A DNA stretch of 64,000 bases from a virus, in the IMG/VR virus record IMGVR_UViG_3300034152_000556, positions 1 through 64,000 of that record; one strand, written 5' to 3'. The translations under genes were made by a program, and so were the position numbers. Positions within the stretch are counted from its first letter, which is position 1, and each line of letters begins with the position of its first letter. The notes under the pieces are model-generated. The model did not search any database and was not told where the DNA came from. It saw only the letters and a program-made list of their open reading frames with translations. This document shows positions 1 to 64,000 of the stretch, piece after piece.

Positions 1-1
1 A

Positions 2-118
2 AACGGGTTTCTGGATACAGTGGCAACGGGAGATTATTATAGAATACAAGCTGGAATAATTGGGGCTTCAATGACTTTTGATACTTTAGGTTGTTGGGTT
101 TCTATGAAGGCGTTTTAA
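2..118 (+). CDS. 3' end of a gene running in from the left edge (possibly a virion/tail fibre protein)
   Basis: Frame open from 2 to TAA at 116-118 (NGFLDTVATGDYYRIQAGIIGASMTFDTLGCWVSMKAF*); function only guessed from context. Confidence 0.45.
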   Translation, partial: NGFLDTVATGDYYRIQAGIIGASMTFDTLGCWVSMKAF

Positions 119-133
119 CATAAGCTAAGAAAT

Positions 134-147
134 GGAACAAAAATAAA
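134..147 (+). promoter_or_regulatory. Putative phage late promoter (GGAACAAAAATAAA), possibly giving a leaderless mRNA
   Basis: Copy of the recurring intergenic G(A)GAACAAA motif directly abutting ATG 148; no SD. Confidence 0.55.
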
Positions 148-594
148 ATGGGAGCATCATACGCTATAATAAATAATTTGGTTCAGGAAGGATTTACGGT
201 TACCAATAAGCGTAATCGTTTAATCACTGGGATTCCTGTGGGTCAGTTTACTCATAAACTTTATGACCCGACTGATGCAGAAAGTGCGTTGGCTGTAACA
301 ATCACAGAGCTTGGTGATGGAAATTATCGTGCTGAATTTACACCAAATGTAACTGGTGATTGGTATTTAACTATTTACCACCCACGCTATTTCCCTTGGG
401 GTAAATCCAATGATATTAAAGTTCAGCCAAATGATGCAGAGATCGCTAGAAAGGTTCTAACAAATAAACAAACGTTAGTTAAAGATTCTGATGACCATTT
501 TGTACAAACAATTTATGATGATGATGAAACCACACCAATTCAAACAAACGATCTTACTTGCGATGGTGATACTGAAACGAGGGATCCGAGATGA
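148..594 (+). CDS. Putative virion protein (beta-rich, Ig-like)
   Basis: 148-aa ORF; TITELGDGNYRAEFTP...GDWYLTI pattern; late-gene context. Confidence 0.55.
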   Translation: MGASYAIINNLVQEGFTVTNKRNRLITGIPVGQFTHKLYDPTDAESALAVTITELGDGNYRAEFTPNVTGDWYLTIYHPRYFPWGKSNDIKVQPNDAEIARKVLTNKQTLVKDSDDHFVQTIYDDDETTPIQTNDLTCDGDTETRDPR

Positions 595-788
595 GCGACT
601 GTCAAGTAACGAACTTTGGTATTTTAACGAACGGAGCTTTCTCTGTTTGTTTTAGAAGAGGAGTTGGTGGTGGTGGCGCGCCTCCTAGAAAACAAGAAGA
701 GGTCAAACCAAGAATGATTATCACAAAAGTAGAGGAAGACGATATCAAGAAACGCCCGATTGATATTATAATCAAACGTATAGTGTGA
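591..788 (+). CDS. Hypothetical protein
   Basis: ATGA overlap with the upstream stop; co-directional. Confidence 0.6.
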   Translation: MSDCQVTNFGILTNGAFSVCFRRGVGGGGAPPRKQEEVKPRMIITKVEEDDIKKRPIDIIIKRIV

Positions 789-798
789 GGATAATAAG

Positions 799-1488
799 AT
801 GTTAAAAATAAATGTTTCTGAAGAAAAAAATATTGATTTTGAATTTGAATTAAGTGGTCTTTCACCATATCAAATAGAAACGAGATTCAGAGTAATGATT
901 GATAATATTGAATATGGATTTCCGGCCGAGGTTCGGACTGAATCAATTCGTGTTTCTATTCCTCCATTAAAAAGAATGATTATAAGAGATTTCAAAGAGG
1001 GCGAGACTTTCTCTGCTAGATTGGAAGTAAATGGTGATGGTCATTTTTTAACACCTTGGGAAGATCATATAAAAGTTCATAACCCAATAAAGATGGAGGC
1101 AAAATTAAACGAGAATGAGAAACAAGAGGATAAAGACCCACCTGAAATTAAAGTTCGAGTTAGCGAAAAAGCAAATAAAAAACCTCGGGGCGGAGATGTA
1201 GTTACTGATAATTTAAAGAAAGCAGTGAAAGAAAAAACTGAAAAAGTTTTGAAAGAAACCAAAAAAGTAACAGAGCAAAATAAAAATTTAACGAAACCAA
1301 AACCTAAGATGTCTTTTGATGAATTTAAAAATATGAAAAAAGAAGACATTATGAAATATATTTCAAGACGGGCAACAAAGAATGAGCAAATTCAGGAGAT
1401 GATTTATAATCAAGCTGTTACGGCTGCTGGCACAGGAGTACCATATAAGGTATTTCCGAAAGTTATGGAAATTCTTAGACGTAAATAA
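799..1488 (+). CDS. Hypothetical protein (Lys/Glu-rich C-terminal half)
   Basis: 229-aa ORF with GAGG SD. Confidence 0.7.
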   Translation: MLKINVSEEKNIDFEFELSGLSPYQIETRFRVMIDNIEYGFPAEVRTESIRVSIPPLKRMIIRDFKEGETFSARLEVNGDGHFLTPWEDHIKVHNPIKMEAKLNENEKQEDKDPPEIKVRVSEKANKKPRGGDVVTDNLKKAVKEKTEKVLKETKKVTEQNKNLTKPKPKMSFDEFKNMKKEDIMKYISRRATKNEQIQEMIYNQAVTAAGTGVPYKVFPKVMEILRRK

Positions 1489-1501
1489 GGGAGGTGTTTA
1501 T

Positions 1502-1627
1502 TTGAAAACCTGTCGTCTTATTTGGCGGCTTCGTCGAAAAAAGCAACTTAAAACTAGTGGATTTATAAAATACTTTAGTAGAAAGCAAGAGAAAATGAAA
1601 TTCAAACTTGTTGAAGCTAAATATTAA
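1502..1627 (+). CDS. Small basic protein, 41 aa (not in ORF track)
   Basis: Strong SD AAGGGAGGTG, then TTG start; MKTCRLIWRLRRKKQLK...EAKY*; fills the intergenic gap. Confidence 0.5.
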   Translation: MKTCRLIWRLRRKKQLKTSGFIKYFSRKQEKMKFKLVEAKY

Positions 1628-1642
1628 ATAGGAGAAAGAGAA

Positions 1643-1927
1643 ATGGCTGATAAATACGCAAAAGTGAAATTAGCAGCCTGGAAGTTCGTTGAGAATTGTC
1701 TCTCTGTGAAAGTCTGGGTTATATTTGTATTTATGTTTTTATCTGCTGCGTTGTTGTGGAAAGTCGGTTTAGATAAAGATACATTTGCAACATGGTGTAC
1801 AGGCAATGGTTCAATTGTTGCTACAGTTCTAGCTATTCGTGAGGGAATAAAAGTTAGAAAGATTACAGCTGCAAGCAATGGGGCAACTGAAGAGCAACGA
1901 AAAGACATCGAAAAGATCATGACATAA
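1643..1927 (+). CDS. Putative holin (two hydrophobic segments)
   Basis: 94 aa, two TM-like stretches, charged C-terminus, SD AGGAG; next to spanin-like genes. Confidence 0.5.
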   Translation: MADKYAKVKLAAWKFVENCLSVKVWVIFVFMFLSAALLWKVGLDKDTFATWCTGNGSIVATVLAIREGIKVRKITAASNGATEEQRKDIEKIMT

Positions 1928-1940
1928 GGAGAATGAGAAA

Positions 1941-2264
1941 ATGAGCGCACTAATGAGTATTGTCACTATAGGTGGCGTAGCGGGAATTGGTTTTCTGATC
2001 TTTTCTTTATTCAGTGGTAGTGGTGGGGCTGCTTTAAAAGGTCTCAAAGAGATGTTTACAAAAAAGAAAAAAGAAATTGACACATTGGAAAAGAAACAAG
2101 AAAAGCTTATTGATAAAGTTGTAGAAAGTAAGAAGATTGCAAAAGAAAAACGGGAAGAGGTTGTAAAAATCAGAGAAGAGGCAAACAAGAAGATTATGGA
2201 AACTCTTGAGAAAGAGGATTTAGAAAGCATCTTGTTGGAGGAAGACGAGGTATGGAACAACTAA
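1941..2264 (+). CDS. Putative inner-membrane spanin-like protein
   Basis: N-terminal TM followed by a Lys/Glu coiled coil. Confidence 0.5.
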   Translation: MSALMSIVTIGGVAGIGFLIFSLFSGSGGAALKGLKEMFTKKKKEIDTLEKKQEKLIDKVVESKKIAKEKREEVVKIREEANKKIMETLEKEDLESILLEEDEVWNN

Positions 2265-2794
2265 AACATATTCTTCTTATTATTGTTTCTGTAGCTTTCT
2301 TATTTTCTTGTGTGCATAAGACAGAGCTTATAAACATACCAGAACCTTTACCTGAAAAATTAACAGAGCCTTTACCAATTCCTGAATCTGAACTTGCTAA
2401 GATCATACCGCAAGAAAAAATTGATACAACAAAAAGAATTGTTGTGGACAATCGAGATGGGCATATAACAGATTTGCCGTCTGGGGTATTTGTTGCGTGG
2501 CCTCAAGATGAGTATAAAAAGATTGTAGCAAACTTAGTTCGATTCAAAGAAATCGAAAAGCTTGCTCAAAAGCTAGAAGAAGAGAATAGACAGCTTGTTA
2601 TTGTTATCAATGACATGACCGACTCTTTGAAAATGGAGAGATTATTACGTGCAAAAACAGTAGAACTACATAATCTAACAATTGCACAATTAAATGAAAT
2701 GGCAAAACAGAATGCTTGGTTAAAAACTGAGAACGCAATTATGAAAATAGGTATTGTTGGTGCTATTGTATTTCTTGCTGTAAGTGCTTTATAA
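2252..2794 (+). CDS. Spanin-like lipoprotein with an additional C-terminal TM
   Basis: Signal peptide plus lipobox-like FLFS-C, Pro-rich linker, coiled coil, C-terminal IGIVGAIVFLAVSAL. Confidence 0.55.
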   Translation: MEQLKHILLIIVSVAFLFSCVHKTELINIPEPLPEKLTEPLPIPESELAKIIPQEKIDTTKRIVVDNRDGHITDLPSGVFVAWPQDEYKKIVANLVRFKEIEKLAQKLEEENRQLVIVINDMTDSLKMERLLRAKTVELHNLTIAQLNEMAKQNAWLKTENAIMKIGIVGAIVFLAVSAL

Positions 2795-2807
2795 GGAGGA
2801 AGATAGT

Positions 2808-2915
2808 ATGGATTTTTTTATTGTTTTCTTACTTGGTGGTGTAGCAGGAGCATTATTTTGGTCAAAAGGATGGCCAATGCTGAAAGCAAAATTTCCTAAT
2901 CTATGGGGAAAATAA
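2808..2915 (+). CDS. Small single-TM protein, 35 aa (not in ORF track)
   Basis: SD AAGGAGG; MDFFIVFLLGGVAGALFWSKGWPMLKAKFPNLWGK*. Confidence 0.65.
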   Translation: MDFFIVFLLGGVAGALFWSKGWPMLKAKFPNLWGK

Positions 2916-2918
2916 ATT

Positions 2919-3965
2919 ATGGCTAAAAACATTCTTGATGTAAAAAAGAAAAAGAAAATGGCATTGCTTCGTAAGAGAGGAGCCAACGGAGTTGCTATTG
3001 GTTATAAAGTTAAAGATGGTGTCATAACAGATGAAATATCCATCATTGTTAATGTAGAAAAGAAATTACCGAAAGCTCAACTAAAAGACGCAGACATGAT
3101 TCCAAAAGAAATCGGAGGATTCAAAACTGATGTTTTTGAGCTTGGAAAAGTTGTGGCTCTAGATTTAGATACTGAAAAAAAGTATAGACCCGCACCCTGT
3201 GGAGTATCAATCGGTCACAAGAATATCACTGCTGGGACGTTTGGGTGCGTGGTTTATCAGAATGGCGTCCCGTATATTCTAAGCAACAATCATGTTCTAG
3301 CAAATTCAAACGCAGCAAAGATTGGTGATGAAATTCTTCAACCTGGACCTCATGATGGTGGTACAATGAATGATCAGATTTCAGTTCTGCATCAATTCAT
3401 TCCAATCGATATGGGCGGCGACCCAGAGCCTCCGCCCCCATCACCACCAGATGACCCACCTGATAATGGTGGTGGTGGAAGCAGTTGCCCTATTGCTAAA
3501 GTGTTTGCTAAGTTCGGAAACTTTGTTGCTAAAGTTACTGGTTCAAGCTATGTTGTCAAGCTTGAAAAGTTTTCAGCACCAAACTATGTAGATGCTGCGC
3601 TTGCCGGTCCTGTAGAGGTCGGTGGTGATGTTACAGATGAGATTGTTGATATTGGAAAAATAAGTGGTGTGATTGAAACACCAACTTTGCTTCTTGATAT
3701 TAAGAAGTTTGGTCGAACCACACATTATACAGAAGATAAGATTCTTCAGCTTCATGCTGATGTGCAAGTTGGGTATAGCTCAACTCAGACAGCATTGTTT
3801 GAAGATCAGATTATCGCTGGGCCAATGAGTGCTGGTGGTGACTCTGGTTCTATTGTTGTTGATTTTGACAATAGAGTTATCGGTCTTCTATTTGCTGGTT
3901 CAGCTTATTCAACAATCATCAACCCAATTAAATATGTAATTGATGCGTTGAATATTACATTCTAA
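2919..3965 (+). CDS. Trypsin-like serine protease with N-terminal pro-region
   Basis: Catalytic motifs LSNNHVL (His), VDAALA (Asp), GDSGS (Ser). Confidence 0.85.
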   Translation: MAKNILDVKKKKKMALLRKRGANGVAIGYKVKDGVITDEISIIVNVEKKLPKAQLKDADMIPKEIGGFKTDVFELGKVVALDLDTEKKYRPAPCGVSIGHKNITAGTFGCVVYQNGVPYILSNNHVLANSNAAKIGDEILQPGPHDGGTMNDQISVLHQFIPIDMGGDPEPPPPSPPDDPPDNGGGGSSCPIAKVFAKFGNFVAKVTGSSYVVKLEKFSAPNYVDAALAGPVEVGGDVTDEIVDIGKISGVIETPTLLLDIKKFGRTTHYTEDKILQLHADVQVGYSSTQTALFEDQIIAGPMSAGGDSGSIVVDFDNRVIGLLFAGSAYSTIINPIKYVIDALNITF

Positions 3966-3972
3966 ATTAGAT

Positions 3973-3994
3973 GGGTGGGTCTTCTGGCCCACCC
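3973..3994 (+). terminator. GC-rich stem-loop after the protease gene (no U-tract)
   Basis: GGGTGGGTC-ttct-GGCCCACCC. Confidence 0.5.
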
Positions 3995-4012
3995 CATAGA
4001 AAGGTTTGAAAG

Positions 4013-4645
4013 ATGAATTATTTTGACAAGATAAAAGAATTGCTTGAAGAGTGTATGACAGAAAAAGGGTTTAAATTATGGTCTGGCATCAATGGTATAC
4101 TTCCAGATGTTTGGGACAAGCTTACAGCATCAACAAAAAAATACCACAAAAAAATGGATGGTAGTGTACCAAACCTTGATGAGCATGTTTATGAGATGCT
4201 ATATGCTGCAAAGAAATTAATTCGTATGTTTGGGTATGAGCTTAAAACACCAGACGCAGATGTTATTTTCTTTGCTGTAGCTATGCACGATACTTTGAAA
4301 TACGGTAAGTGGGGCACTAGAAAATTCTGCGATAATCAACATGATCGTGAAGCTGGTGATATGGTAAGGTACAATAAAGACACTTTTCTAAAACTCTATA
4401 CCGAAGAACAGTTCAATAACTTAGAAGAGGCGGTGAGGTTTCATTCTGGTCGGTGGAGCACTGATGTTCCAGACCCATCAAACTTTGATTTAAAAGACAT
4501 AGGTCCAATTGCTTACTTCGTGCATATACTAGATATGCTTTCAGCACAAGACCTTATTCAAACAGATGTGAGGAATACAAATGACATTATCAGCAACGAG
4601 ACTAGTACCGGAGATACAGCATTGGCTACAGCTGTTAATAATTAA
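4013..4645 (+). CDS. HD-domain phosphohydrolase
   Basis: H...MHDTLKYG...FHSGRW...HILDMLS pattern. Confidence 0.8.
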   Translation: MNYFDKIKELLEECMTEKGFKLWSGINGILPDVWDKLTASTKKYHKKMDGSVPNLDEHVYEMLYAAKKLIRMFGYELKTPDADVIFFAVAMHDTLKYGKWGTRKFCDNQHDREAGDMVRYNKDTFLKLYTEEQFNNLEEAVRFHSGRWSTDVPDPSNFDLKDIGPIAYFVHILDMLSAQDLIQTDVRNTNDIISNETSTGDTALATAVNN

Positions 4646-5204
4646 TTCTGCTGTAAACAAAGATGGTATTCCTGCTCCTGTTGCGATTGACGATACCTAT
4701 ATGCCTCAAGCATCTTTTATCGAGATGCTTTTCAATGACACTTACTCATACAACGAATACAAATACTTATACGTTCTAAAACAAAATAAATATTGTATGC
4801 CTTTTAGTGTTTTCAACCGTTTACAGATTTATGATTTTTGGCGGTATTGCTACGTTGATACAACTGGTGAAAATATATTTTCTCTTGTTTCTGATGACAT
4901 CACTATGCTTAACGCTTTATTGCAGTTTCGAATAGATTCAACATCTTTAACAGTTGTTGATTCTACAACAGCGACTACTCTAACACATGATACTACGGCT
5001 AGCTTGTGGATTCTATCTAGTAGTCCAAGCATTCTTTCAACACCACTATCTAAACTGATTTATATCTATTTAGACTTTGCCGTAAATGGACGTACAACCT
5101 ATTATAATAATACAACGGTATTGGGAAACAGTGTACTGAGTTGTTCATATGAGATATATGTTCTAGAGAAAATTTTTGCTGCCGTGACCGCAAGAGGTTA
5201 CTAA
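4581..5204 (+). CDS. Putative virion/baseplate protein (Ser/Thr-rich)
   Basis: SD GAGG; abuts the gp7-like gene; composition matches other structural ORFs. Confidence 0.6.
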   Translation: MTLSATRLVPEIQHWLQLLIINSAVNKDGIPAPVAIDDTYMPQASFIEMLFNDTYSYNEYKYLYVLKQNKYCMPFSVFNRLQIYDFWRYCYVDTTGENIFSLVSDDITMLNALLQFRIDSTSLTVVDSTTATTLTHDTTASLWILSSSPSILSTPLSKLIYIYLDFAVNGRTTYYNNTTVLGNSVLSCSYEIYVLEKIFAAVTARGY

Positions 5205-7733
5205 ATGATTGACTTAACAACCTTCTGGAAAATATGGGCCCAAATTAGAGGGACGGACCAAGAAGATTTAACAGCAGCTCTCAAGGCTCTTGCGCAATCA
5301 GAACAATCGAAAACTCAGAACTTCTGGAATAATATTATTCGTCAGCCGTGTTATAACTCTCAAGACTTCTTGAGAATTACCAACATGTTTGTTGATTGGT
5401 ATGCGTCATTAAAAACAATGACTTCAACCCAAACTCAGATCACTGATCCGTTCTCAAGATCAAATGATGAGCTTGACGAATTGTTTAGAAGTTTTGGTTA
5501 TAACTATTCAACAAGTATAAAGGGACCGACATCGGACCCAACTTCTCTCAAAGTAAACTTTCTTCTTGACTTGGTCAATCTTTATAAGATTAAAGGTACA
5601 CCGCAAGCAATGGTGGAAGTGCTTCAGTACTATGGAATCTCTGATGTTGATATCTACGAACTTTGGCTAGAGAAGCAAACCGCTAATAGTTTAGTATTTA
5701 GAAGTCAGTTTGCAGCAGGAACCACTGGCGATGTGTCTCCTCTGTATTTACCTTTCTCTCTATTAACTGCCAATGACCCTCACTGGCGTTATACAGAAGG
5801 TCAGATATTAACACTTGACCAAAACAATAAAATCAATCTACCATCTAAATCACCTTACTTTGCGATTAAACCAATATTTGATATTAATAGCACAAGTACT
5901 GCTGTTCTATCTCGTCTTGTTCAAGATCAATATGACACATTTGATGCTGGTGGTACGCTAGATCAAGATGCTTCAGTTACTTTAACTGGAACTAAAACAT
6001 CTCTACTTGGTTTGTATTTGGCTTGTGTCTATTATTTTAATCTTGAATACGTGGCTGGATTTAACTCTGGTAATAACTTTGTTTGCTATGACGGAACTGA
6101 TGTATCATCAGTTTCAGCAATTGTTGATCAATTTGATAATATTACACAATCAAGAATAACAGATAGAAGTCAGATACTAACACGTTTAAATCAATATTAT
6201 GATCTTTTCACCAGAGTTGATACAAGCAATTTTCTACAGAACACAACCGATGCGGGGAACTATCTGGATAGTGTAGATCCTACGCTGAAGAGTGACCTAG
6301 CTTCCCTTGGTGAAACTAACGTTGTAATTCTTGAATCACTTTTGAAAGATTTGGGTGATTGGGTTAAAATTAATATTAGCTTTGGGTTTGTAAATATTGC
6401 TTTGATTTTAAGTGGTTTAGGTGAAGTGTTTTCTGACATTCGAAATGCGATTAACTTTTTCAAACCATATCATGCACGTTTGTTGCCTATCGAATCTCTA
6501 CAATCTAAAAATAGATTGTTTGGAACATTCTTAATTGAAGACCGAGATTTTAGCTATGATCTAGAACAAAGATTATATGATTACTTTACAGGGAATGGGG
6601 CACCTTGTTGTGACAACACTTCTGCTGTTCTTTGTTCTGGCGCTTCAGAACAATATTATTCGAGAAGCACATACGACTGTCATTCTTATCATGACATTGG
6701 TATGGTTACAGATATACCAAGAGAATTTGAAATCTATGAAGAATTCTCTTTGTATGATGCTCTTCGTTGTCCAATAGATAGCACTGAGTTTGTAGTATCT
6801 GAAGTTTTAAACCAAGAGTTGATAGGACCAAATACAAAGAAGATAAATCAGGGAGAGAGAACTGTTAGTGTTCTAATACCTGATCAAACAAGCGCAGATT
6901 ATGCAATCAATGTTGATGTGGTTAATACTATCGATGCCAATCCATCGGTGTATGATTACGTAATTATAAACAAACGCGCAGCAGGGTTCACAGTCCGATT
7001 TTCTGACTTAATCGATGATGAGAATTATTGGTTAACATATGATTACAGCAAGAGTTCATTATCTGGGTCTGAACCGCTGACCACAGGAGATACTGAGAAG
7101 AGTGTCCTGTTTCCTAGTCCGGTTCTAAATCCAAACTACTCTGTAGCGGTCAATTTAAGCAACTCTGTCGATATAACCCCAGCAATGTATTCTCATTCTT
7201 TGATTGAGAAAACACAAAATGGATTTAAAGTTCAATTTTCAGATGCTATTGAATCTGATGATTATCTACTTGAATGGATTGTATATGACACTACAACAAG
7301 CGGTGTTACAGCTTTACCACTTGGTGTTTCAAGTGCAAATATTACTTTACCGGCTGCTGAACTAAATGATGATTATGCAATCATTGCTGAAATAACAAAT
7401 ACAGTTGATGCTTCATCATCAATCTATACCTATCTAATTACTCAAAGATCAACTACAGATTTTACAATCACATTATCAGGTATTACCGATAGTGCGAACT
7501 ATTCATTATCGTGGTACATTGTTTCACAACAGTTGCAGTTAGATGCTCTTGAGTATTATCAGTCAGGGTCGATACGAGATTTTGACAATGTTGGTAGCTT
7601 TGACTGTACACATGGTTTCGATCTAGTGCAAATCTCCCTTCTGCCTTCAGCCTACTTTATCCTCAAAGAAGACGGCGGCTATTTATTGAACGAAACTGGC
7701 GGTCGTTTCTATTTGGAAGAGAGTCCGATATAA
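5205..7733 (+). CDS. Baseplate wedge protein (gp7-like) with three tandem C-terminal beta-domains
   Basis: LYKIKGT..AM..VL and FFKPYHARL motifs; three ~75-aa repeats ending Y-x-L-x-W/Y. Confidence 0.65.
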   Translation: MIDLTTFWKIWAQIRGTDQEDLTAALKALAQSEQSKTQNFWNNIIRQPCYNSQDFLRITNMFVDWYASLKTMTSTQTQITDPFSRSNDELDELFRSFGYNYSTSIKGPTSDPTSLKVNFLLDLVNLYKIKGTPQAMVEVLQYYGISDVDIYELWLEKQTANSLVFRSQFAAGTTGDVSPLYLPFSLLTANDPHWRYTEGQILTLDQNNKINLPSKSPYFAIKPIFDINSTSTAVLSRLVQDQYDTFDAGGTLDQDASVTLTGTKTSLLGLYLACVYYFNLEYVAGFNSGNNFVCYDGTDVSSVSAIVDQFDNITQSRITDRSQILTRLNQYYDLFTRVDTSNFLQNTTDAGNYLDSVDPTLKSDLASLGETNVVILESLLKDLGDWVKINISFGFVNIALILSGLGEVFSDIRNAINFFKPYHARLLPIESLQSKNRLFGTFLIEDRDFSYDLEQRLYDYFTGNGAPCCDNTSAVLCSGASEQYYSRSTYDCHSYHDIGMVTDIPREFEIYEEFSLYDALRCPIDSTEFVVSEVLNQELIGPNTKKINQGERTVSVLIPDQTSADYAINVDVVNTIDANPSVYDYVIINKRAAGFTVRFSDLIDDENYWLTYDYSKSSLSGSEPLTTGDTEKSVLFPSPVLNPNYSVAVNLSNSVDITPAMYSHSLIEKTQNGFKVQFSDAIESDDYLLEWIVYDTTTSGVTALPLGVSSANITLPAAELNDDYAIIAEITNTVDASSSIYTYLITQRSTTDFTITLSGITDSANYSLSWYIVSQQLQLDALEYYQSGSIRDFDNVGSFDCTHGFDLVQISLLPSAYFILKEDGGYLLNETGGRFYLEESPI

Positions 7734-7791
7734 AGTTGGAGTATATCCCAGTGTTTTCGAGGCTTTATACGGGACGTTTGAGTATTTAGGT

Positions 7792-7805
7792 GGAACAAAT
7801 ACGTG
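7792..7805 (+). promoter_or_regulatory. Putative phage late promoter (GGAACAAATACGTG)
   Basis: Recurring motif in an intergenic gap, upstream of SD AGGAGG and ATG 7831. Confidence 0.55.
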
Positions 7806-7830
7806 AATAAAACTTCTAGGAGGATAGTCT

Positions 7831-9051
7831 ATGCCAACCGTTAAATATCCTGGTTTGATAGATTTTGTAAAAGAAGAAATTATTAAAGGTACACATATAA
7901 AAGATATCTATGACGATGCTGTTCGTATTTTTGGTTATGAAGAAGACTTGGCTTTGTTTTATAGTTATGTTTACAAAGTTAAGATGCGTCATTTGAAAGA
8001 TTATGATGAGCCAGATAGAATTAGAACAGCAGACGACCAAGATAAGGGCGATAAACTTCTAAGCATTCTTCAGAAAAGAAAGATCGTTGGTGGTGAAGAA
8101 GCTTGTGATTTTTTATCGACCAAACCTAAAGAACTATTTGATCTTATTCAAGATTTAAGAAAAGATGGGTTCGAAATTATTTGTGATGAAGCCAATATTA
8201 TTCTAAGTTCAGACGTTGCTTCTGAAGGAGAATCTATTAAGAAACCTATAGAGGACAGAGAAATTATATTTGGTGTTGCATCTGACTTGCACTTTGGTTC
8301 TAAAGAATGTCAGATAACAGCGCTGAATGAGTTTGCTCATATCTGTAGAAAGAAAGGGGTTAAGTATATGCTTTGCCCCGGAGATGTTTTTGCTGGCTAT
8401 AGAGTTTATAAAGGTCAAGAGTTTGAAGTCTATGCTATGTCAGCACAAGAACAAGAAGAATCCGCGATTGTGAATTTACCAGAAGGTTTTGAATGGTACA
8501 TGCTTGGTGGTAATCATGACTATTCTTTTATTAAATCAAGTGGTCACAACCCGCTTCTTGCTCTAGAGAACCAAAGACCAGATGTTCACTATGTCGGTTA
8601 TGACGATGTGAATATTCCGATTCTTCCTGGTGTAGATTTAAAGATGTGGCACCCGAGTGGTGGAGTACCATATTCTGTTTCTTATCGTTTGCAGAAAGGT
8701 GTTGAACAAATTGCTTACAGCGAACTAGCAAACATTTCAAGAAATATCAAAGATAGACCAAGCGTTCGATTTTTACTATGCGGTCACTTGCATGTTCAAA
8801 TGCAAGCTATGTTTGGTTCGATCTTTGGTGCTCAGTGTGGTACATTCGAGGGGCAGACGACTTATCTAAAACGTAAAGGTCTGCATCCTCTTATTGGTGG
8901 ATACATTATTAAAGCTGATATTGCACAGTCTGGTATTATTCGAAACTTTGATGCTAAGTATTATATGTTTCCAAAAGAGATACAGGACGATTGGAAGAAC
9001 TACAATCATAGTATCAAGCACGAAAAAATAACCAAACCGTTGTTCTCTTGA
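7831..9051 (+). CDS. Calcineurin-like metallophosphoesterase with N-terminal HTH-like region
   Basis: SDLHFG, GDVF, GGNHD, HPSGG, GHLH motifs. Confidence 0.85.
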   Translation: MPTVKYPGLIDFVKEEIIKGTHIKDIYDDAVRIFGYEEDLALFYSYVYKVKMRHLKDYDEPDRIRTADDQDKGDKLLSILQKRKIVGGEEACDFLSTKPKELFDLIQDLRKDGFEIICDEANIILSSDVASEGESIKKPIEDREIIFGVASDLHFGSKECQITALNEFAHICRKKGVKYMLCPGDVFAGYRVYKGQEFEVYAMSAQEQEESAIVNLPEGFEWYMLGGNHDYSFIKSSGHNPLLALENQRPDVHYVGYDDVNIPILPGVDLKMWHPSGGVPYSVSYRLQKGVEQIAYSELANISRNIKDRPSVRFLLCGHLHVQMQAMFGSIFGAQCGTFEGQTTYLKRKGLHPLIGGYIIKADIAQSGIIRNFDAKYYMFPKEIQDDWKNYNHSIKHEKITKPLFS

Positions 9052-9058
9052 TAGGTTG

Positions 9059-9087
9059 GTTGGGGGGCTTGTGGTGGGCCCCCCAAC
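9059..9087. terminator. Stem-loop between convergent genes
   Basis: GTTGGGGGGCTT-gtggt-GGGCCCCCCAAC. Confidence 0.65.
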
Positions 9088-9090
9088 GCA

Positions 9091-9618
9091 TTAAGCCATT
9101 TCCATCGAGCGAATCGACAACATGTGTTCTCTCAGGTCTATACCTTTACCACAATTGGTACAGACGCCATCTCGTTCATTCGTGTGCTTGCAGAGAGTTT
9201 GCCAATTTCGAATGCAAGTATAGTGATGAAAGAAATCACCACCATCTCTGTAGCTTCTCAAATGACCGAAGATCATGTGTCGAATTCCCTCCTGCACAAA
9301 GTTGTCCACCATGAGATCACCTTTTCCCTTTCCCTTGAATTTTGTGAGGTCTTCACCGCACTCGTGACATCGAAATCCCATATCCCAATCGACAGATCGT
9401 TCACAATGCATTGAACTGATGAATGCTTTGCAATTCCAGCAGTGAGAGATATACGGAAAAGCCAGTGCATCTCTTTTCACTTTACTGGTGTCACTCAGAG
9501 GGTTACCGAATGTGTCACATACCGTTCCATCCGATCTCATGTAATATATCGGATGAATCCGCCACGGTGTAAGTGATGCCATGTCCTGAACTACTTTGTA
9601 GGTGAACTGTTGAATCAT
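9091..9618 (-). CDS. Zn-finger (CxxC-rich) hypothetical protein
   Basis: CWNC, CHEC, CTNC; start moved to ATG 9618 following SD AAGGAGG. Confidence 0.65.
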   Translation of the reverse strand: MIQQFTYKVVQDMASLTPWRIHPIYYMRSDGTVCDTFGNPLSDTSKVKRDALAFPYISHCWNCKAFISSMHCERSVDWDMGFRCHECGEDLTKFKGKGKGDLMVDNFVQEGIRHMIFGHLRSYRDGGDFFHHYTCIRNWQTLCKHTNERDGVCTNCGKGIDLREHMLSIRSMEMA

Positions 9619-9769
9619 TTTGACCTCCTTCTTCAACGATTACATATGCCCCAAAAACTCCACTTTGTTTCATATAACTTGGGATGTGGGGGTTATAGAA
9701 ATGATGAAAAGCAATTACACAACAGAAAACTACACAAGACACCGAAATAAGAAATGATATGATCTTCAT
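9515..9769 (-). CDS. Small membrane-anchored hypothetical protein
   Basis: SD AAAGGAG before ATG 9769; N-terminal hydrophobic stretch; overlaps the next gene by ~100 nt. Confidence 0.45.
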   Translation of the reverse strand: MKIISFLISVSCVVFCCVIAFHHFYNPHIPSYMKQSGVFGAYVIVEEGGQNDSTVHLQSSSGHGITYTVADSSDILHEIGWNGM

Positions 9770-9815
9770 ATGATCAATCTCCTTTCTAAGATAAATTGGG
9801 ACTTTTATTGTTTGC

Positions 9816-9829
9816 AATTAATATATATA
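9816..9829 (-). promoter_or_regulatory. Putative early/middle promoter element TATATATATTAATT
   Basis: Identical 14-mer at 19595-19608; both precede leftward non-structural operons in divergent gaps. Confidence 0.55.
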
Positions 9830-9831
9830 GT

Positions 9832-9846
9832 GAGAACAAACTATAA
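9832..9846 (+). promoter_or_regulatory. Putative phage late promoter (GAGAACAAACTATAA)
   Basis: Recurring motif in a divergent intergenic region. Confidence 0.6.
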
Positions 9847-9931
9847 ACACTTTCTACATAGTGTGGTCTCAAGCAGACTTAAAAATAAAAAACGAGGCTT
9901 TAGTCTGCGGCCTACCAAGGAGGTATGCACT

Positions 9932-10780
9932 ATGACATACAAAGACCGCTTCGTAGCCGAAGTCAAACACAACGGGCGAATTCTAAGAGTGAGAGATGGA
10001 TTCGTCACCCTACCTTTTGGAAGTGAATACTCACTTTTATTCAAAAACATGAACAGTCGAAGAGCAGCTGTAACGATCTCAATTGATGGTCAAGATGTTC
10101 TCGATGGTCAGAGTCTTGTTGTAAATCCAAATCAAACAGTTGAGTTGATGGGGTTTATGCGTGGTTCTTCAGTGAGAAATCGATTTAGATTTATCAAGAA
10201 AACTAAAGAAATCATGAATCATCGTGGAGATAGAATTGATGATGGTATGATTCGAATTGAGTTTGCTTACGAAAAGCCAGCACCAAAGATTCGTAAGGTT
10301 ATTGATGAACATCATTATCATTATCATTATTACAATGATCCATGGAAACTCTCAAGAACGATTTATGATTCATCTCCACAATGGACTTATAGCAATAATG
10401 CTGGTGGCATAGCTGGTAATGCACAATCTAATGGTTTTACAAATACGAATTTTTCTAATGCCGCCCTTAATGATGTATCAGCTTGCAATGCACCTGAGAA
10501 TGTAATGCAAAGTGTGAATAAAGAAGACCTTCAGACACCATTGGAAGATATGGGGATTACCGTGAAAGGTTCTGAAACATATCAAGGCTTTTATAATGTC
10601 ACGATGGGTGATACCGATGAAGCTGAAGTGATCATCATCAATCTAAAAGGGACCGATTCCCAAGGTCAAGTTGTACAACAACCTATCACAACAAGAGATA
10701 AGCTGACTTGCTCTTCATGTGGGAGAAAGTCCAGTTCTAACTATAAGTTCTGCCCTAACTGCGGGACTTATCTAGAATAA
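9932..10780 (+). CDS. Conserved phage protein with C-terminal zinc ribbon
   Basis: True start ATG 9932 after SD AAGGAGG; EYSLLFKN...SIDGQDVLDG core; CSSC...FCPNCG. Confidence 0.75.
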   Translation: MTYKDRFVAEVKHNGRILRVRDGFVTLPFGSEYSLLFKNMNSRRAAVTISIDGQDVLDGQSLVVNPNQTVELMGFMRGSSVRNRFRFIKKTKEIMNHRGDRIDDGMIRIEFAYEKPAPKIRKVIDEHHYHYHYYNDPWKLSRTIYDSSPQWTYSNNAGGIAGNAQSNGFTNTNFSNAALNDVSACNAPENVMQSVNKEDLQTPLEDMGITVKGSETYQGFYNVTMGDTDEAEVIIINLKGTDSQGQVVQQPITTRDKLTCSSCGRKSSSNYKFCPNCGTYLE

Positions 10781-10784
10781 ATCT

Positions 10785-10799
10785 GAGAACAAATATGTA
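10785..10799 (+). promoter_or_regulatory. Putative phage late promoter (GAGAACAAATATGTA) upstream of a non-coding hairpin
   Basis: Recurring motif; no ORF follows (ATG-TAG). Confidence 0.5.
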
Positions 10800-10878
10800 G
10801 AAAGTGTATAGCGCGGGTCACTTCTTGCAACGGCAAAGACAGATGTAGCTCTTTACCGGAAGTGGCCCGCTTTCTTCT
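10799..10878 (+). ncRNA. Candidate ~80-nt structured small RNA or long terminator
   Basis: 12-bp outer stem 10813-10824/10859-10870, inner stem 10831-10839/10850-10858, then TTTCTTCT; bracketed by two promoter motifs. Confidence 0.4.
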
Positions 10879-10887
10879 CAATTTAGT

Positions 10888-10902
10888 GAGAACAAAAAAC
10901 AA
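10888..10902 (+). promoter_or_regulatory. Putative phage late promoter (GAGAACAAAAAACAA) for the collar/sheath operon
   Basis: Recurring motif upstream of ATG 10933. Confidence 0.55.
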
Positions 10903-10932
10903 AACTGTTTTCATTTAAAGGATTTAAATGCG

Positions 10933-11598
10933 ATGGAAAAAACCATAGAAACAATAGAGATTAATGTTTCAGAAACCTATGCTGAGCATTGTGTAGAAGA
11001 TGCATTCAATGCAAAAATTTCTAAAATTCGAAGACCTCAAGGTGAGGTTCATGTCTATGAGGTTACGGATGAAGGAAAAAGAAAGCTTCTTCACAAAAAC
11101 AATCTAGTCCTTTATCAAGGGCGTGAGGTTATGGCTCAGCGAATAGTTAATACTGAGAACCCAAACGTAGACTCAACAGCAAATGAATTCATTGCTTGGT
11201 TTGGTATCGGTGAAGGCGGTGTCGATCCCGCCGACCCATTTACACCCGTAGCACCTATTCTAACCGACACCGATCTATACAATGAATATCCATTTAATGC
11301 TACTGAAGCTACATATGGCGATTTCAGATCAGGCAGTTACTACAAGTCTCCATTTGATTCTGTGGAATTTGAGCAAGACTCATTGAATGATGATAAATGG
11401 TTAGTATTGAAAATTACAACAACATTAGGAATTGATGATGGCAATGGTGGTCAGCTAAGTGAGGCTGGTCTATTTACAGCAAGTTCAACCAATGGAGGTT
11501 GGGCTGGTCCGTTCCATCTATTTGCAAGAGTTACTTTTCCATCGATAGTTAAGACAACCGCAAGACGTATTATTTTTGTATGGTACTTGTATGTATAA
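10933..11598 (+). CDS. Baseplate/tail-collar protein
   Basis: NLVLYQGR, GIGEGG, LSEAGLF, LFARVTFPSIVKT...WYLY motifs typical of myovirus collar/wedge proteins. Confidence 0.7.
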   Translation: MEKTIETIEINVSETYAEHCVEDAFNAKISKIRRPQGEVHVYEVTDEGKRKLLHKNNLVLYQGREVMAQRIVNTENPNVDSTANEFIAWFGIGEGGVDPADPFTPVAPILTDTDLYNEYPFNATEATYGDFRSGSYYKSPFDSVEFEQDSLNDDKWLVLKITTTLGIDDGNGGQLSEAGLFTASSTNGGWAGPFHLFARVTFPSIVKTTARRIIFVWYLYV

Positions 11599-11705
11599 TT
11601 AAGAAAGGAGGGATTTTTAGAAACAACCTGGAGAGAAAGGAAATTTGAAGCTATAGAGTTGAGTGATATGTAGAAAATACGTAATAATTCAGGAGGAAAA
11701 CAACT

Positions 11706-13658
11706 ATGGCAAATGTTTCTCCGGGTGTTTTTTCGAAGATCATTGATCTTTCGACATTTGTGCAAGCCGTACCATCGACAATTGGTATGATGTGCGCAAT
11801 CACCCCAAAAGGCGAAGACAATGTGCTGAAATTCATCGGTGGAAGATCAGAGTTTATTTCAGAATTCGGTGAACCAAATATTGCAACATACGGAAAAAAT
11901 TATGGTCAAGCTCCTTACATAGCATACAATTACCTTGGTGAGTCTGGGTCTTTCTATTTCATGAGAGTTATGCCAGATGATGCCGCATATTCAAACATAC
12001 GTATTGATGCTCTTTTTGCAGCAGCAGATAATACAGCAACGATTCAAGTTACATATGTTGACAGCTTAAATACAACAGCTGAAATAAAAACTAATCTTGC
12101 CCAATCAGGTACTACCTACCCTGTAGCATTCTTATACCCAATCGGTCGTGGTGAATATTACAATGCCATTGGTGTACGTTTTACGGAATCTGCAAACCCA
12201 CTTTCAGATGGTGTCTATACGATGGACATCTACGAGAAGCAATCAGATGGCGATGATGTTATCATCGAATCATTTGAAGTTTCTTTTGATCCAAACGCTG
12301 TGGATTCAGCTGGAAGCAGCATTTGGATTGTGGATGTTCTAAATACCTTTTCAGCATTTATGAGAGCTGAAATGATGATCAGCGATGAAGTTTGGTCTGC
12401 TGGTTATGATCTGATGATCAAGACGTGGGATAAAGAAATTGGTGATGTGACTGTTGTTAAAACAGCTGGTTCAGCAACCATCAGAGATATTAAACAAGAC
12501 TTCTCTGATTGGGAAACAGACCCAGAGACAGGCAATGCAACCTATATTGTTCAGGCAAAAGACGCAAAAGGCAATACAATTTGGGGCTGGTTAGGAGCCG
12601 CTTCAAATGATGATGACACATGTAATGTGTTTCCAGATAAAAACCTGACAGGCGGAACACAAGGTTGGAATGGAGATGTATCAGACTTTGATACAGCTTC
12701 AACAATTACTTATGTTATCAGACAAGCTAAAGGTAATGTAGCAGATGCTTTTACATCTTCAACACCTGTACCAATGAAGAAAGGTTCTGAAGGTTCATTA
12801 TTGACAGCTACAGGTACTCTTGATACAAATGAAGCAACCACACTTCTTAATCAAGGTTATACTGGTATTATCGATGATTCAGTTCTAGACACTGAGAATG
12901 TTTATTTCTCAATGGTATTTGATGGTGGATATCCTTCAGATGTCAAAACTGCTATCAGCACACTATGTCAGACAAGACGAGACTGTGTTGGTCTGTTAGA
13001 TAACGGTGACAATGCTACATTTAATGCAGCTATTGCATCACGTAATAACACCAATACATTTAACACTTACTTCTTGGCACTATACGAAGAGTATAATAAA
13101 GTATTTGACTCATTCACAGGTCAAGATATTTGGGTGTCTCCAATCTATCATATGTCTTACTTGGCTCCAAGAAATGACAATGTTGCACAACTATGGTATG
13201 CAATTGCTGGTTTTAACAGAGCCGCAATCGACACAATTAAAGAGCTGAGATACAATCCAAGACAAGGTCAAAGAGATCAGATGTACTTGAAACAGTTGAA
13301 CCCAATTGTTAAGTTTAACCCAGGATATGTTGTTTGGGGTCAGCTGACAACTCAAGCAAAAGCGAGTGCTCTTCAAGACCTAAATATTGTTCGTCTAGTT
13401 CTGTACATTAAACGAGCGTTTGAACAGTTCGCAAGATTTTATATCTTCGAACAAAATGATCAAATTACTTGGAATGAAGTGTCTGGTGCATTTGTTGAAT
13501 TTCTAGAAGTTATTAAGAAACAGAGAGGTCTGGATAGCTACTCTGTTTCTGCAAGCGCAACTGATTATGAAAGAAAGACGAAGAAATTTCACGTTGATGT
13601 TCTTCTTCAACCAACCAGAACAGTTGAGCAAATTCTTCTTAACTTCTTTATTCAATAA
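11706..13658 (+). CDS. Contractile tail sheath protein
   Basis: N-terminal SPGVFSKIID; WYAIAGFNR; LNPI...VVWGQLT; LNIVRL...FEQND. Confidence 0.93.
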   Translation: MANVSPGVFSKIIDLSTFVQAVPSTIGMMCAITPKGEDNVLKFIGGRSEFISEFGEPNIATYGKNYGQAPYIAYNYLGESGSFYFMRVMPDDAAYSNIRIDALFAAADNTATIQVTYVDSLNTTAEIKTNLAQSGTTYPVAFLYPIGRGEYYNAIGVRFTESANPLSDGVYTMDIYEKQSDGDDVIIESFEVSFDPNAVDSAGSSIWIVDVLNTFSAFMRAEMMISDEVWSAGYDLMIKTWDKEIGDVTVVKTAGSATIRDIKQDFSDWETDPETGNATYIVQAKDAKGNTIWGWLGAASNDDDTCNVFPDKNLTGGTQGWNGDVSDFDTASTITYVIRQAKGNVADAFTSSTPVPMKKGSEGSLLTATGTLDTNEATTLLNQGYTGIIDDSVLDTENVYFSMVFDGGYPSDVKTAISTLCQTRRDCVGLLDNGDNATFNAAIASRNNTNTFNTYFLALYEEYNKVFDSFTGQDIWVSPIYHMSYLAPRNDNVAQLWYAIAGFNRAAIDTIKELRYNPRQGQRDQMYLKQLNPIVKFNPGYVVWGQLTTQAKASALQDLNIVRLVLYIKRAFEQFARFYIFEQNDQITWNEVSGAFVEFLEVIKKQRGLDSYSVSASATDYERKTKKFHVDVLLQPTRTVEQILLNFFIQ

Positions 13659-13668
13659 TATTAGACAA

Positions 13669-13705
13669 AAAAACAGCTGGTCAGTGATTTTGACCAGCTG
13701 TTTTT
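13669..13705. terminator. Bidirectional intrinsic terminator
   Basis: AAAAACAGCTGGTCA-gtgattt-TGACCAGCTGTTTTT between convergent genes. Confidence 0.85.
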
Positions 13706-13711
13706 CCGCCG

Positions 13712-14227
13712 TTATTTCTTTCTCCAGTCCTCAAGTGCAACAACCCGCTCAACATATTTGTGTATTTCTTTGATATTCACCAAAGGAAATAGATTAATGA
13801 ACACAAATGATTTGGCATAGCGATTGTTCCTCAGGGTTGATAAAGCTTTATGTCTTTCTGTTTGAATGATTGATTCTTGTGCTGTTGTTACTTCGTGAAC
13901 TGATAGCGCTTTTTCTACAATTTGTTCATAGTATGTATTAATAGCCGCACCAAACATTTTCATGTCAATAACAAGACCAAGGTCTTTCAATATTTTGATG
14001 AATTGTTGAATGGAATCTTCATTTATTCTTGTTGTGTCAGTACTGAAAATTGGTGAGTTACATATACCCATAGAAATTGCTGTTATATTTTCTGGGTTTG
14101 CGCCTTCATATCTGAAGTACCCAGCCTGTTCTGCTGGTGACATGTATAGCGTAATATCAAAGTCTGGTGGTACTGCAATAAATGTAACAAATACATGTGC
14201 TAACCTCTCTTGCATATAATCAAACAT
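13712..14227 (-). CDS. Hypothetical protein
   Basis: 171-aa ORF, SD GAGG, last gene of the leftward operon. Confidence 0.65.
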   Translation of the reverse strand: MFDYMQERLAHVFVTFIAVPPDFDITLYMSPAEQAGYFRYEGANPENITAISMGICNSPIFSTDTTRINEDSIQQFIKILKDLGLVIDMKMFGAAINTYYEQIVEKALSVHEVTTAQESIIQTERHKALSTLRNNRYAKSFVFINLFPLVNIKEIHKYVERVVALEDWRKK

Positions 14228-14234
14228 ATTTACC

Positions 14235-14750
14235 TCAATGTTGGCTTATTTGAATAAAAGAAACATTTCTGAATGTGCCATCATGCTCTAATCTTCCTTC
14301 GAGCTGACCATTCTCGTCCCCGTAATTGAATTGATACAAAAACTTGCCAGCATTGTGTTTTATAAACCTTTCTGCAACTTTCTTTGCAGCTCTTAGGTTT
14401 GCACGTTGCTGTAACTTTTTTGCTTTCTGATAAAGGTCTGGGTATTTGCTCCACAGATCGTATTTGTTAACACCATGCTCTTCAGCAATTTTTTCTTCGT
14501 ATAGATCATATCTTGGTTGACCGGTGAAGCTTCCGTGTTGTATTTGTTCGGTTAACATTTTTAACATTGAAATTGAATCTGGGTTTATTATATATGGGTT
14601 CTGATGTGCGCAATCAGAATAAACTCTCTCCAATCGTTCTGAATCAATATTCAAGATGTTCAAATCTTTCAGCGCTGAAATAGGTGCTGAAAAAGCAACA
14701 AGAAACGAGCTTGAAGATGAGTTTGTAACAAAGTCAATTTTTATTTTCAT
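14235..14750 (-). CDS. 'MKIKxDFVTNSSS' family protein, copy 1
   Basis: N-terminus MKIKIDFVTNSSSSSFLV shared with two ORFs at 59.6-60.5 kb. Confidence 0.75.
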   Translation of the reverse strand: MKIKIDFVTNSSSSSFLVAFSAPISALKDLNILNIDSERLERVYSDCAHQNPYIINPDSISMLKMLTEQIQHGSFTGQPRYDLYEEKIAEEHGVNKYDLWSKYPDLYQKAKKLQQRANLRAAKKVAERFIKHNAGKFLYQFNYGDENGQLEGRLEHDGTFRNVSFIQISQH

Positions 14751-14897
14751 AACTCTCGACCGAATACATCTATACCAATCATTCCAACACCGTCATCGCA
14801 TTCTATGATTGTGTCGATTGGTGGTAGGGGTGATAAGCAGGGAAATTCTTCGAGTTGGTGAAATTTAAATTCTTGTTTCTTCCTATCAGTGGTGGGT

Positions 14898-15113
14898 TCA
14901 GGTTCCGTCATTAGCGGTATCTCCCTTCTTTGAGGTATAGTTGTCAGCTCCCCATCCCGTACCTTTCAGATGGAAAGCTGACAGTGATATCAATTTATTT
15001 GTGGGACCATTGCACTGAGGGCATCTTGGAAATTTGGCTGGGTCAAGTGAATGATCGCACAGTTTTTCAAATTCATATTTACAGAGTTTGCATTTAAATT
15101 CGTAGATTGGCAT
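14898..15113 (-). CDS. FmdB-family zinc-ribbon protein
   Basis: MPIYEFKCKLC...CPQC...FHLKGTGW; start ATG 15113 with SD AGGAG. Confidence 0.85.
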   Translation of the reverse strand: MPIYEFKCKLCKYEFEKLCDHSLDPAKFPRCPQCNGPTNKLISLSAFHLKGTGWGADNYTSKKGDTANDGT

Positions 15114-15121
15114 AACTACTC

Positions 15122-16174
15122 CTACAGACCAAGAGGGCAACAGTTTCTTTTTCTGAACAGAATCTTACGAAATATTTTAAAATCTTGTGCTTCTGTCCAC
15201 ACCTCTTGAATTGATTTTTCTTGTATTGATTCACCAACAGCTTTATGTGCAAAGCTACATGGCATTAGCCGCATGTCGGGAGAAATATAAGCACTCATTC
15301 TACCACCTTCGCAAGTATCAGTTGTTAACTGTTGAGCTTCTGTTATATCGTGTGTAATGAGATTAACTAGACAAGAGTCCATGCCGATCTTGAATGGTCG
15401 TGGATATTTCTCAGACACAACTTCTGCAAAGTGTTTGACTTGCTTTTTCTCTGGTATGAATTGAGTAAAATTCTTTGCTCTACCTTGCGGTTTGAACAAT
15501 AGAAAAATGATACCATTAATTGCTTCAATATCAAAAGGCGGTCGATTGACACCATTTACATTTCTCCAAGGGTTATGCCCATAAGCGAGTTTTATAACAT
15601 CGCCATAACTACCCCTTGTGAATACGTAATGAATATTTACTTTTCGCACACCGACTTTTTTAAAGCGGTTGATTGCGCGATAAGTATATGGTTGTTGATA
15701 ATCGCTTACTGCTACAGCACCACAGAGTCTTGAGACCTCTGCTTGTCTATTGGTCAATCCCCGACCACTTGTGGTATAGTTTGGAATCACGTTGTGTTCT
15801 CTACAGTATTCAATTATATGTTCGAAATTTTCATGATGGTTTGGGTCTCCCCTACCACCAAGTGCAACCTGATTGACACTCCCCTCAACTTCATCAATTA
15901 TCTTTTTAAAATTATTAAGTGTCATGTTGGGTTGACTTTTAGAGCCTTGATAACAAATTGCACATTTGTTTTTACAATGCCCCATGATGCCAATATCAAG
16001 CAGTGTTGGCATATCAAGCATGAAGGGGTCCGGGTTTCCATTTATACCCTCTAGAACTTCAAGGCCCGAATTACGATTGAACAGCACTCGATATCGATCT
16101 GTCTTTATCTCTTTGGTAAATGTCAATCTCAATCGAGTGCCATTAAAGTTCACGATTCTGCGAAATGATGTCAT
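15122..16174 (-). CDS. Radical SAM enzyme with SPASM/twitch domain
   Basis: CKNKCAIC (CxxxCxxC), ALGGRGDP, CEGGRMSAYISPDMRLMPCSF, C-terminal CP. Confidence 0.88.
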   Translation of the reverse strand: MTSFRRIVNFNGTRLRLTFTKEIKTDRYRVLFNRNSGLEVLEGINGNPDPFMLDMPTLLDIGIMGHCKNKCAICYQGSKSQPNMTLNNFKKIIDEVEGSVNQVALGGRGDPNHHENFEHIIEYCREHNVIPNYTTSGRGLTNRQAEVSRLCGAVAVSDYQQPYTYRAINRFKKVGVRKVNIHYVFTRGSYGDVIKLAYGHNPWRNVNGVNRPPFDIEAINGIIFLLFKPQGRAKNFTQFIPEKKQVKHFAEVVSEKYPRPFKIGMDSCLVNLITHDITEAQQLTTDTCEGGRMSAYISPDMRLMPCSFAHKAVGESIQEKSIQEVWTEAQDFKIFRKILFRKRNCCPLGL

Positions 16175-16177
16175 CGT

Positions 16178-16780
16178 TTACCCCGGAATCGCATTGATTG
16201 CGCAGACGAGCGTATATACGATAAAGAATACTACTGAAAGAACACCGCTTGCGCATTTCCACTCACCAGAGTCCCATTCATATGCGGATTTGTATTCGAT
16301 CATTTTTTCTTCACCTTTCATATATACGTGTTTAACGGGGAAGTGAAATTTTCGAACATAGATGCCCAAAAAGATTGTAAGTAAAACCCAACTACCAGTG
16401 CAAATGGCGAATTGAATAATATCAGCACCGAGAAGCTTATAAATAATAAGAACGGTTACCAGAATGCCAACTTCTGTTTTAATAAACTCATTAACTTCAA
16501 CAGATAGCGATCTTGCAATGTTCTTGAGTGTGTTGGCAAACGCTTCCCCAAGCTGATTCCAATCAGTCACCTCTTTCGTTATCGTTGTAACTGATTGTTG
16601 TTTCATCTGAGAGATGTGGTTGATGAGACTTTGTTTGGTTTGAGAACTCAAGTTTGGGTCGGTCAAGATTTCTTCAACGGTCATTGTTGATAAATCTTTT
16701 CCCTCAGAAGCCGAAGACGCCGTGCTTGCCCCGACGAACATTACGATCAACATTAGAACTGCTAGTACCTGTTTCATCAT
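16178..16780 (-). CDS. Membrane protein with signal peptide
   Basis: N-terminal signal plus three hydrophobic segments. Confidence 0.65.
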   Translation of the reverse strand: MMKQVLAVLMLIVMFVGASTASSASEGKDLSTMTVEEILTDPNLSSQTKQSLINHISQMKQQSVTTITKEVTDWNQLGEAFANTLKNIARSLSVEVNEFIKTEVGILVTVLIIYKLLGADIIQFAICTGSWVLLTIFLGIYVRKFHFPVKHVYMKGEEKMIEYKSAYEWDSGEWKCASGVLSVVFFIVYTLVCAINAIPG

Positions 16781-17843
16781 TCGTTCCTTTCAGAAAGTTT
16801 TCGCATATAGATATGCAAAGATTGTTAATCTGTTTATGTTTCGGTTTTTCTGGTAATACGCTGGTTTCAACTTTCTTCTTTGTTTCATTTTCGAACCATT
16901 CAAATCGTTCCATCAACTCATCATATGAGTATTTTCCGTCTCTAATTTTTAACAGTTCTTTAGCATTTGGTCTTGGTAAAGTGATGTGCCCAGTTTCAAG
17001 AAGTTCAAAACATTCTTCAGTTAATCTATATAGGTGCATACCATGCTTTGTATCATAGCCAAATTTGGCTTCTAAAGCTGCACGAGCGGGGTTTCTTGTT
17101 TTAACCCAGTGTTGGTATTGCTTCCAATGCTGAAGAGCTGATTTATATCCTCTCTCACGCGTATAGACCTCAATGAAGTTCTCTGACACATCATGAATTG
17201 GTTTGAGAAGTCGAAGATGCTCTGGTTCAACATTTCGAATGTTACTCAACAGAGCTTTGTAATTGTGTGTTTCTTCTAGCTCTAACAGTTCATCTTTTAG
17301 ATGATTATATTTACTGATTTGCTCTAGATAATCAGCTAATAAGCTATTGAATGCACCCATCTGATCGCCAGAGATCATTTTGCGTTCTTCAGGCAAACCA
17401 AAATCTTTGCGTTCTGGTTTTTTCTTGGGTGGATTTAGAAGCCATGCCCGATGGGTTTTGATGCGTTTGATTTGTGCAATAGCATACCCCATAAATGATC
17501 TTCTGCATTGTCTAGAAAGAAACAGATTTCTATTTTCGACAACGGTTTGCCATTCAGGAGTATTGATTTGAAGCTTTTCAGGTGGGACAAAAAGATATTC
17601 AATTACTGTAGGGTTTTGACTTATTGCCAACTTCATAAATTCTCGAATTTCTTTATATTCAATGTCGTTTTGTTTGTCTTGATAGTTTCTAGTTGTTGAT
17701 AAGAACCCATAAAAATATTCTTTGGTCGGTATGAACACACCCCTCAGATCAACGTCTGATTCGGGTGTGCTCGTACCGTAAAGATGGCTACCGGCGAGAA
17801 ACTCGCAGATAATTTTGAAGCCTTTTGGAAGTTCGATGCTCAT
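16704..17843 (-). CDS. Pol-beta superfamily nucleotidyltransferase (RlaP/Nuc-transf-like)
   Basis: GSHLYGTSTPESDVDLRGVF, NPTVIEYLF, GYDTKHGMHLYRL. Confidence 0.85.
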   Translation of the reverse strand: MSIELPKGFKIICEFLAGSHLYGTSTPESDVDLRGVFIPTKEYFYGFLSTTRNYQDKQNDIEYKEIREFMKLAISQNPTVIEYLFVPPEKLQINTPEWQTVVENRNLFLSRQCRRSFMGYAIAQIKRIKTHRAWLLNPPKKKPERKDFGLPEERKMISGDQMGAFNSLLADYLEQISKYNHLKDELLELEETHNYKALLSNIRNVEPEHLRLLKPIHDVSENFIEVYTRERGYKSALQHWKQYQHWVKTRNPARAALEAKFGYDTKHGMHLYRLTEECFELLETGHITLPRPNAKELLKIRDGKYSYDELMERFEWFENETKKKVETSVLPEKPKHKQINNLCISICENFLKGTNDETGTSSSNVDRNVRRGKHGVFGF

Positions 17844-18220
17844 AGATACTCAGGCTCCTTCTCTGATTTATTTTTGTCTGGCGCGATGGATTTTTCTTCT
17901 GATTCATGTTTGAGTTCTTCTTTCGCCTCTTCTTTTTCGGTTTCTTTTTTTCCGGTCCATTTCTCCATTATATCTTTACCATCTTTCTTTGCTTGCTCAA
18001 AAGCTTCTTTCGCTTCTTTGATAGTATCTTTAAATTCTTCCTTGACATCTGCCATTTCATCTTTGACATCTTTTACTTCTTCGGCAACTTCCGTTTTGAT
18101 TCTAGTCTCATCCTTATCATCATCACTACAGAGACCAAATCCACCTGTGGTAATGGCTATAAGTAAGAGCCACCCCCAAGGAAAGTCGCTTTCACCTTTT
18201 TCATTGAGAAACCAACTCAT
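17840..18220 (-). CDS. Membrane-anchored Lys/Glu-rich protein
   Basis: N-terminal hydrophobic segment, then highly charged helix. Confidence 0.6.
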   Translation of the reverse strand: MSWFLNEKGESDFPWGWLLLIAITTGGFGLCSDDDKDETRIKTEVAEEVKDVKDEMADVKEEFKDTIKEAKEAFEQAKKDGKDIMEKWTGKKETEKEEAKEELKHESEEKSIAPDKNKSEKEPEYL

Positions 18221-19550
18221 CAAATTTCTCCTTTGCCAATTTTAATAGGGTTTCTGTATTGTTTAGTTCCGGCTCATCAACCGCAACTTCCAATAAATAT
18301 TTCATCAGCTTACCAATCATCGGTCCTGGCTTGATTTCTAGAGTATTCATTAGATCGTGCCCATTTACCTCTAAGTCTTTGAACTTATTTGGTGTTCGAA
18401 TATCAAATGCATTTCTGATGCGTTCAAAATCAGCACGAATTCTTGATAGAGGCCAAGGGTCCTTTTTAATATTGGCTTTGCTGTCTGCCAGTTTTATTCG
18501 ATACAATTCTGACCAAGGTATATCACGATCAGAAAGCTTCTTTAGAGTTCGTCTGGCTGCTTTTGGTGATGCAAAGTTATTCATGTGCATTCGTGTTAAA
18601 GAAGAGATAAACTCTATCTCTTTATTGCTGAACTTGAGTTCAGCTAGCTCTCTTTCAAGAATATCACGACCAACTTTATCATGACCTTTGAATCTCAAGT
18701 CTTTGGTCTTTGGGTTCCAACTCGCAGCCTTTGGCTTGCCAACATCATGTAGATATCCAGCTAACTTGGTAAGAGGATATTTGGTTGAGATTGAATCTCC
18801 ACAGATGTAACTGTGTGTGATGATGCTTTCCCAGTGGTGTCTTCCATGTAAATCACCGAATTCATACATACAATCGATACTCGGCAACACATGTATTAAA
18901 GCATCAATCTCTCTCAGTGCATTGAAGAAAGCTGAAGCGATTCGAATCTTCATAGCTTTCATAATTTCGCCTCGAATTCTTTCTCTTGCAACATGAGTTC
19001 TTACAAGGTCAGCATTTTTTCTCAGTGCCTCTCTTGTTTCTGTTTCAAATACACCATCGATTGAAGCAAGAAAGCGACATGCACGAATAATACGGTTGGG
19101 GTCTTCAAAGATTCTTTCATTTGGGTCTCCCACGAATTTAATCTGTCTTTTTTTCAGGTCGTCTTTTCCACCATGCGGGTCAACTACCTCACCTGTGAAT
19201 TGACAGAACGCCATTGCGTTAATCGTTAAATCTCTGCGAGATAAATCCTCAAAAATATTATTTGCATATGTCACTGTTACACATTTGTCGCTCAACCCCT
19301 CGTATCTATCTTTACGAAAAGTGGCTACCTCTATTCCATCAACAAAGGTGACTTTAAAGTATGTACCGGCTGTTACAATTTTATGACCTCCAAATAACTC
19401 AATGATTTCTTCAGGTTTTGCTGATGTTGCAATGTCTTCGTCATGTGGATTTTTGCCGATCAAAAAATCACGCACCGCACCTCCAACGATGTATGTATCA
19501 TACCCATTTTCACACAGCCGCTTTACAATATATTCTGGTGTCGCTTTCAA
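18201..19550 (-). CDS. cca: CCA-adding tRNA nucleotidyltransferase with HD domain
   Basis: VGGAVRD, DEDIAT, EVATFR, RRDLTINAMA, EDPNRIIRACRF, LHDVGK; probable TTG start at 19550 after GAGGAGG. Confidence 0.88.
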   Translation of the reverse strand: MKATPEYIVKRLCENGYDTYIVGGAVRDFLIGKNPHDEDIATSAKPEEIIELFGGHKIVTAGTYFKVTFVDGIEVATFRKDRYEGLSDKCVTVTYANNIFEDLSRRDLTINAMAFCQFTGEVVDPHGGKDDLKKRQIKFVGDPNERIFEDPNRIIRACRFLASIDGVFETETREALRKNADLVRTHVARERIRGEIMKAMKIRIASAFFNALREIDALIHVLPSIDCMYEFGDLHGRHHWESIITHSYICGDSISTKYPLTKLAGYLHDVGKPKAASWNPKTKDLRFKGHDKVGRDILERELAELKFSNKEIEFISSLTRMHMNNFASPKAARRTLKKLSDRDIPWSELYRIKLADSKANIKKDPWPLSRIRADFERIRNAFDIRTPNKFKDLEVNGHDLMNTLEIKPGPMIGKLMKYLLEVAVDEPELNNTETLLKLAKEKFDELVSQ

Positions 19551-19594
19551 ATATTCACCTCCTCTCAAAAAATAAAATGAAAATTGTTATTTAT

Positions 19595-19618
19595 AATTAA
19601 TATATATAATTCTGTTCC
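19595..19618 (-). promoter_or_regulatory. Putative leftward promoter: GGAACAGAAT followed by TATATATATTAATT
   Basis: Second copy of the 14-mer seen at 9816-9829, with an AACA-N6-TA element next to it. Confidence 0.55.
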
Positions 19619-19634
19619 AAATAAGATACAAACC

Positions 19635-19649
19635 GAGAACAAAATATAA
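19635..19649 (+). promoter_or_regulatory. Putative phage late promoter (GAGAACAAAATATAA)
   Basis: Recurring motif at the start of the tail-tube/baseplate operon. Confidence 0.6.
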
Positions 19650-19671
19650 AACTTGATTCGGGTACGGTTTA

Positions 19672-20175
19672 ATGAGCATTGATAAATATCTTCAGAGAAT
19701 TCAGAAAGATGAGTCTATATTTCCAATGGACTCCCCGCACCACGATCCAACTCGTCGTCGAAAAAAAATCATGAGAGGAAAACGCGAAGTTATGGCTGAA
19801 CAGAAAACTTCACCGAAACGTGTGATGATTGATTTTGATAGAACAATTCATAAGTACTCAGAGGGGTGGAAAGATGGTTCGATCTATGATGCGCCTTTTG
19901 AAGGGGCAAAGGAAGGAGTCCAGTGGTTCAGAGATCAGGGATATCAAATTGTCATATTCACTGCGCGTGTCGCCAAAGGTGAAAATGATGATTATGCAGA
20001 ACAAGAACAAGCAGTTAAAGCGTACTTAAAAAAGTATGAAATACCATTTGATATGATTACAGCTGAGAAATTGGCTGCTGAATTTTATATAGATGATAGA
20101 GCTGTCTATATACCGAATGGTAATTGGGACTACGTAATAAGCGAAGTTCAACAAAGGTTATCTAAGAGTGGCTGA
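19672..20175 (+). CDS. HAD-superfamily phosphatase with N-terminal extension
   Basis: IDFDRTI (DxD), IFTAR, K...YIDDR. Confidence 0.8.
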   Translation: MSIDKYLQRIQKDESIFPMDSPHHDPTRRRKKIMRGKREVMAEQKTSPKRVMIDFDRTIHKYSEGWKDGSIYDAPFEGAKEGVQWFRDQGYQIVIFTARVAKGENDDYAEQEQAVKAYLKKYEIPFDMITAEKLAAEFYIDDRAVYIPNGNWDYVISEVQQRLSKSG

Positions 20176-20207
20176 TTCTAAAAAATCAGCTCAGGAGGAA
20201 TAAGGTA

Positions 20208-20930
20208 ATGAAAAATTCATTTGCTGAATTAGGTGTCAATATTTTGACAAGAAAATTCGGTGGTACTACAGTTGGTGTGGCAGACCCATATGTAACTGGT
20301 TATCATTTTATCTGGTTTGATAAATTACCGCCTGGATTAACAACATATACAAGCGAAGGTATCAGTGGGCTGGCTGAACTTGGAAATATCAAGAAAGTTC
20401 TTGCCGCGTCATGTCTTTCTGTAACGCCTCCGGGTGGTACGCTAAACAAGGTTGAGTTCACTGGACTAGGTGGTGTTAAATGGGCAGTTCCGGGTAATGT
20501 AGACTATGGTAACACCGTTTCAGTTAAATTTCTAGAATTTAACAAAACACCTATTCTGGATATCATGCACGGATGGGTAAAATTGATCAGAGACTCTCGT
20601 ACTGGTATTACTGATCTAGTCGATGATGAACAAGGTACTGGCTATACTAAAGCCACTTATGCTGGGTTGATGTATTACTGGACAACAGCACCAGATGCTA
20701 GAACAGTGGAATATTACGCATGTTATGATGGTGTATTTCCATCAAAAGACCCACAAGATTTGTTTACCAGCGATGTCGAAACTGTTGGTAGACTTGATCT
20801 AGAAATTGAATTTAACGTTGACTATATTTGGCATGAAGCTTGGGTGAAAAGTAAGTGTGATCAATTTGCAGCTACATTTGCAGATGCTATTGATGAAGTT
20901 AAAAACATCGGCCCAAGACAGTCACAATAA
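20208..20930 (+). CDS. Tail tube protein
   Basis: PYVTGY, SVTPPG...VPGNVDY...VKFLE, GVFP...IEFNVD pattern; myovirus tail context. Confidence 0.7.
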   Translation: MKNSFAELGVNILTRKFGGTTVGVADPYVTGYHFIWFDKLPPGLTTYTSEGISGLAELGNIKKVLAASCLSVTPPGGTLNKVEFTGLGGVKWAVPGNVDYGNTVSVKFLEFNKTPILDIMHGWVKLIRDSRTGITDLVDDEQGTGYTKATYAGLMYYWTTAPDARTVEYYACYDGVFPSKDPQDLFTSDVETVGRLDLEIEFNVDYIWHEAWVKSKCDQFAATFADAIDEVKNIGPRQSQ

Positions 20931-20953
20931 TTAACACACGGAGGCATAATGTA

Positions 20954-21496
20954 ATGAAAGTTACTCGTGAAATAATGCAAACTTTGCTTTATGATATTTT
21001 GAGAGAATCTAAACTTTCAAAAGATGCAAAAATTCAACTTGGTTTGTTTGTTAAAGAAGCAGATGCAGCTCAGCTTAAAGCGTTGTTTCTTGATGGAGAA
21101 ATGGTTGCGTTGGATGAACAGGCTGCTGCTATCGTAGATCAGAGAATGGAAAATCGTTTAAAGAAAGACGAGCATCTAAGAGAAATCTTTGAGTTTGCTG
21201 GAGTCTTAAATTCTCTTGATAATAAGATGATTGCAGATTATAAAGTCTGTAAAAAAGAGAAGTGTCATAAACAAGGTATTCTTGGTGCCGCTAGAACATA
21301 TTGCACCAATGCGTGTTGGGTAAAAGTTCTAGATTCTTCACAAAGAGCGCTGAAGTCTTTGATGAATCGTTGTAACAATGCGCGTAACCCAGAAAAATGT
21401 AAAGAAAGAGTCAACAAAACTATTGCTCGTCACAAAGCTGCTCAGGCTAAATACCAAGAAAAAGCAAACAAAGCAAAGTCACAAATGGCAAAATAA
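20954..21496 (+). CDS. Cys-rich virion-associated protein (one domain copy)
   Basis: Six-Cys domain ending RCNNARNPEKC. Confidence 0.65.
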   Translation: MKVTREIMQTLLYDILRESKLSKDAKIQLGLFVKEADAAQLKALFLDGEMVALDEQAAAIVDQRMENRLKKDEHLREIFEFAGVLNSLDNKMIADYKVCKKEKCHKQGILGAARTYCTNACWVKVLDSSQRALKSLMNRCNNARNPEKCKERVNKTIARHKAAQAKYQEKANKAKSQMAK

Positions 21497-21888
21497 TGAA
21501 TCAATTGGAGAGTTATCTTTTAAAGATTCAAGACGATAGAGTTGCCGAAGGCATCGGTCAAGTTGCTTATGTCGTGACCGGTGCGATTATACTTAAAAAA
21601 GCTTTAAAGACAGCTCGTTCTATATATCGCAAAATTAAAAACAATGCCACATTGAGAAAATACTGTAAGGATAAAAAAGGTTACGAGAAAGAGGTTTGTA
21701 AATCGAAAATAAAAGCAAAAGCTTGGGCAGCATATAAAAAAGAAGTAAAGAAATGGATGGCCCAATGCAGTGAAGCATATGACGCTCAGAAATGTCGTAA
21801 AAAATTTGAAGTTGCTCTTAATAAGGTAGATGACATGATTATGAAAGAGCGAGAGAGAATGTCTCGTCTCGCTCAAAAATATCAATAG
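21496..21888 (+). CDS. Cys-rich virion-associated protein (one domain copy)
   Basis: YCKDKKGYEKEVC...QCSEAYDAQKC; hydrophobic segment upstream. Confidence 0.65.
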   Translation: MNQLESYLLKIQDDRVAEGIGQVAYVVTGAIILKKALKTARSIYRKIKNNATLRKYCKDKKGYEKEVCKSKIKAKAWAAYKKEVKKWMAQCSEAYDAQKCRKKFEVALNKVDDMIMKERERMSRLAQKYQ

Positions 21889-21914
21889 AAAGGGAAGGGA
21901 AAGGAGATCAAGAA

Positions 21915-22706
21915 ATGGCTTTCAAAGGTTTTAATGTACAATATCCCGAGTACGAGGTTCTAACACCTCAAACAAAACTCTCATTCACTGTCAGATCATT
22001 GAACGTGTCTGAGGAAGAAAAACTGAAGGGGAGTTTGGTAACCCCCGTAAAAATTGCTGATCATTTAAATAAATGTCTTTTTGATGCACTTATTAAAAAA
22101 CCAAAAGAGATCGAAGATTATGATACATTCTTAAAAAGTGTAACGTTGAAAGATCGGGACGCTCTGCTTTACGGTCTTTATCATATCACTTACGAAGACA
22201 TTCGAAACTATCAAGTTACTTGCACACAATGTGCTAAAGAATACCCCATTACAATCAAAGCATCGGAAACATTCAATTTTAATGCATACCCAGCAGACAA
22301 CATTTTAGCAAATAAGATTGGTATAGAACTCCCCGTAACAAAAGGGGTTATTGCTTATATCAAGCAACCAACCTTATTTGATGAAATCAAAGTTATTCGT
22401 GAACTTGCTTCTCGTCCTGGTTCAGCAATCGAATTGATCACAGAAACTTTAATCGTTGATCGGTTTGAACAGGACAGAGAGAACAGTAAAGAGCCTCTTG
22501 TTTATAAAGCACGAGAAGATGTATATGATGCATATATGTCTCTCCCCGCTCGTGACAAGAGACTTATTTTTAACAAATATGAAGAAGAATTTGGTCGATA
22601 TGGCATTGAACTCAAGATGAGAAGTCATTGCAGTAGTTGTGGTAATGACGATATGTACAATATCGATCTAGCCGAACAGTTTTTTCGTTCATTGTACTCA
22701 GCCTAA
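21915..22706 (+). CDS. Baseplate hub/tail assembly chaperone (T4 gp26-like)
   Basis: YEVLTP...VRSLNVSEE, DRDALL, CTQC, CSSC, terminal QFF. Confidence 0.75.
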   Translation: MAFKGFNVQYPEYEVLTPQTKLSFTVRSLNVSEEEKLKGSLVTPVKIADHLNKCLFDALIKKPKEIEDYDTFLKSVTLKDRDALLYGLYHITYEDIRNYQVTCTQCAKEYPITIKASETFNFNAYPADNILANKIGIELPVTKGVIAYIKQPTLFDEIKVIRELASRPGSAIELITETLIVDRFEQDRENSKEPLVYKAREDVYDAYMSLPARDKRLIFNKYEEEFGRYGIELKMRSHCSSCGNDDMYNIDLAEQFFRSLYSA

Positions 22707-22908
22707 CGAAGTTACTTCATTTCGTAAGACATTGGACCAAGATGTTTTTGCAGCAATGGAAATGAGCAAACAGCCTTGGGCTATGATTATGATAATGCCA
22801 GTTAAAAAGCTTCAAGACTATCTTAAATGGAAGGCTGAGTACGAAGAGGAAAAACGGAAAAAGATAGAAGAGGAGCAAGAAAAAATTAAATGGAAATTTA
22901 AAAAATAA
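22684..22908 (+). CDS. +1-frame extension of the gp26-like chaperone (probable programmed frameshift product; not in ORF track)
   Basis: TTT TTT CGT at 22680-22688; +1 frame opens at 22672 and ends at TAA overlapping the next ATG; MPVKKLQDYLKWKAEYEEEK. Confidence 0.6.
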   Translation, partial: FVHCTQPNEVTSFRKTLDQDVFAAMEMSKQPWAMIMIMPVKKLQDYLKWKAEYEEEKRKKIEEEQEKIKWKFKK

Positions 22909-23342
22909 TGGCAAATCTTTTAGATCGTTTTAACAAAACCGTTAAAGGTGCTCGTGGTAGAATATCAGATTTTAAAAGCACCATTTCTGCAAGTGGGGAT
23001 TTTACGAGGATCACCGACCTAGAGGTTATTCTTAATTCGTGGAATAACATTTTATTGACACCAACAAGAACTTACATGTGGGATCCAGATTACGGGAGCG
23101 ATCTTTACAAAATGGTTTTCGAACCAGCAGATGCACAAACACAAGAGAGGATCAAGGAAGAGGTCGAAGATAAACTATCAAGATATGATGACAGAGCAGT
23201 TATAAATAGTGTTGAAGTCACATTTCTTAGAAATAGAAAAGGATTTAATGTAGCCATTGACGTATCTTATCGTGGTACTACTGGTGAGTTAAAAGTTACA
23301 TTTGACCAAGATCAATACACATCTTTTTTGGAGGCAGTATAA
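22908..23342 (+). CDS. Baseplate wedge protein gp25-like
   Basis: NILLTP...WDPDYGSDLYKMVFEP...RYDDRAVI. Confidence 0.85.
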   Translation: MANLLDRFNKTVKGARGRISDFKSTISASGDFTRITDLEVILNSWNNILLTPTRTYMWDPDYGSDLYKMVFEPADAQTQERIKEEVEDKLSRYDDRAVINSVEVTFLRNRKGFNVAIDVSYRGTTGELKVTFDQDQYTSFLEAV

Positions 23343-23351
23343 GAGGCTAGC

Positions 23352-24563
23352 ATGAGTTATCAAGATGAGTTAAAATTATTTGGAGAATCATGTCGAAGTT
23401 ATCTGCTAAACGCTGCTATCAAAAGCTCTGTGCTCAAAGATAAGCTGACATTTAGACAGCACATTAAAATTTGTAATGATATTCAAAAATTAAGTGGTGA
23501 AGAAGCAATTGAGCTTTTGTTAGGTGAGGGTATTCGAGAGTTTGAGGGTGTTTTTAGAAAGTTTTTAAAATACACGTTCGCAGTTATAGCAGCTGGTGCA
23601 GCTGGACCCGCAGCACCTTTTCTTGGTCCATTTGTTTTATATCACTGGAGGAAGTTAAACGACCAATGTTATCGTAGATGCTTTGGGCAATTCGGTCGTG
23701 GCATTCACCGAAAAGTCTGTAAATATGAATGTCAATTGAAATCTTCTCAACAAATTGCTAGAAGGCTACGCTCTGAGTTTACTAAGTGTAATCAACTTGA
23801 AGATAAGAAAGCTCAGAAGTGTGAAAAGAAATTAAGAAGAGAATTGGTGAAATGGGAAAAGAAAGTTCAGCAACAGAGAACTAGATTAGAAAAAGCAAGA
23901 AATGAGCTTGAAGAGAAAGAAAGAAAAGCTAAAGAAAAAGAGCTTGCCAAGAGAGCTAAAAAGATGGCAAAGAAGAGAGTTGCATTTGAAGAATCTGTGT
24001 CTGTAGAGAGAGAAATTGTTTTAAAAGTTATTAAGAACAGCTCTTTAATACGTGAACGTCTATCTTTTATAGAACATCTAAAGTTTTACAATGCTGTTAA
24101 AACTTTGGATGAAAACAAGATAAGTATTTTATTTAAAACCCTTTTTGAAGCAGATGAAGCGCCAACTGTTGAGCCGCCAAAAACGAACCCAAAAACAGAT
24201 CGGTATATTAGAGCTGCTTTGTATCTTGGTCTTTGGGTTGTTCCGGTTCCTTTCTTCAATGATGTTGTAAACTATATTATTAAGAAACACGATTTCGAAT
24301 GTATGAGAAAATGTGTAACAAAAGCTGATAGATCGTTTTGTTATAATCAGTGCCGATATCTTGGAAGAAAATACGCGGTTAAATTTTTAAATGGTCAGTT
24401 GCAAAAATGTAAAAAAGCTAAAAGTCCATTTAAGTGCAAAAAGAAAGTTTTGAGTCTTCTAGAGGATTGGAGACAAAGAGAAGTCGAAGCAAGACATAAA
24501 TATGAAGAATCTCTGAAAAAAAGGTTAAGAAAAATTAAAGCCGCACAAGCAGCGAGGGATTAA
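23352..24563 (+). CDS. Cys-rich virion-associated protein (two domain copies, internally duplicated)
   Basis: Two halves, each with L(T/S)FxxH(I/L)K, a hydrophobic segment and a 6-Cys domain. Confidence 0.7.
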   Translation: MSYQDELKLFGESCRSYLLNAAIKSSVLKDKLTFRQHIKICNDIQKLSGEEAIELLLGEGIREFEGVFRKFLKYTFAVIAAGAAGPAAPFLGPFVLYHWRKLNDQCYRRCFGQFGRGIHRKVCKYECQLKSSQQIARRLRSEFTKCNQLEDKKAQKCEKKLRRELVKWEKKVQQQRTRLEKARNELEEKERKAKEKELAKRAKKMAKKRVAFEESVSVEREIVLKVIKNSSLIRERLSFIEHLKFYNAVKTLDENKISILFKTLFEADEAPTVEPPKTNPKTDRYIRAALYLGLWVVPVPFFNDVVNYIIKKHDFECMRKCVTKADRSFCYNQCRYLGRKYAVKFLNGQLQKCKKAKSPFKCKKKVLSLLEDWRQREVEARHKYEESLKKRLRKIKAAQAARD

Positions 24564-25216
24564 TGTCTTATATTCAATATTATAGAAGGTTGTATGAATA
24601 CGTTCATGAGTATCAGAAATTGGTTCATGAGGTTTATGCGGATCATGTTGTTCGTTATCTTGTAACCTATTATAATATTAATAAAGATGAAACGATCTGG
24701 GAAGATGAAAAGATTTTTGGTGGTGCTTATCATGATGTTCGTGATTTAACAGGAATTAAATGGGATAAAATATTGTTGCTACCTGTCTACTTTCCAGAAG
24801 ATATCACATCTCCGTTTGATGGGCAAGATGTTGGTTATATTAAAGACAATCAAACAACTATTGTCTTTCCAAGCACCTATGGTATCATACCTTATCCGGG
24901 AGATATGATAAAACTAGAGCAAGAGTATTTGAGGCCAAACAGGGATATATATCCAATTTTTAGAGTAGAGGGTGTTGAAATATCAACCAATACTGATAGA
25001 AGGTATTGGAAGATGACTATAAGAAATTTTCAAAGTAGAGACACTCAGGAACTTGAGGATCAGGTTGCTAGAACATTAGCTTATTCAGAGTATGACAAAA
25101 AAATTCATACTCTATCAGATTCTCAATTTATCTCTCGTCTTTTGTCAAAACATGAAGATTTAAGATCATGTTTAAAATCAAAATTTGATAGTAATTCTGG
25201 ATTCTACTTTGTGTAA
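24563..25216 (+). CDS. Putative neck/head-completion protein
   Basis: VTYYNIN...PYPGDMI...FRVEGVE beta-barrel pattern; structural operon. Confidence 0.5.
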   Translation: MSYIQYYRRLYEYVHEYQKLVHEVYADHVVRYLVTYYNINKDETIWEDEKIFGGAYHDVRDLTGIKWDKILLLPVYFPEDITSPFDGQDVGYIKDNQTTIVFPSTYGIIPYPGDMIKLEQEYLRPNRDIYPIFRVEGVEISTNTDRRYWKMTIRNFQSRDTQELEDQVARTLAYSEYDKKIHTLSDSQFISRLLSKHEDLRSCLKSKFDSNSGFYFV

Positions 25217-25228
25217 GGAAATTTAATA

Positions 25229-27700
25229 ATGGCATTATCTGATCAAATATATCTATCAAGAGATAGCATTAGAGTACAAATTGCTAATCTAGCGAAACAG
25301 TATCTAGAACTAGAAAGTGTCGATCTTACGAAATCATCTTTTCTGAGCTTTATGATTGATGCGTTTTCTACGTTAACAACGAATCTCCTTTTTTATCAGG
25401 TATCAACATATCGTGAGTTTTTCCTTACAACAGCACAGCTTCCAGAGTCGGTTTTAAATCTTTCAGCATTTCTTGGGTATAATACTCAAGAGGCTCAATA
25501 TTCAGTTGTCAGTGTTCTTCTAACCATACCTTTAGAATTCAGTAGCTCATCTGTAACCTTTACGATACCTTCTGGTCATAAATTTAAGACAGCTGATCAG
25601 ATAGAGTTTTTGACATACTACACAACAACGGTTGAAATAACAAATAACTCAATTGTTTCTGTTATTGTTCAAGAAGGAAATAGAAGATTTAATCTATCTG
25701 TTAATATAGCAAATGGTGAAGCTCAATTTGTTCTGCCTGTTCGTCAGCTGAAGTTGGTAGAACAAGAGTTTCAGGTTGACCAAGATGTTCAGGAGTTTCA
25801 ATTTGTAACCATCGATGTTCCAATCGATGGACAAGTTTCTACAATGACTGTTGAAGTTAGAGAGCCAGATGGTTCTGCTTGGACAACGTGGACAGAGTTC
25901 AATAGTTTATATTTGATGACAAGTACTGATACTGGTTATGTTTCAAGAAGAACAGATTTTGGAAGGCGCTTGTTTTTTGGTAATGATTTAATAGGTGTAC
26001 AGCCTACACCGGGAGCTACAGTTCGTGTTATAGCTGGTGTGACAGAAGGTGCTGATGGAAACGTTATAGCATCTACCATTACAAGTGGAGATAGAATTTA
26101 TACAACTACTGGTTCTGGTGTTACACAGGTTGTGAATTATACAGCAACAAACGCAGCTCCGGCTACTGGTGGTGAAGATGAAGAATCTATTGACGAAATT
26201 AGATCAAATTCAATCGCATCTATCACAGCTTTAAATCGTCTAGTCACAGAAGGCGATTATGAAAACTTAGATGTTGTTTTAACTGACTCTCCATTTGCTT
26301 CAAACTCACTGCCAGTTTTGAAAAGATCAGATATTAAGATCAATGAAATTCAAATTTTTACAAGCCTTCTTTATGGTGCAGAAACCGAGCCTGTTGAAAA
26401 TCTGGTCCCAACTCGAAATGTAACATATACCATCCCTAACTCAACAACATTCATACCACGAGGTACTGAAATTACCTATGGTAGTGATACATACTATACT
26501 GTTTTCGACATGAGTATTAACTTGTTGAATTCAGCGGCGTTTTACGAATATGTCGTTTTGGATTTAGCAGTAAGCCCCACATTACAAACAAGCTACACAT
26601 CAACATTTGATATTATTGCAACACAACTGAGAATTACAAAAAGTGGGTCTGGTGTTACATTTTCATTGCAGTATCAATCGACAGAATCGAATGCAGATCA
26701 GGCTACCTGTCAGCTTCGAAATGAGGGAACTGGTTCGGTCAAGGCAATGACTAACGATTCTTCAGCAAGTGTCTTCACATATACCTTTGATCCATATACG
26801 AATTTTCCAAAGAATGAACAGGACCTTGTTTTTCGAATCACCGATCCGTCTTCAGTTATAGTTTCTGACTATGCGGTTTCCGTAACTGTTCGCCGTGATC
26901 TAGATGAGTTCATGCTTTCGAACACAGCTACAGCATCAGATGGTAGTAGTATAATCATTTATGATATACCAGTAATAGAGAAAAACTATTATGATGGTGT
27001 TGATAAAGCGGTTTTTGAAGCGAATGTTCTTCAAGCTATTGTACAGACAACTGATTTTGCCAGTGCAAAAATGATAACCGATTTTGCAAACTTCAAATTT
27101 ACAAATACTTATGGTGATCTATCCAATATGCAATATAATGAAACTACAAAGTCTGATGTGATTGACTTTGTTGCAACAGAACCAACAACTCCAGCGCTGG
27201 GGGCCAGATATATTTTGACATCTGGCATAAACAAAAATGCAATTATCACATGTACAGATGCTACAAATGTGACATATGTCTATGCTCAACCTAATGCTGA
27301 CGATATTATCTACGTAACTAATGAAGCTCAAAAATATATCTTTGCTGATGTAGGTGGTTGGGTAACCTTCACTAGTTACAACATTCCTCTTGAGGTTGAG
27401 ATTGAGGTCTTCAGAGAAAATTCTTATTCTGGTACATTAACAGCACTTGCAGATTCGGTTAGAGAAGCTGTGTTTGAAGCTTTCAAAGATAGGTTCGGTG
27501 CCAATGCTACGATTTATCGTTCAGAGATTGTTGATGTAGTTCAGAGTGTTACAGGGGTCGATCACTGTCGTCTAGCAAAACCAGAAACAAGCATTTTCTT
27601 TAATTTTGACCTTGAAGATTTAACAGAAGACGAGCTTCTGACTTACGGTCCAGAGTATGTATATTTCTTGGAGGATGATATTACGGTTAAAATACTATAA
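25229..27700 (+). CDS. Baseplate wedge protein (gp6/baseplate J-like)
   Basis: EFFLTTAQLPESVLNLSAFLGY, FGNDLIGVQP, GGEDEESIDEIR, NRLVTEGDY. Confidence 0.88.
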   Translation: MALSDQIYLSRDSIRVQIANLAKQYLELESVDLTKSSFLSFMIDAFSTLTTNLLFYQVSTYREFFLTTAQLPESVLNLSAFLGYNTQEAQYSVVSVLLTIPLEFSSSSVTFTIPSGHKFKTADQIEFLTYYTTTVEITNNSIVSVIVQEGNRRFNLSVNIANGEAQFVLPVRQLKLVEQEFQVDQDVQEFQFVTIDVPIDGQVSTMTVEVREPDGSAWTTWTEFNSLYLMTSTDTGYVSRRTDFGRRLFFGNDLIGVQPTPGATVRVIAGVTEGADGNVIASTITSGDRIYTTTGSGVTQVVNYTATNAAPATGGEDEESIDEIRSNSIASITALNRLVTEGDYENLDVVLTDSPFASNSLPVLKRSDIKINEIQIFTSLLYGAETEPVENLVPTRNVTYTIPNSTTFIPRGTEITYGSDTYYTVFDMSINLLNSAAFYEYVVLDLAVSPTLQTSYTSTFDIIATQLRITKSGSGVTFSLQYQSTESNADQATCQLRNEGTGSVKAMTNDSSASVFTYTFDPYTNFPKNEQDLVFRITDPSSVIVSDYAVSVTVRRDLDEFMLSNTATASDGSSIIIYDIPVIEKNYYDGVDKAVFEANVLQAIVQTTDFASAKMITDFANFKFTNTYGDLSNMQYNETTKSDVIDFVATEPTTPALGARYILTSGINKNAIITCTDATNVTYVYAQPNADDIIYVTNEAQKYIFADVGGWVTFTSYNIPLEVEIEVFRENSYSGTLTALADSVREAVFEAFKDRFGANATIYRSEIVDVVQSVTGVDHCRLAKPETSIFFNFDLEDLTEDELLTYGPEYVYFLEDDITVKIL

Positions 27701-28809
27701 TGGATGAATTACTTTCAAAAGCAAAAATAAATGAGGCACAAGTAAAGAGAATTGTGACCAAAGCGGTTGCAGAAAATCTAAGCGCTCTGTCTGAACCATG
27801 TTTTTATCCGTCATTAAAAAAGAATTTCTACGAACTTCTCAAAGCAACAAACCTTACTGAGAAAGATGTTAGATTGTTCACAAAAAACTACTGGGTTGGA
27901 AGAAAGGAAGCTAGATTTCAACTTCATAACTCTCATGTTACGATGTTCTATATCTTTCTAATGCATTATTTTCTTGCTAAGAAACGAAATCAGGTCCTAT
28001 ACACAAATCTAATGATCTTCTTTATAATTCGTTGGTACGCAAATCTTATGCCAAAGCAACTTAAATTTTGTATACCAGAAGTCTTTAATTATGCACTTCA
28101 GATTTTAACTAAAACACACCTTTTCTCACGAGAAAAAACTATTTCTAATGCTCTCTATTTTGTAGCCAATGCGATGATTAGAATATGGACAGATGGGATT
28201 AAAAATAATGATAAAGATAAAGTCTCTAGGTTTATTCAAGATAGTCGTACTAGAGTATCTCAGAGTGTGAAGAGTTTTGTATCTACTTATATGAGAGCTT
28301 CTGCGGAGGGGTCTGGTATTCAAGCTCAGAATATACCAGATGATGAAAAACCATATGAGCTTGAGGTCCCAGCTAAAACTACAAAACTTGTTGATGAAGT
28401 TGTAAGAAAAATTACAGTTTATAAGTTTGTTGATAAGAAAGCAATAGAAGAATCTAGAAAGATTGCGCGAATTAATATTGAATTTATAAACACGCTAACT
28501 AACACGTTAACAAATGTTAAATATTCAGATAATATTAGAGTGGTTTTAAAACTATTTGTTCAAGACTTGAAGAATGTAGTGTCTTTGTGTGGAAAAGATT
28601 ATCAGAAGTATGTTCGTGATTTGATGGCAATCAAAAGAACACGAGCTAGAATTTATTTTAAACAACAAATTGATATTCTTGTTCAAAACATTCTTAAAGA
28701 TTCTAAAATGAAAAGTCGTTATGACAAACTAACATCTCAAACGAAATTCCTCGTTAATCTCTTCTTTGCGTATTATATCACTTCAGTTTTAAAAAACAGA
28801 GTTTGTTAA
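27700..28809 (+). CDS. Basic helical hypothetical protein
   Basis: 369-aa ORF coupled by TAATG to the gp6-like gene. Confidence 0.7.
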   Translation: MDELLSKAKINEAQVKRIVTKAVAENLSALSEPCFYPSLKKNFYELLKATNLTEKDVRLFTKNYWVGRKEARFQLHNSHVTMFYIFLMHYFLAKKRNQVLYTNLMIFFIIRWYANLMPKQLKFCIPEVFNYALQILTKTHLFSREKTISNALYFVANAMIRIWTDGIKNNDKDKVSRFIQDSRTRVSQSVKSFVSTYMRASAEGSGIQAQNIPDDEKPYELEVPAKTTKLVDEVVRKITVYKFVDKKAIEESRKIARINIEFINTLTNTLTNVKYSDNIRVVLKLFVQDLKNVVSLCGKDYQKYVRDLMAIKRTRARIYFKQQIDILVQNILKDSKMKSRYDKLTSQTKFLVNLFFAYYITSVLKNRVC

Positions 28810-30035
28810 CTCGGGAATCCCTTTTGTCTATTTTGTGCATCAAGGTCTGCCTGTGTTGAAGCTGTTACTGCATTGGTACGATCTCTTAAAGTTGTATCTT
28901 GAGTCGTCTGAGCTTGTCTTGCGGCGACATCATTGTTGAAAAGGCTTTCTTCTTCTAGAAAGCTTCGATCATTTAATGTAATATCAGAACCAAACCCTGC
29001 GCGACTTGCTGCATTTCTTCTCAACCATTCTCTAGTGAATACTGGTTTATTATCTCGTAATTCATCAATATATCTTCGAACAGTTGGTCGATGTGTAATT
29101 TTTGTATCGCCTTCTTCAACCATCATGCTGGTATATAGACTTCCGAAATCAATTCGTACATCAACAATAGCAAGCTTTTGATTGTAAGCAATTTGCTGTT
29201 GATCACCGCCTTTAATAACTGATATATTAGTGATAACTCCTGGGTTTAACCACCAAATGCCATTGGTTCTGACTTTGTGAAAGAAAGGCCAATTATATGT
29301 ATTACCATCAGTTGTTCTTGGTATTGCAAGACATAGAAGTACAGCCAGTGGTCCTAAAATATACTTCTCGGTTGCTTTCGGGCTTCCTGGGTTTGGGTTA
29401 TATAATCTAACTGTCAATGTATAAGATGGTGAATACCCACTGTTTCTCCACATGTTAGGGAAATCTATTCGATGACCAGCTAACATTTTATCAACAAGAA
29501 CTGCACCGCCGCCTATTATCTTTCCAAGCCCAGCTTCTTGATTTCTCAATTGATCTGCAAGACCACCTAAAGAAGTGGCTGCGCCCCCCAAACCTTTTCC
29601 AGCAGCACCTACAGCTGAACCAACTCCTCCACCAATTGCTTCACCAGCCTCAGCTAACTGTTTACCAAGTTTTCTACCAGCTTCGCTTGCTCTCTGAGAT
29701 CCTGTCATCTGAACCAGTTGTTGAACACCTTCAGAAGCAACGTCAGTTACTTTTTGAAGAAAAGATTCTCCATATTCATTAGTGAATGAGTCGGTTGGAA
29801 AATTATCAGCTATAAAAGCAATACGAAGTGGTTGTTCAATTTCAAACCCAACATTTGACAAAATTTTAGTGTATGTTTCCCAATCTGGATTAATTCGAAA
29901 AAAAGTCAATCCTCTATCAAAGTTTGGTTTGCACGGCGTAAATTCTGCAACTGGCATACTGTTAATGATCATATCATCACTAACATATGTTGAAGGGGGC
30001 AAACCAAATATACCATTAAAAGGCTCTAGTTTCAT
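28806..30035 (-). CDS. Putative baseplate/tail-tube initiator protein
   Basis: FPNMW...SYTLTVRL...VITNISV..GG...VDVRIDF pattern; follows the tape measure gene. Confidence 0.55.
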   Translation of the reverse strand: MKLEPFNGIFGLPPSTYVSDDMIINSMPVAEFTPCKPNFDRGLTFFRINPDWETYTKILSNVGFEIEQPLRIAFIADNFPTDSFTNEYGESFLQKVTDVASEGVQQLVQMTGSQRASEAGRKLGKQLAEAGEAIGGGVGSAVGAAGKGLGGAATSLGGLADQLRNQEAGLGKIIGGGAVLVDKMLAGHRIDFPNMWRNSGYSPSYTLTVRLYNPNPGSPKATEKYILGPLAVLLCLAIPRTTDGNTYNWPFFHKVRTNGIWWLNPGVITNISVIKGGDQQQIAYNQKLAIVDVRIDFGSLYTSMMVEEGDTKITHRPTVRRYIDELRDNKPVFTREWLRRNAASRAGFGSDITLNDRSFLEEESLFNNDVAARQAQTTQDTTLRDRTNAVTASTQADLDAQNRQKGFPS

Positions 30036-30049
30036 CTACTTTAATCTCC

Positions 30050-33000
30050 TTATGCCATACCATTTACCACACCAGAGGTGTAACCATCACCGGTGCCAAA
30101 ACCACCTTCGCGGCCACCTCCACCAGCACCCATACCACCAACAGTGTTTGCAAGGTTTTGGTTATAGTTTGACATAACAGCTGTATTTTGTACAATTGCA
30201 CCAACTGTCTGTTTATTTCCTTCTTCGACTGATTTCGATATTGAATCAGCTAGTGCTTGTGTGTGTTCAGCTCTTGCTTTCTCTGCATTTGCTTCAGCCA
30301 TAGATACGTTATCTCTATATTTTTCGAACTCTCCTCCTCCAGCTTTCTTTTCATTAACATATGGGTCGAAGAGATCAATACCAAAGAATGAAAGAATACC
30401 TCCGAATTTTTCTTTAATCCAAGCACGTATGTTATCCACCAAACGACCAAACATTCTAATAGGCCATGTGACAATGTTTGAAATTAAATCGGATATAACA
30501 TCATCCATATTCTCTGTTTTCTTGTCAGCCCATGTAATCCATTTATCAATTGTTTCAAATACATTTGCAAGAAGTGTGAGAGGGAAGAAAAGAATCTTCA
30601 GACCTTTCTCTACCCATTTAATCCAAGCGCCATCTCCACCAGATAAATTAATACCTAAAAGATTTGCTACAGATGATACAAGTTTGCCGATAATCTTAAA
30701 TGGAACTTTAAACAATCTCCACCAGATTTTTGCAAGAATCATAATAGGTTTTACTACAACTTTTCCGATTTTCCAAAATGTTTTACCTAGAGTTTTTACG
30801 ATTCGCCAAACCATTTTAATTGGAAATGAAATGATTTTCCAAACACCCTTTGCTACTTTTTTAATTCTCTCACCAAGCCAATCGATAGCTTTTGCTACGT
30901 TTTTACCACCAATAAATCCAAGAATACCACCAGCCAACGCACCAATACCACCACCAATTGCCATACCAATTGGGCCTCCAAATAGAGCTCCTGCTGCTGC
31001 ACCGACAAGACCACCTTTTGCAGCACCCCAAGCAGCACCTTTGAATGTTCCTTGCTCAGAAACACCAGCCAAACCACCGCCCATTACAGCAGCCGTTCTT
31101 GATGTTCCCCATTCTTTAGCTTTTCCAAAACCTCTTATGGCATCAACGGTCATCATCGCTCCGCCAGCAGCGCCAGCAGCTAGACCACCAGCCATTGCAC
31201 CCATACCAACAAGAATACCTTTTGGTCCAGCAGCCAACATTCGAAGAATTCCGCTACCAAGAAAGCCAGCTATAGGTGTTAATATTCTCCATCCGATTTT
31301 CATTATGTTTCCCAGAAACCCACCTAGAAACATAATCATTTTCCAAAATATACTTCCCATTCTTTTTAGAAGTTTTCTTGAAAAACGAGTAATCTTACCA
31401 CTCAAATCTTTTAATGAGCTGACCCATTTTTTACTACCTGATTTAATAGCCTCACCTGTTCTCTTTGATGCCTTCCATGTTTTCTTACCAATATCAACTG
31501 ACTGTTCAGCCCATTTGTTACCAATCTCTTGACCTTTCTTAATAGCATTTTGAGTTGTTTGACTTCGGGCAGCTTGTTTTACTCTTTCTTTACCTTGAGT
31601 ATATTGTTTCTGTGCAAAGTCAGCCGCTTTTCTTGTGTTTCTATTTATCTTTCCCATAATATCTGCTGACGCGATAACTTCAGCTGCATGAACAGATGCA
31701 AGACCAGCTTTTGTAACAAAACCGCCTTTTTGTGCTTTTGGTATCCCCTCTTTCATGGTACTGAATAAATCTTTGACAGATGACCAAATATCTTTAGCTC
31801 TGTCTTTCGTATCTTCCATTGCTTCTTTTGCAACTTCTTTAATAGTTTTTTCACCAGCAACAATACTTGCAGTTGTGCCTGTTATGCCTCCTTCTTTAAT
31901 TCCCCCGGGTCCTTCTCTCATCTTACCAGCTAACATTTCTCTAGAGACACCAGCTTGACCAAACTTTGGTTTCAAGAAATCGCCAATTGATGTAATTCCA
32001 ACTTGTGCCAAAGCAGCTCTGTCTAAATCAAGACTATCCACAATATTATCAAACACAGCTTCACCAGCTGATTGAATTGAACGAGTGGTCATGAATTCTT
32101 GAATTTTACCAAATAGGGTATATGTTCCTTCCTCTTTTGGTTTCGCAATCTTTTCACCTGACATATACTCTAACTGTGCATTCAATATTTCAATCATATG
32201 ATCAAATTTTGGAGACCATACACCATACATAAGCTGAAGCATATTGGCTGATTTCAAAAATACATTGCTTGTTCTTACAGCTCTTGCAGCTGCACCTCTA
32301 TAACCACCACGGATACCAAACAGAAATGTTAGAGGTGTAGAAAACACAGCTCTTGCAATTTCAGCAAATTGCATCATACCTTTGATCATTGGATGTTCAA
32401 GCAAGAATTTTTGAAATGCAATTCTAAACTGTGAAACTGTGCCCGCCATAGCTACTTTTAATTCAGATAGAGTCTTATTCATTTTGACGGCTTCTGCTTT
32501 TGAAGCCATTCTCATTTTTTTCAGTTCGCCCGTTATTGCTGTAATCATTCTGTCTGTTTCTGGTTTTCTTGCTTCAGAAAATTCTCGCAAAACCTTTTCA
32601 AGTGGCATAATAACTTCAGCAGCATGAACTTGGGCAAGACCACCTTGTTTTACATAACCACCGGCTTGCATTTTTGGAATTTCTGTTTCTTCTTCTTTCT
32701 TAGGTCTTATAATACCACCTACAGCAGAAATTCCCTTTGATAAAGAATCTTTAACGCTCTCTTTAATTCTTGAAGCAGCCCCTTTGAATACATCCGTTTC
32801 CATAAACTTAGACGCGAAATATCCAAATAGAGGTGTAGCAGTTGACAAAGCCATTGCCACTGTATTTTGCTTATTTATATTAATATCTTGACTGATGGCT
32901 TGACCGTATTGCCCCACAAGATCGGTTGATGCTTTTGCTGTATCTTTTGTGATGTTACCAATACCTGTTGCAAAACTTCCCATAGCCTTGCCAAGACTAG

Positions 33001-33265
33001 AGATAACACCGTGCATTTCCTTTACAGTTTCAGCAGATAATTCATCCGATCCACCAAGCTCTCTAGCTGTCTCTCTTTGTTTTGCCGTAGCATCCTCAAG
33101 TTGACGTTCTAGCGCCCTTGTCCTTCTTTCGGCGTCAGATTGCATTCGACTCATGGTATTGTTTAAGGAGTTTATTCGGGCAGCTCTATCACCTGTAGGG
33201 GTCTTCTTTACGGTTCTCCCTGTTGAAGGGTTTCTTGTAGGTTTTTTATCCTTTCCTTTAGCCAT
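30050..33265 (-). CDS. Tail tape measure protein
   Basis: 1071 aa, helical, Gly/Ala-rich glycine-zipper region, W/K repeats, two IPKxQxGG...VHAAEVI motifs. Confidence 0.8.
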   Translation of the reverse strand: MAKGKDKKPTRNPSTGRTVKKTPTGDRAARINSLNNTMSRMQSDAERRTRALERQLEDATAKQRETARELGGSDELSAETVKEMHGVISSLGKAMGSFATGIGNITKDTAKASTDLVGQYGQAISQDININKQNTVAMALSTATPLFGYFASKFMETDVFKGAASRIKESVKDSLSKGISAVGGIIRPKKEEETEIPKMQAGGYVKQGGLAQVHAAEVIMPLEKVLREFSEARKPETDRMITAITGELKKMRMASKAEAVKMNKTLSELKVAMAGTVSQFRIAFQKFLLEHPMIKGMMQFAEIARAVFSTPLTFLFGIRGGYRGAAARAVRTSNVFLKSANMLQLMYGVWSPKFDHMIEILNAQLEYMSGEKIAKPKEEGTYTLFGKIQEFMTTRSIQSAGEAVFDNIVDSLDLDRAALAQVGITSIGDFLKPKFGQAGVSREMLAGKMREGPGGIKEGGITGTTASIVAGEKTIKEVAKEAMEDTKDRAKDIWSSVKDLFSTMKEGIPKAQKGGFVTKAGLASVHAAEVIASADIMGKINRNTRKAADFAQKQYTQGKERVKQAARSQTTQNAIKKGQEIGNKWAEQSVDIGKKTWKASKRTGEAIKSGSKKWVSSLKDLSGKITRFSRKLLKRMGSIFWKMIMFLGGFLGNIMKIGWRILTPIAGFLGSGILRMLAAGPKGILVGMGAMAGGLAAGAAGGAMMTVDAIRGFGKAKEWGTSRTAAVMGGGLAGVSEQGTFKGAAWGAAKGGLVGAAAGALFGGPIGMAIGGGIGALAGGILGFIGGKNVAKAIDWLGERIKKVAKGVWKIISFPIKMVWRIVKTLGKTFWKIGKVVVKPIMILAKIWWRLFKVPFKIIGKLVSSVANLLGINLSGGDGAWIKWVEKGLKILFFPLTLLANVFETIDKWITWADKKTENMDDVISDLISNIVTWPIRMFGRLVDNIRAWIKEKFGGILSFFGIDLFDPYVNEKKAGGGEFEKYRDNVSMAEANAEKARAEHTQALADSISKSVEEGNKQTVGAIVQNTAVMSNYNQNLANTVGGMGAGGGGREGGFGTGDGYTSGVVNGMA

Positions 33266-33280
33266 CTATGTTTGAACTCC

Positions 33281-34174
33281 TTAGAATTGCTTTATCATCG
33301 TATAGATTTTTGGTGTTGGTTTTGTTTCTGCCATAACGCAAATCACCTCACTAGGTATAAGCAATTCTTGCACCAGCATTAAATCAGAACTGGGTTTTAA
33401 AGAAAACATTTGTTTATAAGTATTCAAAAGTGGATTATATATAGTTTGCCACATTGGTTTGTTATAGTTATAACCAAATGCCATATGATCTTTTATAAAG
33501 ATATATAGTGTGGCAATATAGTAGTTTATAATTGTATCGAACTGTTCGCTTTTAAGACTACTTAGAGGTTTTAATTGTTTCAATAAAGCTTCATATTTTT
33601 TAAGCGACGACTCTTGCCAATTGGCTTTTCTTTCAAATGTATTTATCAAGAATGATAGTATCTTGTTTATATCACCATCTTTTAGATTTTCTTTATCTAA
33701 AGCAAACAGCGTTGTCCAATAAGATTTATAAAAATTAATTAGTTCTGGTTTGAAAGTTGAGAAAAATTGATTGCCTTTTTTATGCGCAATCATGTGCATC
33801 ATCTCATGAATAACAACTCTACCCAAAACAGAATTTGACGCATACCCAAACACATTTGTATGTGAGTCAACTAATAAAAAAACTTTGTTATGAGAAGGAC
33901 TCCAAAATCCAGAAATAAAATCTTCCTCCATTGGATTAAAAACTTTTCTTTTTAAAAAGCTAACAATACCTCTATTTGAGTAGACAGGCACAATGGTTCC
34001 TTCATAAATTAAATGATATATTTTGCTAGCTATTGGCTTTGTAACTGATGTTGATGCTAAACCATTAGCAATTTTTTCATTTAAAGCAGGAGAACCGTAT
34101 AGTTTTAATCCGCTGATATTTATTGAGTATCCACCTCTTTTAAAAACAAATACTTCTTGTAAATCTGGTTGCAT
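33281..34174 (-). CDS. Zincin-like metallopeptidase (HExxH), probably virion-associated
   Basis: VVIHEMMHMIAH; located between terminase and tape measure. Confidence 0.55.
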   Translation of the reverse strand: MQPDLQEVFVFKRGGYSINISGLKLYGSPALNEKIANGLASTSVTKPIASKIYHLIYEGTIVPVYSNRGIVSFLKRKVFNPMEEDFISGFWSPSHNKVFLLVDSHTNVFGYASNSVLGRVVIHEMMHMIAHKKGNQFFSTFKPELINFYKSYWTTLFALDKENLKDGDINKILSFLINTFERKANWQESSLKKYEALLKQLKPLSSLKSEQFDTIINYYIATLYIFIKDHMAFGYNYNKPMWQTIYNPLLNTYKQMFSLKPSSDLMLVQELLIPSEVICVMAETKPTPKIYTMIKQF

Positions 34175-34185
34175 TTTGGTTCCCC

Positions 34186-35844
34186 TTATTGTGAATCATA
34201 AAGCGACATAATATCTACAAAGCCGCCCATCTCATCTAAGTTTTCTTTAACATGTTTAATGATACGTGAGTTTTCCATTTCAAAGTCTTTACCAGAATTA
34301 AGATTAATAAGATCAACCATTTCATTCATCAGCACCTCTTGTTGTGCGATGCTGATCATTAGTGGTGGATCATACTTTCTGACAAATGCACAACACGCTG
34401 TTGCTAGTGCTAGATCGTCATGACAATTTGAATCTGCTTCAACTCTACCATTTGGTTTTGTCACGAGACCAGCTAACTCTAGAGCAAGTCTCTCAGATTT
34501 AACAATCTCTGGAAACTGAGTTATGTAAGAATAAAGAGCATCAATCATCAGAGGTCTAGTTTTTGTGTTGGTTGACAAACCAGGATACATAGTTCTCTGG
34601 CCTCTTTTTTCCTGATACATAAAGTGTGAAAATTCGCTGTGCATCATTTGTTCAACTACTTGGTTACCATATGAGTTTGATTCGATAACGGCTATGCCCG
34701 GATACTGCGCTACAGCTACCTTTACAACTTTAACAAAGTCAAGAACTTTACACTTCCCTCTGTATTCCCAGACTTGTTCCATTGTTTCATAATCAAAAAT
34801 TGTGATCGCAGATTTATCCTCTCCGTGCTCTGGTGCGGTATCAACTCCTGTTATATAATATCTTTGTGGTATTGGTTCTGAAAATTTCCATATTTCGCCA
34901 TTGTACAATTTTAGTTTTTCGATTGGCTTGATCGCTGCATTCTGTACTTTTTCTATTGTATCTGATTCAAAGAATGAACCTTCCGCTGGTAAGAATTTAA
35001 GCTCAAGTTCTTGTGCAATTTTCTTTGGGTCGTTATCAAAAAGTCTACATTGAGTTTCATACCAAGCTGGGTCTTCAGCAAGTTCTTTAATTTTCTTCCA
35101 GTGAATAACAAATGGTTTAAAAATATCATCACCGGTCAGACATCTTTGATATCTATTAAAGTACCACTGACCAATACCAACAGTTTTGTTTGGCGTTGAT
35201 AGAATTACAGTACCATATGGAACACCAGCTTTTCTTGCTTGCATTTGGTTTGTTGAAAGAGTCGGGACCATAGCTGTCCACGCTTCATCAATCTTATCAA
35301 CAAAGGCTGCTTCGTCGATTACCAACAATGTTACAGCTTTACCACGAAGTGTGTTTTCTGGTCTGTTTGGGTTTACTGGTTCTGCGTAAACTTTAGCACC
35401 ATTTGTTAGAATAAATGATTGTTCTGTTCTTTTTGCAAATCCCCGGCCCAACAAACCTCTCGGTGGCTTCATCCAATCTGGCAGCTTCTCAATCATACCA
35501 CGAATGGTTCTAGCAAAGTGTGTAGCTTCTTTACCATTCTTTGATATAATACCTACAACAACATTTGGATAGAATGTTGCCAGCCAAGCAGCGTAAGCCT
35601 GAATGATTGTTGAAATACCAATCTGGCGGCTTTTCAATACCAGAATAAATTTATGTTTTTCTACAGCTCTGACAAGCTGTGTTTGTTTTTGATATGGTGT
35701 AAGTGGTAGATCGCCGCCGGGGGCTTCGATCTTTATATAATTCAAACAGAAATATTCAAAATCGGTTTTACACAGGAGATACTCATTAACAAATTCATCG
35801 GCTTGTGACTTTAACTTAATTGCTGCAACATTGTACTTAGCCAT
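34186..35844 (-). CDS. terL: Terminase large subunit
   Basis: LKSRQIGIST (Walker A), LLVIDEAAF (Walker B), STPN, GVDTA, IESNSYG, HDDLALA. Confidence 0.93.
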   Translation of the reverse strand: MAKYNVAAIKLKSQADEFVNEYLLCKTDFEYFCLNYIKIEAPGGDLPLTPYQKQTQLVRAVEKHKFILVLKSRQIGISTIIQAYAAWLATFYPNVVVGIISKNGKEATHFARTIRGMIEKLPDWMKPPRGLLGRGFAKRTEQSFILTNGAKVYAEPVNPNRPENTLRGKAVTLLVIDEAAFVDKIDEAWTAMVPTLSTNQMQARKAGVPYGTVILSTPNKTVGIGQWYFNRYQRCLTGDDIFKPFVIHWKKIKELAEDPAWYETQCRLFDNDPKKIAQELELKFLPAEGSFFESDTIEKVQNAAIKPIEKLKLYNGEIWKFSEPIPQRYYITGVDTAPEHGEDKSAITIFDYETMEQVWEYRGKCKVLDFVKVVKVAVAQYPGIAVIESNSYGNQVVEQMMHSEFSHFMYQEKRGQRTMYPGLSTNTKTRPLMIDALYSYITQFPEIVKSERLALELAGLVTKPNGRVEADSNCHDDLALATACCAFVRKYDPPLMISIAQQEVLMNEMVDLINLNSGKDFEMENSRIIKHVKENLDEMGGFVDIMSLYDSQ

Positions 35845-35856
35845 CTATTATCCCCT

Positions 35857-35871
35857 TTTATTTTTGTTCTC
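35857..35871 (-). promoter_or_regulatory. Putative phage late promoter (GAGAACAAAAATAAA) for the terminase operon
   Basis: Reverse complement of the recurring motif upstream of ATG 35844. Confidence 0.6.
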
Positions 35872-37132
35872 AACTTTTCTTGTTGGTCCTCATTAGGTTC
35901 AATGTTGCTACTGAAGACCAATCGCCCTTGCGTTCAAAAACCAAAGCTGAGCTATACAAAATGTATTTACCTTCAAAATCAGAGTATTCAACAGTTTGTG
36001 GTTTAAATTTAACTGCCTCCCCAACATTCAATAGATTTAAAATGGGTAAGCTGCGCTCAACCCTAAAGCTAATAGTGGACATATCAGACATAACTCTACC
36101 AAACCTTGAATTAAATAATGTCCTTGATGTATTATATCCAGTATCTCCCATAAAGTATGATTCTTTTGTGATTCCCGAATCATGTGATAAGTTGCTGTTT
36201 TTATAGACAAGTGAGTAATTTTGCGCAACCTCAATTAAATTTTGTTGAAGAATCCCAGCTAAAGAATCGTTTGGTTTTACAATATGATTAAGCGTTGTAC
36301 CAAGATTTGCCAATCTTGAATTTGCTGAGTAATCACTTTTTATTTTATCGTAGGTATAAAAGTTCTTTCCGTCTACACTCTTCTCCATAATCTCTTCATT
36401 ATTTTCACCGCCTTCTGTGGCTAGCTGATATACTGTAAATGTTTGATTTTTCTGAAGCTTTCTTGTGAGATTCTTTATATAAACCTTATTGTCATATTGA
36501 CAAAAAACACCTGGAACACCTTCGAACAATCCAAATCGTTGATCTAAAAATCCATCAAAAACATTTGACGCTGTTCTCATGTGTTCTTTAATTGCTCTAT
36601 AAAGTGTTATTGGAGGCACACAGACTTGATCAATTGTTTCCGTATTCCGCCCTTCTGAGTCATAATTAATTGTAGTGCCTGCTTGCGATGCCAGATCGCT
36701 GATTATTGTATCAAGTGTTTGACCAATGTAAACGCCATTAACAATGGTCATCATTGTATTATACGCTGGTCGAACAACAGTTGTAATAGTAAAGGGAACT
36801 CTGTCTTTCTGAGTACTTTTGGAGAGAGTCGATTTTTCTGTTATCGGTAGATCGGATTTCAAATAAACAAGCTCCATTTCAATACCATCGCTCGGTACGT
36901 TATCTTGTGATAATCGATTGATCGTCAGCTTAATAGGTTCATTGCCAAATACATCTTCGAGAACAACATCGTTTGGATCAATCAACATCGTAATAGTAAC
37001 TACTTGATAAGCTGTAGTTAGCGACGAGAAAACGGATACCCTTGTTACGTCTTGTGTATATTCTAAGTCTTTGATTTTCACGATTAACTCATAAGTTCGT
37101 GACTGTCGAAAATAAACCTCTCTTTCTGGCAT
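35870..37132 (-). CDS. Putative baseplate hub protein (gp27-like)
   Basis: 420 aa; C-terminal LNVGEAVKF...GKYILYSS...SVATLNL pattern. Confidence 0.55.
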   Translation of the reverse strand: MPEREVYFRQSRTYELIVKIKDLEYTQDVTRVSVFSSLTTAYQVVTITMLIDPNDVVLEDVFGNEPIKLTINRLSQDNVPSDGIEMELVYLKSDLPITEKSTLSKSTQKDRVPFTITTVVRPAYNTMMTIVNGVYIGQTLDTIISDLASQAGTTINYDSEGRNTETIDQVCVPPITLYRAIKEHMRTASNVFDGFLDQRFGLFEGVPGVFCQYDNKVYIKNLTRKLQKNQTFTVYQLATEGGENNEEIMEKSVDGKNFYTYDKIKSDYSANSRLANLGTTLNHIVKPNDSLAGILQQNLIEVAQNYSLVYKNSNLSHDSGITKESYFMGDTGYNTSRTLFNSRFGRVMSDMSTISFRVERSLPILNLLNVGEAVKFKPQTVEYSDFEGKYILYSSALVFERKGDWSSVATLNLMRTNKKS

Positions 37133-37148
37133 CGCATAATCCTCCTAC

Positions 37149-37163
37149 TATATATTTGTTCTC
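37149..37163 (-). promoter_or_regulatory. Putative phage late promoter (GAGAACAAATATATA)
   Basis: Directly downstream of a terminator and upstream of SD AGGAGG and ATG 37132. Confidence 0.65.
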
Positions 37164-37172
37164 AGTTTTTGG

Positions 37173-37208
37173 AAAAAAATAAAGGGGTGTTGGGCGACAC
37201 CCCTTTAT
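37173..37208 (-). terminator. Intrinsic terminator ending the long leftward early/middle region
   Basis: ATAAAGGGGTGT-tgggcg-ACACCCCTTTAT with a T-run on the minus strand. Confidence 0.85.
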
Positions 37209-37214
37209 AAGGCT

Positions 37215-38126
37215 CTAGTATTCCCCACGTTGAAGCTTGGCTAAAGCTTCACGCATTTGCATAGGAACCACTAGAACGCTCTCAGCGGCACTTTCGAGGA
37301 GGCGTTTTGCATTGAGATTTCCTTCCAAGCTACTGAACTTAACAATTGCTAAGAACATATGCCATGCTGAAGGGAGCCGCTGACCTTCTGGTGTGATCTG
37401 TTCAATGATCTCTGAGATGGCTGCTCTCTTTCTTTTACCAAATGTTTCTATCAGGTCGAGAACACCAAGCAATTGATCTTCTGTAAACGTAGTTGCAAAG
37501 CTCTGTTTGATTACATCTGATATGCTTTCTTTAAAGATACGAGTATATTCACCAATTTCTGATGCTACAGTAGTTGTTGCACCAGCAACATGAATTTGTC
37601 GAATTTGACCCATATCAAAAGCAAACAGAAACTCATGTTTATCTGAGGTTATACCAAATTGCATACCCTGTGCCCACGTTCCGTTATAGCTGTTTCTTAC
37701 CATAATTATAGGTAGAATATCGCCAGCTTCAGTATCTACAGGATTGCTCAATACGATTTCATTTCGCATTTGTGTTAGTTGCTCTGATACCAGAATGTTC
37801 TCACGTACTACTGGCATGTTCGTTTCTTCGATTGATGCCCGAATCAGATCGTTGAGAACTTCATTGCCAATGAAGCGATATATACGGGAAACGATGCCTT
37901 GATAATTCCATTGTTCTTCATCTGGTAATTTTGTGAATACACCAACATAACCCGATGGAAATCCGTCTGTTGGATGTGGTTTGTGAACCGGCTCTTCTGG
38001 GTGTTGCGGTATTGTGATAAGGTCTCGATACAGAACTTCAGATAGTTTATCTTTGTAGTGATAGAGTCCTTTGTCAACATTTACACTTAACCCCATTTGA
38101 GCAGCTCTGGATGCAAATGTAATCAT
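37215..38126 (-). CDS. DUF932-like protein
   Basis: GIVSRIYRFIGNE...IMVRNSYNG pattern; start ATG overlaps upstream TAA. Confidence 0.55.
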   Translation of the reverse strand: MITFASRAAQMGLSVNVDKGLYHYKDKLSEVLYRDLITIPQHPEEPVHKPHPTDGFPSGYVGVFTKLPDEEQWNYQGIVSRIYRFIGNEVLNDLIRASIEETNMPVVRENILVSEQLTQMRNEIVLSNPVDTEAGDILPIIMVRNSYNGTWAQGMQFGITSDKHEFLFAFDMGQIRQIHVAGATTTVASEIGEYTRIFKESISDVIKQSFATTFTEDQLLGVLDLIETFGKRKRAAISEIIEQITPEGQRLPSAWHMFLAIVKFSSLEGNLNAKRLLESAAESVLVVPMQMREALAKLQRGEY

Positions 38127-38740
38127 TACTCTGTCCTTTCCACCATACAACGAAAGTATGTTTCACGACCGTCGATGGGGTATCCTTCTTTTAAGGTTTC
38201 TGGCATAAATCTGAAATACCCTTCAAGTTCAAAAAAGTATTCCACTCTATCCGGTGTCCATATTGAAGCATGGGGGTCATAGGTTTCGTTTAATAACTCT
38301 GTTGTAATAAAGATGTTATGCCCCTCAAATTGTTCGTATGCTCTTGGGTGTAATTCTTCAGCGAGAATCTTTCCCAACAGTTTGAAATTTGGGACGATAA
38401 TATCTATTTTAGCTTCTGGTTCAGTTACTTGTGATAGGAGGTATATAAAATAGGGAATCTTTGTAAACGGAACATGTTCTAGAAAACGATACATTGATAT
38501 GTGATCAAATTTTAGATATGTGCGTTCTAAAAATTCATACACATCACTATTGACATATGCTATACCGTTATCGACGCGATTAAGACCTCTCCAGCCTTCA
38601 TAGTTACTCTCAACTTCATTTGGTGTCAGGCCAGAGAAATAGTTTCGATCAAGATTTATTAAATAGTATGGTCTTCTTGTCGTTTTTAAAACAAGTGGTT
38701 TTGATTTACCAGCACCAATATTTAAAATTAAATCATGCAT
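38126..38740 (-). CDS. Class I SAM-dependent methyltransferase-like protein
   Basis: LNIGAG, FLEHVP, IIVPN, H..IWT. Confidence 0.65.
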   Translation of the reverse strand: MHDLILNIGAGKSKPLVLKTTRRPYYLINLDRNYFSGLTPNEVESNYEGWRGLNRVDNGIAYVNSDVYEFLERTYLKFDHISMYRFLEHVPFTKIPYFIYLLSQVTEPEAKIDIIVPNFKLLGKILAEELHPRAYEQFEGHNIFITTELLNETYDPHASIWTPDRVEYFFELEGYFRFMPETLKEGYPIDGRETYFRCMVERTE

Positions 38741-38742
38741 GT

Positions 38743-39474
38743 TTACCTCACATATTCTAGCACTACGCTTTTTGTAAACGGTGCTATATAGAAATCAAAA
38801 TATTTTTGTCTATCAATATCCTTTGGGTCCATAATTTTTAAAGTTGGTTTTGTTACTTCTATCTCTCCATACCCTTTTAGATATATTCTAAATCTCTCTT
38901 TTATAGGTATTGCAAAGAGAGATGTATCTTTGGTTGTCATTATTTCATCTTTGATTCTTTGCAGCCCTCTAAATACCGCTGTCTTTTTTGCGAAGTTTAT
39001 CAAACAAATCTTTTTGAAAATGGTATCCATTTTATCATAGCGATATGGCACACCTTTTATCTTTGATACATTTCTTGTAGCATCGTGTGCGATATAACTA
39101 TTTCTTTTTATTGAACAAACAAACACATCAAACGAATTTCTGTGTTCAACAAGATAGTTGCCAATCTCTGTCTTATGCACTGTTCTTTTCAAAAGAATAC
39201 CATCATATTGACGTATCACAATGTCATCGTCTTTGATATTGTTTTGAGTGATGAAATCGTCTATGATCAGAGTGGTTGTTTCTCGAAGAAGTTTTGTAAT
39301 GCGTGAATTTTCTCGCATCATTTTTCCAATAGCAATGTTTCTCTCTAGTTTATTTCCTTTGTCGAGATGAGAAACATCGAACCCATGATTTTTTAAAATG
39401 GTATAATGACAGGCGGGTATATCATACGATTGTATATCGTGAGAGACTAGTCGAACATTTTCATTTATTTTCAT
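38743..39474 (-). CDS. Family B DNA polymerase-like palm/thumb fragment
   Basis: SYDIPACHYTIL (motif A-like), RQYDGIL (motif C-like), IKGV, IDRQKYFDFYI. Confidence 0.45.
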   Translation of the reverse strand: MKINENVRLVSHDIQSYDIPACHYTILKNHGFDVSHLDKGNKLERNIAIGKMMRENSRITKLLRETTTLIIDDFITQNNIKDDDIVIRQYDGILLKRTVHKTEIGNYLVEHRNSFDVFVCSIKRNSYIAHDATRNVSKIKGVPYRYDKMDTIFKKICLINFAKKTAVFRGLQRIKDEIMTTKDTSLFAIPIKERFRIYLKGYGEIEVTKPTLKIMDPKDIDRQKYFDFYIAPFTKSVVLEYVR

Positions 39475-39484
39475 GATAAAGATC

Positions 39485-39504
39485 GGGGGAGCCGAAGCTC
39501 CCCC
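39485..39504 (-). terminator. Stem-loop with cUUCGg tetraloop
   Basis: Minus strand GGGGGAGC-TTCG-GCTCCCCC; weak U-tract. Confidence 0.65.
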
Positions 39505-39513
39505 TCCCCTTTC

Positions 39514-40347
39514 TTATCTGATCAAATTGATTAATACATTGTCAATTTGAAGCAGATGGTTAATGTCATACATTTCATCTTGTCTATTTGTCAACCAAGT
39601 TACGGCATCACTGACAGTGTTCAATTCGTCAATGACTTTTGTACTTTGTTTGTAAAGAAGTTGAAGAGCCTCGGGATCAACTTCTTCAGCAAGTTTGGAG
39701 CGAACACTTGTTTCATCGCCCGTATAGAGCGGAATGTCAATTTCTTCATCGCGCTTTTTGACTCGTTGAATATTGTATGGAATCAGAAGCCCGTCGATTA
39801 GCTGACATGCCACAACGATGAGCCCTGTTTTAACTCCATAGCATTTGTAAACAATTCCGTCACCAGCAAGATATCGAATCTCGAAAGTGCTATTGTTATA
39901 AGCTCTCATTTCGACTCCAGGTAGATTCAAGACAGGATATACATCGGCATTTTCGAAAACTTTAAGCTTTCTGCGTTCATTTCCTTCTGAATCTGTTTCT
40001 CCAGTTCCATCCGGTGTTGTGACAATAAGATATTTTGTTGGGTCAACACCTCGAATGGATGCTTTGACGTAATTGATGTTTTCAAATTTTTCATGGTTCT
40101 CTTCAAACCAATTTGCAAGAGGTGTAACTTCTACTCTTTGAACTGGCTCTGTAACTTCTTCTTCAGTTACACCACCCGTCTCTTCTTCGGCTTGAACTGG
40201 TTGTTCTTCTTGCTGTGGTGTTGAGAGGTCTAGTTCTGTTTCGTTGAAGATCGCGTCTTCTCCTCCTGTTTGTTGATCGCTGATCATGCTTGATAGGTTA
40301 TCATTCATTTCTTCTGAAACTCCTTTGTCTGATTTTTCTACTGCCAT
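39514..40347 (-). CDS. Hypothetical protein with acidic N-terminus
   Basis: 277-aa ORF, SD GAGG. Confidence 0.7.
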   Translation of the reverse strand: MAVEKSDKGVSEEMNDNLSSMISDQQTGGEDAIFNETELDLSTPQQEEQPVQAEEETGGVTEEEVTEPVQRVEVTPLANWFEENHEKFENINYVKASIRGVDPTKYLIVTTPDGTGETDSEGNERRKLKVFENADVYPVLNLPGVEMRAYNNSTFEIRYLAGDGIVYKCYGVKTGLIVVACQLIDGLLIPYNIQRVKKRDEEIDIPLYTGDETSVRSKLAEEVDPEALQLLYKQSTKVIDELNTVSDAVTWLTNRQDEMYDINHLLQIDNVLINLIR

Positions 40348-40688
40348 TTTATCATATCCTCTTCTGCATTAGCTCTCCACTTTTTGGGGTCTATCTGAGT
40401 GTAAGTTTCTAGTGCAGCCCCAGCTAATGCAAACAATTTTATGAGGTTTTCATAAGCCTCTGATGGTGCGTTTCCGTCATCATCTAGTTCTTTACACGTT
40501 AGTAACCAAGGTGGTAAATGTGGTGACCATCTCCCAACATAAGCTTTTCTCATTTTTGCAACGTATTCTTCAAGGAAAAGAATAAAGCTTGGAAAGCTCA
40601 ATTCTTGAGCGTCTGAATAGTCACCAAAAACTTTCTTTTCGTATTCACGCTCTTTTTGATATAGTTCAAATAGTTTTTCTTGATCCAT
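40338..40688 (-). CDS. MazG-like (all-alpha NTP pyrophosphatase-like) protein
   Basis: ERxYExxxFG...LEEY...LIKLFALAGAALE pattern. Confidence 0.5.
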   Translation of the reverse strand: MDQEKLFELYQKEREYEKKVFGDYSDAQELSFPSFILFLEEYVAKMRKAYVGRWSPHLPPWLLTCKELDDDGNAPSEAYENLIKLFALAGAALETYTQIDPKKWRANAEEDMIKWQ

Positions 40689-40697
40689 TCGTCCTCC

Positions 40698-41621
40698 CTA
40701 AATGAATCTTTCATCGCTCAAACCACCAGTTGGAAATTTTGAGTTTATTGCAATGGCATTTGATGTATGTATCGATTCTTCATGTGTGCATTTTACAATC
40801 CAATCATATACCGGAAGCTTATCGAGCGCTTCTGATATCAGACGAATAGCATCTTCAACAAAGAGTGGGTTCTCTGATGCGATTCGTGCTATCTCTTGCT
40901 CATCCACACGTTTGATGATTGGGTATGGAAGTGTTTTAATTTTTGCTTCCACCGCTTCTACAATATCCTCTATCCAGATGTACGGAAGCTCTTTGCCTTT
41001 CAGCATTTCGTAATCAGCATAGAAGAATTTTATATAATCTTTGTGAACAGCCTCTACAAGAATATCTGCGTATGACCGCTGAGCGTGAGGAAACCCACTG
41101 CTGCCGCATTCTTTTAAATCAGAACACAGTTCAGCTGAGCATGGGCAATATGATGCGTATTGTATTCTAATACCTTGAAAGAATCGAAATATCTCTTGTA
41201 CTTCTGAAAATTTAAAAACGTCTTTTCGATTATGAAGTTGACCTTCAAATCTACAATCATAATAAAGTGGAAACTCATAATCTGAGATTGGTGATTTTTT
41301 GATCATCGGTAGTTTGAACTTAAAGTTTATATAGCTTGAGTAACCACCGACTTTGCTCTGAAAGTCTTTTAGTATTTTTAATAACAGAACCTTTTTTAGA
41401 GGTTTGTTAAGATACTTCTGTAAGGTTCTGAGAAACCTAGACATTGAGATGCCTTTCGTTTTATCATCTAAATCTGTTCTCATTGATACCTTTGCAGTGA
41501 GTTCGTGAAACCCACCATATTTAGACTCTAAAAGAAATGGCAACTCAACATCTTCTACACCAACTTGCCGAATAGGTCTTTTGATGTTTGGTTCTGTTTG
41601 TTGGATATCTGGAAGATTCAT
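40698..41621 (-). CDS. folE2: GTP cyclohydrolase IB
   Basis: QVGV, KGISMSRF, CPCS, PHAQRS, NPLFVEDAIR, EESIH. Confidence 0.9.
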   Translation of the reverse strand: MNLPDIQQTEPNIKRPIRQVGVEDVELPFLLESKYGGFHELTAKVSMRTDLDDKTKGISMSRFLRTLQKYLNKPLKKVLLLKILKDFQSKVGGYSSYINFKFKLPMIKKSPISDYEFPLYYDCRFEGQLHNRKDVFKFSEVQEIFRFFQGIRIQYASYCPCSAELCSDLKECGSSGFPHAQRSYADILVEAVHKDYIKFFYADYEMLKGKELPYIWIEDIVEAVEAKIKTLPYPIIKRVDEQEIARIASENPLFVEDAIRLISEALDKLPVYDWIVKCTHEESIHTSNAIAINSKFPTGGLSDERFI

Positions 41622-41794
41622 TCTTTCTCCAATACTAGATCAGCTGGATTGAATAACACCTTTTCATATTTAGGTGGTGCTTTTGGTGGTTCTGCCACGT
41701 TAGTGTTTTTGATATATTTTTTTAAATATCTTCTGTCATAATCATAGTGATACCCTGATGATGATGATGTTCCGTGGGTGTTTGACCAGCTCAT
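41618..41794 (-). CDS. Small protein, 58 aa (not in ORF track)
   Basis: ATGA overlaps at both ends (rpoB-like stop, folE2 start); MSWSNTHG...LFNPADLVLEKE*. Confidence 0.65.
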   Translation of the reverse strand: MSWSNTHGTSSSSGYHYDYDRRYLKKYIKNTNVAEPPKAPPKYEKVLFNPADLVLEKE

Positions 41795-44784
41795 CGGTGA
41801 TCAGCTCCTATAACTGTTAAATATGCATTCAACAGCTTAACTGATTCTGGTGTTGTATCCAGATCATGTGATTCTTCTGGTAAGTTTGGTGAGATCACAT
41901 CTCGTATATATCTATTTTTCATATCAATACAATCTGATTTAGTTGTAAGAAATTCAAATAGATTACATGGTGCATCGTGACCAATTAGACATGCGGTTTC
42001 CATCTCACCACATCTCTGACCCCCTTTGTTCTTTCTACCTCCCAACGGTTGAAGCGTTCTTCTTGCATATGCTCCAATACCACGAGCCGCTAGTTTCTCT
42101 TCAGCGATGTGAACCATTCTGAAGAAATAGATATAACCAGTTGCTATTCGATTAAGAAGATGCTGTTTGGCAACAGGATCATAAATCTGTTGTTTGTATC
42201 TTGTTTTTGTATAAGCCAACGCTTGAGTTAGATCGTGTTCCTTAATCGAATTAAAAGGTGGTTGAATCAGAGTTAAGTTATTGATAAATTCTTCGTCAAT
42301 TGTCTCTGGTAGATTTTCTTTGAATTGTTTTAGATACCAACCGGATTTGGTTTTGTCAATAATCTTAATATAATCAAGAATATACTTTTTCAAATCTTTT
42401 TGATTATCAAGCATTGTCAATGCTTGTTTTTTAAGGTCTTCTAGAGAGAGTGTCAGATGCAACTCAAACAGTTGACCGGTATTCATTCTAGAGATAATAC
42501 CAAGAGGATTGATACAAATATCAACATGACGACCATCAGGCAACTGTGGCATCTTATCTTGTGGTAATATTCTTGAGATAACACCTTTATTACCATGACG
42601 ATTTGCCATCTTATCACCCACCTGAACTGGGCGGAAGTGAACACCGAACATCTCTATCTCAATTCCGTTTATGCGTTCCTTCTTAAACTTGTATTTACCA
42701 ACAAATGAAAATTTATCTAAGTCGTTTTCTCTGATAAATCGATTTGCTTCATTTTTTGGTAGCTTGTCTTTGATGATTTTACAAAGATATGTTTCTCGTT
42801 CTTTCTGAGCTTCGATCTTTTTTTGAACCCAATCATCAAACTCTGGAACATCGGTATTCCACTCATTTGCATAAATATTTACATCCGAAATGATCATGAA
42901 TTTTTTCGCTTCAAGTCTATTCTCTTCATTGAATACTGAATAGAAATCTTCATAGTTCATAGACTTGATAATTGCATATGGTGCGCCTTTTTGAATTTTT
43001 TCGAACAGGTCTGGTAATGGTTTATATGTGTTCTCATCAATTGACATGAGAACTTTTGAAGGTGGCAATGTAAAAGATAAATCCATAAAGTGAACTGATG
43101 TTAAAATTTGATCTTTCACCAAACGATCTGAAACAACAATGCCATCTTCGTAATTATCTCCATAGTATGACATAACGGCTGTAAGTAAATTACGCCCAAT
43201 GTTTATTTTACCATCTTTACAGAAGTTGCTCTCTGCAAGAATATCACCAGCTTTGAATTGATCACCTGTTCTCACATAGATGTTCATGAAGTCCATGTGT
43301 TCAACATATATTTTGCGATAAGCTATTATGAAGATGTCTACTTCACCATCATCATACTGAACAATTAAATATTCTTGATCTAGATGAATTACCTCGCCAT
43401 CCTTCTTTGCTCTTTTTACAAATTGCGTATAATCTGTATAGAGCCATTCGCAGCCTGATTGAATATAAGGCTGTTCTAGCTTTTTTAATAAGATTGCTTG
43501 TCTCATTTGAGACGAAGCCATCTGCAATCTTGTTGGATCATCGTGTTCGCAAAATGGTGTCATTGATACGGGTATTGATATTGGTTGTTCATCACATATT
43601 TCATTGGTGAATTTTAGATTTTCATCAATTGAAACATTAGGTATCATGTTCTGTAAGACACCACAGTTGTCTCGGTCTGGTGTGTCAACCGGACATATAC
43701 GACCAAACATTGTAGGGCATATATCGCGTAAGTGCTTTGGTATATTTTCTCTTTTAAACCCACCCGGACCTAATAAACTAACTCTCGAAAGTTTGGTTAG
43801 TTCTTCAATTGGGTTAATAGAGAAATCAAACTGAACAATATCAGACACGTTTGATTCGTTGATAATTTGAGTTGAGTTAATATTAAACTTAGGTTGTCTT
43901 GCCGTTCTATTTGAAAAACACAAATCAAACACATTCTTTGCAACTTTAGACAATACCATGTATTCAAAACAGCGTACTCGCTTGTTTGTTAAAAGCGTAT
44001 CGTCTATGTATTGAGTTCTTGCGGCTTCGATCAACTCATCAAGAATTGTCTCTTGTGTTAAGAACTTTGCAGTCATGACATCAATTTTTGGTATAATGTC
44101 AAGTGCATACATCACATCTTCGCCTTTCGAACGAGCGTTGTATTTTGAATATAGACGACCAATTTCTAGAATGAAATCATCTTGAGTATATCCTTTTGAC
44201 TCTTCGTAGTAGCTCACTAGATCAGCCACCATTTGCTCATACAAAGTTTCAGGTTTTGGTATTGAAGCGTTTTTAAGGTCAAAACGTTTTGCCATTTCCT
44301 CCATACCAAAATAACCAAGCAACATTAGAGAGAATGGTGCTTTGCGTCCAAGAAAGCTCATCTTCAGATATGGTGGTTCTTTATCTTTGAACAACATGAT
44401 TGTTGCCACATTTGTTCTAAGCTTGATTGATGTGCCTCTTGTTACAACTGGTATATCAAACATTTGAAACAGAGGTATCTTCCTACGACCATTAATGAGA
44501 ACGTAGTTGTCCTCGATAAGTTTTGGAATGAACATGCTTAGATCAATTTCTGATGATCCTTTCTTCAATCTTATGACAAGCGATTGTCGAATTGTTTTAG
44601 ACAATTCACCAGTAGAAAACCTTGAGTCTTTCAGATCAAGTTCTGTAACAGCAAACCCAAGGTCTTCTGCTGGTTTTAGAATTTCTCGAACGGTCGGAAG
44701 TATCTGTTTATAGTCGTCTTGTCGAAGAGTGAAGATGTTTCTTTCTGGGTTTTGAATCTTAAAGATTGGGTTTATAATCTTCAC
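41791..44784 (-). CDS. rpoB: Phage multisubunit RNA polymerase beta-like subunit
   Basis: GRICPVDTPD, RLQMASSQMRQA, GRNL...NYEDGIVVS, GDKMANRHGNKGVISRI, NPLGIISRMNTGQ, GGQRCGEME. Confidence 0.93.
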   Translation of the reverse strand: MKIINPIFKIQNPERNIFTLRQDDYKQILPTVREILKPAEDLGFAVTELDLKDSRFSTGELSKTIRQSLVIRLKKGSSEIDLSMFIPKLIEDNYVLINGRRKIPLFQMFDIPVVTRGTSIKLRTNVATIMLFKDKEPPYLKMSFLGRKAPFSLMLLGYFGMEEMAKRFDLKNASIPKPETLYEQMVADLVSYYEESKGYTQDDFILEIGRLYSKYNARSKGEDVMYALDIIPKIDVMTAKFLTQETILDELIEAARTQYIDDTLLTNKRVRCFEYMVLSKVAKNVFDLCFSNRTARQPKFNINSTQIINESNVSDIVQFDFSINPIEELTKLSRVSLLGPGGFKRENIPKHLRDICPTMFGRICPVDTPDRDNCGVLQNMIPNVSIDENLKFTNEICDEQPISIPVSMTPFCEHDDPTRLQMASSQMRQAILLKKLEQPYIQSGCEWLYTDYTQFVKRAKKDGEVIHLDQEYLIVQYDDGEVDIFIIAYRKIYVEHMDFMNIYVRTGDQFKAGDILAESNFCKDGKINIGRNLLTAVMSYYGDNYEDGIVVSDRLVKDQILTSVHFMDLSFTLPPSKVLMSIDENTYKPLPDLFEKIQKGAPYAIIKSMNYEDFYSVFNEENRLEAKKFMIISDVNIYANEWNTDVPEFDDWVQKKIEAQKERETYLCKIIKDKLPKNEANRFIRENDLDKFSFVGKYKFKKERINGIEIEMFGVHFRPVQVGDKMANRHGNKGVISRILPQDKMPQLPDGRHVDICINPLGIISRMNTGQLFELHLTLSLEDLKKQALTMLDNQKDLKKYILDYIKIIDKTKSGWYLKQFKENLPETIDEEFINNLTLIQPPFNSIKEHDLTQALAYTKTRYKQQIYDPVAKQHLLNRIATGYIYFFRMVHIAEEKLAARGIGAYARRTLQPLGGRKNKGGQRCGEMETACLIGHDAPCNLFEFLTTKSDCIDMKNRYIRDVISPNLPEESHDLDTTPESVKLLNAYLTVIGADHR

Positions 44785-47486
44785 TGAATTCTTTCTCCTT
44801 TTAGTATTTTATCAAGTACTCCTGAATAACGTCCTTCGTATAGTATTCCTTGCAAGATACTTCGCTTTGGATTAGAAAACGCCATTGATAGAATCCAACT
44901 TTCTTGATTTGGTACTGATTGAACACTGTAGTAATCTGGTTCAATCTCATTTCGGTTGTCTAGCAATCGCCATTTTCTGTAATTCTTCCACATTAGCTGA
45001 GCTACAACACATTCATAATGAACATGATGTATATCGTTGTCATAGACATCAAACAACTCGTCTACAATTTCAGTGTATGTTTTTCCTTTAAATTTATGTA
45101 GTAAGGAAGACACGGTTGCGAGATCACCGATGATGTCTTGCTGTCTCATATCTTCACTTTGTCTTTCGCCTTTAATAATTGCTGATCCTGAGGTATGAAA
45201 TGTTCTCAAAACCAATTGTGTTGATCTTTCACCCAGCGTTTGTGCAGCTAATATGCCGATAAATCTACTGTTTAAACTTTTATACAAATCACCATAACAT
45301 TTTGTACATATCTTTGGTGATTTGCATAGAATAGGACTTCGAATTTCGATAGTTTTTCCAATTAAGGTGTCAATGTCATCTTTTGTTATCATAGAAAGAG
45401 TGCCATCTGGGTTTTTCATCCATCGCTTCACTAACATAGAGGCTTTCTTTCTTGTGCTGACATTAACTTCTAAGAAATCGGTTGTGCCACAATCATCCAA
45501 CGCTTCATCAAGTTGAAGGTTTGCTCCTGTAAATATCAATTTTCTTGATAGATAGCCAGATGTTCCCGTATTAAGAGCAACATCAAGAAGCCCTTTTCTA
45601 CAACCATAGGTTGAGTAGAAAAATTCTTCTTCAGTCAATCCTTCAATTAGATTGTGTTTAATTGGGAGCGGCAAAATCTCACCATCGAAATTAGAGATGA
45701 AACCGCGTGTTACAATAAGCTGCTTAACTTGATCCCAACTACCTCTAGCCCCAGACTCTATCATATATGCATATTTAAAGTGTGATTTCATCTCTTTGGT
45801 TAGAGCTTTATCTGAAATCGCCTGTAACTGTTCTCTTACATTTGGTTTGTTATAGAGACTATCTCTATACTCTTTAACTCCATCGAATATACAATCTGGT
45901 AGAGACATGGTACACCCAAATAGGGTTGAATATTTAAATCCGATTTTCTTAACATTGTCAAGAATATCCCTTGTAACTTCTTTGTTATATGTGTCTTTGA
46001 TTTCATTCAGAATTCTCATTAGAGCCTTCTTATCAACGACACCTTTTACCAACCTGAAGTCTTCGGGGAGACACTGATTAAATTCGGCTTCTCCTTGCGT
46101 TACCTTCTCACCTTTTAATAATACCTTATCTTCAGATTGATGAAATTCGTTCTTTGTCAAGAAATAAACACCAAGAATAACATCTTGGCTTGGCGTGGTA
46201 GTTAGTTTTTCATTTGCTGGGCTACTCAGGTTATTTGTAACCAATATCTTTTCTCGTATTTCTGTTTTTGCTTCTTCAGTAATTGGTATGTAAACTGCCA
46301 TTTGATCTCCATCAAAGTCTGCATTGAATGGGGGGCATACTAATGGGTGAATCTTGATCACATGCTCTAGACCAACTTTTATTTTGAACCCAAGCATACC
46401 CAAGCGATGTAGAGATGGTTGTCTATTAAGAACACAAACTTCATCTCTTACAACGTCTTGACAGACTTTAAATAGAACGGGAGATTGCATATCAATACAT
46501 TGTTCAATAAAGTCAATTGCTTTATTTAAAAGTTTGAACTTACCAAGCTCGATGATTCGTTTTGCAACAGGCAGTTTATAGATTTCTAGAATCATCAAAT
46601 ATGGCAACACACATTCGTCTAAGTTTAATGTTGGGTCTGGCGTGATTACAGCACGACCAGAGAAATCAATTCTTTTACCAAGAATGTTTCCACGAATCAG
46701 ACCTTCTTTTTTTGCCATCTTATCAAGTATCTGATCGTATAACTCTTTGACATTTTTCTGAAGTTGTTTGAAATAAGTGTAGTACAATTGTTTTTCTTTT
46801 TTGATATCAATGATCGTATCTAACATGATATCGCGTTTTGTTAAAATCTGGACATAATATCTATTGATTTTATCCATCAATTGTTTTTGCCCACCAGTTT
46901 TTGATGCTGGTCTTAGGTCGGGTGGCAATACTATGACTTTATCAATCAGAAGATTGTCTAGATTGTCTTTGATCACTTGCCATTCTTCGATCTCTTCTTC
47001 TAGATATAAGTCAGCAATCGTTTCTACCAATTTGTAGATTGCTTCAGTTCTTTCAAACTTTTCTGTTCCTTTTGGTATGTTATCGTCTGAGAGAGTCACA
47101 ACTGGGAACCCTTCACTGTCTAGATACAGTATGCTTTTCTCGTTTTTCATAAGATCGTCAAGTGCTCTCTTGATTAGTTTACCACCAAGATCGACTAGCA
47201 GATCATAGAAAAGTGGGTTGACAACGGATATGGGCATAATGATTTTTGCAAATCTCTTTCTTCTTTCGTCGCTATTTTCAATTTCGACTTTACAATCTGC
47301 ACATACCGTTCCAGCTTTCGATACTCCGTGATATTTACCACACTGACATGTGTAGTTTTTTAATGGGCCAAATATCTGTTCTGAGAATAAGCCTTCGGCG
47401 TGAAACTTCTTTTTTCCGAAAACTTTTACTGAAGTAACCTCTGGTAGTTCTTCGCAAAATTGTTGATAGTTTAAGATTTTTGGCAT
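44781..47486 (-). CDS. rpoC: Phage multisubunit RNA polymerase beta'-like subunit
   Basis: GLFSEQIFGP..CQC, PPDLRP, GKRIDFSGRAVI, NRQPSLH, NADFDGDQMA, TSGYLSRKL, TQLVLRTFH. Confidence 0.95.
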   Translation of the reverse strand: MPKILNYQQFCEELPEVTSVKVFGKKKFHAEGLFSEQIFGPLKNYTCQCGKYHGVSKAGTVCADCKVEIENSDERRKRFAKIIMPISVVNPLFYDLLVDLGGKLIKRALDDLMKNEKSILYLDSEGFPVVTLSDDNIPKGTEKFERTEAIYKLVETIADLYLEEEIEEWQVIKDNLDNLLIDKVIVLPPDLRPASKTGGQKQLMDKINRYYVQILTKRDIMLDTIIDIKKEKQLYYTYFKQLQKNVKELYDQILDKMAKKEGLIRGNILGKRIDFSGRAVITPDPTLNLDECVLPYLMILEIYKLPVAKRIIELGKFKLLNKAIDFIEQCIDMQSPVLFKVCQDVVRDEVCVLNRQPSLHRLGMLGFKIKVGLEHVIKIHPLVCPPFNADFDGDQMAVYIPITEEAKTEIREKILVTNNLSSPANEKLTTTPSQDVILGVYFLTKNEFHQSEDKVLLKGEKVTQGEAEFNQCLPEDFRLVKGVVDKKALMRILNEIKDTYNKEVTRDILDNVKKIGFKYSTLFGCTMSLPDCIFDGVKEYRDSLYNKPNVREQLQAISDKALTKEMKSHFKYAYMIESGARGSWDQVKQLIVTRGFISNFDGEILPLPIKHNLIEGLTEEEFFYSTYGCRKGLLDVALNTGTSGYLSRKLIFTGANLQLDEALDDCGTTDFLEVNVSTRKKASMLVKRWMKNPDGTLSMITKDDIDTLIGKTIEIRSPILCKSPKICTKCYGDLYKSLNSRFIGILAAQTLGERSTQLVLRTFHTSGSAIIKGERQSEDMRQQDIIGDLATVSSLLHKFKGKTYTEIVDELFDVYDNDIHHVHYECVVAQLMWKNYRKWRLLDNRNEIEPDYYSVQSVPNQESWILSMAFSNPKRSILQGILYEGRYSGVLDKILKGERIQ

Positions 47487-47492
47487 AGACCT

Positions 47493-47735
47493 TTACTCTC
47501 CCTCACTGAAAAATTCATACATCTTTTTTGCTAACATAGCCAAATGTTCTTTGACTCTATTTGATATGATTCTGTCTAAGTCTGGCATTAGTTCATTAAC
47601 AACATCTCTAATTTCATCTTGTGTTAGTTGTATTTCATTCTTCTTTATCGTTTCTTGAATCAGACTCGATAGATTCTCCTCTAGCATTTGTGCTAGAGTT
47701 TGCATTCTCTCGTCTTTCTCGTTCTTGTTCTGCAT
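47493..47735 (-). CDS. Small helical hypothetical protein (start may be the second Met)
   Basis: Immediately upstream of the rpoC-like gene. Confidence 0.55.
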   Translation of the reverse strand: MQNKNEKDERMQTLAQMLEENLSSLIQETIKKNEIQLTQDEIRDVVNELMPDLDRIISNRVKEHLAMLAKKMYEFFSEGE

Positions 47736-47940
47736 CCCGTAAACCTTTCATGATTTTGTATTTAATTTCTGTTATCTTGTAATCCCAAGCTGCTGCTATA
47801 GCAGTTGCAACTTTTTCAACAACCTTATTTAGTAACTTAGAGCCACTTTCTCGTATCAGCTGATCTATTTCTTCTACTCCCTCCTCCACTGCTTCTTCAA
47901 GTGTTTTCTTTTTTGGTTCTTGTTTGTCTTCCATACTCAC
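47635..47940 (-). CDS. Small hypothetical protein
   Basis: GTG start with SD AGGAG. Confidence 0.55.
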   Translation of the reverse strand: MSMEDKQEPKKKTLEEAVEEGVEEIDQLIRESGSKLLNKVVEKVATAIAAAWDYKITEIKYKIMKGLRDAEQERERRENANSSTNARGESIESDSRNDKEE

Positions 47941-47948
47941 GCTCCTGC

Positions 47949-48290
47949 CTATGTGATTTTTGCATATTCTTTTATTTCATGCCACGGTGTAAAGTAGCAA
48001 GCGTCTAGATTAAATGTATAGATGACATTTTCTATCATCTTTTTAGTTGTTTCATTCAGTGGTAAATTCTGTAGGTTTTCAGGTAAACAAAGTTCCCTTG
48101 TTCGTGGGTCTGCATTAGGATGATTACCCAACAATTTAACTTCGTGGATTTTGTCAAAAAGTGTCTCAACGATATATCCATCTATTATCATAAATTCATC
48201 TAGCTCTATAATTTTATAATACTCGTTTTTGTATTTCATTCGTCCTGGCTTGATTTTTTTCTTCACTTTGATTCTTTTTCTTACTTGCAT
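47949..48290 (-). CDS. Minimal UBC/E2-like protein
   Basis: HPNADPRTRELCLP resembles the E2 HPN...C catalytic signature; TGATG-coupled to the ThiF gene. Confidence 0.6.
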   Translation of the reverse strand: MQVRKRIKVKKKIKPGRMKYKNEYYKIIELDEFMIIDGYIVETLFDKIHEVKLLGNHPNADPRTRELCLPENLQNLPLNETTKKMIENVIYTFNLDACYFTPWHEIKEYAKIT

Positions 48291-49138
48291 CAAGCAGCTC
48301 CAGTTTCAGGTATTAAAACAATATACCCATGATTGTGTAACGATATCAGATATGATGGATATTCACATGGTAATGTTAATAGAGACGTTAGACTACTTAC
48401 CACATCATAACCAGTTTTCAAAGTGTTTTGTGGTATTTTTGTCTGTGATATCGGTTGTTCCTGACTCCCAACGAACACTTCAATATCACGTTTTCTATTT
48501 TCTTCAATGATTGGTATGATGTTAGTTGGTAAGTTTACGATCTGTTGCGCTTCAGCAGCGCATTCGTATACAACTTCACCATATTTCGGTTCGATTTTCT
48601 TTAGATAATCCAGTTCATATTTCTGAATGGATTGTGTTTTTATTAGCTGTCTGATGGTCTGATTAGAGACCAGCATTGATACAATAAAAGCAGCATTGCG
48701 AATGTCATCTTTTCTTAGATCAACAAGATATCTGCCGTCCTTCTGTTCTTTATATGATACATTCTTACGACAGTCAACGATAACATACCGAGAAGATATT
48801 GAAACTCTGACATCAATTATATCTTTTCGATCACAAATAATATCCCTGCAATCAAAAACGATATCGCCTTCTGGTATCTTAGTTTCACCTTCTATAAAAG
48901 TGTCATCAATAGATTTGACAACAACACCGGGATTTTGATGAATGATGATATCAGTTAAAGCTGTAACCTTTTTAACACCAACATCGATGGGTCGATATAT
49001 TGATGTTCCAAGGTTCTTCCACTCAACGGTATCAAAATCGATCAGGGTAAGTTCTTCAGTTTCGTCTAATCGAGATAAGCTATCCGCAAGAAAGCCACCA
49101 AGCGTTCCAAGTCCTGCAATTACAAAAGATTTGTACAC
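48290..49138 (-). CDS. Second ThiF/E1-like protein
   Basis: IAGLGTLGG, LIDFDTVEWKNL, VGVKKV, FDCRD; lacks the usual NxxRQ Arg; ends IVLIPETGAA. Confidence 0.75.
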   Translation of the reverse strand: MYKSFVIAGLGTLGGFLADSLSRLDETEELTLIDFDTVEWKNLGTSIYRPIDVGVKKVTALTDIIIHQNPGVVVKSIDDTFIEGETKIPEGDIVFDCRDIICDRKDIIDVRVSISSRYVIVDCRKNVSYKEQKDGRYLVDLRKDDIRNAAFIVSMLVSNQTIRQLIKTQSIQKYELDYLKKIEPKYGEVVYECAAEAQQIVNLPTNIIPIIEENRKRDIEVFVGSQEQPISQTKIPQNTLKTGYDVVSSLTSLLTLPCEYPSYLISLHNHGYIVLIPETGAA

Positions 49139-49172
49139 TGTTCAAAGCTTCCTCCGATCTGTTTGATGTTTG

Positions 49173-49198
49173 GGGGGATTCCCCTAAGAGAATCCCCC
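49173..49198 (-). terminator. Stem-loop just downstream of the Ubl gene (stabiliser or leaky terminator)
   Basis: GGGGGATTC-8 nt-GAATCCCCC; no U-tract on the minus strand. Confidence 0.55.
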
Positions 49199-49217
49199 GT
49201 CCCGGTAATGACCGCTG

Positions 49218-49703
49218 TTAGCAGCCTTTCTTACCCGCTTTTTTCATGAATTCCAGTTTGTCCTGGTCTTGCAACGTATAGCTGTCGTTGACTTTGCTGC
49301 CATTGACAATGGCATCGGCTGCGGCGTCGATGTTCAGGACATCTCTCAGGAATGCTTTCACTTCACCAACAGGTTTTCCCACTACTGGGAAGTTTCCTGA
49401 AGAAGCACCACATGAAACTTGAATTGTGGTGCTGAAACCGGCTGGACCGGCGCTCTTGTCGGTTTGCACGGTTTTGAATCCTCCGTGCATTTCGCTGATG
49501 GGGCCTGAGCTTGGTGCCGCCACTGCGAAACCGGCTGGAGCGGCGCCCGGTTTGACCGGATTGGATGCTTGGTATTCCAGAATAGCGCTGATCACGACAT
49601 CCTTCGGTTTCTTGGTGATACCGGCGATGCCCATCTCGTGATAAGCCATTCTTTTCAGTTCTTTTGCTGACATGTCTTCTAGTTGTGCTCTTGAGTAACG
49701 CAT
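49218..49703 (-). CDS. Ubiquitin-like (beta-grasp) protein fused to an N-terminal Rho-N/HeH-like domain
   Basis: LEDMSAKELKRMA..MGI....KKPKDVVISAIL; Pro/Ala linker; AIVNG...YTLQDQDKLEFMKKAGKKGC. Confidence 0.8.
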   Translation of the reverse strand: MRYSRAQLEDMSAKELKRMAYHEMGIAGITKKPKDVVISAILEYQASNPVKPGAAPAGFAVAAPSSGPISEMHGGFKTVQTDKSAGPAGFSTTIQVSCGASSGNFPVVGKPVGEVKAFLRDVLNIDAAADAIVNGSKVNDSYTLQDQDKLEFMKKAGKKGC

Positions 49704-50419
49704 ACGTTTTCTCCTTCACTTACTTGCGTAGTTGTGGTGGTTTTTGGTACTTCTCTGACCTTGGCATGGCAAGCCATTTTCTCAATGTCAAAGTAAATTT
49801 CGGAAACATTAGTTTCCGCACGAATAACAACGTTGTAGAAAGCCCAGCACATTAGCGTAGCTACTCCTAGATTTGTAAAATACAGCTGGGGTTCTGATAC
49901 AGATAGTTCTTCACATGACATCTCATGTGGAGACTTATCATCGGGTTCATCGATTTCTGGATGGTATGCACAGAGGTTTGGTGTTAGATCGCGACCCCCC
50001 TTTCGTAGATATATTTGCACATTACCATCTATATAATCGTTCCCCCCTGAGATAAGACTTATATTGTTTAGGGTTGAACAATAGTCTGAGACGAGCTTGC
50101 GTGTCTTATGATTATCGACACACATAAAAATCATACAATCCTCTTTGATAATATCTTCAACGTTTTCTTCTGTGATATATTCTGTAACTGTATCAAATTC
50201 GATATTGTCAAAAATGGCTGAAAGCTCTCTCGCCTTGATGGTGGCTTTTTTTCCAAGATCGAAGAAGTCTTGTCTTTCGAAATTCTTGGCTTCATATGAA
50301 TCACCATCAACAAAGATAAATCTCGCTTGTTCTATGTCATGATTAAAATTGACATAACGAGCGAGTCGTTCGACTAGAATGGTTCCTATACCACCGAGTC
50401 CGATTACCACTATTTCCAT
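49679..50419 (-). CDS. ThiF/E1 ubiquitin-activating-like enzyme
   Basis: IGLGGIG, DGDSYEAKNFERQ, CVDNHKTR, SGGN, SCEEL (candidate catalytic Cys), PQLYFTN. Confidence 0.9.
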   Translation of the reverse strand: MEIVVIGLGGIGTILVERLARYVNFNHDIEQARFIFVDGDSYEAKNFERQDFFDLGKKATIKARELSAIFDNIEFDTVTEYITEENVEDIIKEDCMIFMCVDNHKTRKLVSDYCSTLNNISLISGGNDYIDGNVQIYLRKGGRDLTPNLCAYHPEIDEPDDKSPHEMSCEELSVSEPQLYFTNLGVATLMCWAFYNVVIRAETNVSEIYFDIEKMACHAKVREVPKTTTTTQVSEGENVCVTQEHN

Positions 50420-50431
50420 TCACATTTCTCC

Positions 50432-51925
50432 TTATAGCTTTTTCAGGAATCGATTGAGACCAGATTGTAATCTCGTTCTTAGAGTATTTCCTTGAGTGGT
50501 CTTATCTATGATAACTTGTGGTACTTCTAACTCATGTGAGTCCACACCCGATTTATCAGTTAGAAAATCGCCTGAGTTGAGATTTTCATGAATCAATGCA
50601 AGTGGATCGGTGTAGTCATCTGGGTGTCTTACTTGAACCTCACCTTCTTCTTCTGCGCTTGGGTCATATTCATATAGGTCTTGACCGCCCCTTTCATCTA
50701 GGTCTTCTTGTACATCTTCTTCTGTTGCGTCGAGACTCATCAACATCATTCCAAATTCTAATGCTGATTTTCTGTAGAAACACGTTGAACATGTGTAGTG
50801 GATGCGGTAAAAAGCATCATCCTCCTCGACGCTTCCGGCTGGGTCATCATCGACCGGTTCCGTGCAGACTTCCAATGTCCATTCAAAGGCTTCGTCCCGA
50901 CAAGAGCAATCGCTGCATACGAATTCTCCGGTCGCGTCTTCTGCTTTTGGGTCCTTTCCTTTTGTTGTATCTAGTGCTTTCACTGGTGCTTTCTGTGGAT
51001 GAACTTCATCAAACCTTCGACCCCATTTTGATTCATACCAATCGAATAACCCATCGGGGTCGATTATGGGGTCAGCGCCTGATGCTGGATACATGCCACC
51101 ATAGTGCCCACCATATCCATAACCATAGCCATATGAATATTTGTAGGTTTTCTTTGTGACAAACCCAAGCCAGTTTTCATTGAACTGAATTTGATCTTCG
51201 GGAACTGTAAGCTTGAAACGACAATCCCATTTCCATTCGGTTTTCGGTTTTTCTTGCTTGTTCACTTTTGGCACAAGAGCACCATCTTTCCACACATAGA
51301 CTTGTGCGCCCGCTGACGGGTATGTGGTTACTTTTGATTTCTCTCGTGTCTGTGTGATACCTTCCATATAGTCAAGCGGGTCAACCTTGAATCGCTTTTC
51401 ATTTGCAACAATCGATGCTGTAATACTCACCTCTTCATCTGCAACATTACCGATTGTTATGTGCAAGCCATCAAAGTGTTTTTCATCAGCGATATCAACA
51501 CCAGAGTGAAAGGCTGAGAAGTTAGCGTGACTGTGAATGGTGCCAACTTTCAAATAACCATCAACAGTCAACTGGCGGTCATAGTCAATGGCTGCTGATG
51601 ATACCTCTTGTGTTGGTGGTAGCAGAATGAATAGTTTTGTTTTTGGGTCGTATAGAATCAGAACCATTGATTCTGATTTGTGGGTTGCATATACCCGTCT
51701 GAAGAATGTAACTGTGGTGGCAGTTTTGTCAGCTGGTATCTTTGGTAGATGAACCTTAGCCATTTGTTCGACGGGTTGGAGTGTTGCCACTCCACCGTCG
51801 ATTTTTGTAAGACTTTCCATGATACCAAGCTTTTTCTTCAGATAGAGTCCATCTTTTCCAACGATGTATAGAATATCATCGTTTGGCATCTCTTGTGTGC
51901 CATCATTGATAAAAACTCTAAACAT
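50432..51925 (-). CDS. Prokaryotic JAB/MPN metallopeptidase with long low-complexity/Cys C-terminal region
   Basis: KSE...IHSHANFSAFHSGVD (JAMM E-HxH-S-D); N-terminal YIVGKDGLY...LPKIP domain. Confidence 0.88.
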   Translation of the reverse strand: MFRVFINDGTQEMPNDDILYIVGKDGLYLKKKLGIMESLTKIDGGVATLQPVEQMAKVHLPKIPADKTATTVTFFRRVYATHKSESMVLILYDPKTKLFILLPPTQEVSSAAIDYDRQLTVDGYLKVGTIHSHANFSAFHSGVDIADEKHFDGLHITIGNVADEEVSITASIVANEKRFKVDPLDYMEGITQTREKSKVTTYPSAGAQVYVWKDGALVPKVNKQEKPKTEWKWDCRFKLTVPEDQIQFNENWLGFVTKKTYKYSYGYGYGYGGHYGGMYPASGADPIIDPDGLFDWYESKWGRRFDEVHPQKAPVKALDTTKGKDPKAEDATGEFVCSDCSCRDEAFEWTLEVCTEPVDDDPAGSVEEDDAFYRIHYTCSTCFYRKSALEFGMMLMSLDATEEDVQEDLDERGGQDLYEYDPSAEEEGEVQVRHPDDYTDPLALIHENLNSGDFLTDKSGVDSHELEVPQVIIDKTTQGNTLRTRLQSGLNRFLKKL

Positions 51926-54551
51926 TCATTATCCTCCGAGAATCTACCGGATAGAATTCACTCATTTTCTCGTTTTGGGTGAACATACCTCTGAAGTTTG
52001 GTAATCCGGGTTGTAGGTCAACAATCAATTCTTTCTCTGACATTCTTGGTGGAAGAATGCCATGCGGTAGCGCGTAACTCTTAAACGTCTCATCAAACAC
52101 AAAATAATCATGTGCAAGATTTAGAACTGAACCTAGAGATGCACAGCGCGAATCACCAAGCTTGTTCTGAAAATACATATAATCATAATCTGACTTATAT
52201 GGACCTCCAGTGATTTCAAAGACATCTCCTGGTTGTATTTTGATTTTGTTCATATCAAGTGGCACATGCTGCGTCTTTTGCCATGTCTTTGTACCCATTC
52301 GCATCTTTGTGAAGTTTGCAATCACATCTTCAGCCCAAAGAGTCAAACCATTTGAGCAAAGTACAAGGGGTTCGTCGCAGCCTGTATCTGTGATAAATCC
52401 AATGATGATATTAACATCAGTTTTCGGGAAGTTTTGAATATCATCAACTTTTGCTTTTATTTTCATGCCTGTTTGTAGGGTCTTGTATTTTGTTTTAACG
52501 TGTCTTACTGCCCCCACATCTATATAGCTTTTGTTGCCTTTGATATAGACTTTTTCTGATAACTTTCCGTCTTTGTCTTGCAGAATAAACGAAACAGTTT
52601 GCAATTCATCGTTGACTTTGAATCCCATGATAGTTTTTATCTTCAACATTTCAAGCGGCGTTTCCCAGTTTGCACAGACCACTCGATCACCAACTTCAAA
52701 TTTAATATCTCCATCGAAGCTTGGTATGTTGAGTTTGCTACCATCTATCCATTGTCGTGTAATGCTTGTGAAAGGCACATCTGCTAAACCAGCATTGTGA
52801 TTGATGTAAAAACCATCTGGTGAAGCATATGCAACAAGAACTTCTTTTTTGTGTGAATCTGTTACCGATTTAATAGCTCTTAGCTTATAGTATCGGTTGC
52901 CAACTCTGAATGGCATATTATCTATTTTTTTCAACTTGTTTAGTTGTAGATATGTCACGGTATCTTGATTTTTTGGATCTAGAATATCAATACCACCGTT
53001 TTCATTTTTGAAACGATAAATTAAATCACCAGATGGTGAAACATCTAAATCAACAAATTCTAGATTTTTGAAAGTGCTGACAATTGATGTTGATGTTAAA
53101 GTGTCGTAGTGTTTTCCAGCGTCAAATGAGAGGCAATACTTTTTTCCTGGTTTTATCAAGCGACCGAAAAGTTTTGGTTTTTCAACATTGTACTTCTCGA
53201 TCTCAAGACCATCAACAGCGGTAAAGTACTCATCACCTAAGCGAAACTCAGGTACGCCATTGAACTCTCGAATTGATATTAGCTTTTTAAATAGGGGTTT
53301 CTGGCTTACTGCGGTTTTGACAGTAACGATATCACCAATAGTTAGCTTCTTACCATTGTATTTGATATTTGCTTTTTCTTGCCTTGTCTTCATTTCTTCG
53401 AGAATTTTATCTTTGAGTTTCTTCGTAAGCTGTATCATGCGATATTCTCCATTTGGTTTTTCATATCGCATGTGAGATATATTGGGTGTTCTTGCAGATG
53501 ATAGAAATGATACCACTCTAACTTCTTGATTTTTATGAGTGAAGGTGTCTCCCGGATATAGAAGAAACATCCCATTGCTATCAAGATGTACAACTGCCGA
53601 TGCGTTTTCTTTCAATGGCTGTGGTTTTGTATCATCGGTGATTTCATCTGATGAGAAACTAGTTTTGAAGAATGTTGTAATTCTTGATATATCAGCAGAT
53701 ACGCTAGAATTTAGACTTATATTACGACCACTATTAAGCGTGTATTTGATAGCTGCACCGAGAGTTGCTTTTTTTGCCAACAGCCACCTGACTTTAAATA
53801 TAAACATTGGGTCGTTGATGGTTCGATGTGCCCACTCTATCGGATTTGAGACATACGGTGTCTTTGCTTGATGATATCGATTTGGGTTATACATATAGTC
53901 CGAGTTAAATTCGTTGTTCCAGAAAAAGTGCATATAATTTTGAATGAACACTGCAACGTTTGGATAGTTCGAACCCATACCATCACCTAGACAGCACCAT
54001 AGACCATCGTTTAGATTTGGAAGATTGGCATAAAACATCGGGTCACCCATGCCCATTACTGGCGCTGGTCTGAAATAAACGGTAGAACCACGATAACGGT
54101 TGTTTGAATCAACAATAACAATATGGATGATATATGGAAATGCAAAGTTGATTGTATGTAGTTCTCGTGAGCCGCCTTTGCTATCGAAGTGTTTATCAAT
54201 CACATCTTTCCACTCATCATACATTCCACGGTCTCGTGCGTCTTTAATTTCATTTGCAAAGTTTCTACGCATGTTGACTGTTCTAATTGCTGGTTGTTCT
54301 TCGATAACAACACACTTATTTCCGTGCATATCTTCATATATGTAGCGACAGTTCATGGGAAGGATACCATCGTAGGTAAACTCTCTTGTTGTTAGCCTCT
54401 TCTGTAATTGGTTCAGAAGAATATTTGTTGGAATTATACCTTTCGTAATTTTTGCTTTTGGGTCTTTCCAACTTTCATCTCTATATTTATCTGGAATTTC
54501 GCTGCCGTATAGAACGGCGTACTTCTTGTTCAGCCGAATCTCTTCGATCAT
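51918..54551 (-). CDS. Large prokaryotic E2 (family D/PRTRC-B-like) protein with repetitive beta-rich C-terminal region
   Basis: FAFPYIIH...MFYANLPNLNDGLWCCLG...FFWNNEFN; overlaps the JAB gene start. Confidence 0.7.
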   Translation of the reverse strand: MIEEIRLNKKYAVLYGSEIPDKYRDESWKDPKAKITKGIIPTNILLNQLQKRLTTREFTYDGILPMNCRYIYEDMHGNKCVVIEEQPAIRTVNMRRNFANEIKDARDRGMYDEWKDVIDKHFDSKGGSRELHTINFAFPYIIHIVIVDSNNRYRGSTVYFRPAPVMGMGDPMFYANLPNLNDGLWCCLGDGMGSNYPNVAVFIQNYMHFFWNNEFNSDYMYNPNRYHQAKTPYVSNPIEWAHRTINDPMFIFKVRWLLAKKATLGAAIKYTLNSGRNISLNSSVSADISRITTFFKTSFSSDEITDDTKPQPLKENASAVVHLDSNGMFLLYPGDTFTHKNQEVRVVSFLSSARTPNISHMRYEKPNGEYRMIQLTKKLKDKILEEMKTRQEKANIKYNGKKLTIGDIVTVKTAVSQKPLFKKLISIREFNGVPEFRLGDEYFTAVDGLEIEKYNVEKPKLFGRLIKPGKKYCLSFDAGKHYDTLTSTSIVSTFKNLEFVDLDVSPSGDLIYRFKNENGGIDILDPKNQDTVTYLQLNKLKKIDNMPFRVGNRYYKLRAIKSVTDSHKKEVLVAYASPDGFYINHNAGLADVPFTSITRQWIDGSKLNIPSFDGDIKFEVGDRVVCANWETPLEMLKIKTIMGFKVNDELQTVSFILQDKDGKLSEKVYIKGNKSYIDVGAVRHVKTKYKTLQTGMKIKAKVDDIQNFPKTDVNIIIGFITDTGCDEPLVLCSNGLTLWAEDVIANFTKMRMGTKTWQKTQHVPLDMNKIKIQPGDVFEITGGPYKSDYDYMYFQNKLGDSRCASLGSVLNLAHDYFVFDETFKSYALPHGILPPRMSEKELIVDLQPGLPNFRGMFTQNEKMSEFYPVDSRRIMNV

Positions 54552-54554
54552 TCT

Positions 54555-54929
54555 TTATTCTCCTCGAAAGTATTTCACAAGTTTCGCATACTCCGTTAGA
54601 ATGTTCTTTGCCTTTGCCTCTTTAATATCCCAAGATTTCTTCGGAAATTTTTGAGTTTCTCGTGGGTCAGATTTTATCGCAGCCTTTGGTATTGACCAAA
54701 GTCTTGCAACATAATGACCTATGCTTTCGCGTTCTAATGTTAGATAACACAGTTCGCTATCATAACGACCTGGAACTTCTAAAGTGAGAATGACATTTGG
54801 CCCTTGCGGGGCATATTTTATATTCATATGAGGATGTTCTTCTTTTTCAATTAGGTCGCACATCTCTCTTACTTTATCAAGTTCCTCATCGTATGGTGTT
54901 CCTGCAATGAGTTTTCCTAGTGTTTTCAT
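54555..54929 (-). CDS. Hypothetical protein
   Basis: ATGA-coupled to the upstream gene. Confidence 0.65.
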   Translation of the reverse strand: MKTLGKLIAGTPYDEELDKVREMCDLIEKEEHPHMNIKYAPQGPNVILTLEVPGRYDSELCYLTLERESIGHYVARLWSIPKAAIKSDPRETQKFPKKSWDIKEAKAKNILTEYAKLVKYFRGE

Positions 54930-55234
54930 GCTGGTTTCCTTATTCTGTATCTTACCTTGTCTAACTCTACCCAATCGGCTTGCTTAAATGGAATAGAACG
55001 CCATTCTTGTTTTTCCAAATCAAAGCAATGAATTATTCCATTTTTACGCATTAAATTGACGATTTTCTTAATATTTACAGATTTCGGATGTTGCTTTTTT
55101 GGAATTTGAGTAAAGTCTAAGGTGCATACCATTACTCGAATTGTTCCGTCCTTTTTCTTGAATTTGACAACAGCTTCTTTTGCTTTAGAAAGCTTTTCCC
55201 AAAAATCAAGAGCAGATGTGATTTCATCAGCCAT
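54926..55234 (-). CDS. WYL_2/DUF2693-like SH3 beta-barrel protein
   Basis: VKFKKKDGTIRVMVCTL...FDLEKQEWRSIP. Confidence 0.75.
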   Translation of the reverse strand: MADEITSALDFWEKLSKAKEAVVKFKKKDGTIRVMVCTLDFTQIPKKQHPKSVNIKKIVNLMRKNGIIHCFDLEKQEWRSIPFKQADWVELDKVRYRIRKPA

Positions 55235-56267
55235 CTTTCTTACCCTCCCTTACATCTAGGTGTACTAACCCTGCAACATCATCAGTCATGCTCATAAGCT
55301 GGCATGTATGATTACAGAGTTGACAATAATTTCTTTTATCTCGTATCAGTGCTTCTCTCACTTGATATGATACCTCTCTCCTTTGAACAAACAGATTCAT
55401 TAGAGAGTTATACTTTGGAGTATGTACGCCTCTTATACGCAGACAAAGTCGAATTGAACCATCAGCATCTATGGTAATATTATGAATACCTTGCTCTAAG
55501 AAACAATCTAACTTTGCTGGTAAAATATCAAAAATCTTTTCTAATAGATAATGCTTCATATGAACATTACATTTTCGGTCATCTAGTATTTTTACAAGTT
55601 CACCAGCGAGTCGCAGACTTGGTCTTACCAACTGTTCTGTACCATAAACATTTGAAAAGTCATACCAGCTGTTTTTTGCGATATCGACAAATGTCAAATC
55701 GCTACAGATACCCAAGTCTGAAAGTTTCCTGATAAACCTATGTAGATCAGAAATATCATGTTTCATTACGGTTACTTCAGCAACAAGGTCTTTGATTTTC
55801 GTGTGTTCTTTCAAAACTACTAAATTTGCTAGACCTTCTCGACTCTTTTTTGCTCGATCTGAATTATCAGTTGCTAAAACAGGGTCGATGGATGCTGTGA
55901 AACCTTTTATCTCATCGACACTTCTTAATAGATTGGTGATTCTATCTTGAATGCCTCTTGAGTTGTTGCTTATAATTGTATAATGCATTCTGTTTTCATT
56001 GCAGAAGTTTATTATATCTGGTAAGTCATTTCTTAGTAATGGTTCGCCGCCATAGAAGATATGAAAACAATCTGGGTTGTGCATTTTAAATTGCAACAAA
56101 GCCATCTTGATATAATCCAGCGACATTTCATTTTTATGATAATAAGATGAGATTGGATAGTCACCTTGACCGCCTCCACCGGCTATGATAGCACAGTACT
56201 TGCAGTTTAAATTGCAACGGCGAGTTAGTATCCAATTCACAATTTTGATTCGTTCTTTATTTTCCAA
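55227..56267 (-). CDS. Radical SAM enzyme with Cys-rich C-terminal (SPASM/twitch-like) region
   Basis: CNLNCKYC, YGGEPLLR, C...IDADGSIRLC...CQLCNHTC. Confidence 0.85.
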   Translation of the reverse strand: MENKERIKIVNWILTRRCNLNCKYCAIIAGGGGQGDYPISSYYHKNEMSLDYIKMALLQFKMHNPDCFHIFYGGEPLLRNDLPDIINFCNENRMHYTIISNNSRGIQDRITNLLRSVDEIKGFTASIDPVLATDNSDRAKKSREGLANLVVLKEHTKIKDLVAEVTVMKHDISDLHRFIRKLSDLGICSDLTFVDIAKNSWYDFSNVYGTEQLVRPSLRLAGELVKILDDRKCNVHMKHYLLEKIFDILPAKLDCFLEQGIHNITIDADGSIRLCLRIRGVHTPKYNSLMNLFVQRREVSYQVREALIRDKRNYCQLCNHTCQLMSMTDDVAGLVHLDVREGKKDG

Positions 56268-58446
56268 GTTCTAGTACCTCATCTGCTTCGAGTTGATCAA
56301 CATGTCTGTGTGATATAATTAAAATATGTTTATCTTTAACAACACTTCTAAGAACTTTAGAAACATAACCAATATTCTCGTCGTCAAGACTGTCGAATAT
56401 TTCATCAAACAACAAGATGTTATATCGAACATCTTGAACACGTTCTTGAAGATCACCAAGCGTTAAAATTGTTGCAATATCAACCAATCTAGTTTGCCCA
56501 CCTGAAAATTGAACTCTTGAGTTTGCTTTGGTTTCTGTGTCAAGAACATTTACAGAAATCTTGTCTCGAAATTCACCAGCCTTAGTTGCTGATAAAGTAT
56601 CAAATGAGACTACGTATCTCCCATCTGACATTCTATCAAGATATTCCATAACGCGCTCATTCATAAAAGGTATTGATTCATCAATGAGCATTGATGGTAT
56701 ACCTGTTGGTGAAAACCCAGTTTTCCAAACTTCTGCAATCTTTTGTTGTCTGACATATGTTTCAAGTTGTTCTTTAAAAGTTTTAACATTGTTTCTGTAA
56801 TTATCTTTTTGCATCTTTAATGTTTGTAGATTTGATTTATCAAATTCTCGATTTCGTTCTCTCTTGAGCCTTTCTTCAAGGTTTTCGATTTCGTTTTTGC
56901 ATCTTTCTATATAAAGAGTTTTTGTATTGATATCATCTTTGAGTTTTGTAAGCTCTTCTTTTTGTGCTAAAAACTCGTTATAAGATTTCTCAAGCTCTTC
57001 TTTTTCAGCTTGATATTTAGCCTTAATATCTTGTTCAGTTTTTGTTGCTATATCTGCAACCTGTGTAAGAGCTGTTTCCAAACGTTGTTTGTAAACGTTA
57101 ATCATTTGATTATATGATTCTTCAGCATGTGCAAGTTGTGATTCTTGGTGTCGTTTTTCAGAGTCGAGTTGTTTGAGGACTTCTTTTAACTTTTCTCTGA
57201 TTCCACTCACCATGTGCTCTTTCTGTTTCATTTGTTCAGTAAGATTTTGTATTTCGCTGTCACACGCTTGTATTTTTTCTTGTAGATGTGATATTGCGTC
57301 ATCGTCTATATCACGTTTACAAGTTGGACAGGTTTTAACATCTGAATTTAGAACTTTGGTGAGCTCCTCTTTCATATTGTTCAAAGATAAAACTTGTCCA
57401 TGCAGATATGATGCTTCTGATTCAATTTTGCCTTGCTTGCCTTCTGCAACATTTTTTTGTGTGAGAATTTCACGCTGAATAGAATTGATCATATCTAAGA
57501 ACTTGCTTTTTTCTTTTGAAAATTTTTCGTATTCCTCTCTTTCCTTAGCAGATGCCGCCGCTTTAAGTTCACTCTCTTTTTTGTCTCGATGCACTGCTAA
57601 AGAATCTAAAGCTTGTTTAGCTTTTTGTGACAACTCATTAAATGTGTTTTCAATATTTTTCAAATCGTCAACAAGCTTAGTAAGTATTTTTTCTTGAGCC
57701 AAAAGATTCTTCAGAGACTCTTCTCTTAGTTTCAAAGACTCTTTCTCATCGCTAATCTCATCTTCTAAAGTTTCTATCAACTTTGTCTGTTCTTGATAAA
57801 AAGTGGTTTCGCGAATTCGCTCTCTGGTAAGTTGATTTTCAATCTCTTCAATGCGACCTTCTGTTACTTTAATTTCAGAATTTTTGTCAGCTATAAGATT
57901 TTTAATATCTTTCAGAGCGTCTCGAACAAGATCATATCTTGCTTCCCATTTTTGGAATGAAAGAATCTTTCTGAAGATGTCCTTCTTCTCAGAGTCAATC
58001 AAGTCTGTAAAGAAATCTTTAACCTTTTGGCCGAACAATCTGGTGTTCATAAATAGATTCTTTGGACTTACCAAGGTTTCAATTTCAGGTACTACATCTT
58101 TGTGACCTTTTTTTATGTCTTTTCCGTTCTTCTTTAATATAACGGTGTTTCCAATGCGAGTGTATTTTACATAACGAGTGACATTGTATTGGTCTTCGTT
58201 GATGATAAAATCTAACTCAACCTTACAGTTTTTACCTATTACATTATTTACAACATCTTCGTTTCTAGCCCCTTTGCTCGTTATACCATATAGAGCAAAT
58301 GGTATGGCATCAAACATCATGGTTTTGCCGACACCATTGGGACCATTGATCATCGTCAGTTTTCCATTTTCAAACTGCAATTCCATCGGGTCAATATATG
58401 GCCCAAAATTCTCCATTCTAACCCGCTGAAAGGTTATGTCTTTCAT
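56257..58446 (-). CDS. sbcC: SbcC/Rad50-like ATPase (T4 gp46-like)
   Basis: GPNGVGKT, CPTC zinc hook, FSGGQ, LLFDEIFDSLD, IISH. Confidence 0.92.
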   Translation of the reverse strand: MKDITFQRVRMENFGPYIDPMELQFENGKLTMINGPNGVGKTMMFDAIPFALYGITSKGARNEDVVNNVIGKNCKVELDFIINEDQYNVTRYVKYTRIGNTVILKKNGKDIKKGHKDVVPEIETLVSPKNLFMNTRLFGQKVKDFFTDLIDSEKKDIFRKILSFQKWEARYDLVRDALKDIKNLIADKNSEIKVTEGRIEEIENQLTRERIRETTFYQEQTKLIETLEDEISDEKESLKLREESLKNLLAQEKILTKLVDDLKNIENTFNELSQKAKQALDSLAVHRDKKESELKAAASAKEREEYEKFSKEKSKFLDMINSIQREILTQKNVAEGKQGKIESEASYLHGQVLSLNNMKEELTKVLNSDVKTCPTCKRDIDDDAISHLQEKIQACDSEIQNLTEQMKQKEHMVSGIREKLKEVLKQLDSEKRHQESQLAHAEESYNQMINVYKQRLETALTQVADIATKTEQDIKAKYQAEKEELEKSYNEFLAQKEELTKLKDDINTKTLYIERCKNEIENLEERLKRERNREFDKSNLQTLKMQKDNYRNNVKTFKEQLETYVRQQKIAEVWKTGFSPTGIPSMLIDESIPFMNERVMEYLDRMSDGRYVVSFDTLSATKAGEFRDKISVNVLDTETKANSRVQFSGGQTRLVDIATILTLGDLQERVQDVRYNILLFDEIFDSLDDENIGYVSKVLRSVVKDKHILIISHRHVDQLEADEVLELGK

Positions 58447-59479
58447 TATCTTCTCCCTCCAGCTTTCTGATGAATTCAATATACTCATCATGCTCTTCTT
58501 CTGGTATTTCTTGACCAGCTAGATACCGTCTCAAGATTTCTTCGTCTGTCATCGAAGAGCTAAGACCGCGATCTGTTATATCTTTGTCTGTTCTATCTAC
58601 AATTATAAATTCTTTTTCCAGCTTGTCTGTGTCAATCGTTTCTTTCTTTATGATCTTAACAAGATGCCCCTCTTGTCGAAGCCTTTCTGCTTTCTGAATT
58701 GTTTCTTTTATATTCTTTTTTGTCAGATCAAGCTGTACGTGTTTACGATAACCAGATGTTGGTATGCTTTCTACCTCTAAGGTTTCAGAATCAACAACGA
58801 GAAATCTTTTTTCATCATCTTTTTCTCCCCAATCCAATTGAATTGGTGAACCAGCATAAAATATTCTGACATTTTCATTGCTGACTTCTTGTGGTTTATG
58901 GTAGTGACCAAGCAACACCAGATCATAATTGTTTTCTAGATGTCGAATGCTTATATCGGAAATAATACTTAAACCAGAATTTACAACGGCTTCGTTCAAA
59001 CCAAAGTGCGATATAAGAATATTAGCTTTAGCCTTTTTAATAGTAACTGCCATATCTGAGCTGTAAGGTACTATTAGAATAGACGGTCCTGCATCGATTT
59101 TGGCTATAGACCCACACATTCCGTGTGTTGCATTTATCTCAACAGAGTCATGATGATCTAGAAATTCAAGTGCTGAGATTGCATCTTTGCCTTTATGCGA
59201 AAGGTCATGATTACCAGTTACAACCCAAAACTTCAATTGACGGTAATCTTCTAAAAAGTCTAACAACAATTTCTGTGCAAGACTGTAGATTATTGACTTA
59301 TTGTGCATGATGTCGCCACCAATAACCATGACCCCTATATCATTTTTAACACAGTGATCTGCAATATTTCTCAATGCTTGCATAATACTATGTAATCTAT
59401 CTGGTAGACCCGTCATTTCATTTATGGGGTCTTGACCGTACCTAGAAAGGTGTAGATCAGCTGTAAAAGCAAATTTCAT
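58418..59479 (-). CDS. sbcD: SbcD/Mre11-like nuclease (T4 gp47-like)
   Basis: ADLHL, GGDIMH, GNHD, SH, LGHYHKPQ, YAGSP. Confidence 0.92.
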   Translation of the reverse strand: MKFAFTADLHLSRYGQDPINEMTGLPDRLHSIMQALRNIADHCVKNDIGVMVIGGDIMHNKSIIYSLAQKLLLDFLEDYRQLKFWVVTGNHDLSHKGKDAISALEFLDHHDSVEINATHGMCGSIAKIDAGPSILIVPYSSDMAVTIKKAKANILISHFGLNEAVVNSGLSIISDISIRHLENNYDLVLLGHYHKPQEVSNENVRIFYAGSPIQLDWGEKDDEKRFLVVDSETLEVESIPTSGYRKHVQLDLTKKNIKETIQKAERLRQEGHLVKIIKKETIDTDKLEKEFIIVDRTDKDITDRGLSSSMTDEEILRRYLAGQEIPEEEHDEYIEFIRKLEGEDNERHNLSAG

Positions 59480-59655
59480 AGTTGTTCTCCGTTTGAAGAT
59501 TTTTCGACGGTTTCTTCAATTTGAATTCTTTCTTTTTCTGAATCTGTTGAATCAACTACTTTCAGGAAGATGTTAAGCGCCAATACTGCTAGAAGAGCAG
59601 TAATTGCGATAGAAACCATTAATTCGATCAGAGTAAATCCTTTACTTTTTTTCAT
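59476..59655 (-). CDS. Short type IV pilin-like protein (class III signal peptide)
   Basis: MKKSKG|FTLIELMVSIAITALLAVLAL; SD GAGGAG 7 nt before ATG 59655. Confidence 0.8.
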   Translation of the reverse strand: MKKSKGFTLIELMVSIAITALLAVLALNIFLKVVDSTDSEKERIQIEETVEKSSNGEQL

Positions 59656-60091
59656 TTTCATTCTCCTCAAAATGTAAACATCTATCGATTGTTCGTAAGT
59701 GAGTTTTTATATAAATTTCTGATAACTTATCTGTGTTGACACCAATCATTTCACCTGATTTGTCATATTGCCCAAATTCATTAATTGTGAAACCTTCTTT
59801 TTCAATTAGATTGTATGCAGCATAGTATGCCATCTCCTCAAGATGATCACCTTCTAGTTGCCACACTCTTTCGCATTTCTTTAGTCTTGCTAAAATTTTA
59901 AATACCATATTTGTGAATGCTCGGGTGTCTATGTCATTATTCAAAACTTTTTCAATTTCGTTTTCTTCAAGCATATCACTTGATTTAAGAGCATTTATCA
60001 TTTCTTCATCTGTTGGTTCAAACCAATCTGGTATGAACACTAAATATGATGTTGATGAGCTGTTGGTCACAAAATCTCCTTTAATTTTCAT
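59642..60091 (-). CDS. 'MKIKxDFVTNSSS' family protein, copy 3
   Basis: True start ATG 60091 (ATGA overlap): MKIKGDFVTNSSSTSYLVFIPDW. Confidence 0.75.
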   Translation of the reverse strand: MKIKGDFVTNSSSTSYLVFIPDWFEPTDEEMINALKSSDMLEENEIEKVLNNDIDTRAFTNMVFKILARLKKCERVWQLEGDHLEEMAYYAAYNLIEKEGFTINEFGQYDKSGEMIGVNTDKLSEIYIKTHLRTIDRCLHFEENENEKK

Positions 60092-60474
60092 AACTCTATT
60101 TTTTTCAGATTTAATTGAGTATACCAATCATCAACCATTGATTTTGGTATTACATGAATTACACCTTCATAGTCTGGTGCGTATGTATCAAGTAATATGA
60201 CAGCATCACTACCTAGTGATTCAATAATGCTATAGTAAATGCTTTCATTTTCAGTTTGTGTAAAGGTCACATAATCTTTTGCTTCTTTTATCTCCTCTAA
60301 TGCATCCCTTACAGATTCAACTAACTTATCTATTTCGGTGTAACCAAGGTCTTGTTCGACATATTCGCAAGCCTTCATGATATCTTCATCACTTGGTACT
60401 TGCCAGTTGTCGGGAACACATATGAGATATGATGTTGATGAACTGTTCGTGACAAAGTCTAATTTTATTTTCAT
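60088..60474 (-). CDS. 'MKIKxDFVTNSSS' family protein, copy 2
   Basis: MKIKLDFVTNSSSTSYLICVPDNW. Confidence 0.75.
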   Translation of the reverse strand: MKIKLDFVTNSSSTSYLICVPDNWQVPSDEDIMKACEYVEQDLGYTEIDKLVESVRDALEEIKEAKDYVTFTQTENESIYYSIIESLGSDAVILLDTYAPDYEGVIHVIPKSMVDDWYTQLNLKKIEL

Positions 60475-61874
60475 GCTCCACTCAATATTTGCATGGCTTG
60501 ATCTCTTTCAACGTTTGTGACCTTACCTTTGTAGTACAAGAGAAAACGTATAGACCACTCTTTTGCATCATAGAAATCAAGTCTGCTATAGAAGGTTCGA
60601 GATATTTTCTGACAACCAAAGTCAACCATGTCAATGATAATCGGTGTTTTCTTTCCTGGTTTATTTCTAACAATTCTACCAGTTAACTGCTCAACATTTG
60701 AAATCGGTGAGGTCATAATTACACAATCTTTCCAAGGTGCGTCGATGCCGTCTCGACACTTACCGGGAGTTGCGAACGAGACTTTGCTCTTTAATGCATC
60801 AAGCGATGCTGATGCATAAAACTTTGATTTACTCTTGACGTTGAGTTTACTATATAAATCATCAATTATCTTTTTTCTTTCGACCACTACAAGCATTTCT
60901 CGTTCGTTACATAATCTATTAAGCAAGTCAGTGGTAGCAGCAATAAACGGTTTTGATTTTCTCATCATTGTTAGGTATCTGCTTTTTTGAAACTCACCGC
61001 CCCAATACAGATAGTAGCGGCTTTTTGGTTGATCAATATCGTAGTGTACCAACAGAACCGTGACTTTTGGTATCATTGTACCTTCGATATCATTATCAGA
61101 AAATATCTTGCCAAGGTGATACTCAATTATATCACCATTTCCATCGTAACGATATGGTGTAGCACTCAGACCATACGTGTATTTTGCAGGGACATGAATT
61201 GAACACTCAGAGAAAGATGGTGCGCCAACCGATGTATGAACTTCATCAGCGATCATGATACCAATCTTTGCATCATTGAGTGCAAACAGAAAATCAGCCC
61301 TCTGTCTTTTTAAACACGATTTAAAGGTCTGAACTGTTGAAATAATTATTGGTTTTTGAAAATCATCTTTGAAAGTTGTTGAACTTAACAATGCGATGTC
61401 ATCATCTTCAAGATTTGTGAATTGAATGAACCGCTCTCTCCATTGCTTTGCAAGATTCTCTAGATGCACAAGCACTAAAGTTTTGCGTTTGCGCTCACCA
61501 ACCACATAGATTGAAATAACAGTTTTGCCTACACCGGGAGCTAGCTGTAATAGAGCACGGTCGTTCTCAAGTATATGTGCTATTGTTTTTTCTTGTAATT
61601 CGCTTCTTGGAGTGATGTTGTGTTGAATGTTAATTTGCTCACCCTCTTGTTGATGATTATCAATAACAGGGTTTGGTACGAATTTGTTAATCGGAAAATA
61701 TCTTGGTAAGAGAAGAAATTTCTCAGACTCAATATAAAACCGACTAACTTCAAATTCAGACGATTGGTATGCGCGGCTTCGTCGTGTTAAATGTTTTTTT
61801 ATTTCTTTGTAGAACTCCTCGTTTTCATGTTCACGAGATATTAATAGACCCGACCTTTGTATGACTTTTATCAT
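60471..61874 (-). CDS. Superfamily 2 helicase (UvsW-like)
   Basis: APGVGKT, DEVH, GLSATPYRYDG, QLTGRIVR. Confidence 0.88.
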   Translation of the reverse strand: MIKVIQRSGLLISREHENEEFYKEIKKHLTRRSRAYQSSEFEVSRFYIESEKFLLLPRYFPINKFVPNPVIDNHQQEGEQINIQHNITPRSELQEKTIAHILENDRALLQLAPGVGKTVISIYVVGERKRKTLVLVHLENLAKQWRERFIQFTNLEDDDIALLSSTTFKDDFQKPIIISTVQTFKSCLKRQRADFLFALNDAKIGIMIADEVHTSVGAPSFSECSIHVPAKYTYGLSATPYRYDGNGDIIEYHLGKIFSDNDIEGTMIPKVTVLLVHYDIDQPKSRYYLYWGGEFQKSRYLTMMRKSKPFIAATTDLLNRLCNEREMLVVVERKKIIDDLYSKLNVKSKSKFYASASLDALKSKVSFATPGKCRDGIDAPWKDCVIMTSPISNVEQLTGRIVRNKPGKKTPIIIDMVDFGCQKISRTFYSRLDFYDAKEWSIRFLLYYKGKVTNVERDQAMQILSGA

Positions 61875-62302
61875 TGTGTATATTCAGCTTTTGCTGTCTC
61901 GCTTTCCCACACAGTTATCTTTTCTAGAACTAAAAGGTTTTGTGCGTCATCTTTTAGACTATCTATGATTCTGATTAGTCTTGTGAAGAAATATGATGCA
62001 AGGGCTTCAGCTGTCGGGTCAAATGGAAACAAATGTGCTCGACCGAATACATCTTCGTAATCTTCAACCAATTTTTTATCTTTCTCGTTTGCAAGAAATG
62101 AATGATCAAATTCTCCCATGAACTTCATAACTTCTTTCTTTAGCACACCAAAGTCAATAACCATATGGTCATCATTCAATTCATCACTTGAGACTGTGAT
62201 CTCAACTTTCATTGTGTGACCATGTATGAACTTGCAATAACCTTCATGCTTTGATAAGCGATGAGCAACGGGAAATTTCAATATTTTTGTTACTCGGTAC
62301 AT
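61871..62302 (-). CDS. queD: 6-carboxytetrahydropterin synthase
   Basis: AHRL...CKFIHGHT, VIDFG, FDH, PTAE, VWES. Confidence 0.9.
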   Translation of the reverse strand: MYRVTKILKFPVAHRLSKHEGYCKFIHGHTMKVEITVSSDELNDDHMVIDFGVLKKEVMKFMGEFDHSFLANEKDKKLVEDYEDVFGRAHLFPFDPTAEALASYFFTRLIRIIDSLKDDAQNLLVLEKITVWESETAKAEYTQ

Positions 62303-62312
62303 ATTCCCTCCG

Positions 62313-63611
62313 TTAAATCACCTTATCATATTGTTCAATGATATAAGGTTCGATATTCTGTAAGATTTCATTTATCTGTTTTACCTCTTTTTCGATTTGC
62401 TTTGTATCTGTGCTCATTGTTAAAAGTTTTCGTATTTTATATTTTGAAAGCAACTCATTTATTCGTGGTTTGCTTAATTTTGTCTTTTTCGATATAAAGT
62501 CTACAGAATCAAATAAATTCATGTTCTTAGACATACAGTGCTGCAACGGCTCTCTCATTATCCCCAAACTTATCAGCTCTTTTCGAGCATCAATAAGCTC
62601 TTCTGCTTTTGCCAATAACATCTTTTCATTTGTGTCTTTGAACATTTCGTATGTGGCATCAAGCATTTCATCGATTGGTTTTGTTGTAACTCTATCCACA
62701 TCGATGACATTGTTTTCAAATGTGATAAAACCTCTTACAGCATTTTTAAGAATAGGTTCAAATTCTCTTAATATCTTATCTCGATTGCGATCTTTTAATA
62801 CTTGAAAAACAATCTCTGTTTGATCAGTTGATAGATCAGTGAAACCAATTGAATTTGAATCTAACTCTTTAGCAAAATTTTTCAATATTGTTTCAAACTT
62901 TTTACCGGGAGGCCAAGAATATAGAGTTATTCTATGTGTTCGATAATCAATATCAAATCTCCCCTCGACCTCAATTCTTGCTTTACCTTTTGTTAGCAAG
63001 TTTTCTAACTGACGCTTTTCAGACAAAATATTGCAGTCTGTTAAAGGTGCTATTGTTGGTTTTGTTTTTCTAAGACCTTTCAACCATTGTAATCTTCGGT
63101 ATAGGTCTTTCATCGAATAGCAAGGTATATAAGTTTTGTAGCCAAATCCAATACCTTGAGTATACTCTCGACCAATGAGACACATTGGTAGCATCACCGG
63201 TAGAGAGAATGGTTCTTTTTGTTCAAGTTCGTTTTCAAACCAATCAACGTATTTGACATACTTAAATGCAAAATCTATCATCTGTTTTGACAGTTTGATT
63301 TCAGTATATCTCATCGCTGCCGGTCCTACTGGCTCAACCCCAACATTGCAGCCAAAGTTTCCTTGACCTTCAAGAAATCCCTGACGTACTAGCTGAACAA
63401 TTGTGCCATAGATCGATCCGTGCGGATGGTAGTTACCAGTAACATGACCGTCTACTCTTGCTGATTTTATAAACCTTTCTCTCGCTATTTGATACGCCAC
63501 CAACAGAACTCGTCGTTCAACTGGCTTTAGACCGTCAGCAGAGAGTGGAAAACTTCGCCAGTTCGAGTATTGACCATATTCTTTATACAGCTTCGGTAAC
63601 AATCCGTCCAC
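62313..63611 (-). CDS. Type IIA topoisomerase A subunit lacking the C-terminal domain (GyrA/ParC/T4 gp52-like)
   Basis: DGLKPVERRVL, YHPHGS, GQGNFG, AAMRYTE (catalytic Tyr). Confidence 0.9.
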   Translation of the reverse strand: MDGLLPKLYKEYGQYSNWRSFPLSADGLKPVERRVLLVAYQIARERFIKSARVDGHVTGNYHPHGSIYGTIVQLVRQGFLEGQGNFGCNVGVEPVGPAAMRYTEIKLSKQMIDFAFKYVKYVDWFENELEQKEPFSLPVMLPMCLIGREYTQGIGFGYKTYIPCYSMKDLYRRLQWLKGLRKTKPTIAPLTDCNILSEKRQLENLLTKGKARIEVEGRFDIDYRTHRITLYSWPPGKKFETILKNFAKELDSNSIGFTDLSTDQTEIVFQVLKDRNRDKILREFEPILKNAVRGFITFENNVIDVDRVTTKPIDEMLDATYEMFKDTNEKMLLAKAEELIDARKELISLGIMREPLQHCMSKNMNLFDSVDFISKKTKLSKPRINELLSKYKIRKLLTMSTDTKQIEKEVKQINEILQNIEPYIIEQYDKVI

Positions 63612-63981
63612 TAGTTTTTCCTCCTATTATGGGGAATTCAGGTTTTGTGCCATGCTTTGTTGCTTTTTTCAAATCGTGACCTTGTTTGATCATAAGAGGG
63701 TCAAAGTATGGGCCACCATTCATGGTGCAGAACACTTTTCCATTGATAAAGAAATAGGTAAAGTCAGTTGCACCACTGTGATTGTAGGGCCAGAGCCATT
63801 CATATAATACTCCATACCTACTTTCTTTCAGATGTTCCTCAACGAGATGTTCATACATTCGCCAATTAATTTGAATTAGAATGTCTGTTGGCACTGATAC
63901 AGGATCGCCATATCTTGTTAGACTACCTATATAGTACGCACCTAGTCCGGTTCCAGTATAAAAATCTGCTCTTTCATCCAT
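63583..63981 (-). CDS. Hypothetical protein
   Basis: 132-aa ORF co-directional with and overlapping the topoisomerase start. Confidence 0.6.
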   Translation of the reverse strand: MDERADFYTGTGLGAYYIGSLTRYGDPVSVPTDILIQINWRMYEHLVEEHLKESRYGVLYEWLWPYNHSGATDFTYFFINGKVFCTMNGGPYFDPLMIKQGHDLKKATKHGTKPEFPIIGGKTSGRIVTEAV

Positions 63982-64000
63982 GTCTTACCTACAGTAAAGT

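Follow-up and report, generated by a model that had tools for sequence, protein, structure and literature searches.

A portable N-terminal tag linked to a radical SAM enzyme in phages and bacterial anti-phage operons: a candidate protein maturation system

Gene organization of the locus

The window analysed here, 64,000 nt in length, forms the start of the viral contig IMGVR_UViG_3300034152_000556 (108.7 kb), which comes from a large phage not yet cultured. One of its minus-strand units (Table 1) runs from a radical SAM enzyme through an FmdB-family zinc ribbon to a protein with a distinctive N-terminal segment, here called the tag, and from there to a second, untagged protein of the same length and a terminator-like hairpin. 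The ORFs agree with the order enzyme, zinc ribbon, tagged protein that an earlier note on this DNA had read; a doubtful 54-aa ORF also intervenes, with no family match and no tblastn match in 82 loci. The likely ATG of the zinc ribbon is internal to a longer ORF (14898-15140). Two more tagged genes lie about 45 kb from the enzyme, with the start of the third, an internal ATG, overlapping the stop of the second as ATGA.

Table 1. Features of the enzyme locus and of the distal tagged genes (positions in the window)
Feature	Position	Strand	Remarks
Terminator-like hairpin	13664-13710	-	20-bp stem and T run; closes the minus-strand unit
Untagged 171-aa protein	13712-14227	-	Downstream of the enzyme; co-conserved in this phage clade
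Tagged protein 1, 171 aa	14235-14750	-	phrog_7397; tag is residues 1-16 (14703-14750)
54-aa ORF, doubtful	14747-14911	-	Spans the gap between zinc ribbon and tagged gene
FmdB-family zinc ribbon, 71 aa from likely ATG	14898-15113	-	Zn_ribbon_8 6.9e-12; TIGR02605 6.4e-14
Radical SAM enzyme, 350 aa	15122-16174	-	Truncated SPASM/twitch-like C-terminal domain
RlaP-type (RNA-repair-associated) nucleotidyltransferase	16704-17843	-	Pfam PF10127 2.3e-19; phrog_388; upstream, same direction
Tagged protein 3, 149 aa	59642-60091	-	Tag at 60044-60091
Tagged protein 2, 128 aa	60088-60474	-	Tag at 60427-60474

Related loci were collected by seeding with the tag or with the enzyme; the enzyme seeds were close relatives of the window enzyme, giving 80 loci in which the tag was sought within 8 kb. 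The zinc ribbon, which the earlier note had listed between enzyme and tagged protein, has a homologue in just 3/80 tag-seeded and 2/80 enzyme-seeded loci; we reject it as a core component and regard it as an occasional passenger. The RlaP-type nucleotidyltransferase is a recurrent neighbour of the module: 12 tag-seeded loci have it upstream of the enzyme, and in one bacterial locus (L144) it also adjoins the module.

An N-terminal tag shared by otherwise unrelated proteins

Tagged protein 1 begins MKIKIDFVTNSSSSSF, and the tag consensus can be written as M-K-h-[K/R]-x-D-F-V-T-N-S-S-S-S-S-[F/Y], always starting at Met1. A six-frame motif scan found the Met1 tag in exactly three ORFs of the window, and likewise of the whole contig. 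Two of these are the further proteins that the earlier note had described as sharing the N-terminus and then diverging, as they do: outside the tag their similarity is undetectable, and in profile comparison the two distal proteins align to the family of tagged protein 1 solely over residues 1-31 and 1-23. Codons differ synonymously among the three copies in the window, which points to selection on the peptide rather than on the DNA.

The same modularity holds more widely. Among 147 tagged ORFs, at least 28 groups have no BLASTP links to one another past residue 20, while N10-S13 of the tag is absolutely invariant. Tagged proteins span 75-470 aa with unrelated domains, some carrying LRR_5 or HIRAN domains; many are small and acidic, and several subfamilies have a C-terminal His. 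Up to 13 otherwise unrelated proteins in one genome bear an identical tag variant.

The three tagged proteins of the window have no match in Pfam, NCBIfam or PADLOC, and in PHROGs match only a family of unknown function; for the C-terminal parts of proteins 2 and 3, no relatives were found beyond the proteins themselves. The 171-aa family of tagged protein 1 is large (1860 representative clusters at E<=0.001) and corresponds to no Pfam family. Its C-terminal motif includes E155 and H171, both invariant, and D145 and H156, both nearly so. An AF2 model of tagged protein 1 (pLDDT 95.2) has a three-strand sheet and about eight helices. Residues 1-10 average a pLDDT of 61, and the first ten or so residues of the tag are accordingly predicted to be flexible and accessible. 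Strand 1 of the modelled fold is formed by residues 13-20, so part of the tag conservation could be structural. Fold searches with the model gave a best E of 0.36 (Foldseek against PDB) and a best Z of 3.6 (VIA wide search), and its Atlas neighbours are all viral hypothetical proteins. We asked whether the untagged 171-aa neighbour might be a hidden member of the tagged family and rejected this (hhalign probability 0.2).

A radical SAM enzyme with a truncated SPASM domain

Against Pfam, the enzyme scores 23.5 bits for SPASM, where the cut-off is 21.5, and 24.5 bits for Radical_SAM, short of the 29.5 set as cut-off there. Its CxxxCxxC motif lies at C67/C71/C74, with C67 and C74 invariant across 117 homologues and C71 conserved in 112 of them. 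The complete seven-Cys SPASM motif (Cx9-15Gx4C ... CxxCx5Cx3C ... C) is not present in the window enzyme. There are instead four conserved C-terminal cysteines (C268, C288, C306 and C346), which we take, by comparison with anSME, to represent the first auxiliary cluster alone. The window enzyme and its phage clade have a single C-P motif at the end, the CxxCx5Cx3C part being missing; a Firmicutes clade, and viral contigs with that same enzyme clade, have the full CxxCx5CxGGCP...C. The assignment to radical SAM/SPASM enzymes made in the earlier note therefore stands as to the Pfam match and the CxxxCxxC motif, and has to be amended to a truncated form as to the SPASM motif.

The AF2 model of the enzyme (pLDDT 91.5) starts with a five-strand, all-beta domain (residues 4-43) and contains a partial (beta/alpha)6 TIM-barrel core; SuiB, SkfB, PqqE, anSME and viperin align to the model at Z 19-25 across 230-310 residues. 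Its nearest structures are SuiB (Z 24.9), SkfB (22.7), PqqE (20.8) and anSME (20.1), and SkfB also gave the best sequence hit (4.8e-7). The small-molecule enzymes BtrN and those of viperin type are structural neighbours too, at Z 17-19. In VIA, the SuiB alignment covers 304 residues, from 1..350 of the model to 3..423 of the chain, and pairs the N-terminal beta domain with the N-terminal region of SuiB. Pfam detected no canonical PqqD/RRE domain. Neither an anSME nor an FxsB model is among the 17 NCBIfam matches at E<=0.1. PADLOC gave only weak generic viperin matches for the enzyme (E 6e-4), without membership of a defence model, and none for the tagged proteins.

Co-occurrence of enzyme and tag

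The earlier note had staked its proposal beforehand on co-occurrence of the tag with this enzyme clade, and the association proved strong by adjacency, over whole genomes and against background. An enzyme homologue (36-54% identity) lies within about 5 kb on the same strand in 73/80 viral tag-seeded loci, the enzyme and tagged genes often abutting; three of the seven exceptions end at a contig edge. Two jumbo-phage contigs with no enzyme nearby have one 20-95 kb away. Among bacterial tag-seeded loci the enzyme is adjacent in 58/67, in either gene order, and four of five bacterial genomes with a solitary tag locus encode the enzyme elsewhere (E<=1e-61). The background frequency is low, with the enzyme in only 2/151 genomes of one bacterial family; in the second of these two genomes, found irrespective of tags, a tagged gene for 129 aa lies immediately upstream of the enzyme. 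A second enzyme clade is accompanied by 1-13 same-strand tagged ORFs in 29 of 33 diverse loci.

Among cultured phages, 175 records have a tagged protein and 172 the enzyme, with an almost identical distribution over genera. A sister form is carried by phages of the Slopekvirus, Karamvirus and RB43 type that infect Klebsiella, Enterobacter and E. coli, with E. coli phages Lw1 and phT4A and Klebsiella phage Matisse among the carriers. A single-protein scan for relatives of the Slopekvirus enzyme returned only near-identical phages; the Firmicutes-type enzyme had no match in cultured phages at 1e-25.

Enzyme and tag also agree in type. On a tree of 133 enzymes, the tag variants D6/T9, G6/S9 and D6/S9 require two changes, the minimum possible, against a mean of 20.9 for shuffled labels; with just two changes, the agreement may reflect shared descent rather than co-evolution.

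Enzyme and tag are thus found together in numerous phages and also within anti-phage operons of bacteria. Bacterial modules often consist of a tagged gene and the enzyme alone, in varied contexts; pairs without virion genes lie beside CRISPR, HTH regulators or an Avs2-like NTPase, and one bacterial relative is directly upstream of such an NTPase (Avs2-like in PADLOC, 9e-65).

A proposed maturase and its alternatives

On balance, we favour the reading that the radical SAM enzyme acts as a protein maturase, with the portable N-terminal tag defining its substrates, and that the pairing probably marks whole proteins by radical modification. The argument is wholly one of gene neighbourhood and co-occurrence. 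From the linkage of the genes, the match between tag type and enzyme clade, the structural kinship of the enzyme, the modularity of the tag and its predicted accessibility, we infer that the enzyme may bind the tag directly and modify it; the residue changed and the chemistry are put forward conditionally. The suggestion in the earlier note that the tag is a recognition or modification site is in part borne out, by the co-occurrence, by the peptide and protein maturases among the structural kin and by the unrelated domains that bear the tag, and the tag is best called a candidate for such a site.

In the mechanism we propose, about ten flexible residues at the start of the tag would bind the enzyme, perhaps by adding a beta strand to the conserved N-terminal beta domain, and the invariant N10-S13 would then be presented to the SAM/[4Fe-4S] site. 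The 5'-deoxyadenosyl radical would then take a hydrogen from this stretch, leading to a covalent change. Candidate chemistry is the oxidation of Ser to an aldehyde, as in anSME; an alternative is a carbon-carbon or ether cross-link, as in the streptide or cyclophane maturases. In this phage all three tagged proteins, the adjacent one and the two encoded 45 kb off, would be substrates of the single enzyme.

The loci seeded with the enzyme tell in part against this reading and in favour of a different role for the tag, as a docking motif through which tagged proteins serve as interchangeable adaptor or regulatory subunits, the chemistry being directed elsewhere, for instance at RNA, at a nucleotide, at a protein of the host or at the untagged 171-aa neighbour. 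A tagged ORF lies within 8 kb in only 43/80 of these loci; variant tags were sought in the other 37 and none were found. The untagged 171-aa family has tblastn matches in 53/80 enzyme-seeded and 36/80 tag-seeded loci. It occurs in 43 of the 64 enzyme-seeded loci with at least 2.5 kb downstream, and in 18 of the 64 the enzyme is followed solely by this family; the enzyme may have an additional or different substrate. The contigs lacking the tag are estimated to be 12-17% complete, so that its absence there proves little. A docking role would also suit the RNA-repair context of the operon (the RlaP nucleotidyltransferase together with an HD-domain CCA-adding enzyme) and the presence of small-molecule radical SAM enzymes among the structural neighbours; the top structural neighbours are, however, peptide and protein maturases, the bacterial modules often hold nothing but the tagged gene and the enzyme, and the invariance of N10-S13 exceeds the usual need of a docking strand. 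We consider such a role unlikely, though the most probable of the alternatives.

A second alternative, raised in the earlier note as autoprocessing between N and S, is that the tag is a self-processing site independent of the radical SAM enzyme, a cut at N10/S11 or between two Ser residues leaving a Ser nucleophile, or else a pyruvoyl group, at the new N-terminus. The invariant N-S-S-S stretch and the predicted flexibility of the preceding residues would fit, the four conserved C-terminal residues of the tagged protein 1 family could form a catalytic site, and His ends several subfamilies. Against this, no Ntn or pyruvoyl-enzyme fold is found among the Foldseek and VIA rows, the TM values of 0.28-0.37 in Atlas rows for Ntn families not being meaningful, and the tight linkage to the radical SAM enzyme would be left unexplained. 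Since the tag is all that at least 28 unrelated C-terminal domains (LRR and HIRAN included) have in common, there is no common catalytic apparatus. Autoprocessing is unsupported by these results and disfavoured, and we think it very improbable.

T4 internal proteins IPI-III are small and evolve fast, and have in common a conserved N-terminal stretch of about 10 residues that targets them to the capsid; the tagged proteins resemble them as small phage-encoded proteins with only an N-terminal segment in common. That the tag is likewise a sorting signal (for capsid targeting, injection or secretion) and the radical SAM enzyme merely a co-inherited neighbour is the least probable reading, despite this architecture, the lack of detectable relatives of tagged proteins 2 and 3 and the small, acidic nature of many tagged proteins, because the tag, unlike the T4 segment, is linked to a radical SAM enzyme whose clade the tag type follows, has no [L/I]-x-E protease site and occurs, paired with the enzyme, in bacterial chromosomes without virion genes.

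Returning to the maturase, a broader form of the proposal is possible, and we hold it more tentatively: an undescribed, widespread, tag-directed radical modification in which a dedicated radical SAM enzyme alters the first 16 or so residues of any Met1-tagged protein to give a reactive or cross-linked N-terminus, applied by phages to arrays of fast-evolving small proteins and coupled by bacteria to Avs2-type sensors. In this broader form the modification would be a new currency in the conflict between phage and host, and the tag a handle that can be transferred so that proteins are modified enzymatically. If the enzyme does modify the tag, it would be a radical SAM/SPASM-type maturase with its substrates defined by a portable tag; the module is abundant both in large phages and in defence operons of bacteria. 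Such modification would bring a new post-translational modification into phage biology and give a common role to many phage proteins of no known function, and tag (16 residues) and enzyme could serve in protein engineering. The cultured Klebsiella, Enterobacter and E. coli phages that carry the sister form lend themselves to direct tests of the system.

Comparison with known systems

Searching full texts for the tag core yielded no papers, searches for phage-encoded SPASM enzymes gave nothing relevant, and no description of the tag together with a radical SAM enzyme was found in searchable papers. Among the described systems compared here, we know of no radical SAM/SPASM-type maturase that has its substrates, whole proteins unrelated to one another, defined by a short and portable N-terminal tag.

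The SPASM RiPP maturases of SuiB/StrB type, which make the Lys-Trp cross-link of streptide, offer a parallel in arrangement, with the enzyme beside one or several substrates that have a conserved N-terminal recognition segment, and SuiB is the best structural match to the phage enzyme, N-terminal region included. Unlike the substrates of SuiB, SkfB and PqqE, the partners here are whole folded proteins rather than short precursor peptides, and the conserved segment begins at Met1 and is itself the likely site. The phage enzyme further differs from these three in that a PqqD-type RRE was not detected in it and its cysteines suffice for one auxiliary cluster only.

The anSME/AtsB enzymes, likewise of the radical SAM/SPASM kind, act on folded proteins of full length, in which they modify a Ser or Cys residue within a short motif. 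With anSME a structural neighbour (Z about 20) and the tag rich in Ser, Ser oxidation is plausible here. The anSME motif (C/S)-x-(P/A)-x-R is not in the tag, however, and anSME has no N-terminal beta domain, its alignment to the phage enzyme beginning at about residue 55. Membership of the anSME group was rejected because the substrate motif, a match to an anSME model and a sulfatase domain in the partners are all absent.

The genes for FxsB radical SAM-SPASM enzymes lie beside those for variable proteins or peptides with FXSXX-COOH in STAND/vWA-MoxR conflict systems, the motif being C-terminal and freed by a peptidase (Kaur, Burroughs, Iyer, Aravind 2020, PMC7159879). The likeness to the present system consists in a radical SAM-SPASM enzyme whose variable partners share one short conserved motif containing F-x-S, and in the NTPase context of a bacterial relative. 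Membership of the FxsB/FXSXX-COOH group was rejected, as no FxsB model matches the enzyme and the motif here is N-terminal: it starts at Met1, has an invariant N-S-S-S core and, in contrast to that system, belongs to an arrangement abundant in phages.

Tagged proteins and gene context

Tagged proteins 1, 2 and 3 have an identical 16-residue start, MKIK-x-DFVTNSSS-[S/T]-S-[F/Y] (the tag), and no relatedness among them is detectable past residue ~23-31, which confirms the shared N-terminus with downstream divergence described in the earlier note. Tag codons vary synonymously between the three copies, so the peptide is what is conserved. No further ORF with a tag start was found in the 108.7-kb contig holding the window (GC 37%). 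The virus is a large, uncultured myovirus, and the best matches to its tail sheath come from jumbo phages phiR1-37 and AR9 (27-31% identity). From 19568 to 13664 every gene is on the minus strand. The FmdB zinc ribbon, proposed earlier as an operon partner of the enzyme and tagged gene, proved incidental.

Features of the window and of related loci (gene order 1-9 runs from 19568 to 13664)
Feature	Position	Strand	Remark
1. CCA-adding enzyme with HD domain	within 16704-19568	-	first in run
2. Acidic 127-aa protein		-	
3. RlaP-type nucleotidyltransferase	within 16704-19568	-	
4. 200-aa membrane protein		-	
5. Radical SAM enzyme	15122-16174	-	
6. FmdB zinc ribbon	14898-15113	-	
7. 54-aa ORF	between 6 and 8	-	doubtful
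8. Tagged protein 1	14235-14750	-	
9. Untagged 171-aa protein	13712-14227	-	
Terminator-like hairpin	13710-13664		20-bp stem; run end
Tagged protein 2	60088-60474	-	~45 kb from enzyme locus
Tagged protein 3	59642-60091	-	joined to tagged protein 2 by ATGA overlap
64-aa ORF	59476-59670	-	immediately 3' of tagged protein 3
PTPS/QueD-like gene	61871-62302	-	Pfam 3e-30
Klebsiella phage R2_1 tagged gene	L002:4001-4510		
Bacterial tag fusions	L087:1456-2868, L133:7001-8236		
Bacterial genome G028, three-gene unit	L275:8360-13826		tagged 129-aa protein (Val at tag position 14), radical SAM enzyme, 1342-aa Avs2-like NTPase (PADLOC 9e-65), in that order

We note some neighbors of the module: (i) The CCA-adding enzyme and the RlaP-type RNA-repair nucleotidyltransferase lie just 5' of the radical SAM enzyme and are co-directional with it; RlaP recurs beside the module in other phages and one bacterial locus (L144). 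(ii) A ResIII helicase gene lies upstream of tagged proteins 2 and 3 in the same orientation. (iii) The 64-aa ORF contains a motif for N-terminal methylation of the prepilin type (Pfam N_methyl, 2e-10); jumbo phages do not usually encode type IV pilin-like proteins. (iv) The PTPS/QueD-like gene may hint at a phage 7-deazaguanine or pterin pathway.

Modeled with AlphaFold, tagged protein 1 (pLDDT 95.2; mean 61 for residues 1-10) has residues 13-20 as strand 1 of a three-strand sheet on which helices pack, and no solved fold matching the model was found. Across its 171-aa tagged subfamily, E155 and H171 never vary, and D46, D145 and H156 hardly do. An exhaustive profile search assigned 1860 representative clusters to the family (E<=0.001), none with a Pfam family; a word-seeded search of a 5.8-billion-protein collection returned no relatives for the C-terminal parts of tagged proteins 2 and 3.

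The tag as a portable module

The 80 viral loci recovered via the tag encode 147 distinct complete tagged ORFs of 79-198 aa. In all of them the tag begins at Met1 with fixed spacing, which was also a selection criterion, satisfied by ~187 of ~190 motif matches. The core is nearly constant (N10, S11 and S13 each in 146/147, S12 in 147/147), as are F7 (141/147), T9 (144/147) and F/Y16 (146/147), and beyond residue 20 BLASTP leaves at least 28 groups of ORFs with no links between them. Up to seven tagged genes stand in tandem at a viral-contig locus; one bacterial MAG locus holds 10 and one jumbo-phage contig 13. Some bacterial tag-headed proteins continue into BspA-type LRR repeats (4e-54) or into a HIRAN domain (4e-11), with the enzyme adjoining in both cases.

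Linkage of tag and enzyme

A homolog of the enzyme (36-54% identity) lies 5' on the same strand, often abutting, in 73 of the 80 tag-seeded viral loci. Three of the seven exceptions are truncated by a contig end; among the four with full flanks, two are jumbo contigs that encode it at another place (E 1e-124 and 1e-148), and two are contigs estimated as 11% and 78% complete. With one genome taken per bacterial species, 58/67 tag loci have an adjacent enzyme, in either gene order, mainly in Lachnospiraceae and Oscillospiraceae, with some in Patescibacteria, Omnitrophota, Synergistota and Flavobacteriia. Among the nine exceptions, four lie at a contig edge, and four of the five other genomes encode the enzyme elsewhere (E<=1e-61). 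As background, 2/151 genomes in the family of one tag-bearing bacterium have the enzyme (E<=1e-40); the second, reached independently of tags, carries a tag-variant 129-aa gene directly 5' of it and an Avs2-like NTPase (PADLOC 9e-65) directly 3'. The tag and this radical SAM clade do co-occur across genomes, which the earlier note had proposed as a check.

A sister form occurs in cultured T4-like phages of Klebsiella, Enterobacter, Cronobacter, Citrobacter and Escherichia, where ~20 kb separates the tagged genes from the enzyme. Records with the tagged protein number 175 and those with the enzyme 172, and their genus distributions are nearly equal; these phages are one lineage and so count as a single observation. 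In Klebsiella phage R2_1 the annotated CDS begins at a GTG within the tag, and 5' of it the open frame runs only six codons after a stop, without ATG, GTG or TTG.

In the reverse direction, seeding with a divergent second enzyme clade, which shares 24-28% identity with the window enzyme, found tagged ORFs within 8 kb in 29/33 diverse viral loci, all on the enzyme strand. Around close relatives of the window enzyme a tag was nearby in only 43/80 loci, which is the main weakness of the linkage case. No variant tags were found in the tag-less loci, where the longer contigs are only 12-17% complete; a 45-kb separation is possible, as the window itself demonstrates. Of the 64 enzyme-seeded loci that extend 2.5 kb or more downstream, 25 combine a tagged gene with the untagged 171-aa family, 18 have that family only, 9 a tagged gene only, and 12 neither.

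In the window's phage clade the untagged family lies 3' of the enzyme (43/64) no less often than tagged genes do. Its core is a hydrophobic strand, P-P-D-F-D and a REQ-x-G-I-F segment; the window member has no family match, and the family may be an additional partner or substrate.

Tag variants sort with the enzyme clades. D6/T9 tags (named by residues 6 and 9) occur at loci of the window's clade or a Firmicutes-type clade (105 enzymes) and are absent from all divergent-clade loci, which have G6/S9 (112 tags) or, in the most distant members, D6/S9 (7 tags). On a 133-enzyme tree a branch with 100% support separates the D6/T9 set from the rest, and tag type requires two changes, the minimum possible (mean 20.9 for shuffled labels). 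With only two changes the agreement is indistinguishable from shared descent; it fits a single variant kept by all tags of a genome, across unrelated domains.

The enzyme and its possible role

The enzyme has a CxxxCxxC motif (C67/C71/C74) and a conserved N-terminal segment (F32, G37, G43, D49-P50-F51), modeled as five short strands. The Firmicutes-type clade has a complete C-terminal SPASM cysteine set; the window's clade ends after a single C-P, leaving C268, C288, C306 and C346, which by analogy with anSME we take to bind only the first auxiliary cluster. PDB sequence matches are SkfB (4.8e-7), PqqE, BtrN and anSME. The closest structures are SuiB (Z 24.9, 304 residues aligned from residue 1), SkfB (22.7), PqqE (20.8) and anSME (~20), followed by viperins, BlsE, CteB and BtrN; the nearest neighbors therefore act on peptides or proteins.

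The best reading, and on balance a probable one, is a tag-directed protein maturase: a single enzyme would recognize the Met1 tag on multiple unrelated proteins and modify this tag through radical chemistry, at N10-S13 or close by. A rival that we consider unlikely is that the tag serves to dock adaptor subunits onto an enzyme acting on something else. That the near-constant N10-S13 core marks a self-processing site, as the earlier note offered in alternative, seems quite improbable, and a sorting signal about equally so.

In bacteria the tag-directed maturase candidate is found with CRISPR-Cas I-E, an HTH regulator, serine recombinases and Avs2. These contexts, and the small, fast-evolving and often acidic proteins that phages encode in arrays, suggest that the module may take part in phage-host conflict. 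No publication on the enzyme and Met1-tag module was found in the literature searched. The system of PMC7159879 is different: its FxSxx motif is C-terminal, whereas the tag here begins at Met1.

Follow-up and report, generated by a model that had tools for sequence, protein, structure and literature searches.

The locus analysed here, six minus-strand genes of an uncultured viral genome, raises the question of whether a phage encodes its own ubiquitin-like (Ubl) protein-conjugation system and, if so, to which known class that system belongs. The window (64,000 nt; positions 1 to 64,000 of IMG/VR record IMGVR_UViG_3300034152_000556) is part of a 108.7-kb virus record with a CheckV completeness of 35%, implying a genome of approximately 300 kb. 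Genes for a tail sheath, a baseplate, and a large terminase are also carried by this phage. The source is an uncultured giant (jumbo) phage, and the phage origin of the cassette, as proposed in the first-pass annotation, is supported. The six ORFs (E2L, JAB, E1a, Ubl, E1b, and E2s) were verified at the coordinates given below, and the motifs quoted for them were all present, namely LPNL..GLWCCLG in E2L, HSH-x7-S-xx-D in JAB, GLGGIG, NFERQ, and MSCEEL in E1a, ..AGKKGC in Ubl, and HPN-x8-C in E2s. A synteny survey of related phages found the same gene order in 52/52 IMG/VR loci (approximately 43 distinct contigs; 20–60% protein identity), and the motif residues of the six proteins were invariant across these loci. 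The arrangement is far beyond chance. Both the packed six-gene layout and the identities assigned to the genes were borne out, the latter by Pfam, NCBIfam, profile–profile comparisons, AlphaFold models with fold searches, and C-terminal Gly statistics.

E2L (51918..54551, minus strand; 877 aa) consists of a Prok-E2_D-type UBC-like N-domain (residues ~55–265, window positions 53757–54389, minus strand) and a conserved C-terminal extension of approximately 600 aa. Its candidate catalytic residue, Cys187 (codon 53991–53993, minus strand), is paired with Asn179, and both are invariant in 130/130 sequences (cluster representatives); the family comprises 547 clusters at E ≤ 1e-3. Pfam PF14460 was matched by five of eight E2L orthologues (best E 3.1e-6), and E2L aligned with E2_D proteins of Bacillus phages and a plasmid (hhalign 97.8%, E 6e-12), one of which clears the PF14460 cut-off. 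E2s (47949..48293, minus strand; 114 aa) is a minimal UBC-like protein, the likely start codon of which is the ATG at 48290, giving 113 aa and a 1-nt overlap with the E1b stop codon. Its His58, Asn60, and Cys69 are invariant in 41 sequences, and Pro59 is present in at least 90%.

In the AF2 models of the E2L N-domain (pLDDT 90) and E2s (pLDDT 94.3, pTM 0.86), the structural elements follow the UBC order of β-sheet, Asn loop, Cys, and helix. The VIA-align fold search, which is independent of Foldseek, placed E2/UBC entries in all of the best 13 rows for E2L (best Z 5.3) and mostly UBC/UEV entries in the best 30 rows of the wide search for E2s (best Z 5.4 to 1yrv_A, 96 aligned), although a Z under 8 may reflect merely a common arrangement and both models score about 5. 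All 50 rows listed by pdb_via for E2s were E2 enzymes (Z 3.9–4.5). Foldseek against the PDB returned no match at E ≤ 1e-3 for either model; approximately 40 of the best 50 rows for E2s were E2 enzymes, all at E ≥ 0.4, and the single match of E2s in the PDB profile search (E 1.1) was again an E2, with HPN..C in register. The UBC folds predicted for the two E2 candidates were thus ranked first, with modest scores.

JAB (50432..51925, minus strand; 497 aa) is a JAB/JAMM metallopeptidase with a PRTRC_A-like N-terminal domain and the catalytic set Glu85, His131, His133, Ser141, and Asp144; the JAMM motif HxHx7Sx2D is invariant in 43 sequences. It matched NCBIfam TIGR03735 PRTRC_A at E 1.3e-10, under the family cut-off, and Pfam Prok-JAB at 2.7e-4 (24.2 bits in another search), and its PDB matches were RPN11/PSMD14 in 10/10 cases, weak and aligned on the JAMM motif. 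The C-terminal region is variable and bears CxxC...CxxC zinc-ribbon motif(s); Cys337 and Cys340 are invariant. E1a (49679..50419, minus strand; 246 aa), the gene of which overlaps that of Ubl by 25 nt, is a compact ThiF/MoeB-type protein with GxGxxG, DGD, N-[FY]-E-R-Q, and VDNHKTR motifs and with invariant Cys169 (MSCEEL) and Cys191. It scored 7.2e-20 against Pfam ThiF (over the cut-off), 1.8e-8 against TIGR03736 PRTRC_ThiF (under the family cut-off), and 5e-5 against Escherichia coli ThiF in the PDB with the motifs aligned, and is predicted to be a complete ThiF-type adenylating enzyme.

Ubl (49218..49703, minus strand; 161 aa) contains a Rho_N/HeH head (residues ~5–48), a Pro/Ala/Gly linker, and a ThiS-like β-grasp domain (~86–160). 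The head scored 25.3 bits against Pfam Rho_N, over the cut-off of 24.9, and is duplicated in some relatives. The fold of the C-terminal domain was assigned on the basis of an ESM Atlas model and weak Pfam matches: residues 85–161 gave TM 0.86/0.84 to a viral cluster, 28% of the members of which carry Pfam ThiS, and TM 0.72 to RnfH, and residues 126–155 gave weak TGS and ThiS-like matches. The β-grasp fold expected of this protein was recovered there in ThiS-like form, whereas its profile matched an FHA domain best in the PDB (E 0.008), through a VNG..GD strand motif common to both. In this phage the protein ends in ..AGKK-G160-C161. In 41 sequences neither K159 nor G160 varies, while synonymous variation in the C-terminal codons is free; the constraint on the terminal K-G appears to act at the protein level. 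The mature end is Gly: the terminus is Gly in 23 of 40 distinct orthologues and Gly-Cys in 13. Removal of the terminal Cys had been proposed as the task of JAB, but it cannot be the main conserved role of this peptidase, because those 23 orthologues already end at Gly.

The six genes had been taken as a single operon. However, a GC-rich hairpin (49173..49198, minus strand; 11-bp stem) is located 20 nt past the Ubl stop codon, and an equivalent hairpin of different sequence was found 3′ of the Ubl gene in 40/41 loci (median MFE −23.6 kcal/mol; median z −5.2 versus shuffles), followed in some of them by a U-tract. In addition, one or two genes are inserted between Ubl and E1b in many relatives. 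Because the hairpin and the frequent insertions split the set, it forms two modules, E2L-JAB-E1a-Ubl and E1b-E2s, rather than one uniform operon. The hairpin may act in transcription termination, in attenuation, or on mRNA stability.

In the second module, E1b (48290..49138, minus strand; 282 aa) has a ThiF-like Rossmann half (residues 4–106) that retains G9/G11/G14, D34, D36, K57, D96-C-R-D99, and R104. Matches are confined to this half, both in Pfam ThiF (7.2e-15, residues 5–110 only) and in the profile search (residues 4–106 only; MoeB at 4.5e-14, and also ThiF, Cap2, MccB, and PaaA), as is the hhalign alignment with E1a (93%). The C-terminal 175 aa gave no class match and end in E278-T-G-A-A282, which is kept in 38–41 of 41 sequences with every synonymous codon in use and thus seems to be under protein-level selection. 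The Arg of NxxRQ is absent, and an invariant catalytic-loop Cys was sought across orthologues and not found. E1b resembles an E1 that binds ATP but is non-canonical, and E2s looks catalytically competent; the pair is atypical and, as judged from sequence comparison, confined to this phage clade. Because E1b lacks both the Arg and an invariant loop Cys, it is possible that module 2 does not work as an E1-E2 relay. The earlier description of two E1/E2 pairs therefore holds as architecture, but not for the catalytic features of E1b, and each of the relatives that are 71–79% complete has one Ubl gene for two ThiF genes.

Because each predicted part passed its test, the four-gene core can be regarded as a phage branch of PRTRC, or operon class '6d', predicted in 2006 by Iyer, Burroughs, and Aravind (PMC1779556), the cassette families of which are NCBIfam TIGR03734–03742. 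The architecture, which the first-pass annotation did not recognise as described, is in its core of Prok-E2_D, PRTRC_A-type JAB, ThiF, and Ubl a known one. The two share a Prok-E2_D-type E2 (Asn...Cys), a PRTRC_A-type JAMM peptidase, a compact ThiF-type E1, a small Ubl, the E2-JAB-E1 adjacency, and a location on a mobile or viral replicon close to replication genes. They differ in that the phage Ubl combines a ThiS-like domain with a Rho_N/HeH head instead of belonging to Prok_Ub/PRTRC_C, E2L has its long extension and lacks the invariant post-Cys His described for '6d' (PMC1779556), the phage proteins score under the NCBIfam equivalog cut-offs of the PRTRC families, and PRTRC has no E1b-E2s pair. 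A ParB-like protein, a PRTRC partner, was looked for in the phage and not found. The phage set represents fixed core genes of a lytic-type jumbo phage clade, whereas PRTRC is a sporadic mobile cassette. A literature search found no biochemical or other experimental data on any PRTRC/6d system.

An E2_D-JAB-ThiF triad homologous to E2L (N-domain), JAB, and E1a, with the order kept (HMM E 2e-8, 1e-16, and 3e-28, respectively), was identified in the cultured Bacillus jumbo phages vB_BceM_WH1 (LC597490, gp214–216), vB_BauM_KLEB27-3 (OM634661, gp196–194), and Edson (PV796108) and on the 235-kb B. thuringiensis replicon pBTHD789-2. These genes are annotated solely as encoding hypothetical, PRTRC_A-domain, or ThiF-family proteins. 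Unlike E2L, the triad E2 is a stand-alone protein of 241–270 aa, and none of Ubl, E1b, and E2s was detected next to the triad in these loci. In the window, two small ORFs come after E2s, followed by an rpoC-like (44781–47486) and then an rpoB-like gene (41791–44784). The small helical ORF g80 (47493..47735, minus strand) between E2s and rpoC was kept in 52/52 loci (HMM), had no informative family match, and is context only. The position of the cassette upstream of the RNA polymerase (RNAP) genes is conserved in the relatives, as conserved synteny of core genes; a functional link is an unproven candidate, because the Bacillus phage triad is not adjacent to RNAP. A radical-SAM gene is located three genes upstream of the cassette and is conserved in every relative reaching that far.

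Taken as two modules, the locus is probably a phage-core PRTRC/'6d'-type Ubl conjugation system (E2L-JAB-E1a-Ubl) with E1b-E2s as a clade-specific add-on that is continuous into g80-rpoC-rpoB. In the proposed sequence of steps, ATP-bound E1a would adenylate Gly160 of Ubl, the JAMM peptidase first removing the Cys where Ubl ends in Gly-Cys (approximately one-third of the phages, including this one). Ubl would then pass by thioester relay to Cys169 of E1a and on to Cys187 in the Prok-E2_D domain of E2L. The C-terminal extension of E2L may act as a built-in substrate adaptor, so that Ubl would land on target lysines, and the mark would also be reversed by the JAMM peptidase. Because Ubl bears a Rho_N/HeH head, tagging would covalently lend the target a nucleic-acid-binding module. 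Conjugation to proteins is known for the related bacterial cascades Bil (PMC10557695), Cap2 (10.1101/2022.03.31.486616), and Bub (PMC11601596).

It is conceivable, if unlikely, that both modules serve the same Ubl, with E1b as a degenerate partner or second activator and E2s steering Ubl to another target set, possibly the adjacent RNAP. The single Ubl gene per genome, next to two ThiF-like and two E2-like genes, would fit this arrangement, as would the tight packing of E1b-E2s-g80-rpoC with few-base overlaps. The pairing of E1b with E1a would resemble that of the inactive and active adenylation domains in eukaryotic and Bil E1s, and the residues missing from E1b recall non-catalytic E1 halves (PMC10557695). 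However, the GxGxxG motif, both Asp residues, Lys57, DCRD, and Arg104 kept by E1b would be superfluous in an inert scaffold, E1b is set apart from E1a and Ubl by the hairpin and frequently also by one or two intervening genes, and a single E1 suffices in the Bacillus phages.

Sets of an E1, a Ubl, and a JAMM peptidase may also serve as sulfur carriers. In such a pathway, E1a-adenylated Ubl would be converted to a C-terminal thiocarboxylate and provide sulfur for nucleic-acid or cofactor modification, the role of JAMM would be limited to maturing or recycling the carrier, like that of QbsD and Mec, the HeH head would deliver it to DNA or RNA, and sulfur insertion could fall to the conserved radical-SAM enzyme. 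ThiF-ThiS/MoeB-MoaD, JAMM-assisted QbsCDE, and CysO-Mec resemble the phage set in their compact homodimer-type E1 and ThiS-like, Gly-ended β-grasp protein, and JAMM trims extra C-terminal residues in QbsCDE and CysO-Mec, as proposed for the phage JAB. Furthermore, the phage Ubl is ThiS-like rather than ubiquitin-like, the best named matches of E1a are ThiF, MoeB, and Uba4, and sulfur systems comprising E1, Ubl, and JAB have been described (PMC1779556). This pathway is nevertheless very unlikely: sulfur carriers lack an E2, end in G-G, and work with a sulfurtransferase, whereas the phage set conserves two UBC-fold proteins with invariant Asn...Cys, for which a sulfur carrier has no need, its Ubl ends in K-G, a search of four records (three of which are 71–79% complete) revealed no rhodanese domain, and an E2 is always present in the closest operon class (6d/PRTRC).

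That the cassette mainly neutralises host Ubl-based immunity (Bil, CBASS Cap2, or Bub), by JAMM stripping host Ubl/cGAS conjugates or by the phage Ubl tagging and inactivating host defence proteins, is highly improbable, for although the characterised bacterial relatives all act in phage defence and JAMM peptidases can antagonise such systems (Cap3 overexpression counteracts CBASS; 10.1101/2022.03.31.486616), genes for counter-defence tend to be patchy in distribution and to change quickly, whereas here the order is fixed in every locus surveyed and lies in a replication/transcription block, two of the six families are restricted to this clade, a deconjugase needs less than a complete E1-E2-Ubl set, and PADLOC defence models match generic Rossmann parts only.

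Relative to these defence systems, the phage-core conjugation module favoured here shares the four-part logic of Bil (BilABCD, types I and II; Ubl, E2, JAB deubiquitinase, and E1), in which the deubiquitinase first trims Ubl back to its Gly and attachment to lysines of targets has been shown (PMC10557695). Bil, however, is host-encoded defence rather than phage core and has a large IAD+AAD+CYS E1, in contrast to the compact E1a, and an E2 of the CEHH or another type; its sole sequence signal here was a PADLOC BilD match (E 0.021). Bub (formerly '6E'), a diverged bacterial E1/E2/Ubl pathway with an E1 lacking the catalytic Cys (PMC11601596), works through oxyester intermediates and has its peptidase fused to the E1 and its Ubl fused to the E2, architectures that do not occur in the phage; chain D of PDB 9eav (Citrobacter BubCD-BubB-BubA complex) matched the E2L and E2s models at Z 4.4 and 3.8, respectively. 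Type II CBASS differs in having a CD-NTase, absent from the phage cassette, and in that Cap2 is an E2-E1 fusion whereas the phage proteins are separate. The Rossmann half of E1b matched Cap2 (PADLOC 5.5e-10, PDB 2.7e-10; residues 3–100 only). In CBASS, the E1 and E2 of Cap2 act on the disordered C-terminus of a non-β-grasp enzyme, and JAMM reverses the reaction (10.1101/2022.03.31.486616); by analogy, Cap2 may provide a precedent for the conserved tail of E1b as a substrate.

The six minus-strand ORFs that the first-pass annotation had described as a ubiquitin-like (Ubl) conjugation cassette all lie where it had placed them. The genes for a large E2-like protein (E2L; positions 51918–54551, 877 aa), a JAB protein (JAB; 50432–51925, 497 aa), an E1-like protein (E1a; 49679–50419, 246 aa), and the Ubl itself (49218–49703, 161 aa) form a core module, and those for a second E1-like protein (E1b; 48290–49138, 282 aa) and a small E2-like protein (E2s; 47949–48293, 114 aa) form an add-on module; two small ORFs and rpoC- and rpoB-like genes follow. 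The record of which the window is the first 64 kb is 108.7 kb long and was estimated by CheckV to be 35% complete, implying a genome of about 300 kb. Its phage origin is sound because the window also encodes a tail sheath, a baseplate wedge, a tape measure, and a large terminase.

A DNA-level search with the cassette in phage GenBank (50,697 records) gave zero matches. Protein-guided scans of IMG/VR yielded first 9 and then 43 related loci, and the synteny survey suggested by the first-pass annotation, performed with HMMs from the six proteins, showed all six genes to be present in each of the 52 loci (about 43 distinct contigs), always in the same order. They belong to a conserved block, SbcD-SbcC-radical SAM-WYL_2-g139-E2L-JAB-E1a-Ubl-[0–2 inserted genes]-E1b-E2s-[g101]-g80-rpoC-rpoB, in which g139 is the gene just upstream of E2L, and g101 and g80 are the small ORFs preceding rpoC. 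The E2L family, retrieved by exhaustive HMMER search of 1.84 billion representatives (E ≤ 1e-3), comprises 547 clusters at 50% identity, mostly full length. Homologues of E1b and E2s were found in this phage clade only, on contigs of up to 309 kb, and the relatives that are 71–79% complete each contain exactly one Ubl and two ThiF-like genes. The gene conservation, the 547 E2L clusters, and the clade-wide occurrence thus indicate that the cassette belongs to the core genes of a large, uncultured lineage of jumbo phages rather than to an accessory island, i.e. that a complete Ubl kit is fixed in a very large clade of phages of roughly 250–310 kb. To our knowledge, the bacterial Ubl conjugation demonstrated experimentally is confined to host-encoded antiphage systems (Bil, Cap2, and Bub); here, a bacterial virus seems to rely on protein-tagging chemistry of its own.

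A GC-rich hairpin (49173–49198, minus strand) is located directly 3′ of the Ubl stop codon, only about 35 nt from the E1b start. Given this short distance, the hairpin in the window may attenuate transcription or stabilize the upstream mRNA rather than terminate fully. An equivalent hairpin follows Ubl in 40 of 41 loci, its structure being kept while its sequence differs and covaries (median z of −5.2; some copies with a U-tract). About 60% of the relatives carry one or two extra genes exactly at this point, between Ubl and E1b (e.g. 11210–11797 in locus L004, and 2694–3242 and 3292–3558 in L006), which are missing from the window. The first encodes a protein of 150–210 aa with a conserved ..ARGVSICS..D.F.K..G.. 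motif and the second a protein of 80–95 aa; neither matched any Pfam family. From E1b through g80 and rpoC to rpoB, the genes overlap or are separated by a few bases. The hairpin, the insertion point, and this downstream packing together divide the cassette into two modules, namely a PRTRC-type core and an add-on that is physically tied to the RNA polymerase genes. A sigma-70 promoter scan returned sites no more numerous than in shuffled sequence, and the sequencing runs listed are four DNA metagenome runs from one study, none of them RNA.

Among the core proteins, JAB carries the motif His131-x-His133-x7-Ser141-xx-Asp144, which is invariant in 43 sequences, together with an upstream Glu85 that is the majority residue at its position. 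It matches TIGR03735 (PRTRC_A) with an E-value of 1.3e-10 but with 41 bits against a cut-off of 101.8, and thus resembles the PRTRC_A family at the sequence level while falling short of equivalog level. All 10 of its weak PDB matches are RPN11/PSMD14, and its C-terminal half is variable, with CxxC...CxxC motifs. E1a, a single adenylation domain, exceeds the Pfam cut-off for ThiF (7.2e-20, 71.6 bits) and reaches 34 bits against a cut-off of 144.75 for TIGR03736 (PRTRC-type ThiF). Its GxGxxG, N-F-E-R-Q, and VDNHKTR motifs align in register with Escherichia coli ThiF, and its Cys169 (in MSCEEL) and Cys191 are invariant.

The Ubl begins with a Rho_N/HeH head, which scores above the Pfam cut-off and is duplicated in two relatives. 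In the ESM Atlas, the model of its C-terminal domain, a putative ThiS/MoaD-type beta-grasp fold, resembles a viral cluster, 28% of whose members have Pfam ThiS (TM 0.86/0.84), as well as RnfH (0.72); weak Pfam matches were to ThiS-like (0.065) and TGS (0.012) domains, and neither PF14454 (Prok_Ub) nor PRTRC_C was matched at E ≤ 1. The top PDB match of the Ubl profile, to the Dun1 FHA domain (E = 0.008), covers a short VNG..GD strand motif and is probably a motif coincidence. Lys159 and Gly160 are invariant, and the protein ends at Gly in 23 and at Gly-Cys in 13 of 40 distinct orthologues, with all synonymous codons occurring.

E2L escaped detection by single-sequence queries, which gave no match in the viral loci scan, in a word-indexed protein search, in tblastn against phages, or in Pfam (including PF14460, Prok-E2_D), PADLOC, PHROGs, and PDB, whereas the exhaustive HMMER search and an alignment-based scan recovered its relatives. 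PF14460 was matched by five of eight E2L orthologues (best E-value of 3.1e-6), and the family profile matched Bacillus E2_D proteins in hhalign (97.8%, E = 6e-12), including one that scores above the PF14460 cut-off. All 130 sequences compared (129 representatives and the window protein) have Asn179 and Cys187. Residues 1–275 were modelled confidently (pLDDT 90) in the order of a UBC fold, i.e. helices, a four-stranded sheet, the Asn179 loop, Cys187, and three helices. Foldseek gave zero PDB matches for this model at E ≤ 1e-3. In the list from VIA-align, which is independent of Foldseek, the first 13 places are all occupied by E2/UBC chains (best Z of 5.3 with 124 residues aligned, a modest value that, being under 8, carries a tool warning), and bacterial Bub complex, CdnG-E2, and Cap2 entries appear at lower ranks. 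Beyond the E2 domain lies a 600-aa extension, with no internal repeats found in residues 300–877. Its best-conserved block (residues about 680–777, window 52221–52511) is without a family or fold assignment; F708-P, D722, P728, L731, S733-N734, T737, and G775-D776 are at least 94% conserved among the 130 sequences, and the block may represent a binding site or a second catalytic site.

In E2s, H58, N60, and C69 are invariant among 41 sequences and P59 is conserved in at least 90%, giving an HPN motif followed 8–10 residues later by Cys, as in canonical UBC E2 enzymes. Its sole PDB profile match is an E2, aligned at this motif. Three helices of the UBC fold, the N-terminal one and the last two, are missing from the confident model (pLDDT 94), whose fold lists consist almost wholly of E2 enzymes (best Z of 5.4, likewise modest and under 8; no Foldseek match at E ≤ 1e-3). 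PF00179 (UQ_con) was matched by one of 41 members (E = 0.0059). Both E2 assignments are well supported only because fold and motif position, together with family membership in the case of E2L, agree. E2s gave no hhalign signal against the E2L N-terminal domain or E2_D, so that the two proteins are not detectably related.

A true conjugation cascade, all chemical steps of which we infer, is the best supported reading and one that we consider reasonably likely. JAB would mature the Gly-Cys forms of Ubl and reverse the mark; E1a would adenylate Ubl at Gly160 and form a thioester at Cys169, and Ubl would then be passed to Cys187 of E2L, whose extension would select the target. Tagging would equip the target with a head that binds nucleic acid, pointing to a function new for Ubl tags, namely the tethering of proteins to DNA or RNA.

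In the add-on module, E1b matches MoeB, ThiF, Cap2, MccB, and PaaA over residues 4–106 only, and E1a over the same half only. It retains the glycine loop, both Asp residues, Lys57, D-C-R-D, and Arg104, and its ATP/Mg residues are invariant except for the Arg of NxxRQ, the aligned site being Asn in 31 of 41 sequences and Thr in the window. E1b therefore lacks both a complete ATP-binding set and a full adenylation-domain match, and no Cys other than the structural residue of DCRD is invariant. The module may provide a second route for the shared Ubl, or E1b may be a non-catalytic E1 partner, both of which we regard as rather unlikely. A prediction of the E1b–E2s complex scored 0.28 against a mark of 0.32, which speaks neither for nor against binding. 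The last five residues of E1b, E-T-G-A-A (window 48290–48304), are kept in 38–41 of 41 orthologues with every synonymous codon used; because synonymous codons are free to vary, selection acts on the peptide itself, beyond any constraint from a ribosome-binding site. A fused Ubl domain at the end of E1b was also considered and is unsupported, as its C-terminal half gave no hhalign signal against the putative beta-grasp domain of Ubl or E1a.

By analogy, E1b could be both enzyme and modifier, a speculative and quite unlikely reading: its tail would undergo adenylation in trans, either between the subunits of an E1b dimer or by E1a, and be transferred to Cys69 of E2s, and E1b would then be ligated to a target from the same packed unit, possibly the phage RNA polymerase. 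The reading is kept open by the Cap2–cGAS precedent, in which a disordered enzyme C-terminus serves as the substrate for adenylation by an E1 (10.1101/2022.03.31.486616). If true, a virus would use the logic that CBASS applies to cGAS in order to attach an E1-like protein, and two conjugation cascades of different chemistry would operate in parallel in the same phage. No counterpart of the E1b/E2s pair, with its conserved tail, has been described. Use of the ThiS-like Ubl in a sulfur-carrier pathway is improbable, given that two E2 active sites are conserved and no rhodanese was found in four records, and a counter-defence device is equally improbable because the cassette behaves as core genes.

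The combination of an E2_D protein, a PRTRC_A-type JAB, and ThiF is, by sequence comparison, that of class ‘6d’ of Iyer et al. 2006 and of the NCBIfam PRTRC cassette. This kind of system has been known computationally since 2006. Bacillus cereus and B. thuringiensis are among the hosts listed for this class (PMC1779556), which is the one predicted class for which a literature search found no experimental paper. The E2 of the window shares with PRTRC/6d the Prok-E2_D family and the conserved active-site Cys. It differs in its 600-aa extension and in having no conserved His after the Cys, whereas an absolutely conserved His C-terminal to the E2 Cys is given for row 6d in Table 1 of PMC1779556; none occurs among positions at least 90% conserved in the 130 E2L sequences. 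Further differences are a ThiS-like, HeH-headed Ubl instead of Prok_Ub, scores under the NCBIfam equivalog cut-offs, and a cassette without ParB; ParB_N (PF02195) gave no match in the four records searched, all of them incomplete, namely that of the window and those of three relatives with 71–79% completeness. In type II CBASS, Cap2 is an E2–E1 fusion located by a CD-NTase, whereas here the E1b gene precedes a separate E2s gene, no nucleotidyltransferase is present within the cassette, and the PADLOC Cap2 models match only residues 3–100 of E1b. The Bil E1 is multidomain (IAD, AAD, and CYS), unlike the single-domain E1a, and the PADLOC Bil models gave only BilD at an E-value of 0.021, with no match for E2s, JAB, or Ubl.

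E1a-like genes were also found in three cultured Bacillus jumbo phages in GenBank (vB_BceM_WH1, vB_BauM_KLEB27-3, and Edson) and on a plasmid, the 235-kb B. thuringiensis replicon pBTHD789-2. In the loci fetched (WH1, KLEB27-3, and pBTHD789-2), genes for a 241–270-aa protein, a ‘PRTRC_A domain’ JAB, and a ThiF protein lie in a row. The E2L HMM matches the small protein of the two phages (E = 2e-8), profile–profile comparison with that of all three replicons (97.8%) aligned the Asn...Cys motif, and the pBTHD789-2 copy passes the Prok-E2_D cut-off. Part of the question can thus be tested at the bench with these cultured phages. Their triad does not adjoin RNA polymerase genes, so that coupling of the core module's function to transcription is unproven. 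Fold matches in BFVD include further uncharacterized phage proteins, one from Acinetobacter phage ME3. A literature search found no paper describing a phage-encoded E1/E2/JAB/Ubl cassette, and such genes go unmentioned in a genomic overview of jumbo phages (PMC7824862); three of its features, namely its status as phage core genes, a Ubl with an HeH head, and an extended E2 accompanied by the E1b/E2s pair, are undescribed in any paper found.

Several features of the flanking regions were also observed. The two small ORFs before rpoC (47493–47940, minus strand) lie in different frames and overlap by about 100 nt; all relatives keep g80, and g101 occurs in only about 40% of loci and may not be a real gene everywhere. 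The RNA polymerase genes (41791–47486, minus strand) encode unsplit, compact β′ (901 aa) and β (997 aa) subunits that are <30% identical to anything in the 50,697 phage records, with bacterial-type rpoC genes and their Rhizobium phage counterparts (e.g. in RHph_Y65) as the nearest full-length matches. Three genes directly upstream of E2L (54555–56267, minus strand) are kept across the clade. Two of these, each present in 49 of 52 loci, encode a radical-SAM enzyme (Pfam E = 2.5e-11) and an Sm-like protein of the WYL_2 family (E = 1.4e-10); the third, g139, occurs in 45 of 52 loci and encodes an unclassified protein of 124–139 aa. With its conserved C-terminal ..RGE, g139 was considered as a second Ubl and dropped because, by the codon test applied to the E1b tail, its last codons are kept even at synonymous sites and look like an embedded Shine-Dalgarno sequence (GAGGTGAA) ahead of the E2L start; its tail also looks helical. 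Finally, NCBI lists the E1b orthologue P0202, whose gene lies on a 255-kb contig, under a Candidatus Thorarchaeota MAG, and this contig is probably a mis-binned jumbo phage of the same clade.

What the first reader, a model, noticed from the sequence alone, without database searches (positions are those of the whole stretch)
49218..49703. The Ubl carries a Rho-N/HeH nucleic-acid-binding domain, a possible 'DNA/RNA-tethering tag'
Seen: residues ~5-42 (LEDMSAKELKRMAYHEMGIAGITKKPKDVVISAIL) follow the Rho-N/SAP-like helix-extended-helix pattern. A Pro/Ala/Gly linker and the Ubl follow. Inference: conjugation would covalently give targets a nucleic-acid-binding or oligomerising module, possibly recruiting them to phage DNA/RNA instead of marking them for degradation.
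Basis: partly seen in the sequence, partly recalled or inferred. Interest (0 to 1): 0.75.

Follow-up and report, generated by a model that had tools for sequence, protein, structure and literature searches.

The report
Phage ubiquitin-like tag with HeH domain
An uncultured jumbo phage encodes a ubiquitin-like protein tag whose N-terminus is a small Rho_N/SAP-type helix-extended-helix module, the tag sits in a full phage-borne E2-JAB-E1 conjugation cassette next to the phage RNA polymerase genes, and the fusion is real and conserved but what the extra module binds is still untested.

Summary
The 161-aa ORF (49218-49703, minus strand) has three parts:
- a Rho_N-type helix-extended-helix (HeH) domain, residues 3-50. 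Pfam scores it just above its cut-off. The AF2 model has pLDDT >90 and superposes on Rho residues 1-47 at 1.0 A.
- a variable A/G/S/P linker followed by a conserved motif.
- a ThiS/MoaD/ubiquitin-like beta-grasp ending in an invariant Gly, capped by 0-1 residue (Cys here).

It is the last gene of a four-gene unit: Prok-E2_D-type E2, JAB peptidase, ThiF-type E1, Ubl. A second ThiF-like gene, a mini E2 with an HPN...C motif, and RNA polymerase beta'/beta follow. This order holds in all 53 viral loci fetched and in about 30 longer metagenome loci.

The HeH domain is modular. It is always present in the RNAP-linked phage-type cassettes, doubled in some relatives, and absent from compact relatives, one of which is flanked by cellular housekeeping genes. 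The enzymes therefore probably do not need it. It looks like a phage-acquired targeting or tethering add-on.

Nucleic-acid binding is plausible but untested, and protein docking is a live rival. No paper describing this was found in the library searched. Earlier scan notes cover only this same genome, not other DNA.

The parts
49218..49703 (-). HeH-Ubl gene, 161 aa (P0001), including stop codon
   Evidence: ORF list and translation. More than 225 full-length homologue clusters.
49711..49716 (-). Shine-Dalgarno AAGGAG, 7 nt upstream of the ATG, inside the 3' end of the E1a gene
   Evidence: Read directly from the sequence.
49554..49697 (-). Rho_N/SAP-type helix-extended-helix (HeH) domain, residues 3-50
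   Evidence: Pfam Rho_N 25.3 bits. AF2 pLDDT >90. Rho 1a62_A Z 7.8, rmsd 1.0 A over 47 aa. Invariant L8, L16, G28, K31, K34, I41.
49503..49553 (-). Variable A/G/S/P-rich linker, residues 51-67
   Evidence: Low conservation and variable length. pLDDT <50.
49434..49502 (-). Conserved pre-beta-grasp motif, residues 68-90. Consensus roughly TG-x-EF...S-x-LTKP-x-A-x-G, with a conserved Lys. It is absent from beta-grasp-only relatives.
   Evidence: Column conservation 50-90%. Beta-grasp-only relatives start at the following strand. Modelled with low confidence.
49224..49433 (-). Beta-grasp ubiquitin-like domain, residues 91-160. It contains the invariant VSCGASSG motif and ends AGKKG with invariant Gly160.
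   Evidence: TGS/ThiS Pfam hits. Fubi, ThiS, MoaD and ISG15 structural matches. C-termini of 120 relatives.
49221..49223 (-). Cys161, a one-residue cap after the terminal Gly
   Evidence: Of 120 relatives, 74 end G-C, 42 end G, and 4 end G plus F, Y, Q or N.
49173..49198 (-). 11-bp GC-rich hairpin 20 nt after the Ubl stop, with no U-tract. It marks the end of the four-gene unit.
   Evidence: RNA fold -33.6 kcal/mol, z -3.1. An equivalent hairpin of different sequence follows the Ubl stop in nearly all of 34 loci examined.
49679..50419 (-). E1a, a 246-aa ThiF-type adenylating enzyme with canonical motifs
   Evidence: Pfam ThiF 7.2e-20. Invariant GxGGxG, N46-x-x-R49-Q50, D102-N103 and C169.
50432..51925 (-). 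JAB/JAMM peptidase, 497 aa, with an H-S-H...S-x-x-D motif and a long C-terminal extension
   Evidence: NCBIfam PRTRC_A 1.3e-10. Pfam Prok-JAB 2.7e-4, below cut-off. Motif seen in the translation.
51918..54551 (-). Large E2: a Prok-E2_D-like N-terminal domain plus about 580 aa of unassigned C-terminal region
   Evidence: 20 of 23 orthologue N-termini hit Pfam Prok-E2_D, best 4.4e-7. The window's own copy does not hit alone. Invariant C68 and C187.
48290..49138 (-). E1b, a second ThiF-like protein (282 aa): an E1 fold plus a C-terminal beta-beta-alpha-beta-beta domain with a conserved ...TGAA tail
   Evidence: Pfam ThiF 7.2e-15. AF2 pLDDT 84. Cap2 E1 domain Z 18.9. Tail conservation.
47949..48293 (-). 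Mini E2-like protein, 114 aa, with invariant H-P-N-x8-C-x-P
   Evidence: Alignment of 20 orthologues. Weak profile match to a UBC E2 exactly at HPN...C (1yrv, E 0.41).

Best explanation
The gene encodes a two-module ubiquitin-like modifier of an uncultured jumbo myovirus.

Enzymatic cycle (inferred from family knowledge):
1. The JAB peptidase trims the single Cys after Gly160.
2. The ThiF-type E1a adenylates Gly160 and takes it onto its conserved Cys.
3. The Prok-E2_D-type large E2 accepts the Ubl and passes it to lysines of target proteins. Its long C-terminal extension probably selects the targets.

Role of the N-domain:
- The N-terminal Rho_N/SAP-type HeH domain, on a flexible linker, is not needed for this chemistry, because compact relatives of the cassette, at least one in a cellular gene context, lack it (shown).
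- It is an add-on of the phage lineage that stays on the modifier (inferred).
- It most likely binds nucleic acid, probably DNA (inferred).
- That would either concentrate the modifier on phage or host DNA, so that DNA-bound proteins are the ones tagged, or give tagged proteins an extra DNA anchor (inferred).

Shown here: the domain architecture, its conservation and modularity, and the cassette and its synteny next to replication/repair and RNA polymerase genes.

Not shown: conjugation, retention of the HeH on conjugates, and nucleic-acid binding.
For: Fold and family of the N-domain.

Beta-grasp with an invariant terminal Gly and a 0-1 residue cap in 120 of 120 relatives.

Complete enzyme set in one strand-coherent block:
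- E1a has intact GxGxxG, NxxRQ, DN and a conserved Cys.
- The JAB has the JAMM motif.
- The large E2 family hits Prok-E2_D in 20 of 23 members.
- The mini E2 has HPN-x8-C.

Synteny:
- The same gene order occurs in all 53 IMG/VR loci and in about 30 long metagenome loci.
- A conserved hairpin right after the Ubl stop delimits the four-gene unit.

Modularity of the HeH:
- Among the top 149 beta-grasp relatives, 71 have one HeH, 13 have two, 28 have none and 17 are tandem beta-grasps.
- HeH-less Ubls lie in compact E2(239 aa)-JAB-E1-Ubl cassettes; the one with long flanks (L056) sits among cellular housekeeping genes.
- HeH presence is clustered on the beta-grasp tree: 12 changes against a shuffled mean of 46.5.
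- One divergent locus has a stand-alone three-HeH protein next to two HeH-Ubl genes.

Nucleic-acid context:
- The structural matches include DNA-binding SAP domains, such as FAN1 bound to flap DNA.
- The neighbours are an SbcC-like nuclease, a helicase, topoisomerase II and RNAP beta'/beta.
- A basic TKKPK cluster is conserved at the loop and start of the last helix.
Against: - No binding or conjugation experiment exists.
- The HeH is only mildly basic (median net charge +2, range -4 to +7).
- In Rho itself the main RNA contacts are made by the following OB-fold rather than the N-terminal helices (own knowledge, not tested here).
- SAP/HeH folds also mediate protein-protein contacts (SLX4 SAP-MUS81 and the T4 endonuclease VII C-terminal domain are among the matches).
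- The window's own large E2 does not reach Pfam Prok-E2_D by itself, and the Prok-JAB hit is below Pfam's cut-off.
- The first beta-hairpin of the beta-grasp and the conserved motif before it are modelled with low confidence.
- HeH presence also co-occurs with the E1b/mini-E2 pair. An enzyme-docking role is therefore not excluded, although all of these loci belong to one clade.
Confidence: 0.5

Rival explanations
1. The HeH is a protein-docking handle, not a nucleic-acid binder. It would recruit the modifier, or its conjugates, to a specific protein such as the phage or host RNA polymerase, a host factor, or the phage-specific E1b/mini-E2 pair.
For: SAP/HeH folds that bind proteins are among the structural matches (SLX4 SAP with MUS81). 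The net charge is modest. HeH-bearing Ubls co-occur with E1b and the mini E2 and with adjacent RNAP genes in about 80 loci, while HeH-less Ubls lack them.
Against: The co-occurrence is phylogenetically confounded, because it is one phage clade. L110/L112 carry an HeH-Ubl with no E1b, mini E2 or RNAP within 8 kb downstream. Copy-number variation of 0, 1 or 2 HeH, and a stand-alone triple-HeH protein, look more like avidity for a polymeric ligand.
Confidence: 0.25
2. The protein is mainly a ThiS/MoaD/TtuB-like sulfur carrier. E1a would make a C-terminal thiocarboxylate, and the HeH would dock the carrier on DNA or RNA for a thiolation reaction, possibly alongside some protein conjugation as with archaeal SAMPs.
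For: The best Pfam and structural relatives of the beta-grasp include ThiS, MoaD and TtuB. E1a's nearest NCBIfam models are ThiF and MoeB. A radical-SAM gene lies three genes upstream of the cassette.
Against: The tail is ...KKG, not the ...GG of sulfur carriers. Two E2-like proteins with invariant Cys and a JAB are integral to the block. No rhodanese, cysteine desulfurase, ThiG, MoaE or TtuA-like domain was found in the six cassette proteins.
Confidence: 0.08
3. The modifier polymerises. The HeH self-associates, or the Ubl is conjugated onto the conserved Lys of its own linker motif, giving multivalent HeH chains that coat or compact DNA.
For: A conserved Lys sits in the otherwise flexible region before the beta-grasp. 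Relatives exist as genetically encoded tandem beta-grasps (2-4 copies) and as double-HeH forms. Other bacterial Ubls oligomerise through N-terminal domains or form filaments (PMC11601603).
Against: There is no direct evidence for self-association. The HeH of Rho is not an oligomerisation element (own knowledge). The linker Lys could equally be structural or a binding residue.
Confidence: 0.1
4. The N-domain is a pro-region removed before conjugation, so conjugates carry only the beta-grasp.
For: A conserved motif lies between the linker and the beta-grasp and could be a processing site. The cassette encodes a peptidase.
Against: JAB peptidases of such systems act at the C-terminal Gly (family knowledge). 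The HeH is highly conserved and sometimes duplicated, which is unexpected for a discarded pro-piece. No Gly-Gly-like site precedes the beta-grasp.
Confidence: 0.05

Closest known systems
Bacterial Bil/Bub ubiquitin-like proteins with accessory N-terminal domains (Gong et al. 2024, PMC11601603)
   Same: A single beta-grasp Ubl in an E1/E2/JAB operon, preceded by a variable N-terminal domain thought to add self-association or other properties.
   Different: The N-domains reported there are N/G-rich tails, coiled coils and DUF1508, and no HeH/Rho_N is mentioned. Those operons are bacterial and partly defensive. This one is a core, syntenic module of a jumbo-phage clade. PADLOC models gave no hit to the Ubl, JAB or E2 proteins.
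Prok-E2_D / PRTRC-type E2-JAB-E1-Ubl cassettes of mobile elements (Iyer et al. 2006, PMC1779556; NCBIfam TIGR03734-03738)
   Same: The same four activities are present. The JAB matches PRTRC_A (1.3e-10), E1a matches PRTRC_ThiF (1.8e-8), and the large E2 family matches Prok-E2_D.
   Different: All matches are far below the curated cut-offs. PRTRC_C, PRTRC_B and the ParB component are not found in the record. The Ubl carries an HeH, the E2 has a ~580-aa extension, and a second ThiF-like/mini-E2 pair plus RNAP genes follow.
N-terminal helical subdomain of transcription terminator Rho (PDB 1A62) and SAP/HeH domains (FAN1, Hcc-1, SLX4)
   Same: Same fold and sequence pattern. Rmsd is 1.0 A over 47 residues to Rho 1-47 and 1.2-1.4 A to SAP domains. 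Pfam Rho_N scores above its cut-off.
   Different: It is not followed by Rho's OB-fold and ATPase. Here it is a free-swinging module on a Ubl. Only one such domain occurs in the 108.7-kb record, and no close copy was found in longer proteins.
Ubiquitin/Ubl precursors with a short C-terminal cap, and archaeal SAMPs/TtuB (own knowledge, not tested here)
   Same: An invariant C-terminal Gly carries 0-1 extra residue that varies between relatives, as in precursors trimmed by a dedicated peptidase. The beta-grasp is ThiS/MoaD-like and is activated by a small ThiF-type E1.
   Different: The tail is ...AGKKG, not ...GG. The domain has an extra N-terminal HeH and an invariant Cys in the first hairpin (VSCGASSG).

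Membership tests
Rho_N / SAP-like HeH domain (Pfam PF07498) | Profile match above Pfam's gathering score | tested here: met
   25.3 bits against 24.9, residues 7-48. 27.8 bits in the six-frame search. 20 of 30 relatives match, best 5.8e-10.
Rho_N / SAP-like HeH domain (Pfam PF07498) | Helix-extended loop-helix fold superposable on solved members | tested here: met
   AF2 pLDDT >90. Rho 1a62_A 1-47 at Z 7.8, rmsd 1.0 A. FAN1 SAP at Z 5.6, rmsd 1.4 A.
Rho_N / SAP-like HeH domain (Pfam PF07498) | Binds nucleic acid | not testable with these tools
   Needs EMSA or anisotropy. Only the conserved TKKPK cluster and a mild positive charge are seen.
Transcription terminator Rho | Rho_N followed by the OB-fold RNA-binding domain and a RecA-type ATPase | tested here: not met
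   The C-terminal part is an 70-aa beta-grasp. There are no Rho_RNA_bind or ATPase hits.
Conjugatable ubiquitin-like modifier | Beta-grasp fold | tested here: met
   TGS 28/30 and ThiS 17/30 relatives. Fubi Z 6.4, ThiS Z 5.9, MoaD and ISG15 Z 5.7-5.9. Z values are moderate.
Conjugatable ubiquitin-like modifier | Invariant C-terminal Gly, free or with a short removable cap | tested here: met
   120 of 120 relatives end G or G plus one residue. The same ...GxKG tail occurs in distant relatives.
Conjugatable ubiquitin-like modifier | Adjacent E1 with intact adenylation motifs and a conserved Cys, an E2 with a conserved Cys, and a JAB peptidase | tested here: met
   E1a. Prok-E2_D in 20 of 23 orthologues with invariant Cys. 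Mini E2 with HPN-x8-C. JAB motif and PRTRC_A match.
Conjugatable ubiquitin-like modifier | Forms isopeptide conjugates with target proteins | not testable with these tools
   Requires reconstitution and mass spectrometry.
PRTRC system (NCBIfam) | PRTRC_A and PRTRC_ThiF above curated cut-offs | tested here: not met
   41.2 bits against 101.8, and 34.0 bits against 144.75.
PRTRC system (NCBIfam) | PRTRC_C Ubl, PRTRC_B and the ParB-family protein present | tested here: not met
   No match at E<=1 in the 108.7-kb record. The record is a fragment, about 35% complete.
Bil / Bub / CBASS-type defence Ubl systems | Profile matches to the systems' Ubl, E2 and JAB components | tested here: inconclusive
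   PADLOC v2 (2023) hits only E1b, and weakly E1a, to Cap2-type E1-E2 models. The library may not hold Bil/Bub models.
ThiS/MoaD sulfur carriers | C-terminal Gly-Gly and a partner sulfur-transfer or synthase enzyme in the operon | tested here: not met
   The tail is KKG. No such domain was found in the six cassette proteins. The rest of the genome was not surveyed for them.

The most novel reading that the evidence does not exclude
A jumbo-phage clade runs its own 'chromatin-tagging' ubiquitin-like system. The HeH-Ubl is covalently attached to DNA-bound host or phage proteins, or chained on its own conserved linker Lys. This would anchor the tagged proteins on DNA or coat the DNA. It would control nucleoid takeover or transcription by the adjacent phage RNA polymerase, not proteolysis.
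Probability: 0.15. Interest if true: 0.85.

Novelty: new variant of a known kind. Interest (0 to 1): 0.6.

Why it matters
Ubiquitin-like conjugation in the prokaryotic world has so far been studied as a bacterial defence (Bil, CBASS Cap2/Cap3, Bub) or as sulfur metabolism. Here a complete cassette is a conserved core module of a widespread, uncultured jumbo-phage lineage. Its modifier carries a domain of a kind that usually contacts nucleic acid.

If the modifier really tethers to DNA or RNA, this would be a virus-encoded protein tag whose purpose is localisation, not degradation. The comparison with HeH-less relatives would then show how a phage rebuilt a simple modifier for that purpose.

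The system is small and can be reconstituted from five or six genes, so the idea is directly testable.

Tried and rejected
Searches that found nothing:
- Megablast of the cassette and tblastn of the Ubl against 50,697 GenBank phage records gave no match. The clade has no deposited relative there.
- A scan of one genome per prokaryote species with the beta-grasp alignment found no relative.
- Viral-contig scans with a triple beta-grasp relative and a beta-grasp-only relative found nothing.
- A search with the HeH region alone among proteins longer than 282 aa found no hit.
- Literature searches found no paper describing an HeH/Rho_N-Ubl fusion or a phage-encoded complete E1-E2-JAB-Ubl cassette. 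The library lacks most subscription journals.

Matches set aside or uninformative:
- Foldseek of the two-domain model against the PDB gave nothing at E<=0.001. The exhaustive aligner was needed.
- A profile search of the PDB with the full-length family gave only the Dun1 FHA domain (E 0.011). I rejected this as a local beta-hairpin resemblance (G-x-x-NG...GD-x-L-x-F).
- hhalign of the E1b C-terminal 80 residues against the Ubl family showed no similarity.
- The ESM Atlas search on the large E2's C-terminal 580 residues was uninformative, with TM <0.3.
- A 3308-aa Flavobacterium protein in the representative search (19 short stretches; named) did not match the beta-grasp HMM and was set aside.

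Complex prediction: the N-terminal part (residues 1-88) against E1a + E1b + mini E2 gave 'no answer' (score 0.00, controls not run). This is no evidence either way.

Expression, sample origin and the rest of the L110/L112 contigs could therefore not be checked.

Full report
**What is at the coordinates**

The minus-strand ORF 49218-49703 encodes 161 residues. A strong AAGGAG Shine-Dalgarno lies 7 nt upstream of the ATG, inside the end of the preceding gene.

**The N-domain**

- Pfam Rho_N matches residues 7-48 at E 1.5e-5, just above the gathering score (25.3 against 24.9 bits).
- It is the only Rho_N match in the 108.7-kb virus record.
- The borderline score is backed by relatives: 20 of 30 family members hit Rho_N individually, the best at 5.8e-10.
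- An AlphaFold2 model built on a 30-sequence alignment gives pLDDT 86-95 for residues 1-50. It has helices 5-10, 13-23 and 34-47 around an extended loop.
- In an exhaustive structural comparison, the best match of the whole model is the N-terminal subdomain of E. coli Rho (1a62_A residues 1-47; Z 7.8, rmsd 1.0 A over 47 residues, 23% identity). The SAP domains of FAN1, Hcc-1 and SLX4, the T4 endonuclease VII C-terminal domain and the YqbF HeH follow.

**Linker and beta-grasp**

- Residues 51-67 are an A/G/S/P-rich spacer of variable length.
- Residues 68-90 form a conserved motif with a conserved Lys. It is modelled with low confidence.
- Residues 91-160 are a beta-grasp. TGS matches 28 of 30 relatives and ThiS 17 of 30. 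Structural matches are Fubi, ThiS TT1568, MoaD and ISG15 at Z 5.7-6.4.
- The domain contains an invariant VSCGASSG hairpin and ends ...AGKKG.
- In 120 relatives the terminal Gly is invariant: 74 add one Cys, 42 add nothing, and 4 add F, Y, Q or N. This is the signature of a modifier whose Gly carboxylate is the business end and whose cap is trimmed.

**The system around it**

Six co-directional, tightly packed genes surround the Ubl:
- A large E2 of 877 aa. The N-termini of 20 of 23 orthologues hit Pfam Prok-E2_D, best 4.4e-7, with invariant Cys residues. The window's own copy does not reach significance alone.
- A JAB/JAMM peptidase with the H-S-H...S-x-x-D motif. It matches PRTRC_A at 1.3e-10, and Prok-JAB below cut-off.
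- E1a, a 246-aa ThiF-type enzyme with invariant GxGGxG, NxxRQ, DN and a conserved Cys.
- The Ubl itself.
- E1b, a second ThiF-like protein of 282 aa. Its residues 1-186 match the Cap2 E1 domain at Z 18.9. It also has a confident C-terminal beta-beta-alpha-beta-beta domain and a conserved ...TGAA tail.
- A 114-aa protein with invariant HPN-x8-C-x-P, the UBC E2 motif.

RNAP beta' and beta follow. Upstream lie a WYL_2 protein, a radical-SAM protein, an SbcC-like nuclease, a helicase and topoisomerase II. The same window carries tail sheath, baseplate, tape-measure and large-terminase genes. CheckV rates the 108.7-kb record as about 35% complete. This is a jumbo myovirus.

**Conservation**

- The protein has more than 225 full-length homologue clusters, all from metagenomes or viral bins. 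None is in GenBank phages.
- In all 53 IMG/VR loci fetched, the gene order from the SbcC-like gene to rpoB is the same. About 30 longer metagenome loci repeat it.
- A GC-rich hairpin follows the Ubl stop codon in the window (11 bp, z -3.1). In nearly all of 34 loci examined there is an equivalent hairpin with a different sequence but the same structure and position.
- About a third of loci carry one or two inserted genes between this hairpin and E1b.
- The large E2-JAB-E1a-Ubl set therefore behaves as a unit. This matches the four-gene cassettes of distant relatives described next.

**Do relatives keep or swap the N-domain?**

A profile of the beta-grasp alone, searched against 1.84 billion representatives, found 1380 proteins at E<=1e-3. 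The best 149 have these architectures:

| Architecture | Count |
|---|---|
| One HeH + one beta-grasp | 71 |
| Two HeH + one beta-grasp | 13 |
| Beta-grasp only | 28 |
| Another or unrecognised N-extension | 18 (+1 with two beta-grasps) |
| Two to four tandem beta-grasps, no HeH | 17 |

One further protein of the 149 (P0130) did not match the beta-grasp HMM.

- Nearly all keep the ...GxKG tail.
- Genuine HeH-less Ubls lie in compact cassettes of E2 (about 240 aa), JAB (about 300 aa), E1 (224 aa) and Ubl (about 80 aa). One such cassette, L056, is flanked by phosphoglucomutase, YchF, chaperonin and RelA/SpoT genes, which is a cellular context.
- Every RNAP-linked phage-type cassette with an untruncated Ubl has the HeH. 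One locus with a 755-aa E2 but no E1b, mini E2 or RNAP downstream (L057) has a beta-grasp-only Ubl; its origin is unclear.
- The most divergent syntenic locus has two tandem HeH-Ubl genes preceded by a stand-alone protein made of three HeH repeats.
- On a poorly resolved beta-grasp tree, HeH presence is clustered: 12 changes against a shuffled mean of 46.5. A single origin is not excluded.

The HeH is thus dispensable for the E1/E2/JAB chemistry. It is a copy-number-variable add-on of the viral lineage.

**Most likely mechanism**

Shown: the architecture, the conservation and the cassette.

Inferred from family knowledge:
1. The JAB trims Cys161.
2. E1a adenylates Gly160 and forms a thioester.
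3. The large E2 transfers the Ubl to target lysines, with its long tail probably choosing them.
4. The HeH stays attached and binds nucleic acid.

The HeH would then either concentrate the modifier on DNA, so that DNA-bound proteins are tagged, or add a DNA anchor to tagged proteins.

For nucleic-acid binding:
- the fold family and its DNA-bound SAP relatives;
- the conserved TKKPK cluster;
- HeH multiplicity;
- the replication/transcription neighbourhood.

Against:
- the modest charge;
- protein-binding SAP precedents;
- in Rho the OB-fold, not this subdomain, makes the main RNA contacts (own knowledge).

My estimates are about 0.95 for the architecture, about 0.75 for a true conjugation system, and about 0.45 for nucleic-acid binding by the HeH.

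**Rivals**

- Protein-docking handle: 0.25.
- Polymerising or DNA-coating modifier: 0.10.
- Sulfur carrier: 0.08. The KKG tail, two E2s and a JAB argue against it.
- Discarded pro-region: 0.05.

**Comparison with known systems**

- Bacterial Bil/Bub Ubls are known to carry varied N-terminal domains: N/G-rich tails, coiled coils and DUF1508 (PMC11601603). An HeH is not among them.
- The enzymes resemble PRTRC/Prok-E2_D cassettes only distantly. All scores are below the curated cut-offs, and PRTRC_C, PRTRC_B and ParB are absent.
- PADLOC recognises only the E1 folds.
- I found no paper describing this fusion or a phage-encoded complete cassette. The library searched omits most subscription journals.
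- The earlier notes of this scan all concern this same genome.

**Verdict**

This is a real, conserved and previously undescribed variant of a known kind of system. Its structure-level claim is solid and its functional claim is open.

Noticed in passing
window 49173-49198 (-); same position in L001-L051: A perfect 8-12 bp GC-rich hairpin follows the Ubl stop codon in nearly every locus. The sequences differ, so the structure is conserved but not the sequence. Some have a U-tract and some, including the window, do not. It probably ends or stabilises the four-gene transcript and raises Ubl dosage relative to the downstream genes.
   Followed up: partly
window 48290-49138 (-), E1b: The second ThiF-like protein keeps GxGxxG, DxD, K57 and DCRD but has NLxxSxxR instead of NxxRQ. 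Its fold is closest to the CBASS Cap2 E1 domain (Z 18.9). It carries a confident C-terminal beta-beta-alpha-beta-beta domain ending in a nearly invariant ...TGAA. This could be a UFD-like E2-recruiting domain or a fused second modifier. It has no sequence similarity to the free Ubl.
   Followed up: partly
window 47949-48293 (-), mini E2: A 114-aa protein, translationally coupled to E1b, has invariant H-P-N-x8-C-x-P, the UBC-type E2 signature. At this size it is smaller than canonical E2 cores.
   Followed up: partly
L052:983-2356: The most divergent syntenic locus has a 157-aa protein made of three tandem Rho_N-like HeH repeats with no beta-grasp. It is followed by two near-identical tandem HeH-Ubl genes (126 and 129 aa) with very short linkers.
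   Followed up: partly
L056:5596-8204 and L075: Compact relatives of the cassette have an E2 of about 240 aa, a JAB of about 300 aa, an E1 of 224 aa and a beta-grasp-only Ubl of about 80 aa. L056 lies between phosphoglucomutase, YchF, Cpn60 and RelA/SpoT genes, so it is on a cellular chromosome fragment. This may be the ancestral form.
   Followed up: partly
window 49410-49433 (-), residues 91-98 onward; alignments A4 and A6: An invariant Cys sits in the first beta-hairpin of the Ubl (VSCGASSG in the phage family, V-x-CGAN in distant relatives). Its role is unknown. Two thirds of phage members also end in a Cys.
   Followed up: no
L003, L008, L013, L017, L019, L026, L035, L043, L045, L049, L050 (between Ubl and E1b); L034, L038, L040, L045, L049: About a third of loci have inserted genes between the Ubl hairpin and E1b. 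One is a conserved ~190-aa protein (motif ARG-[VI]-[SA]-ICS...GKNKAFGRA). The other, present alone or with it, is a ~80-aa protein (motif PKLQI-x-R...KKDGT). Pfam gives no hit for either.
   Followed up: partly
window 54926-56267 (-): Directly upstream of the cassette are a WYL_2 (Sm-like SH3 barrel) protein (orf102, E 1.4e-10), an unassigned 139-aa protein, and a radical-SAM protein (orf346). All three are syntenic with the cassette in the viral loci. In the short contig L063, WYL_2-like and orf139-like genes directly follow a beta-grasp-only Ubl.
   Followed up: partly
L110/L112:3452-8207: A large E2-JAB-E1a-HeH-Ubl unit has no E1b, mini E2 or RNAP genes in the 8 kb downstream. An epimerase and a phage-type RNA ligase lie there instead. 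The HeH-Ubl unit can therefore be separated from the E1b/mini-E2/RNAP block.
   Followed up: partly
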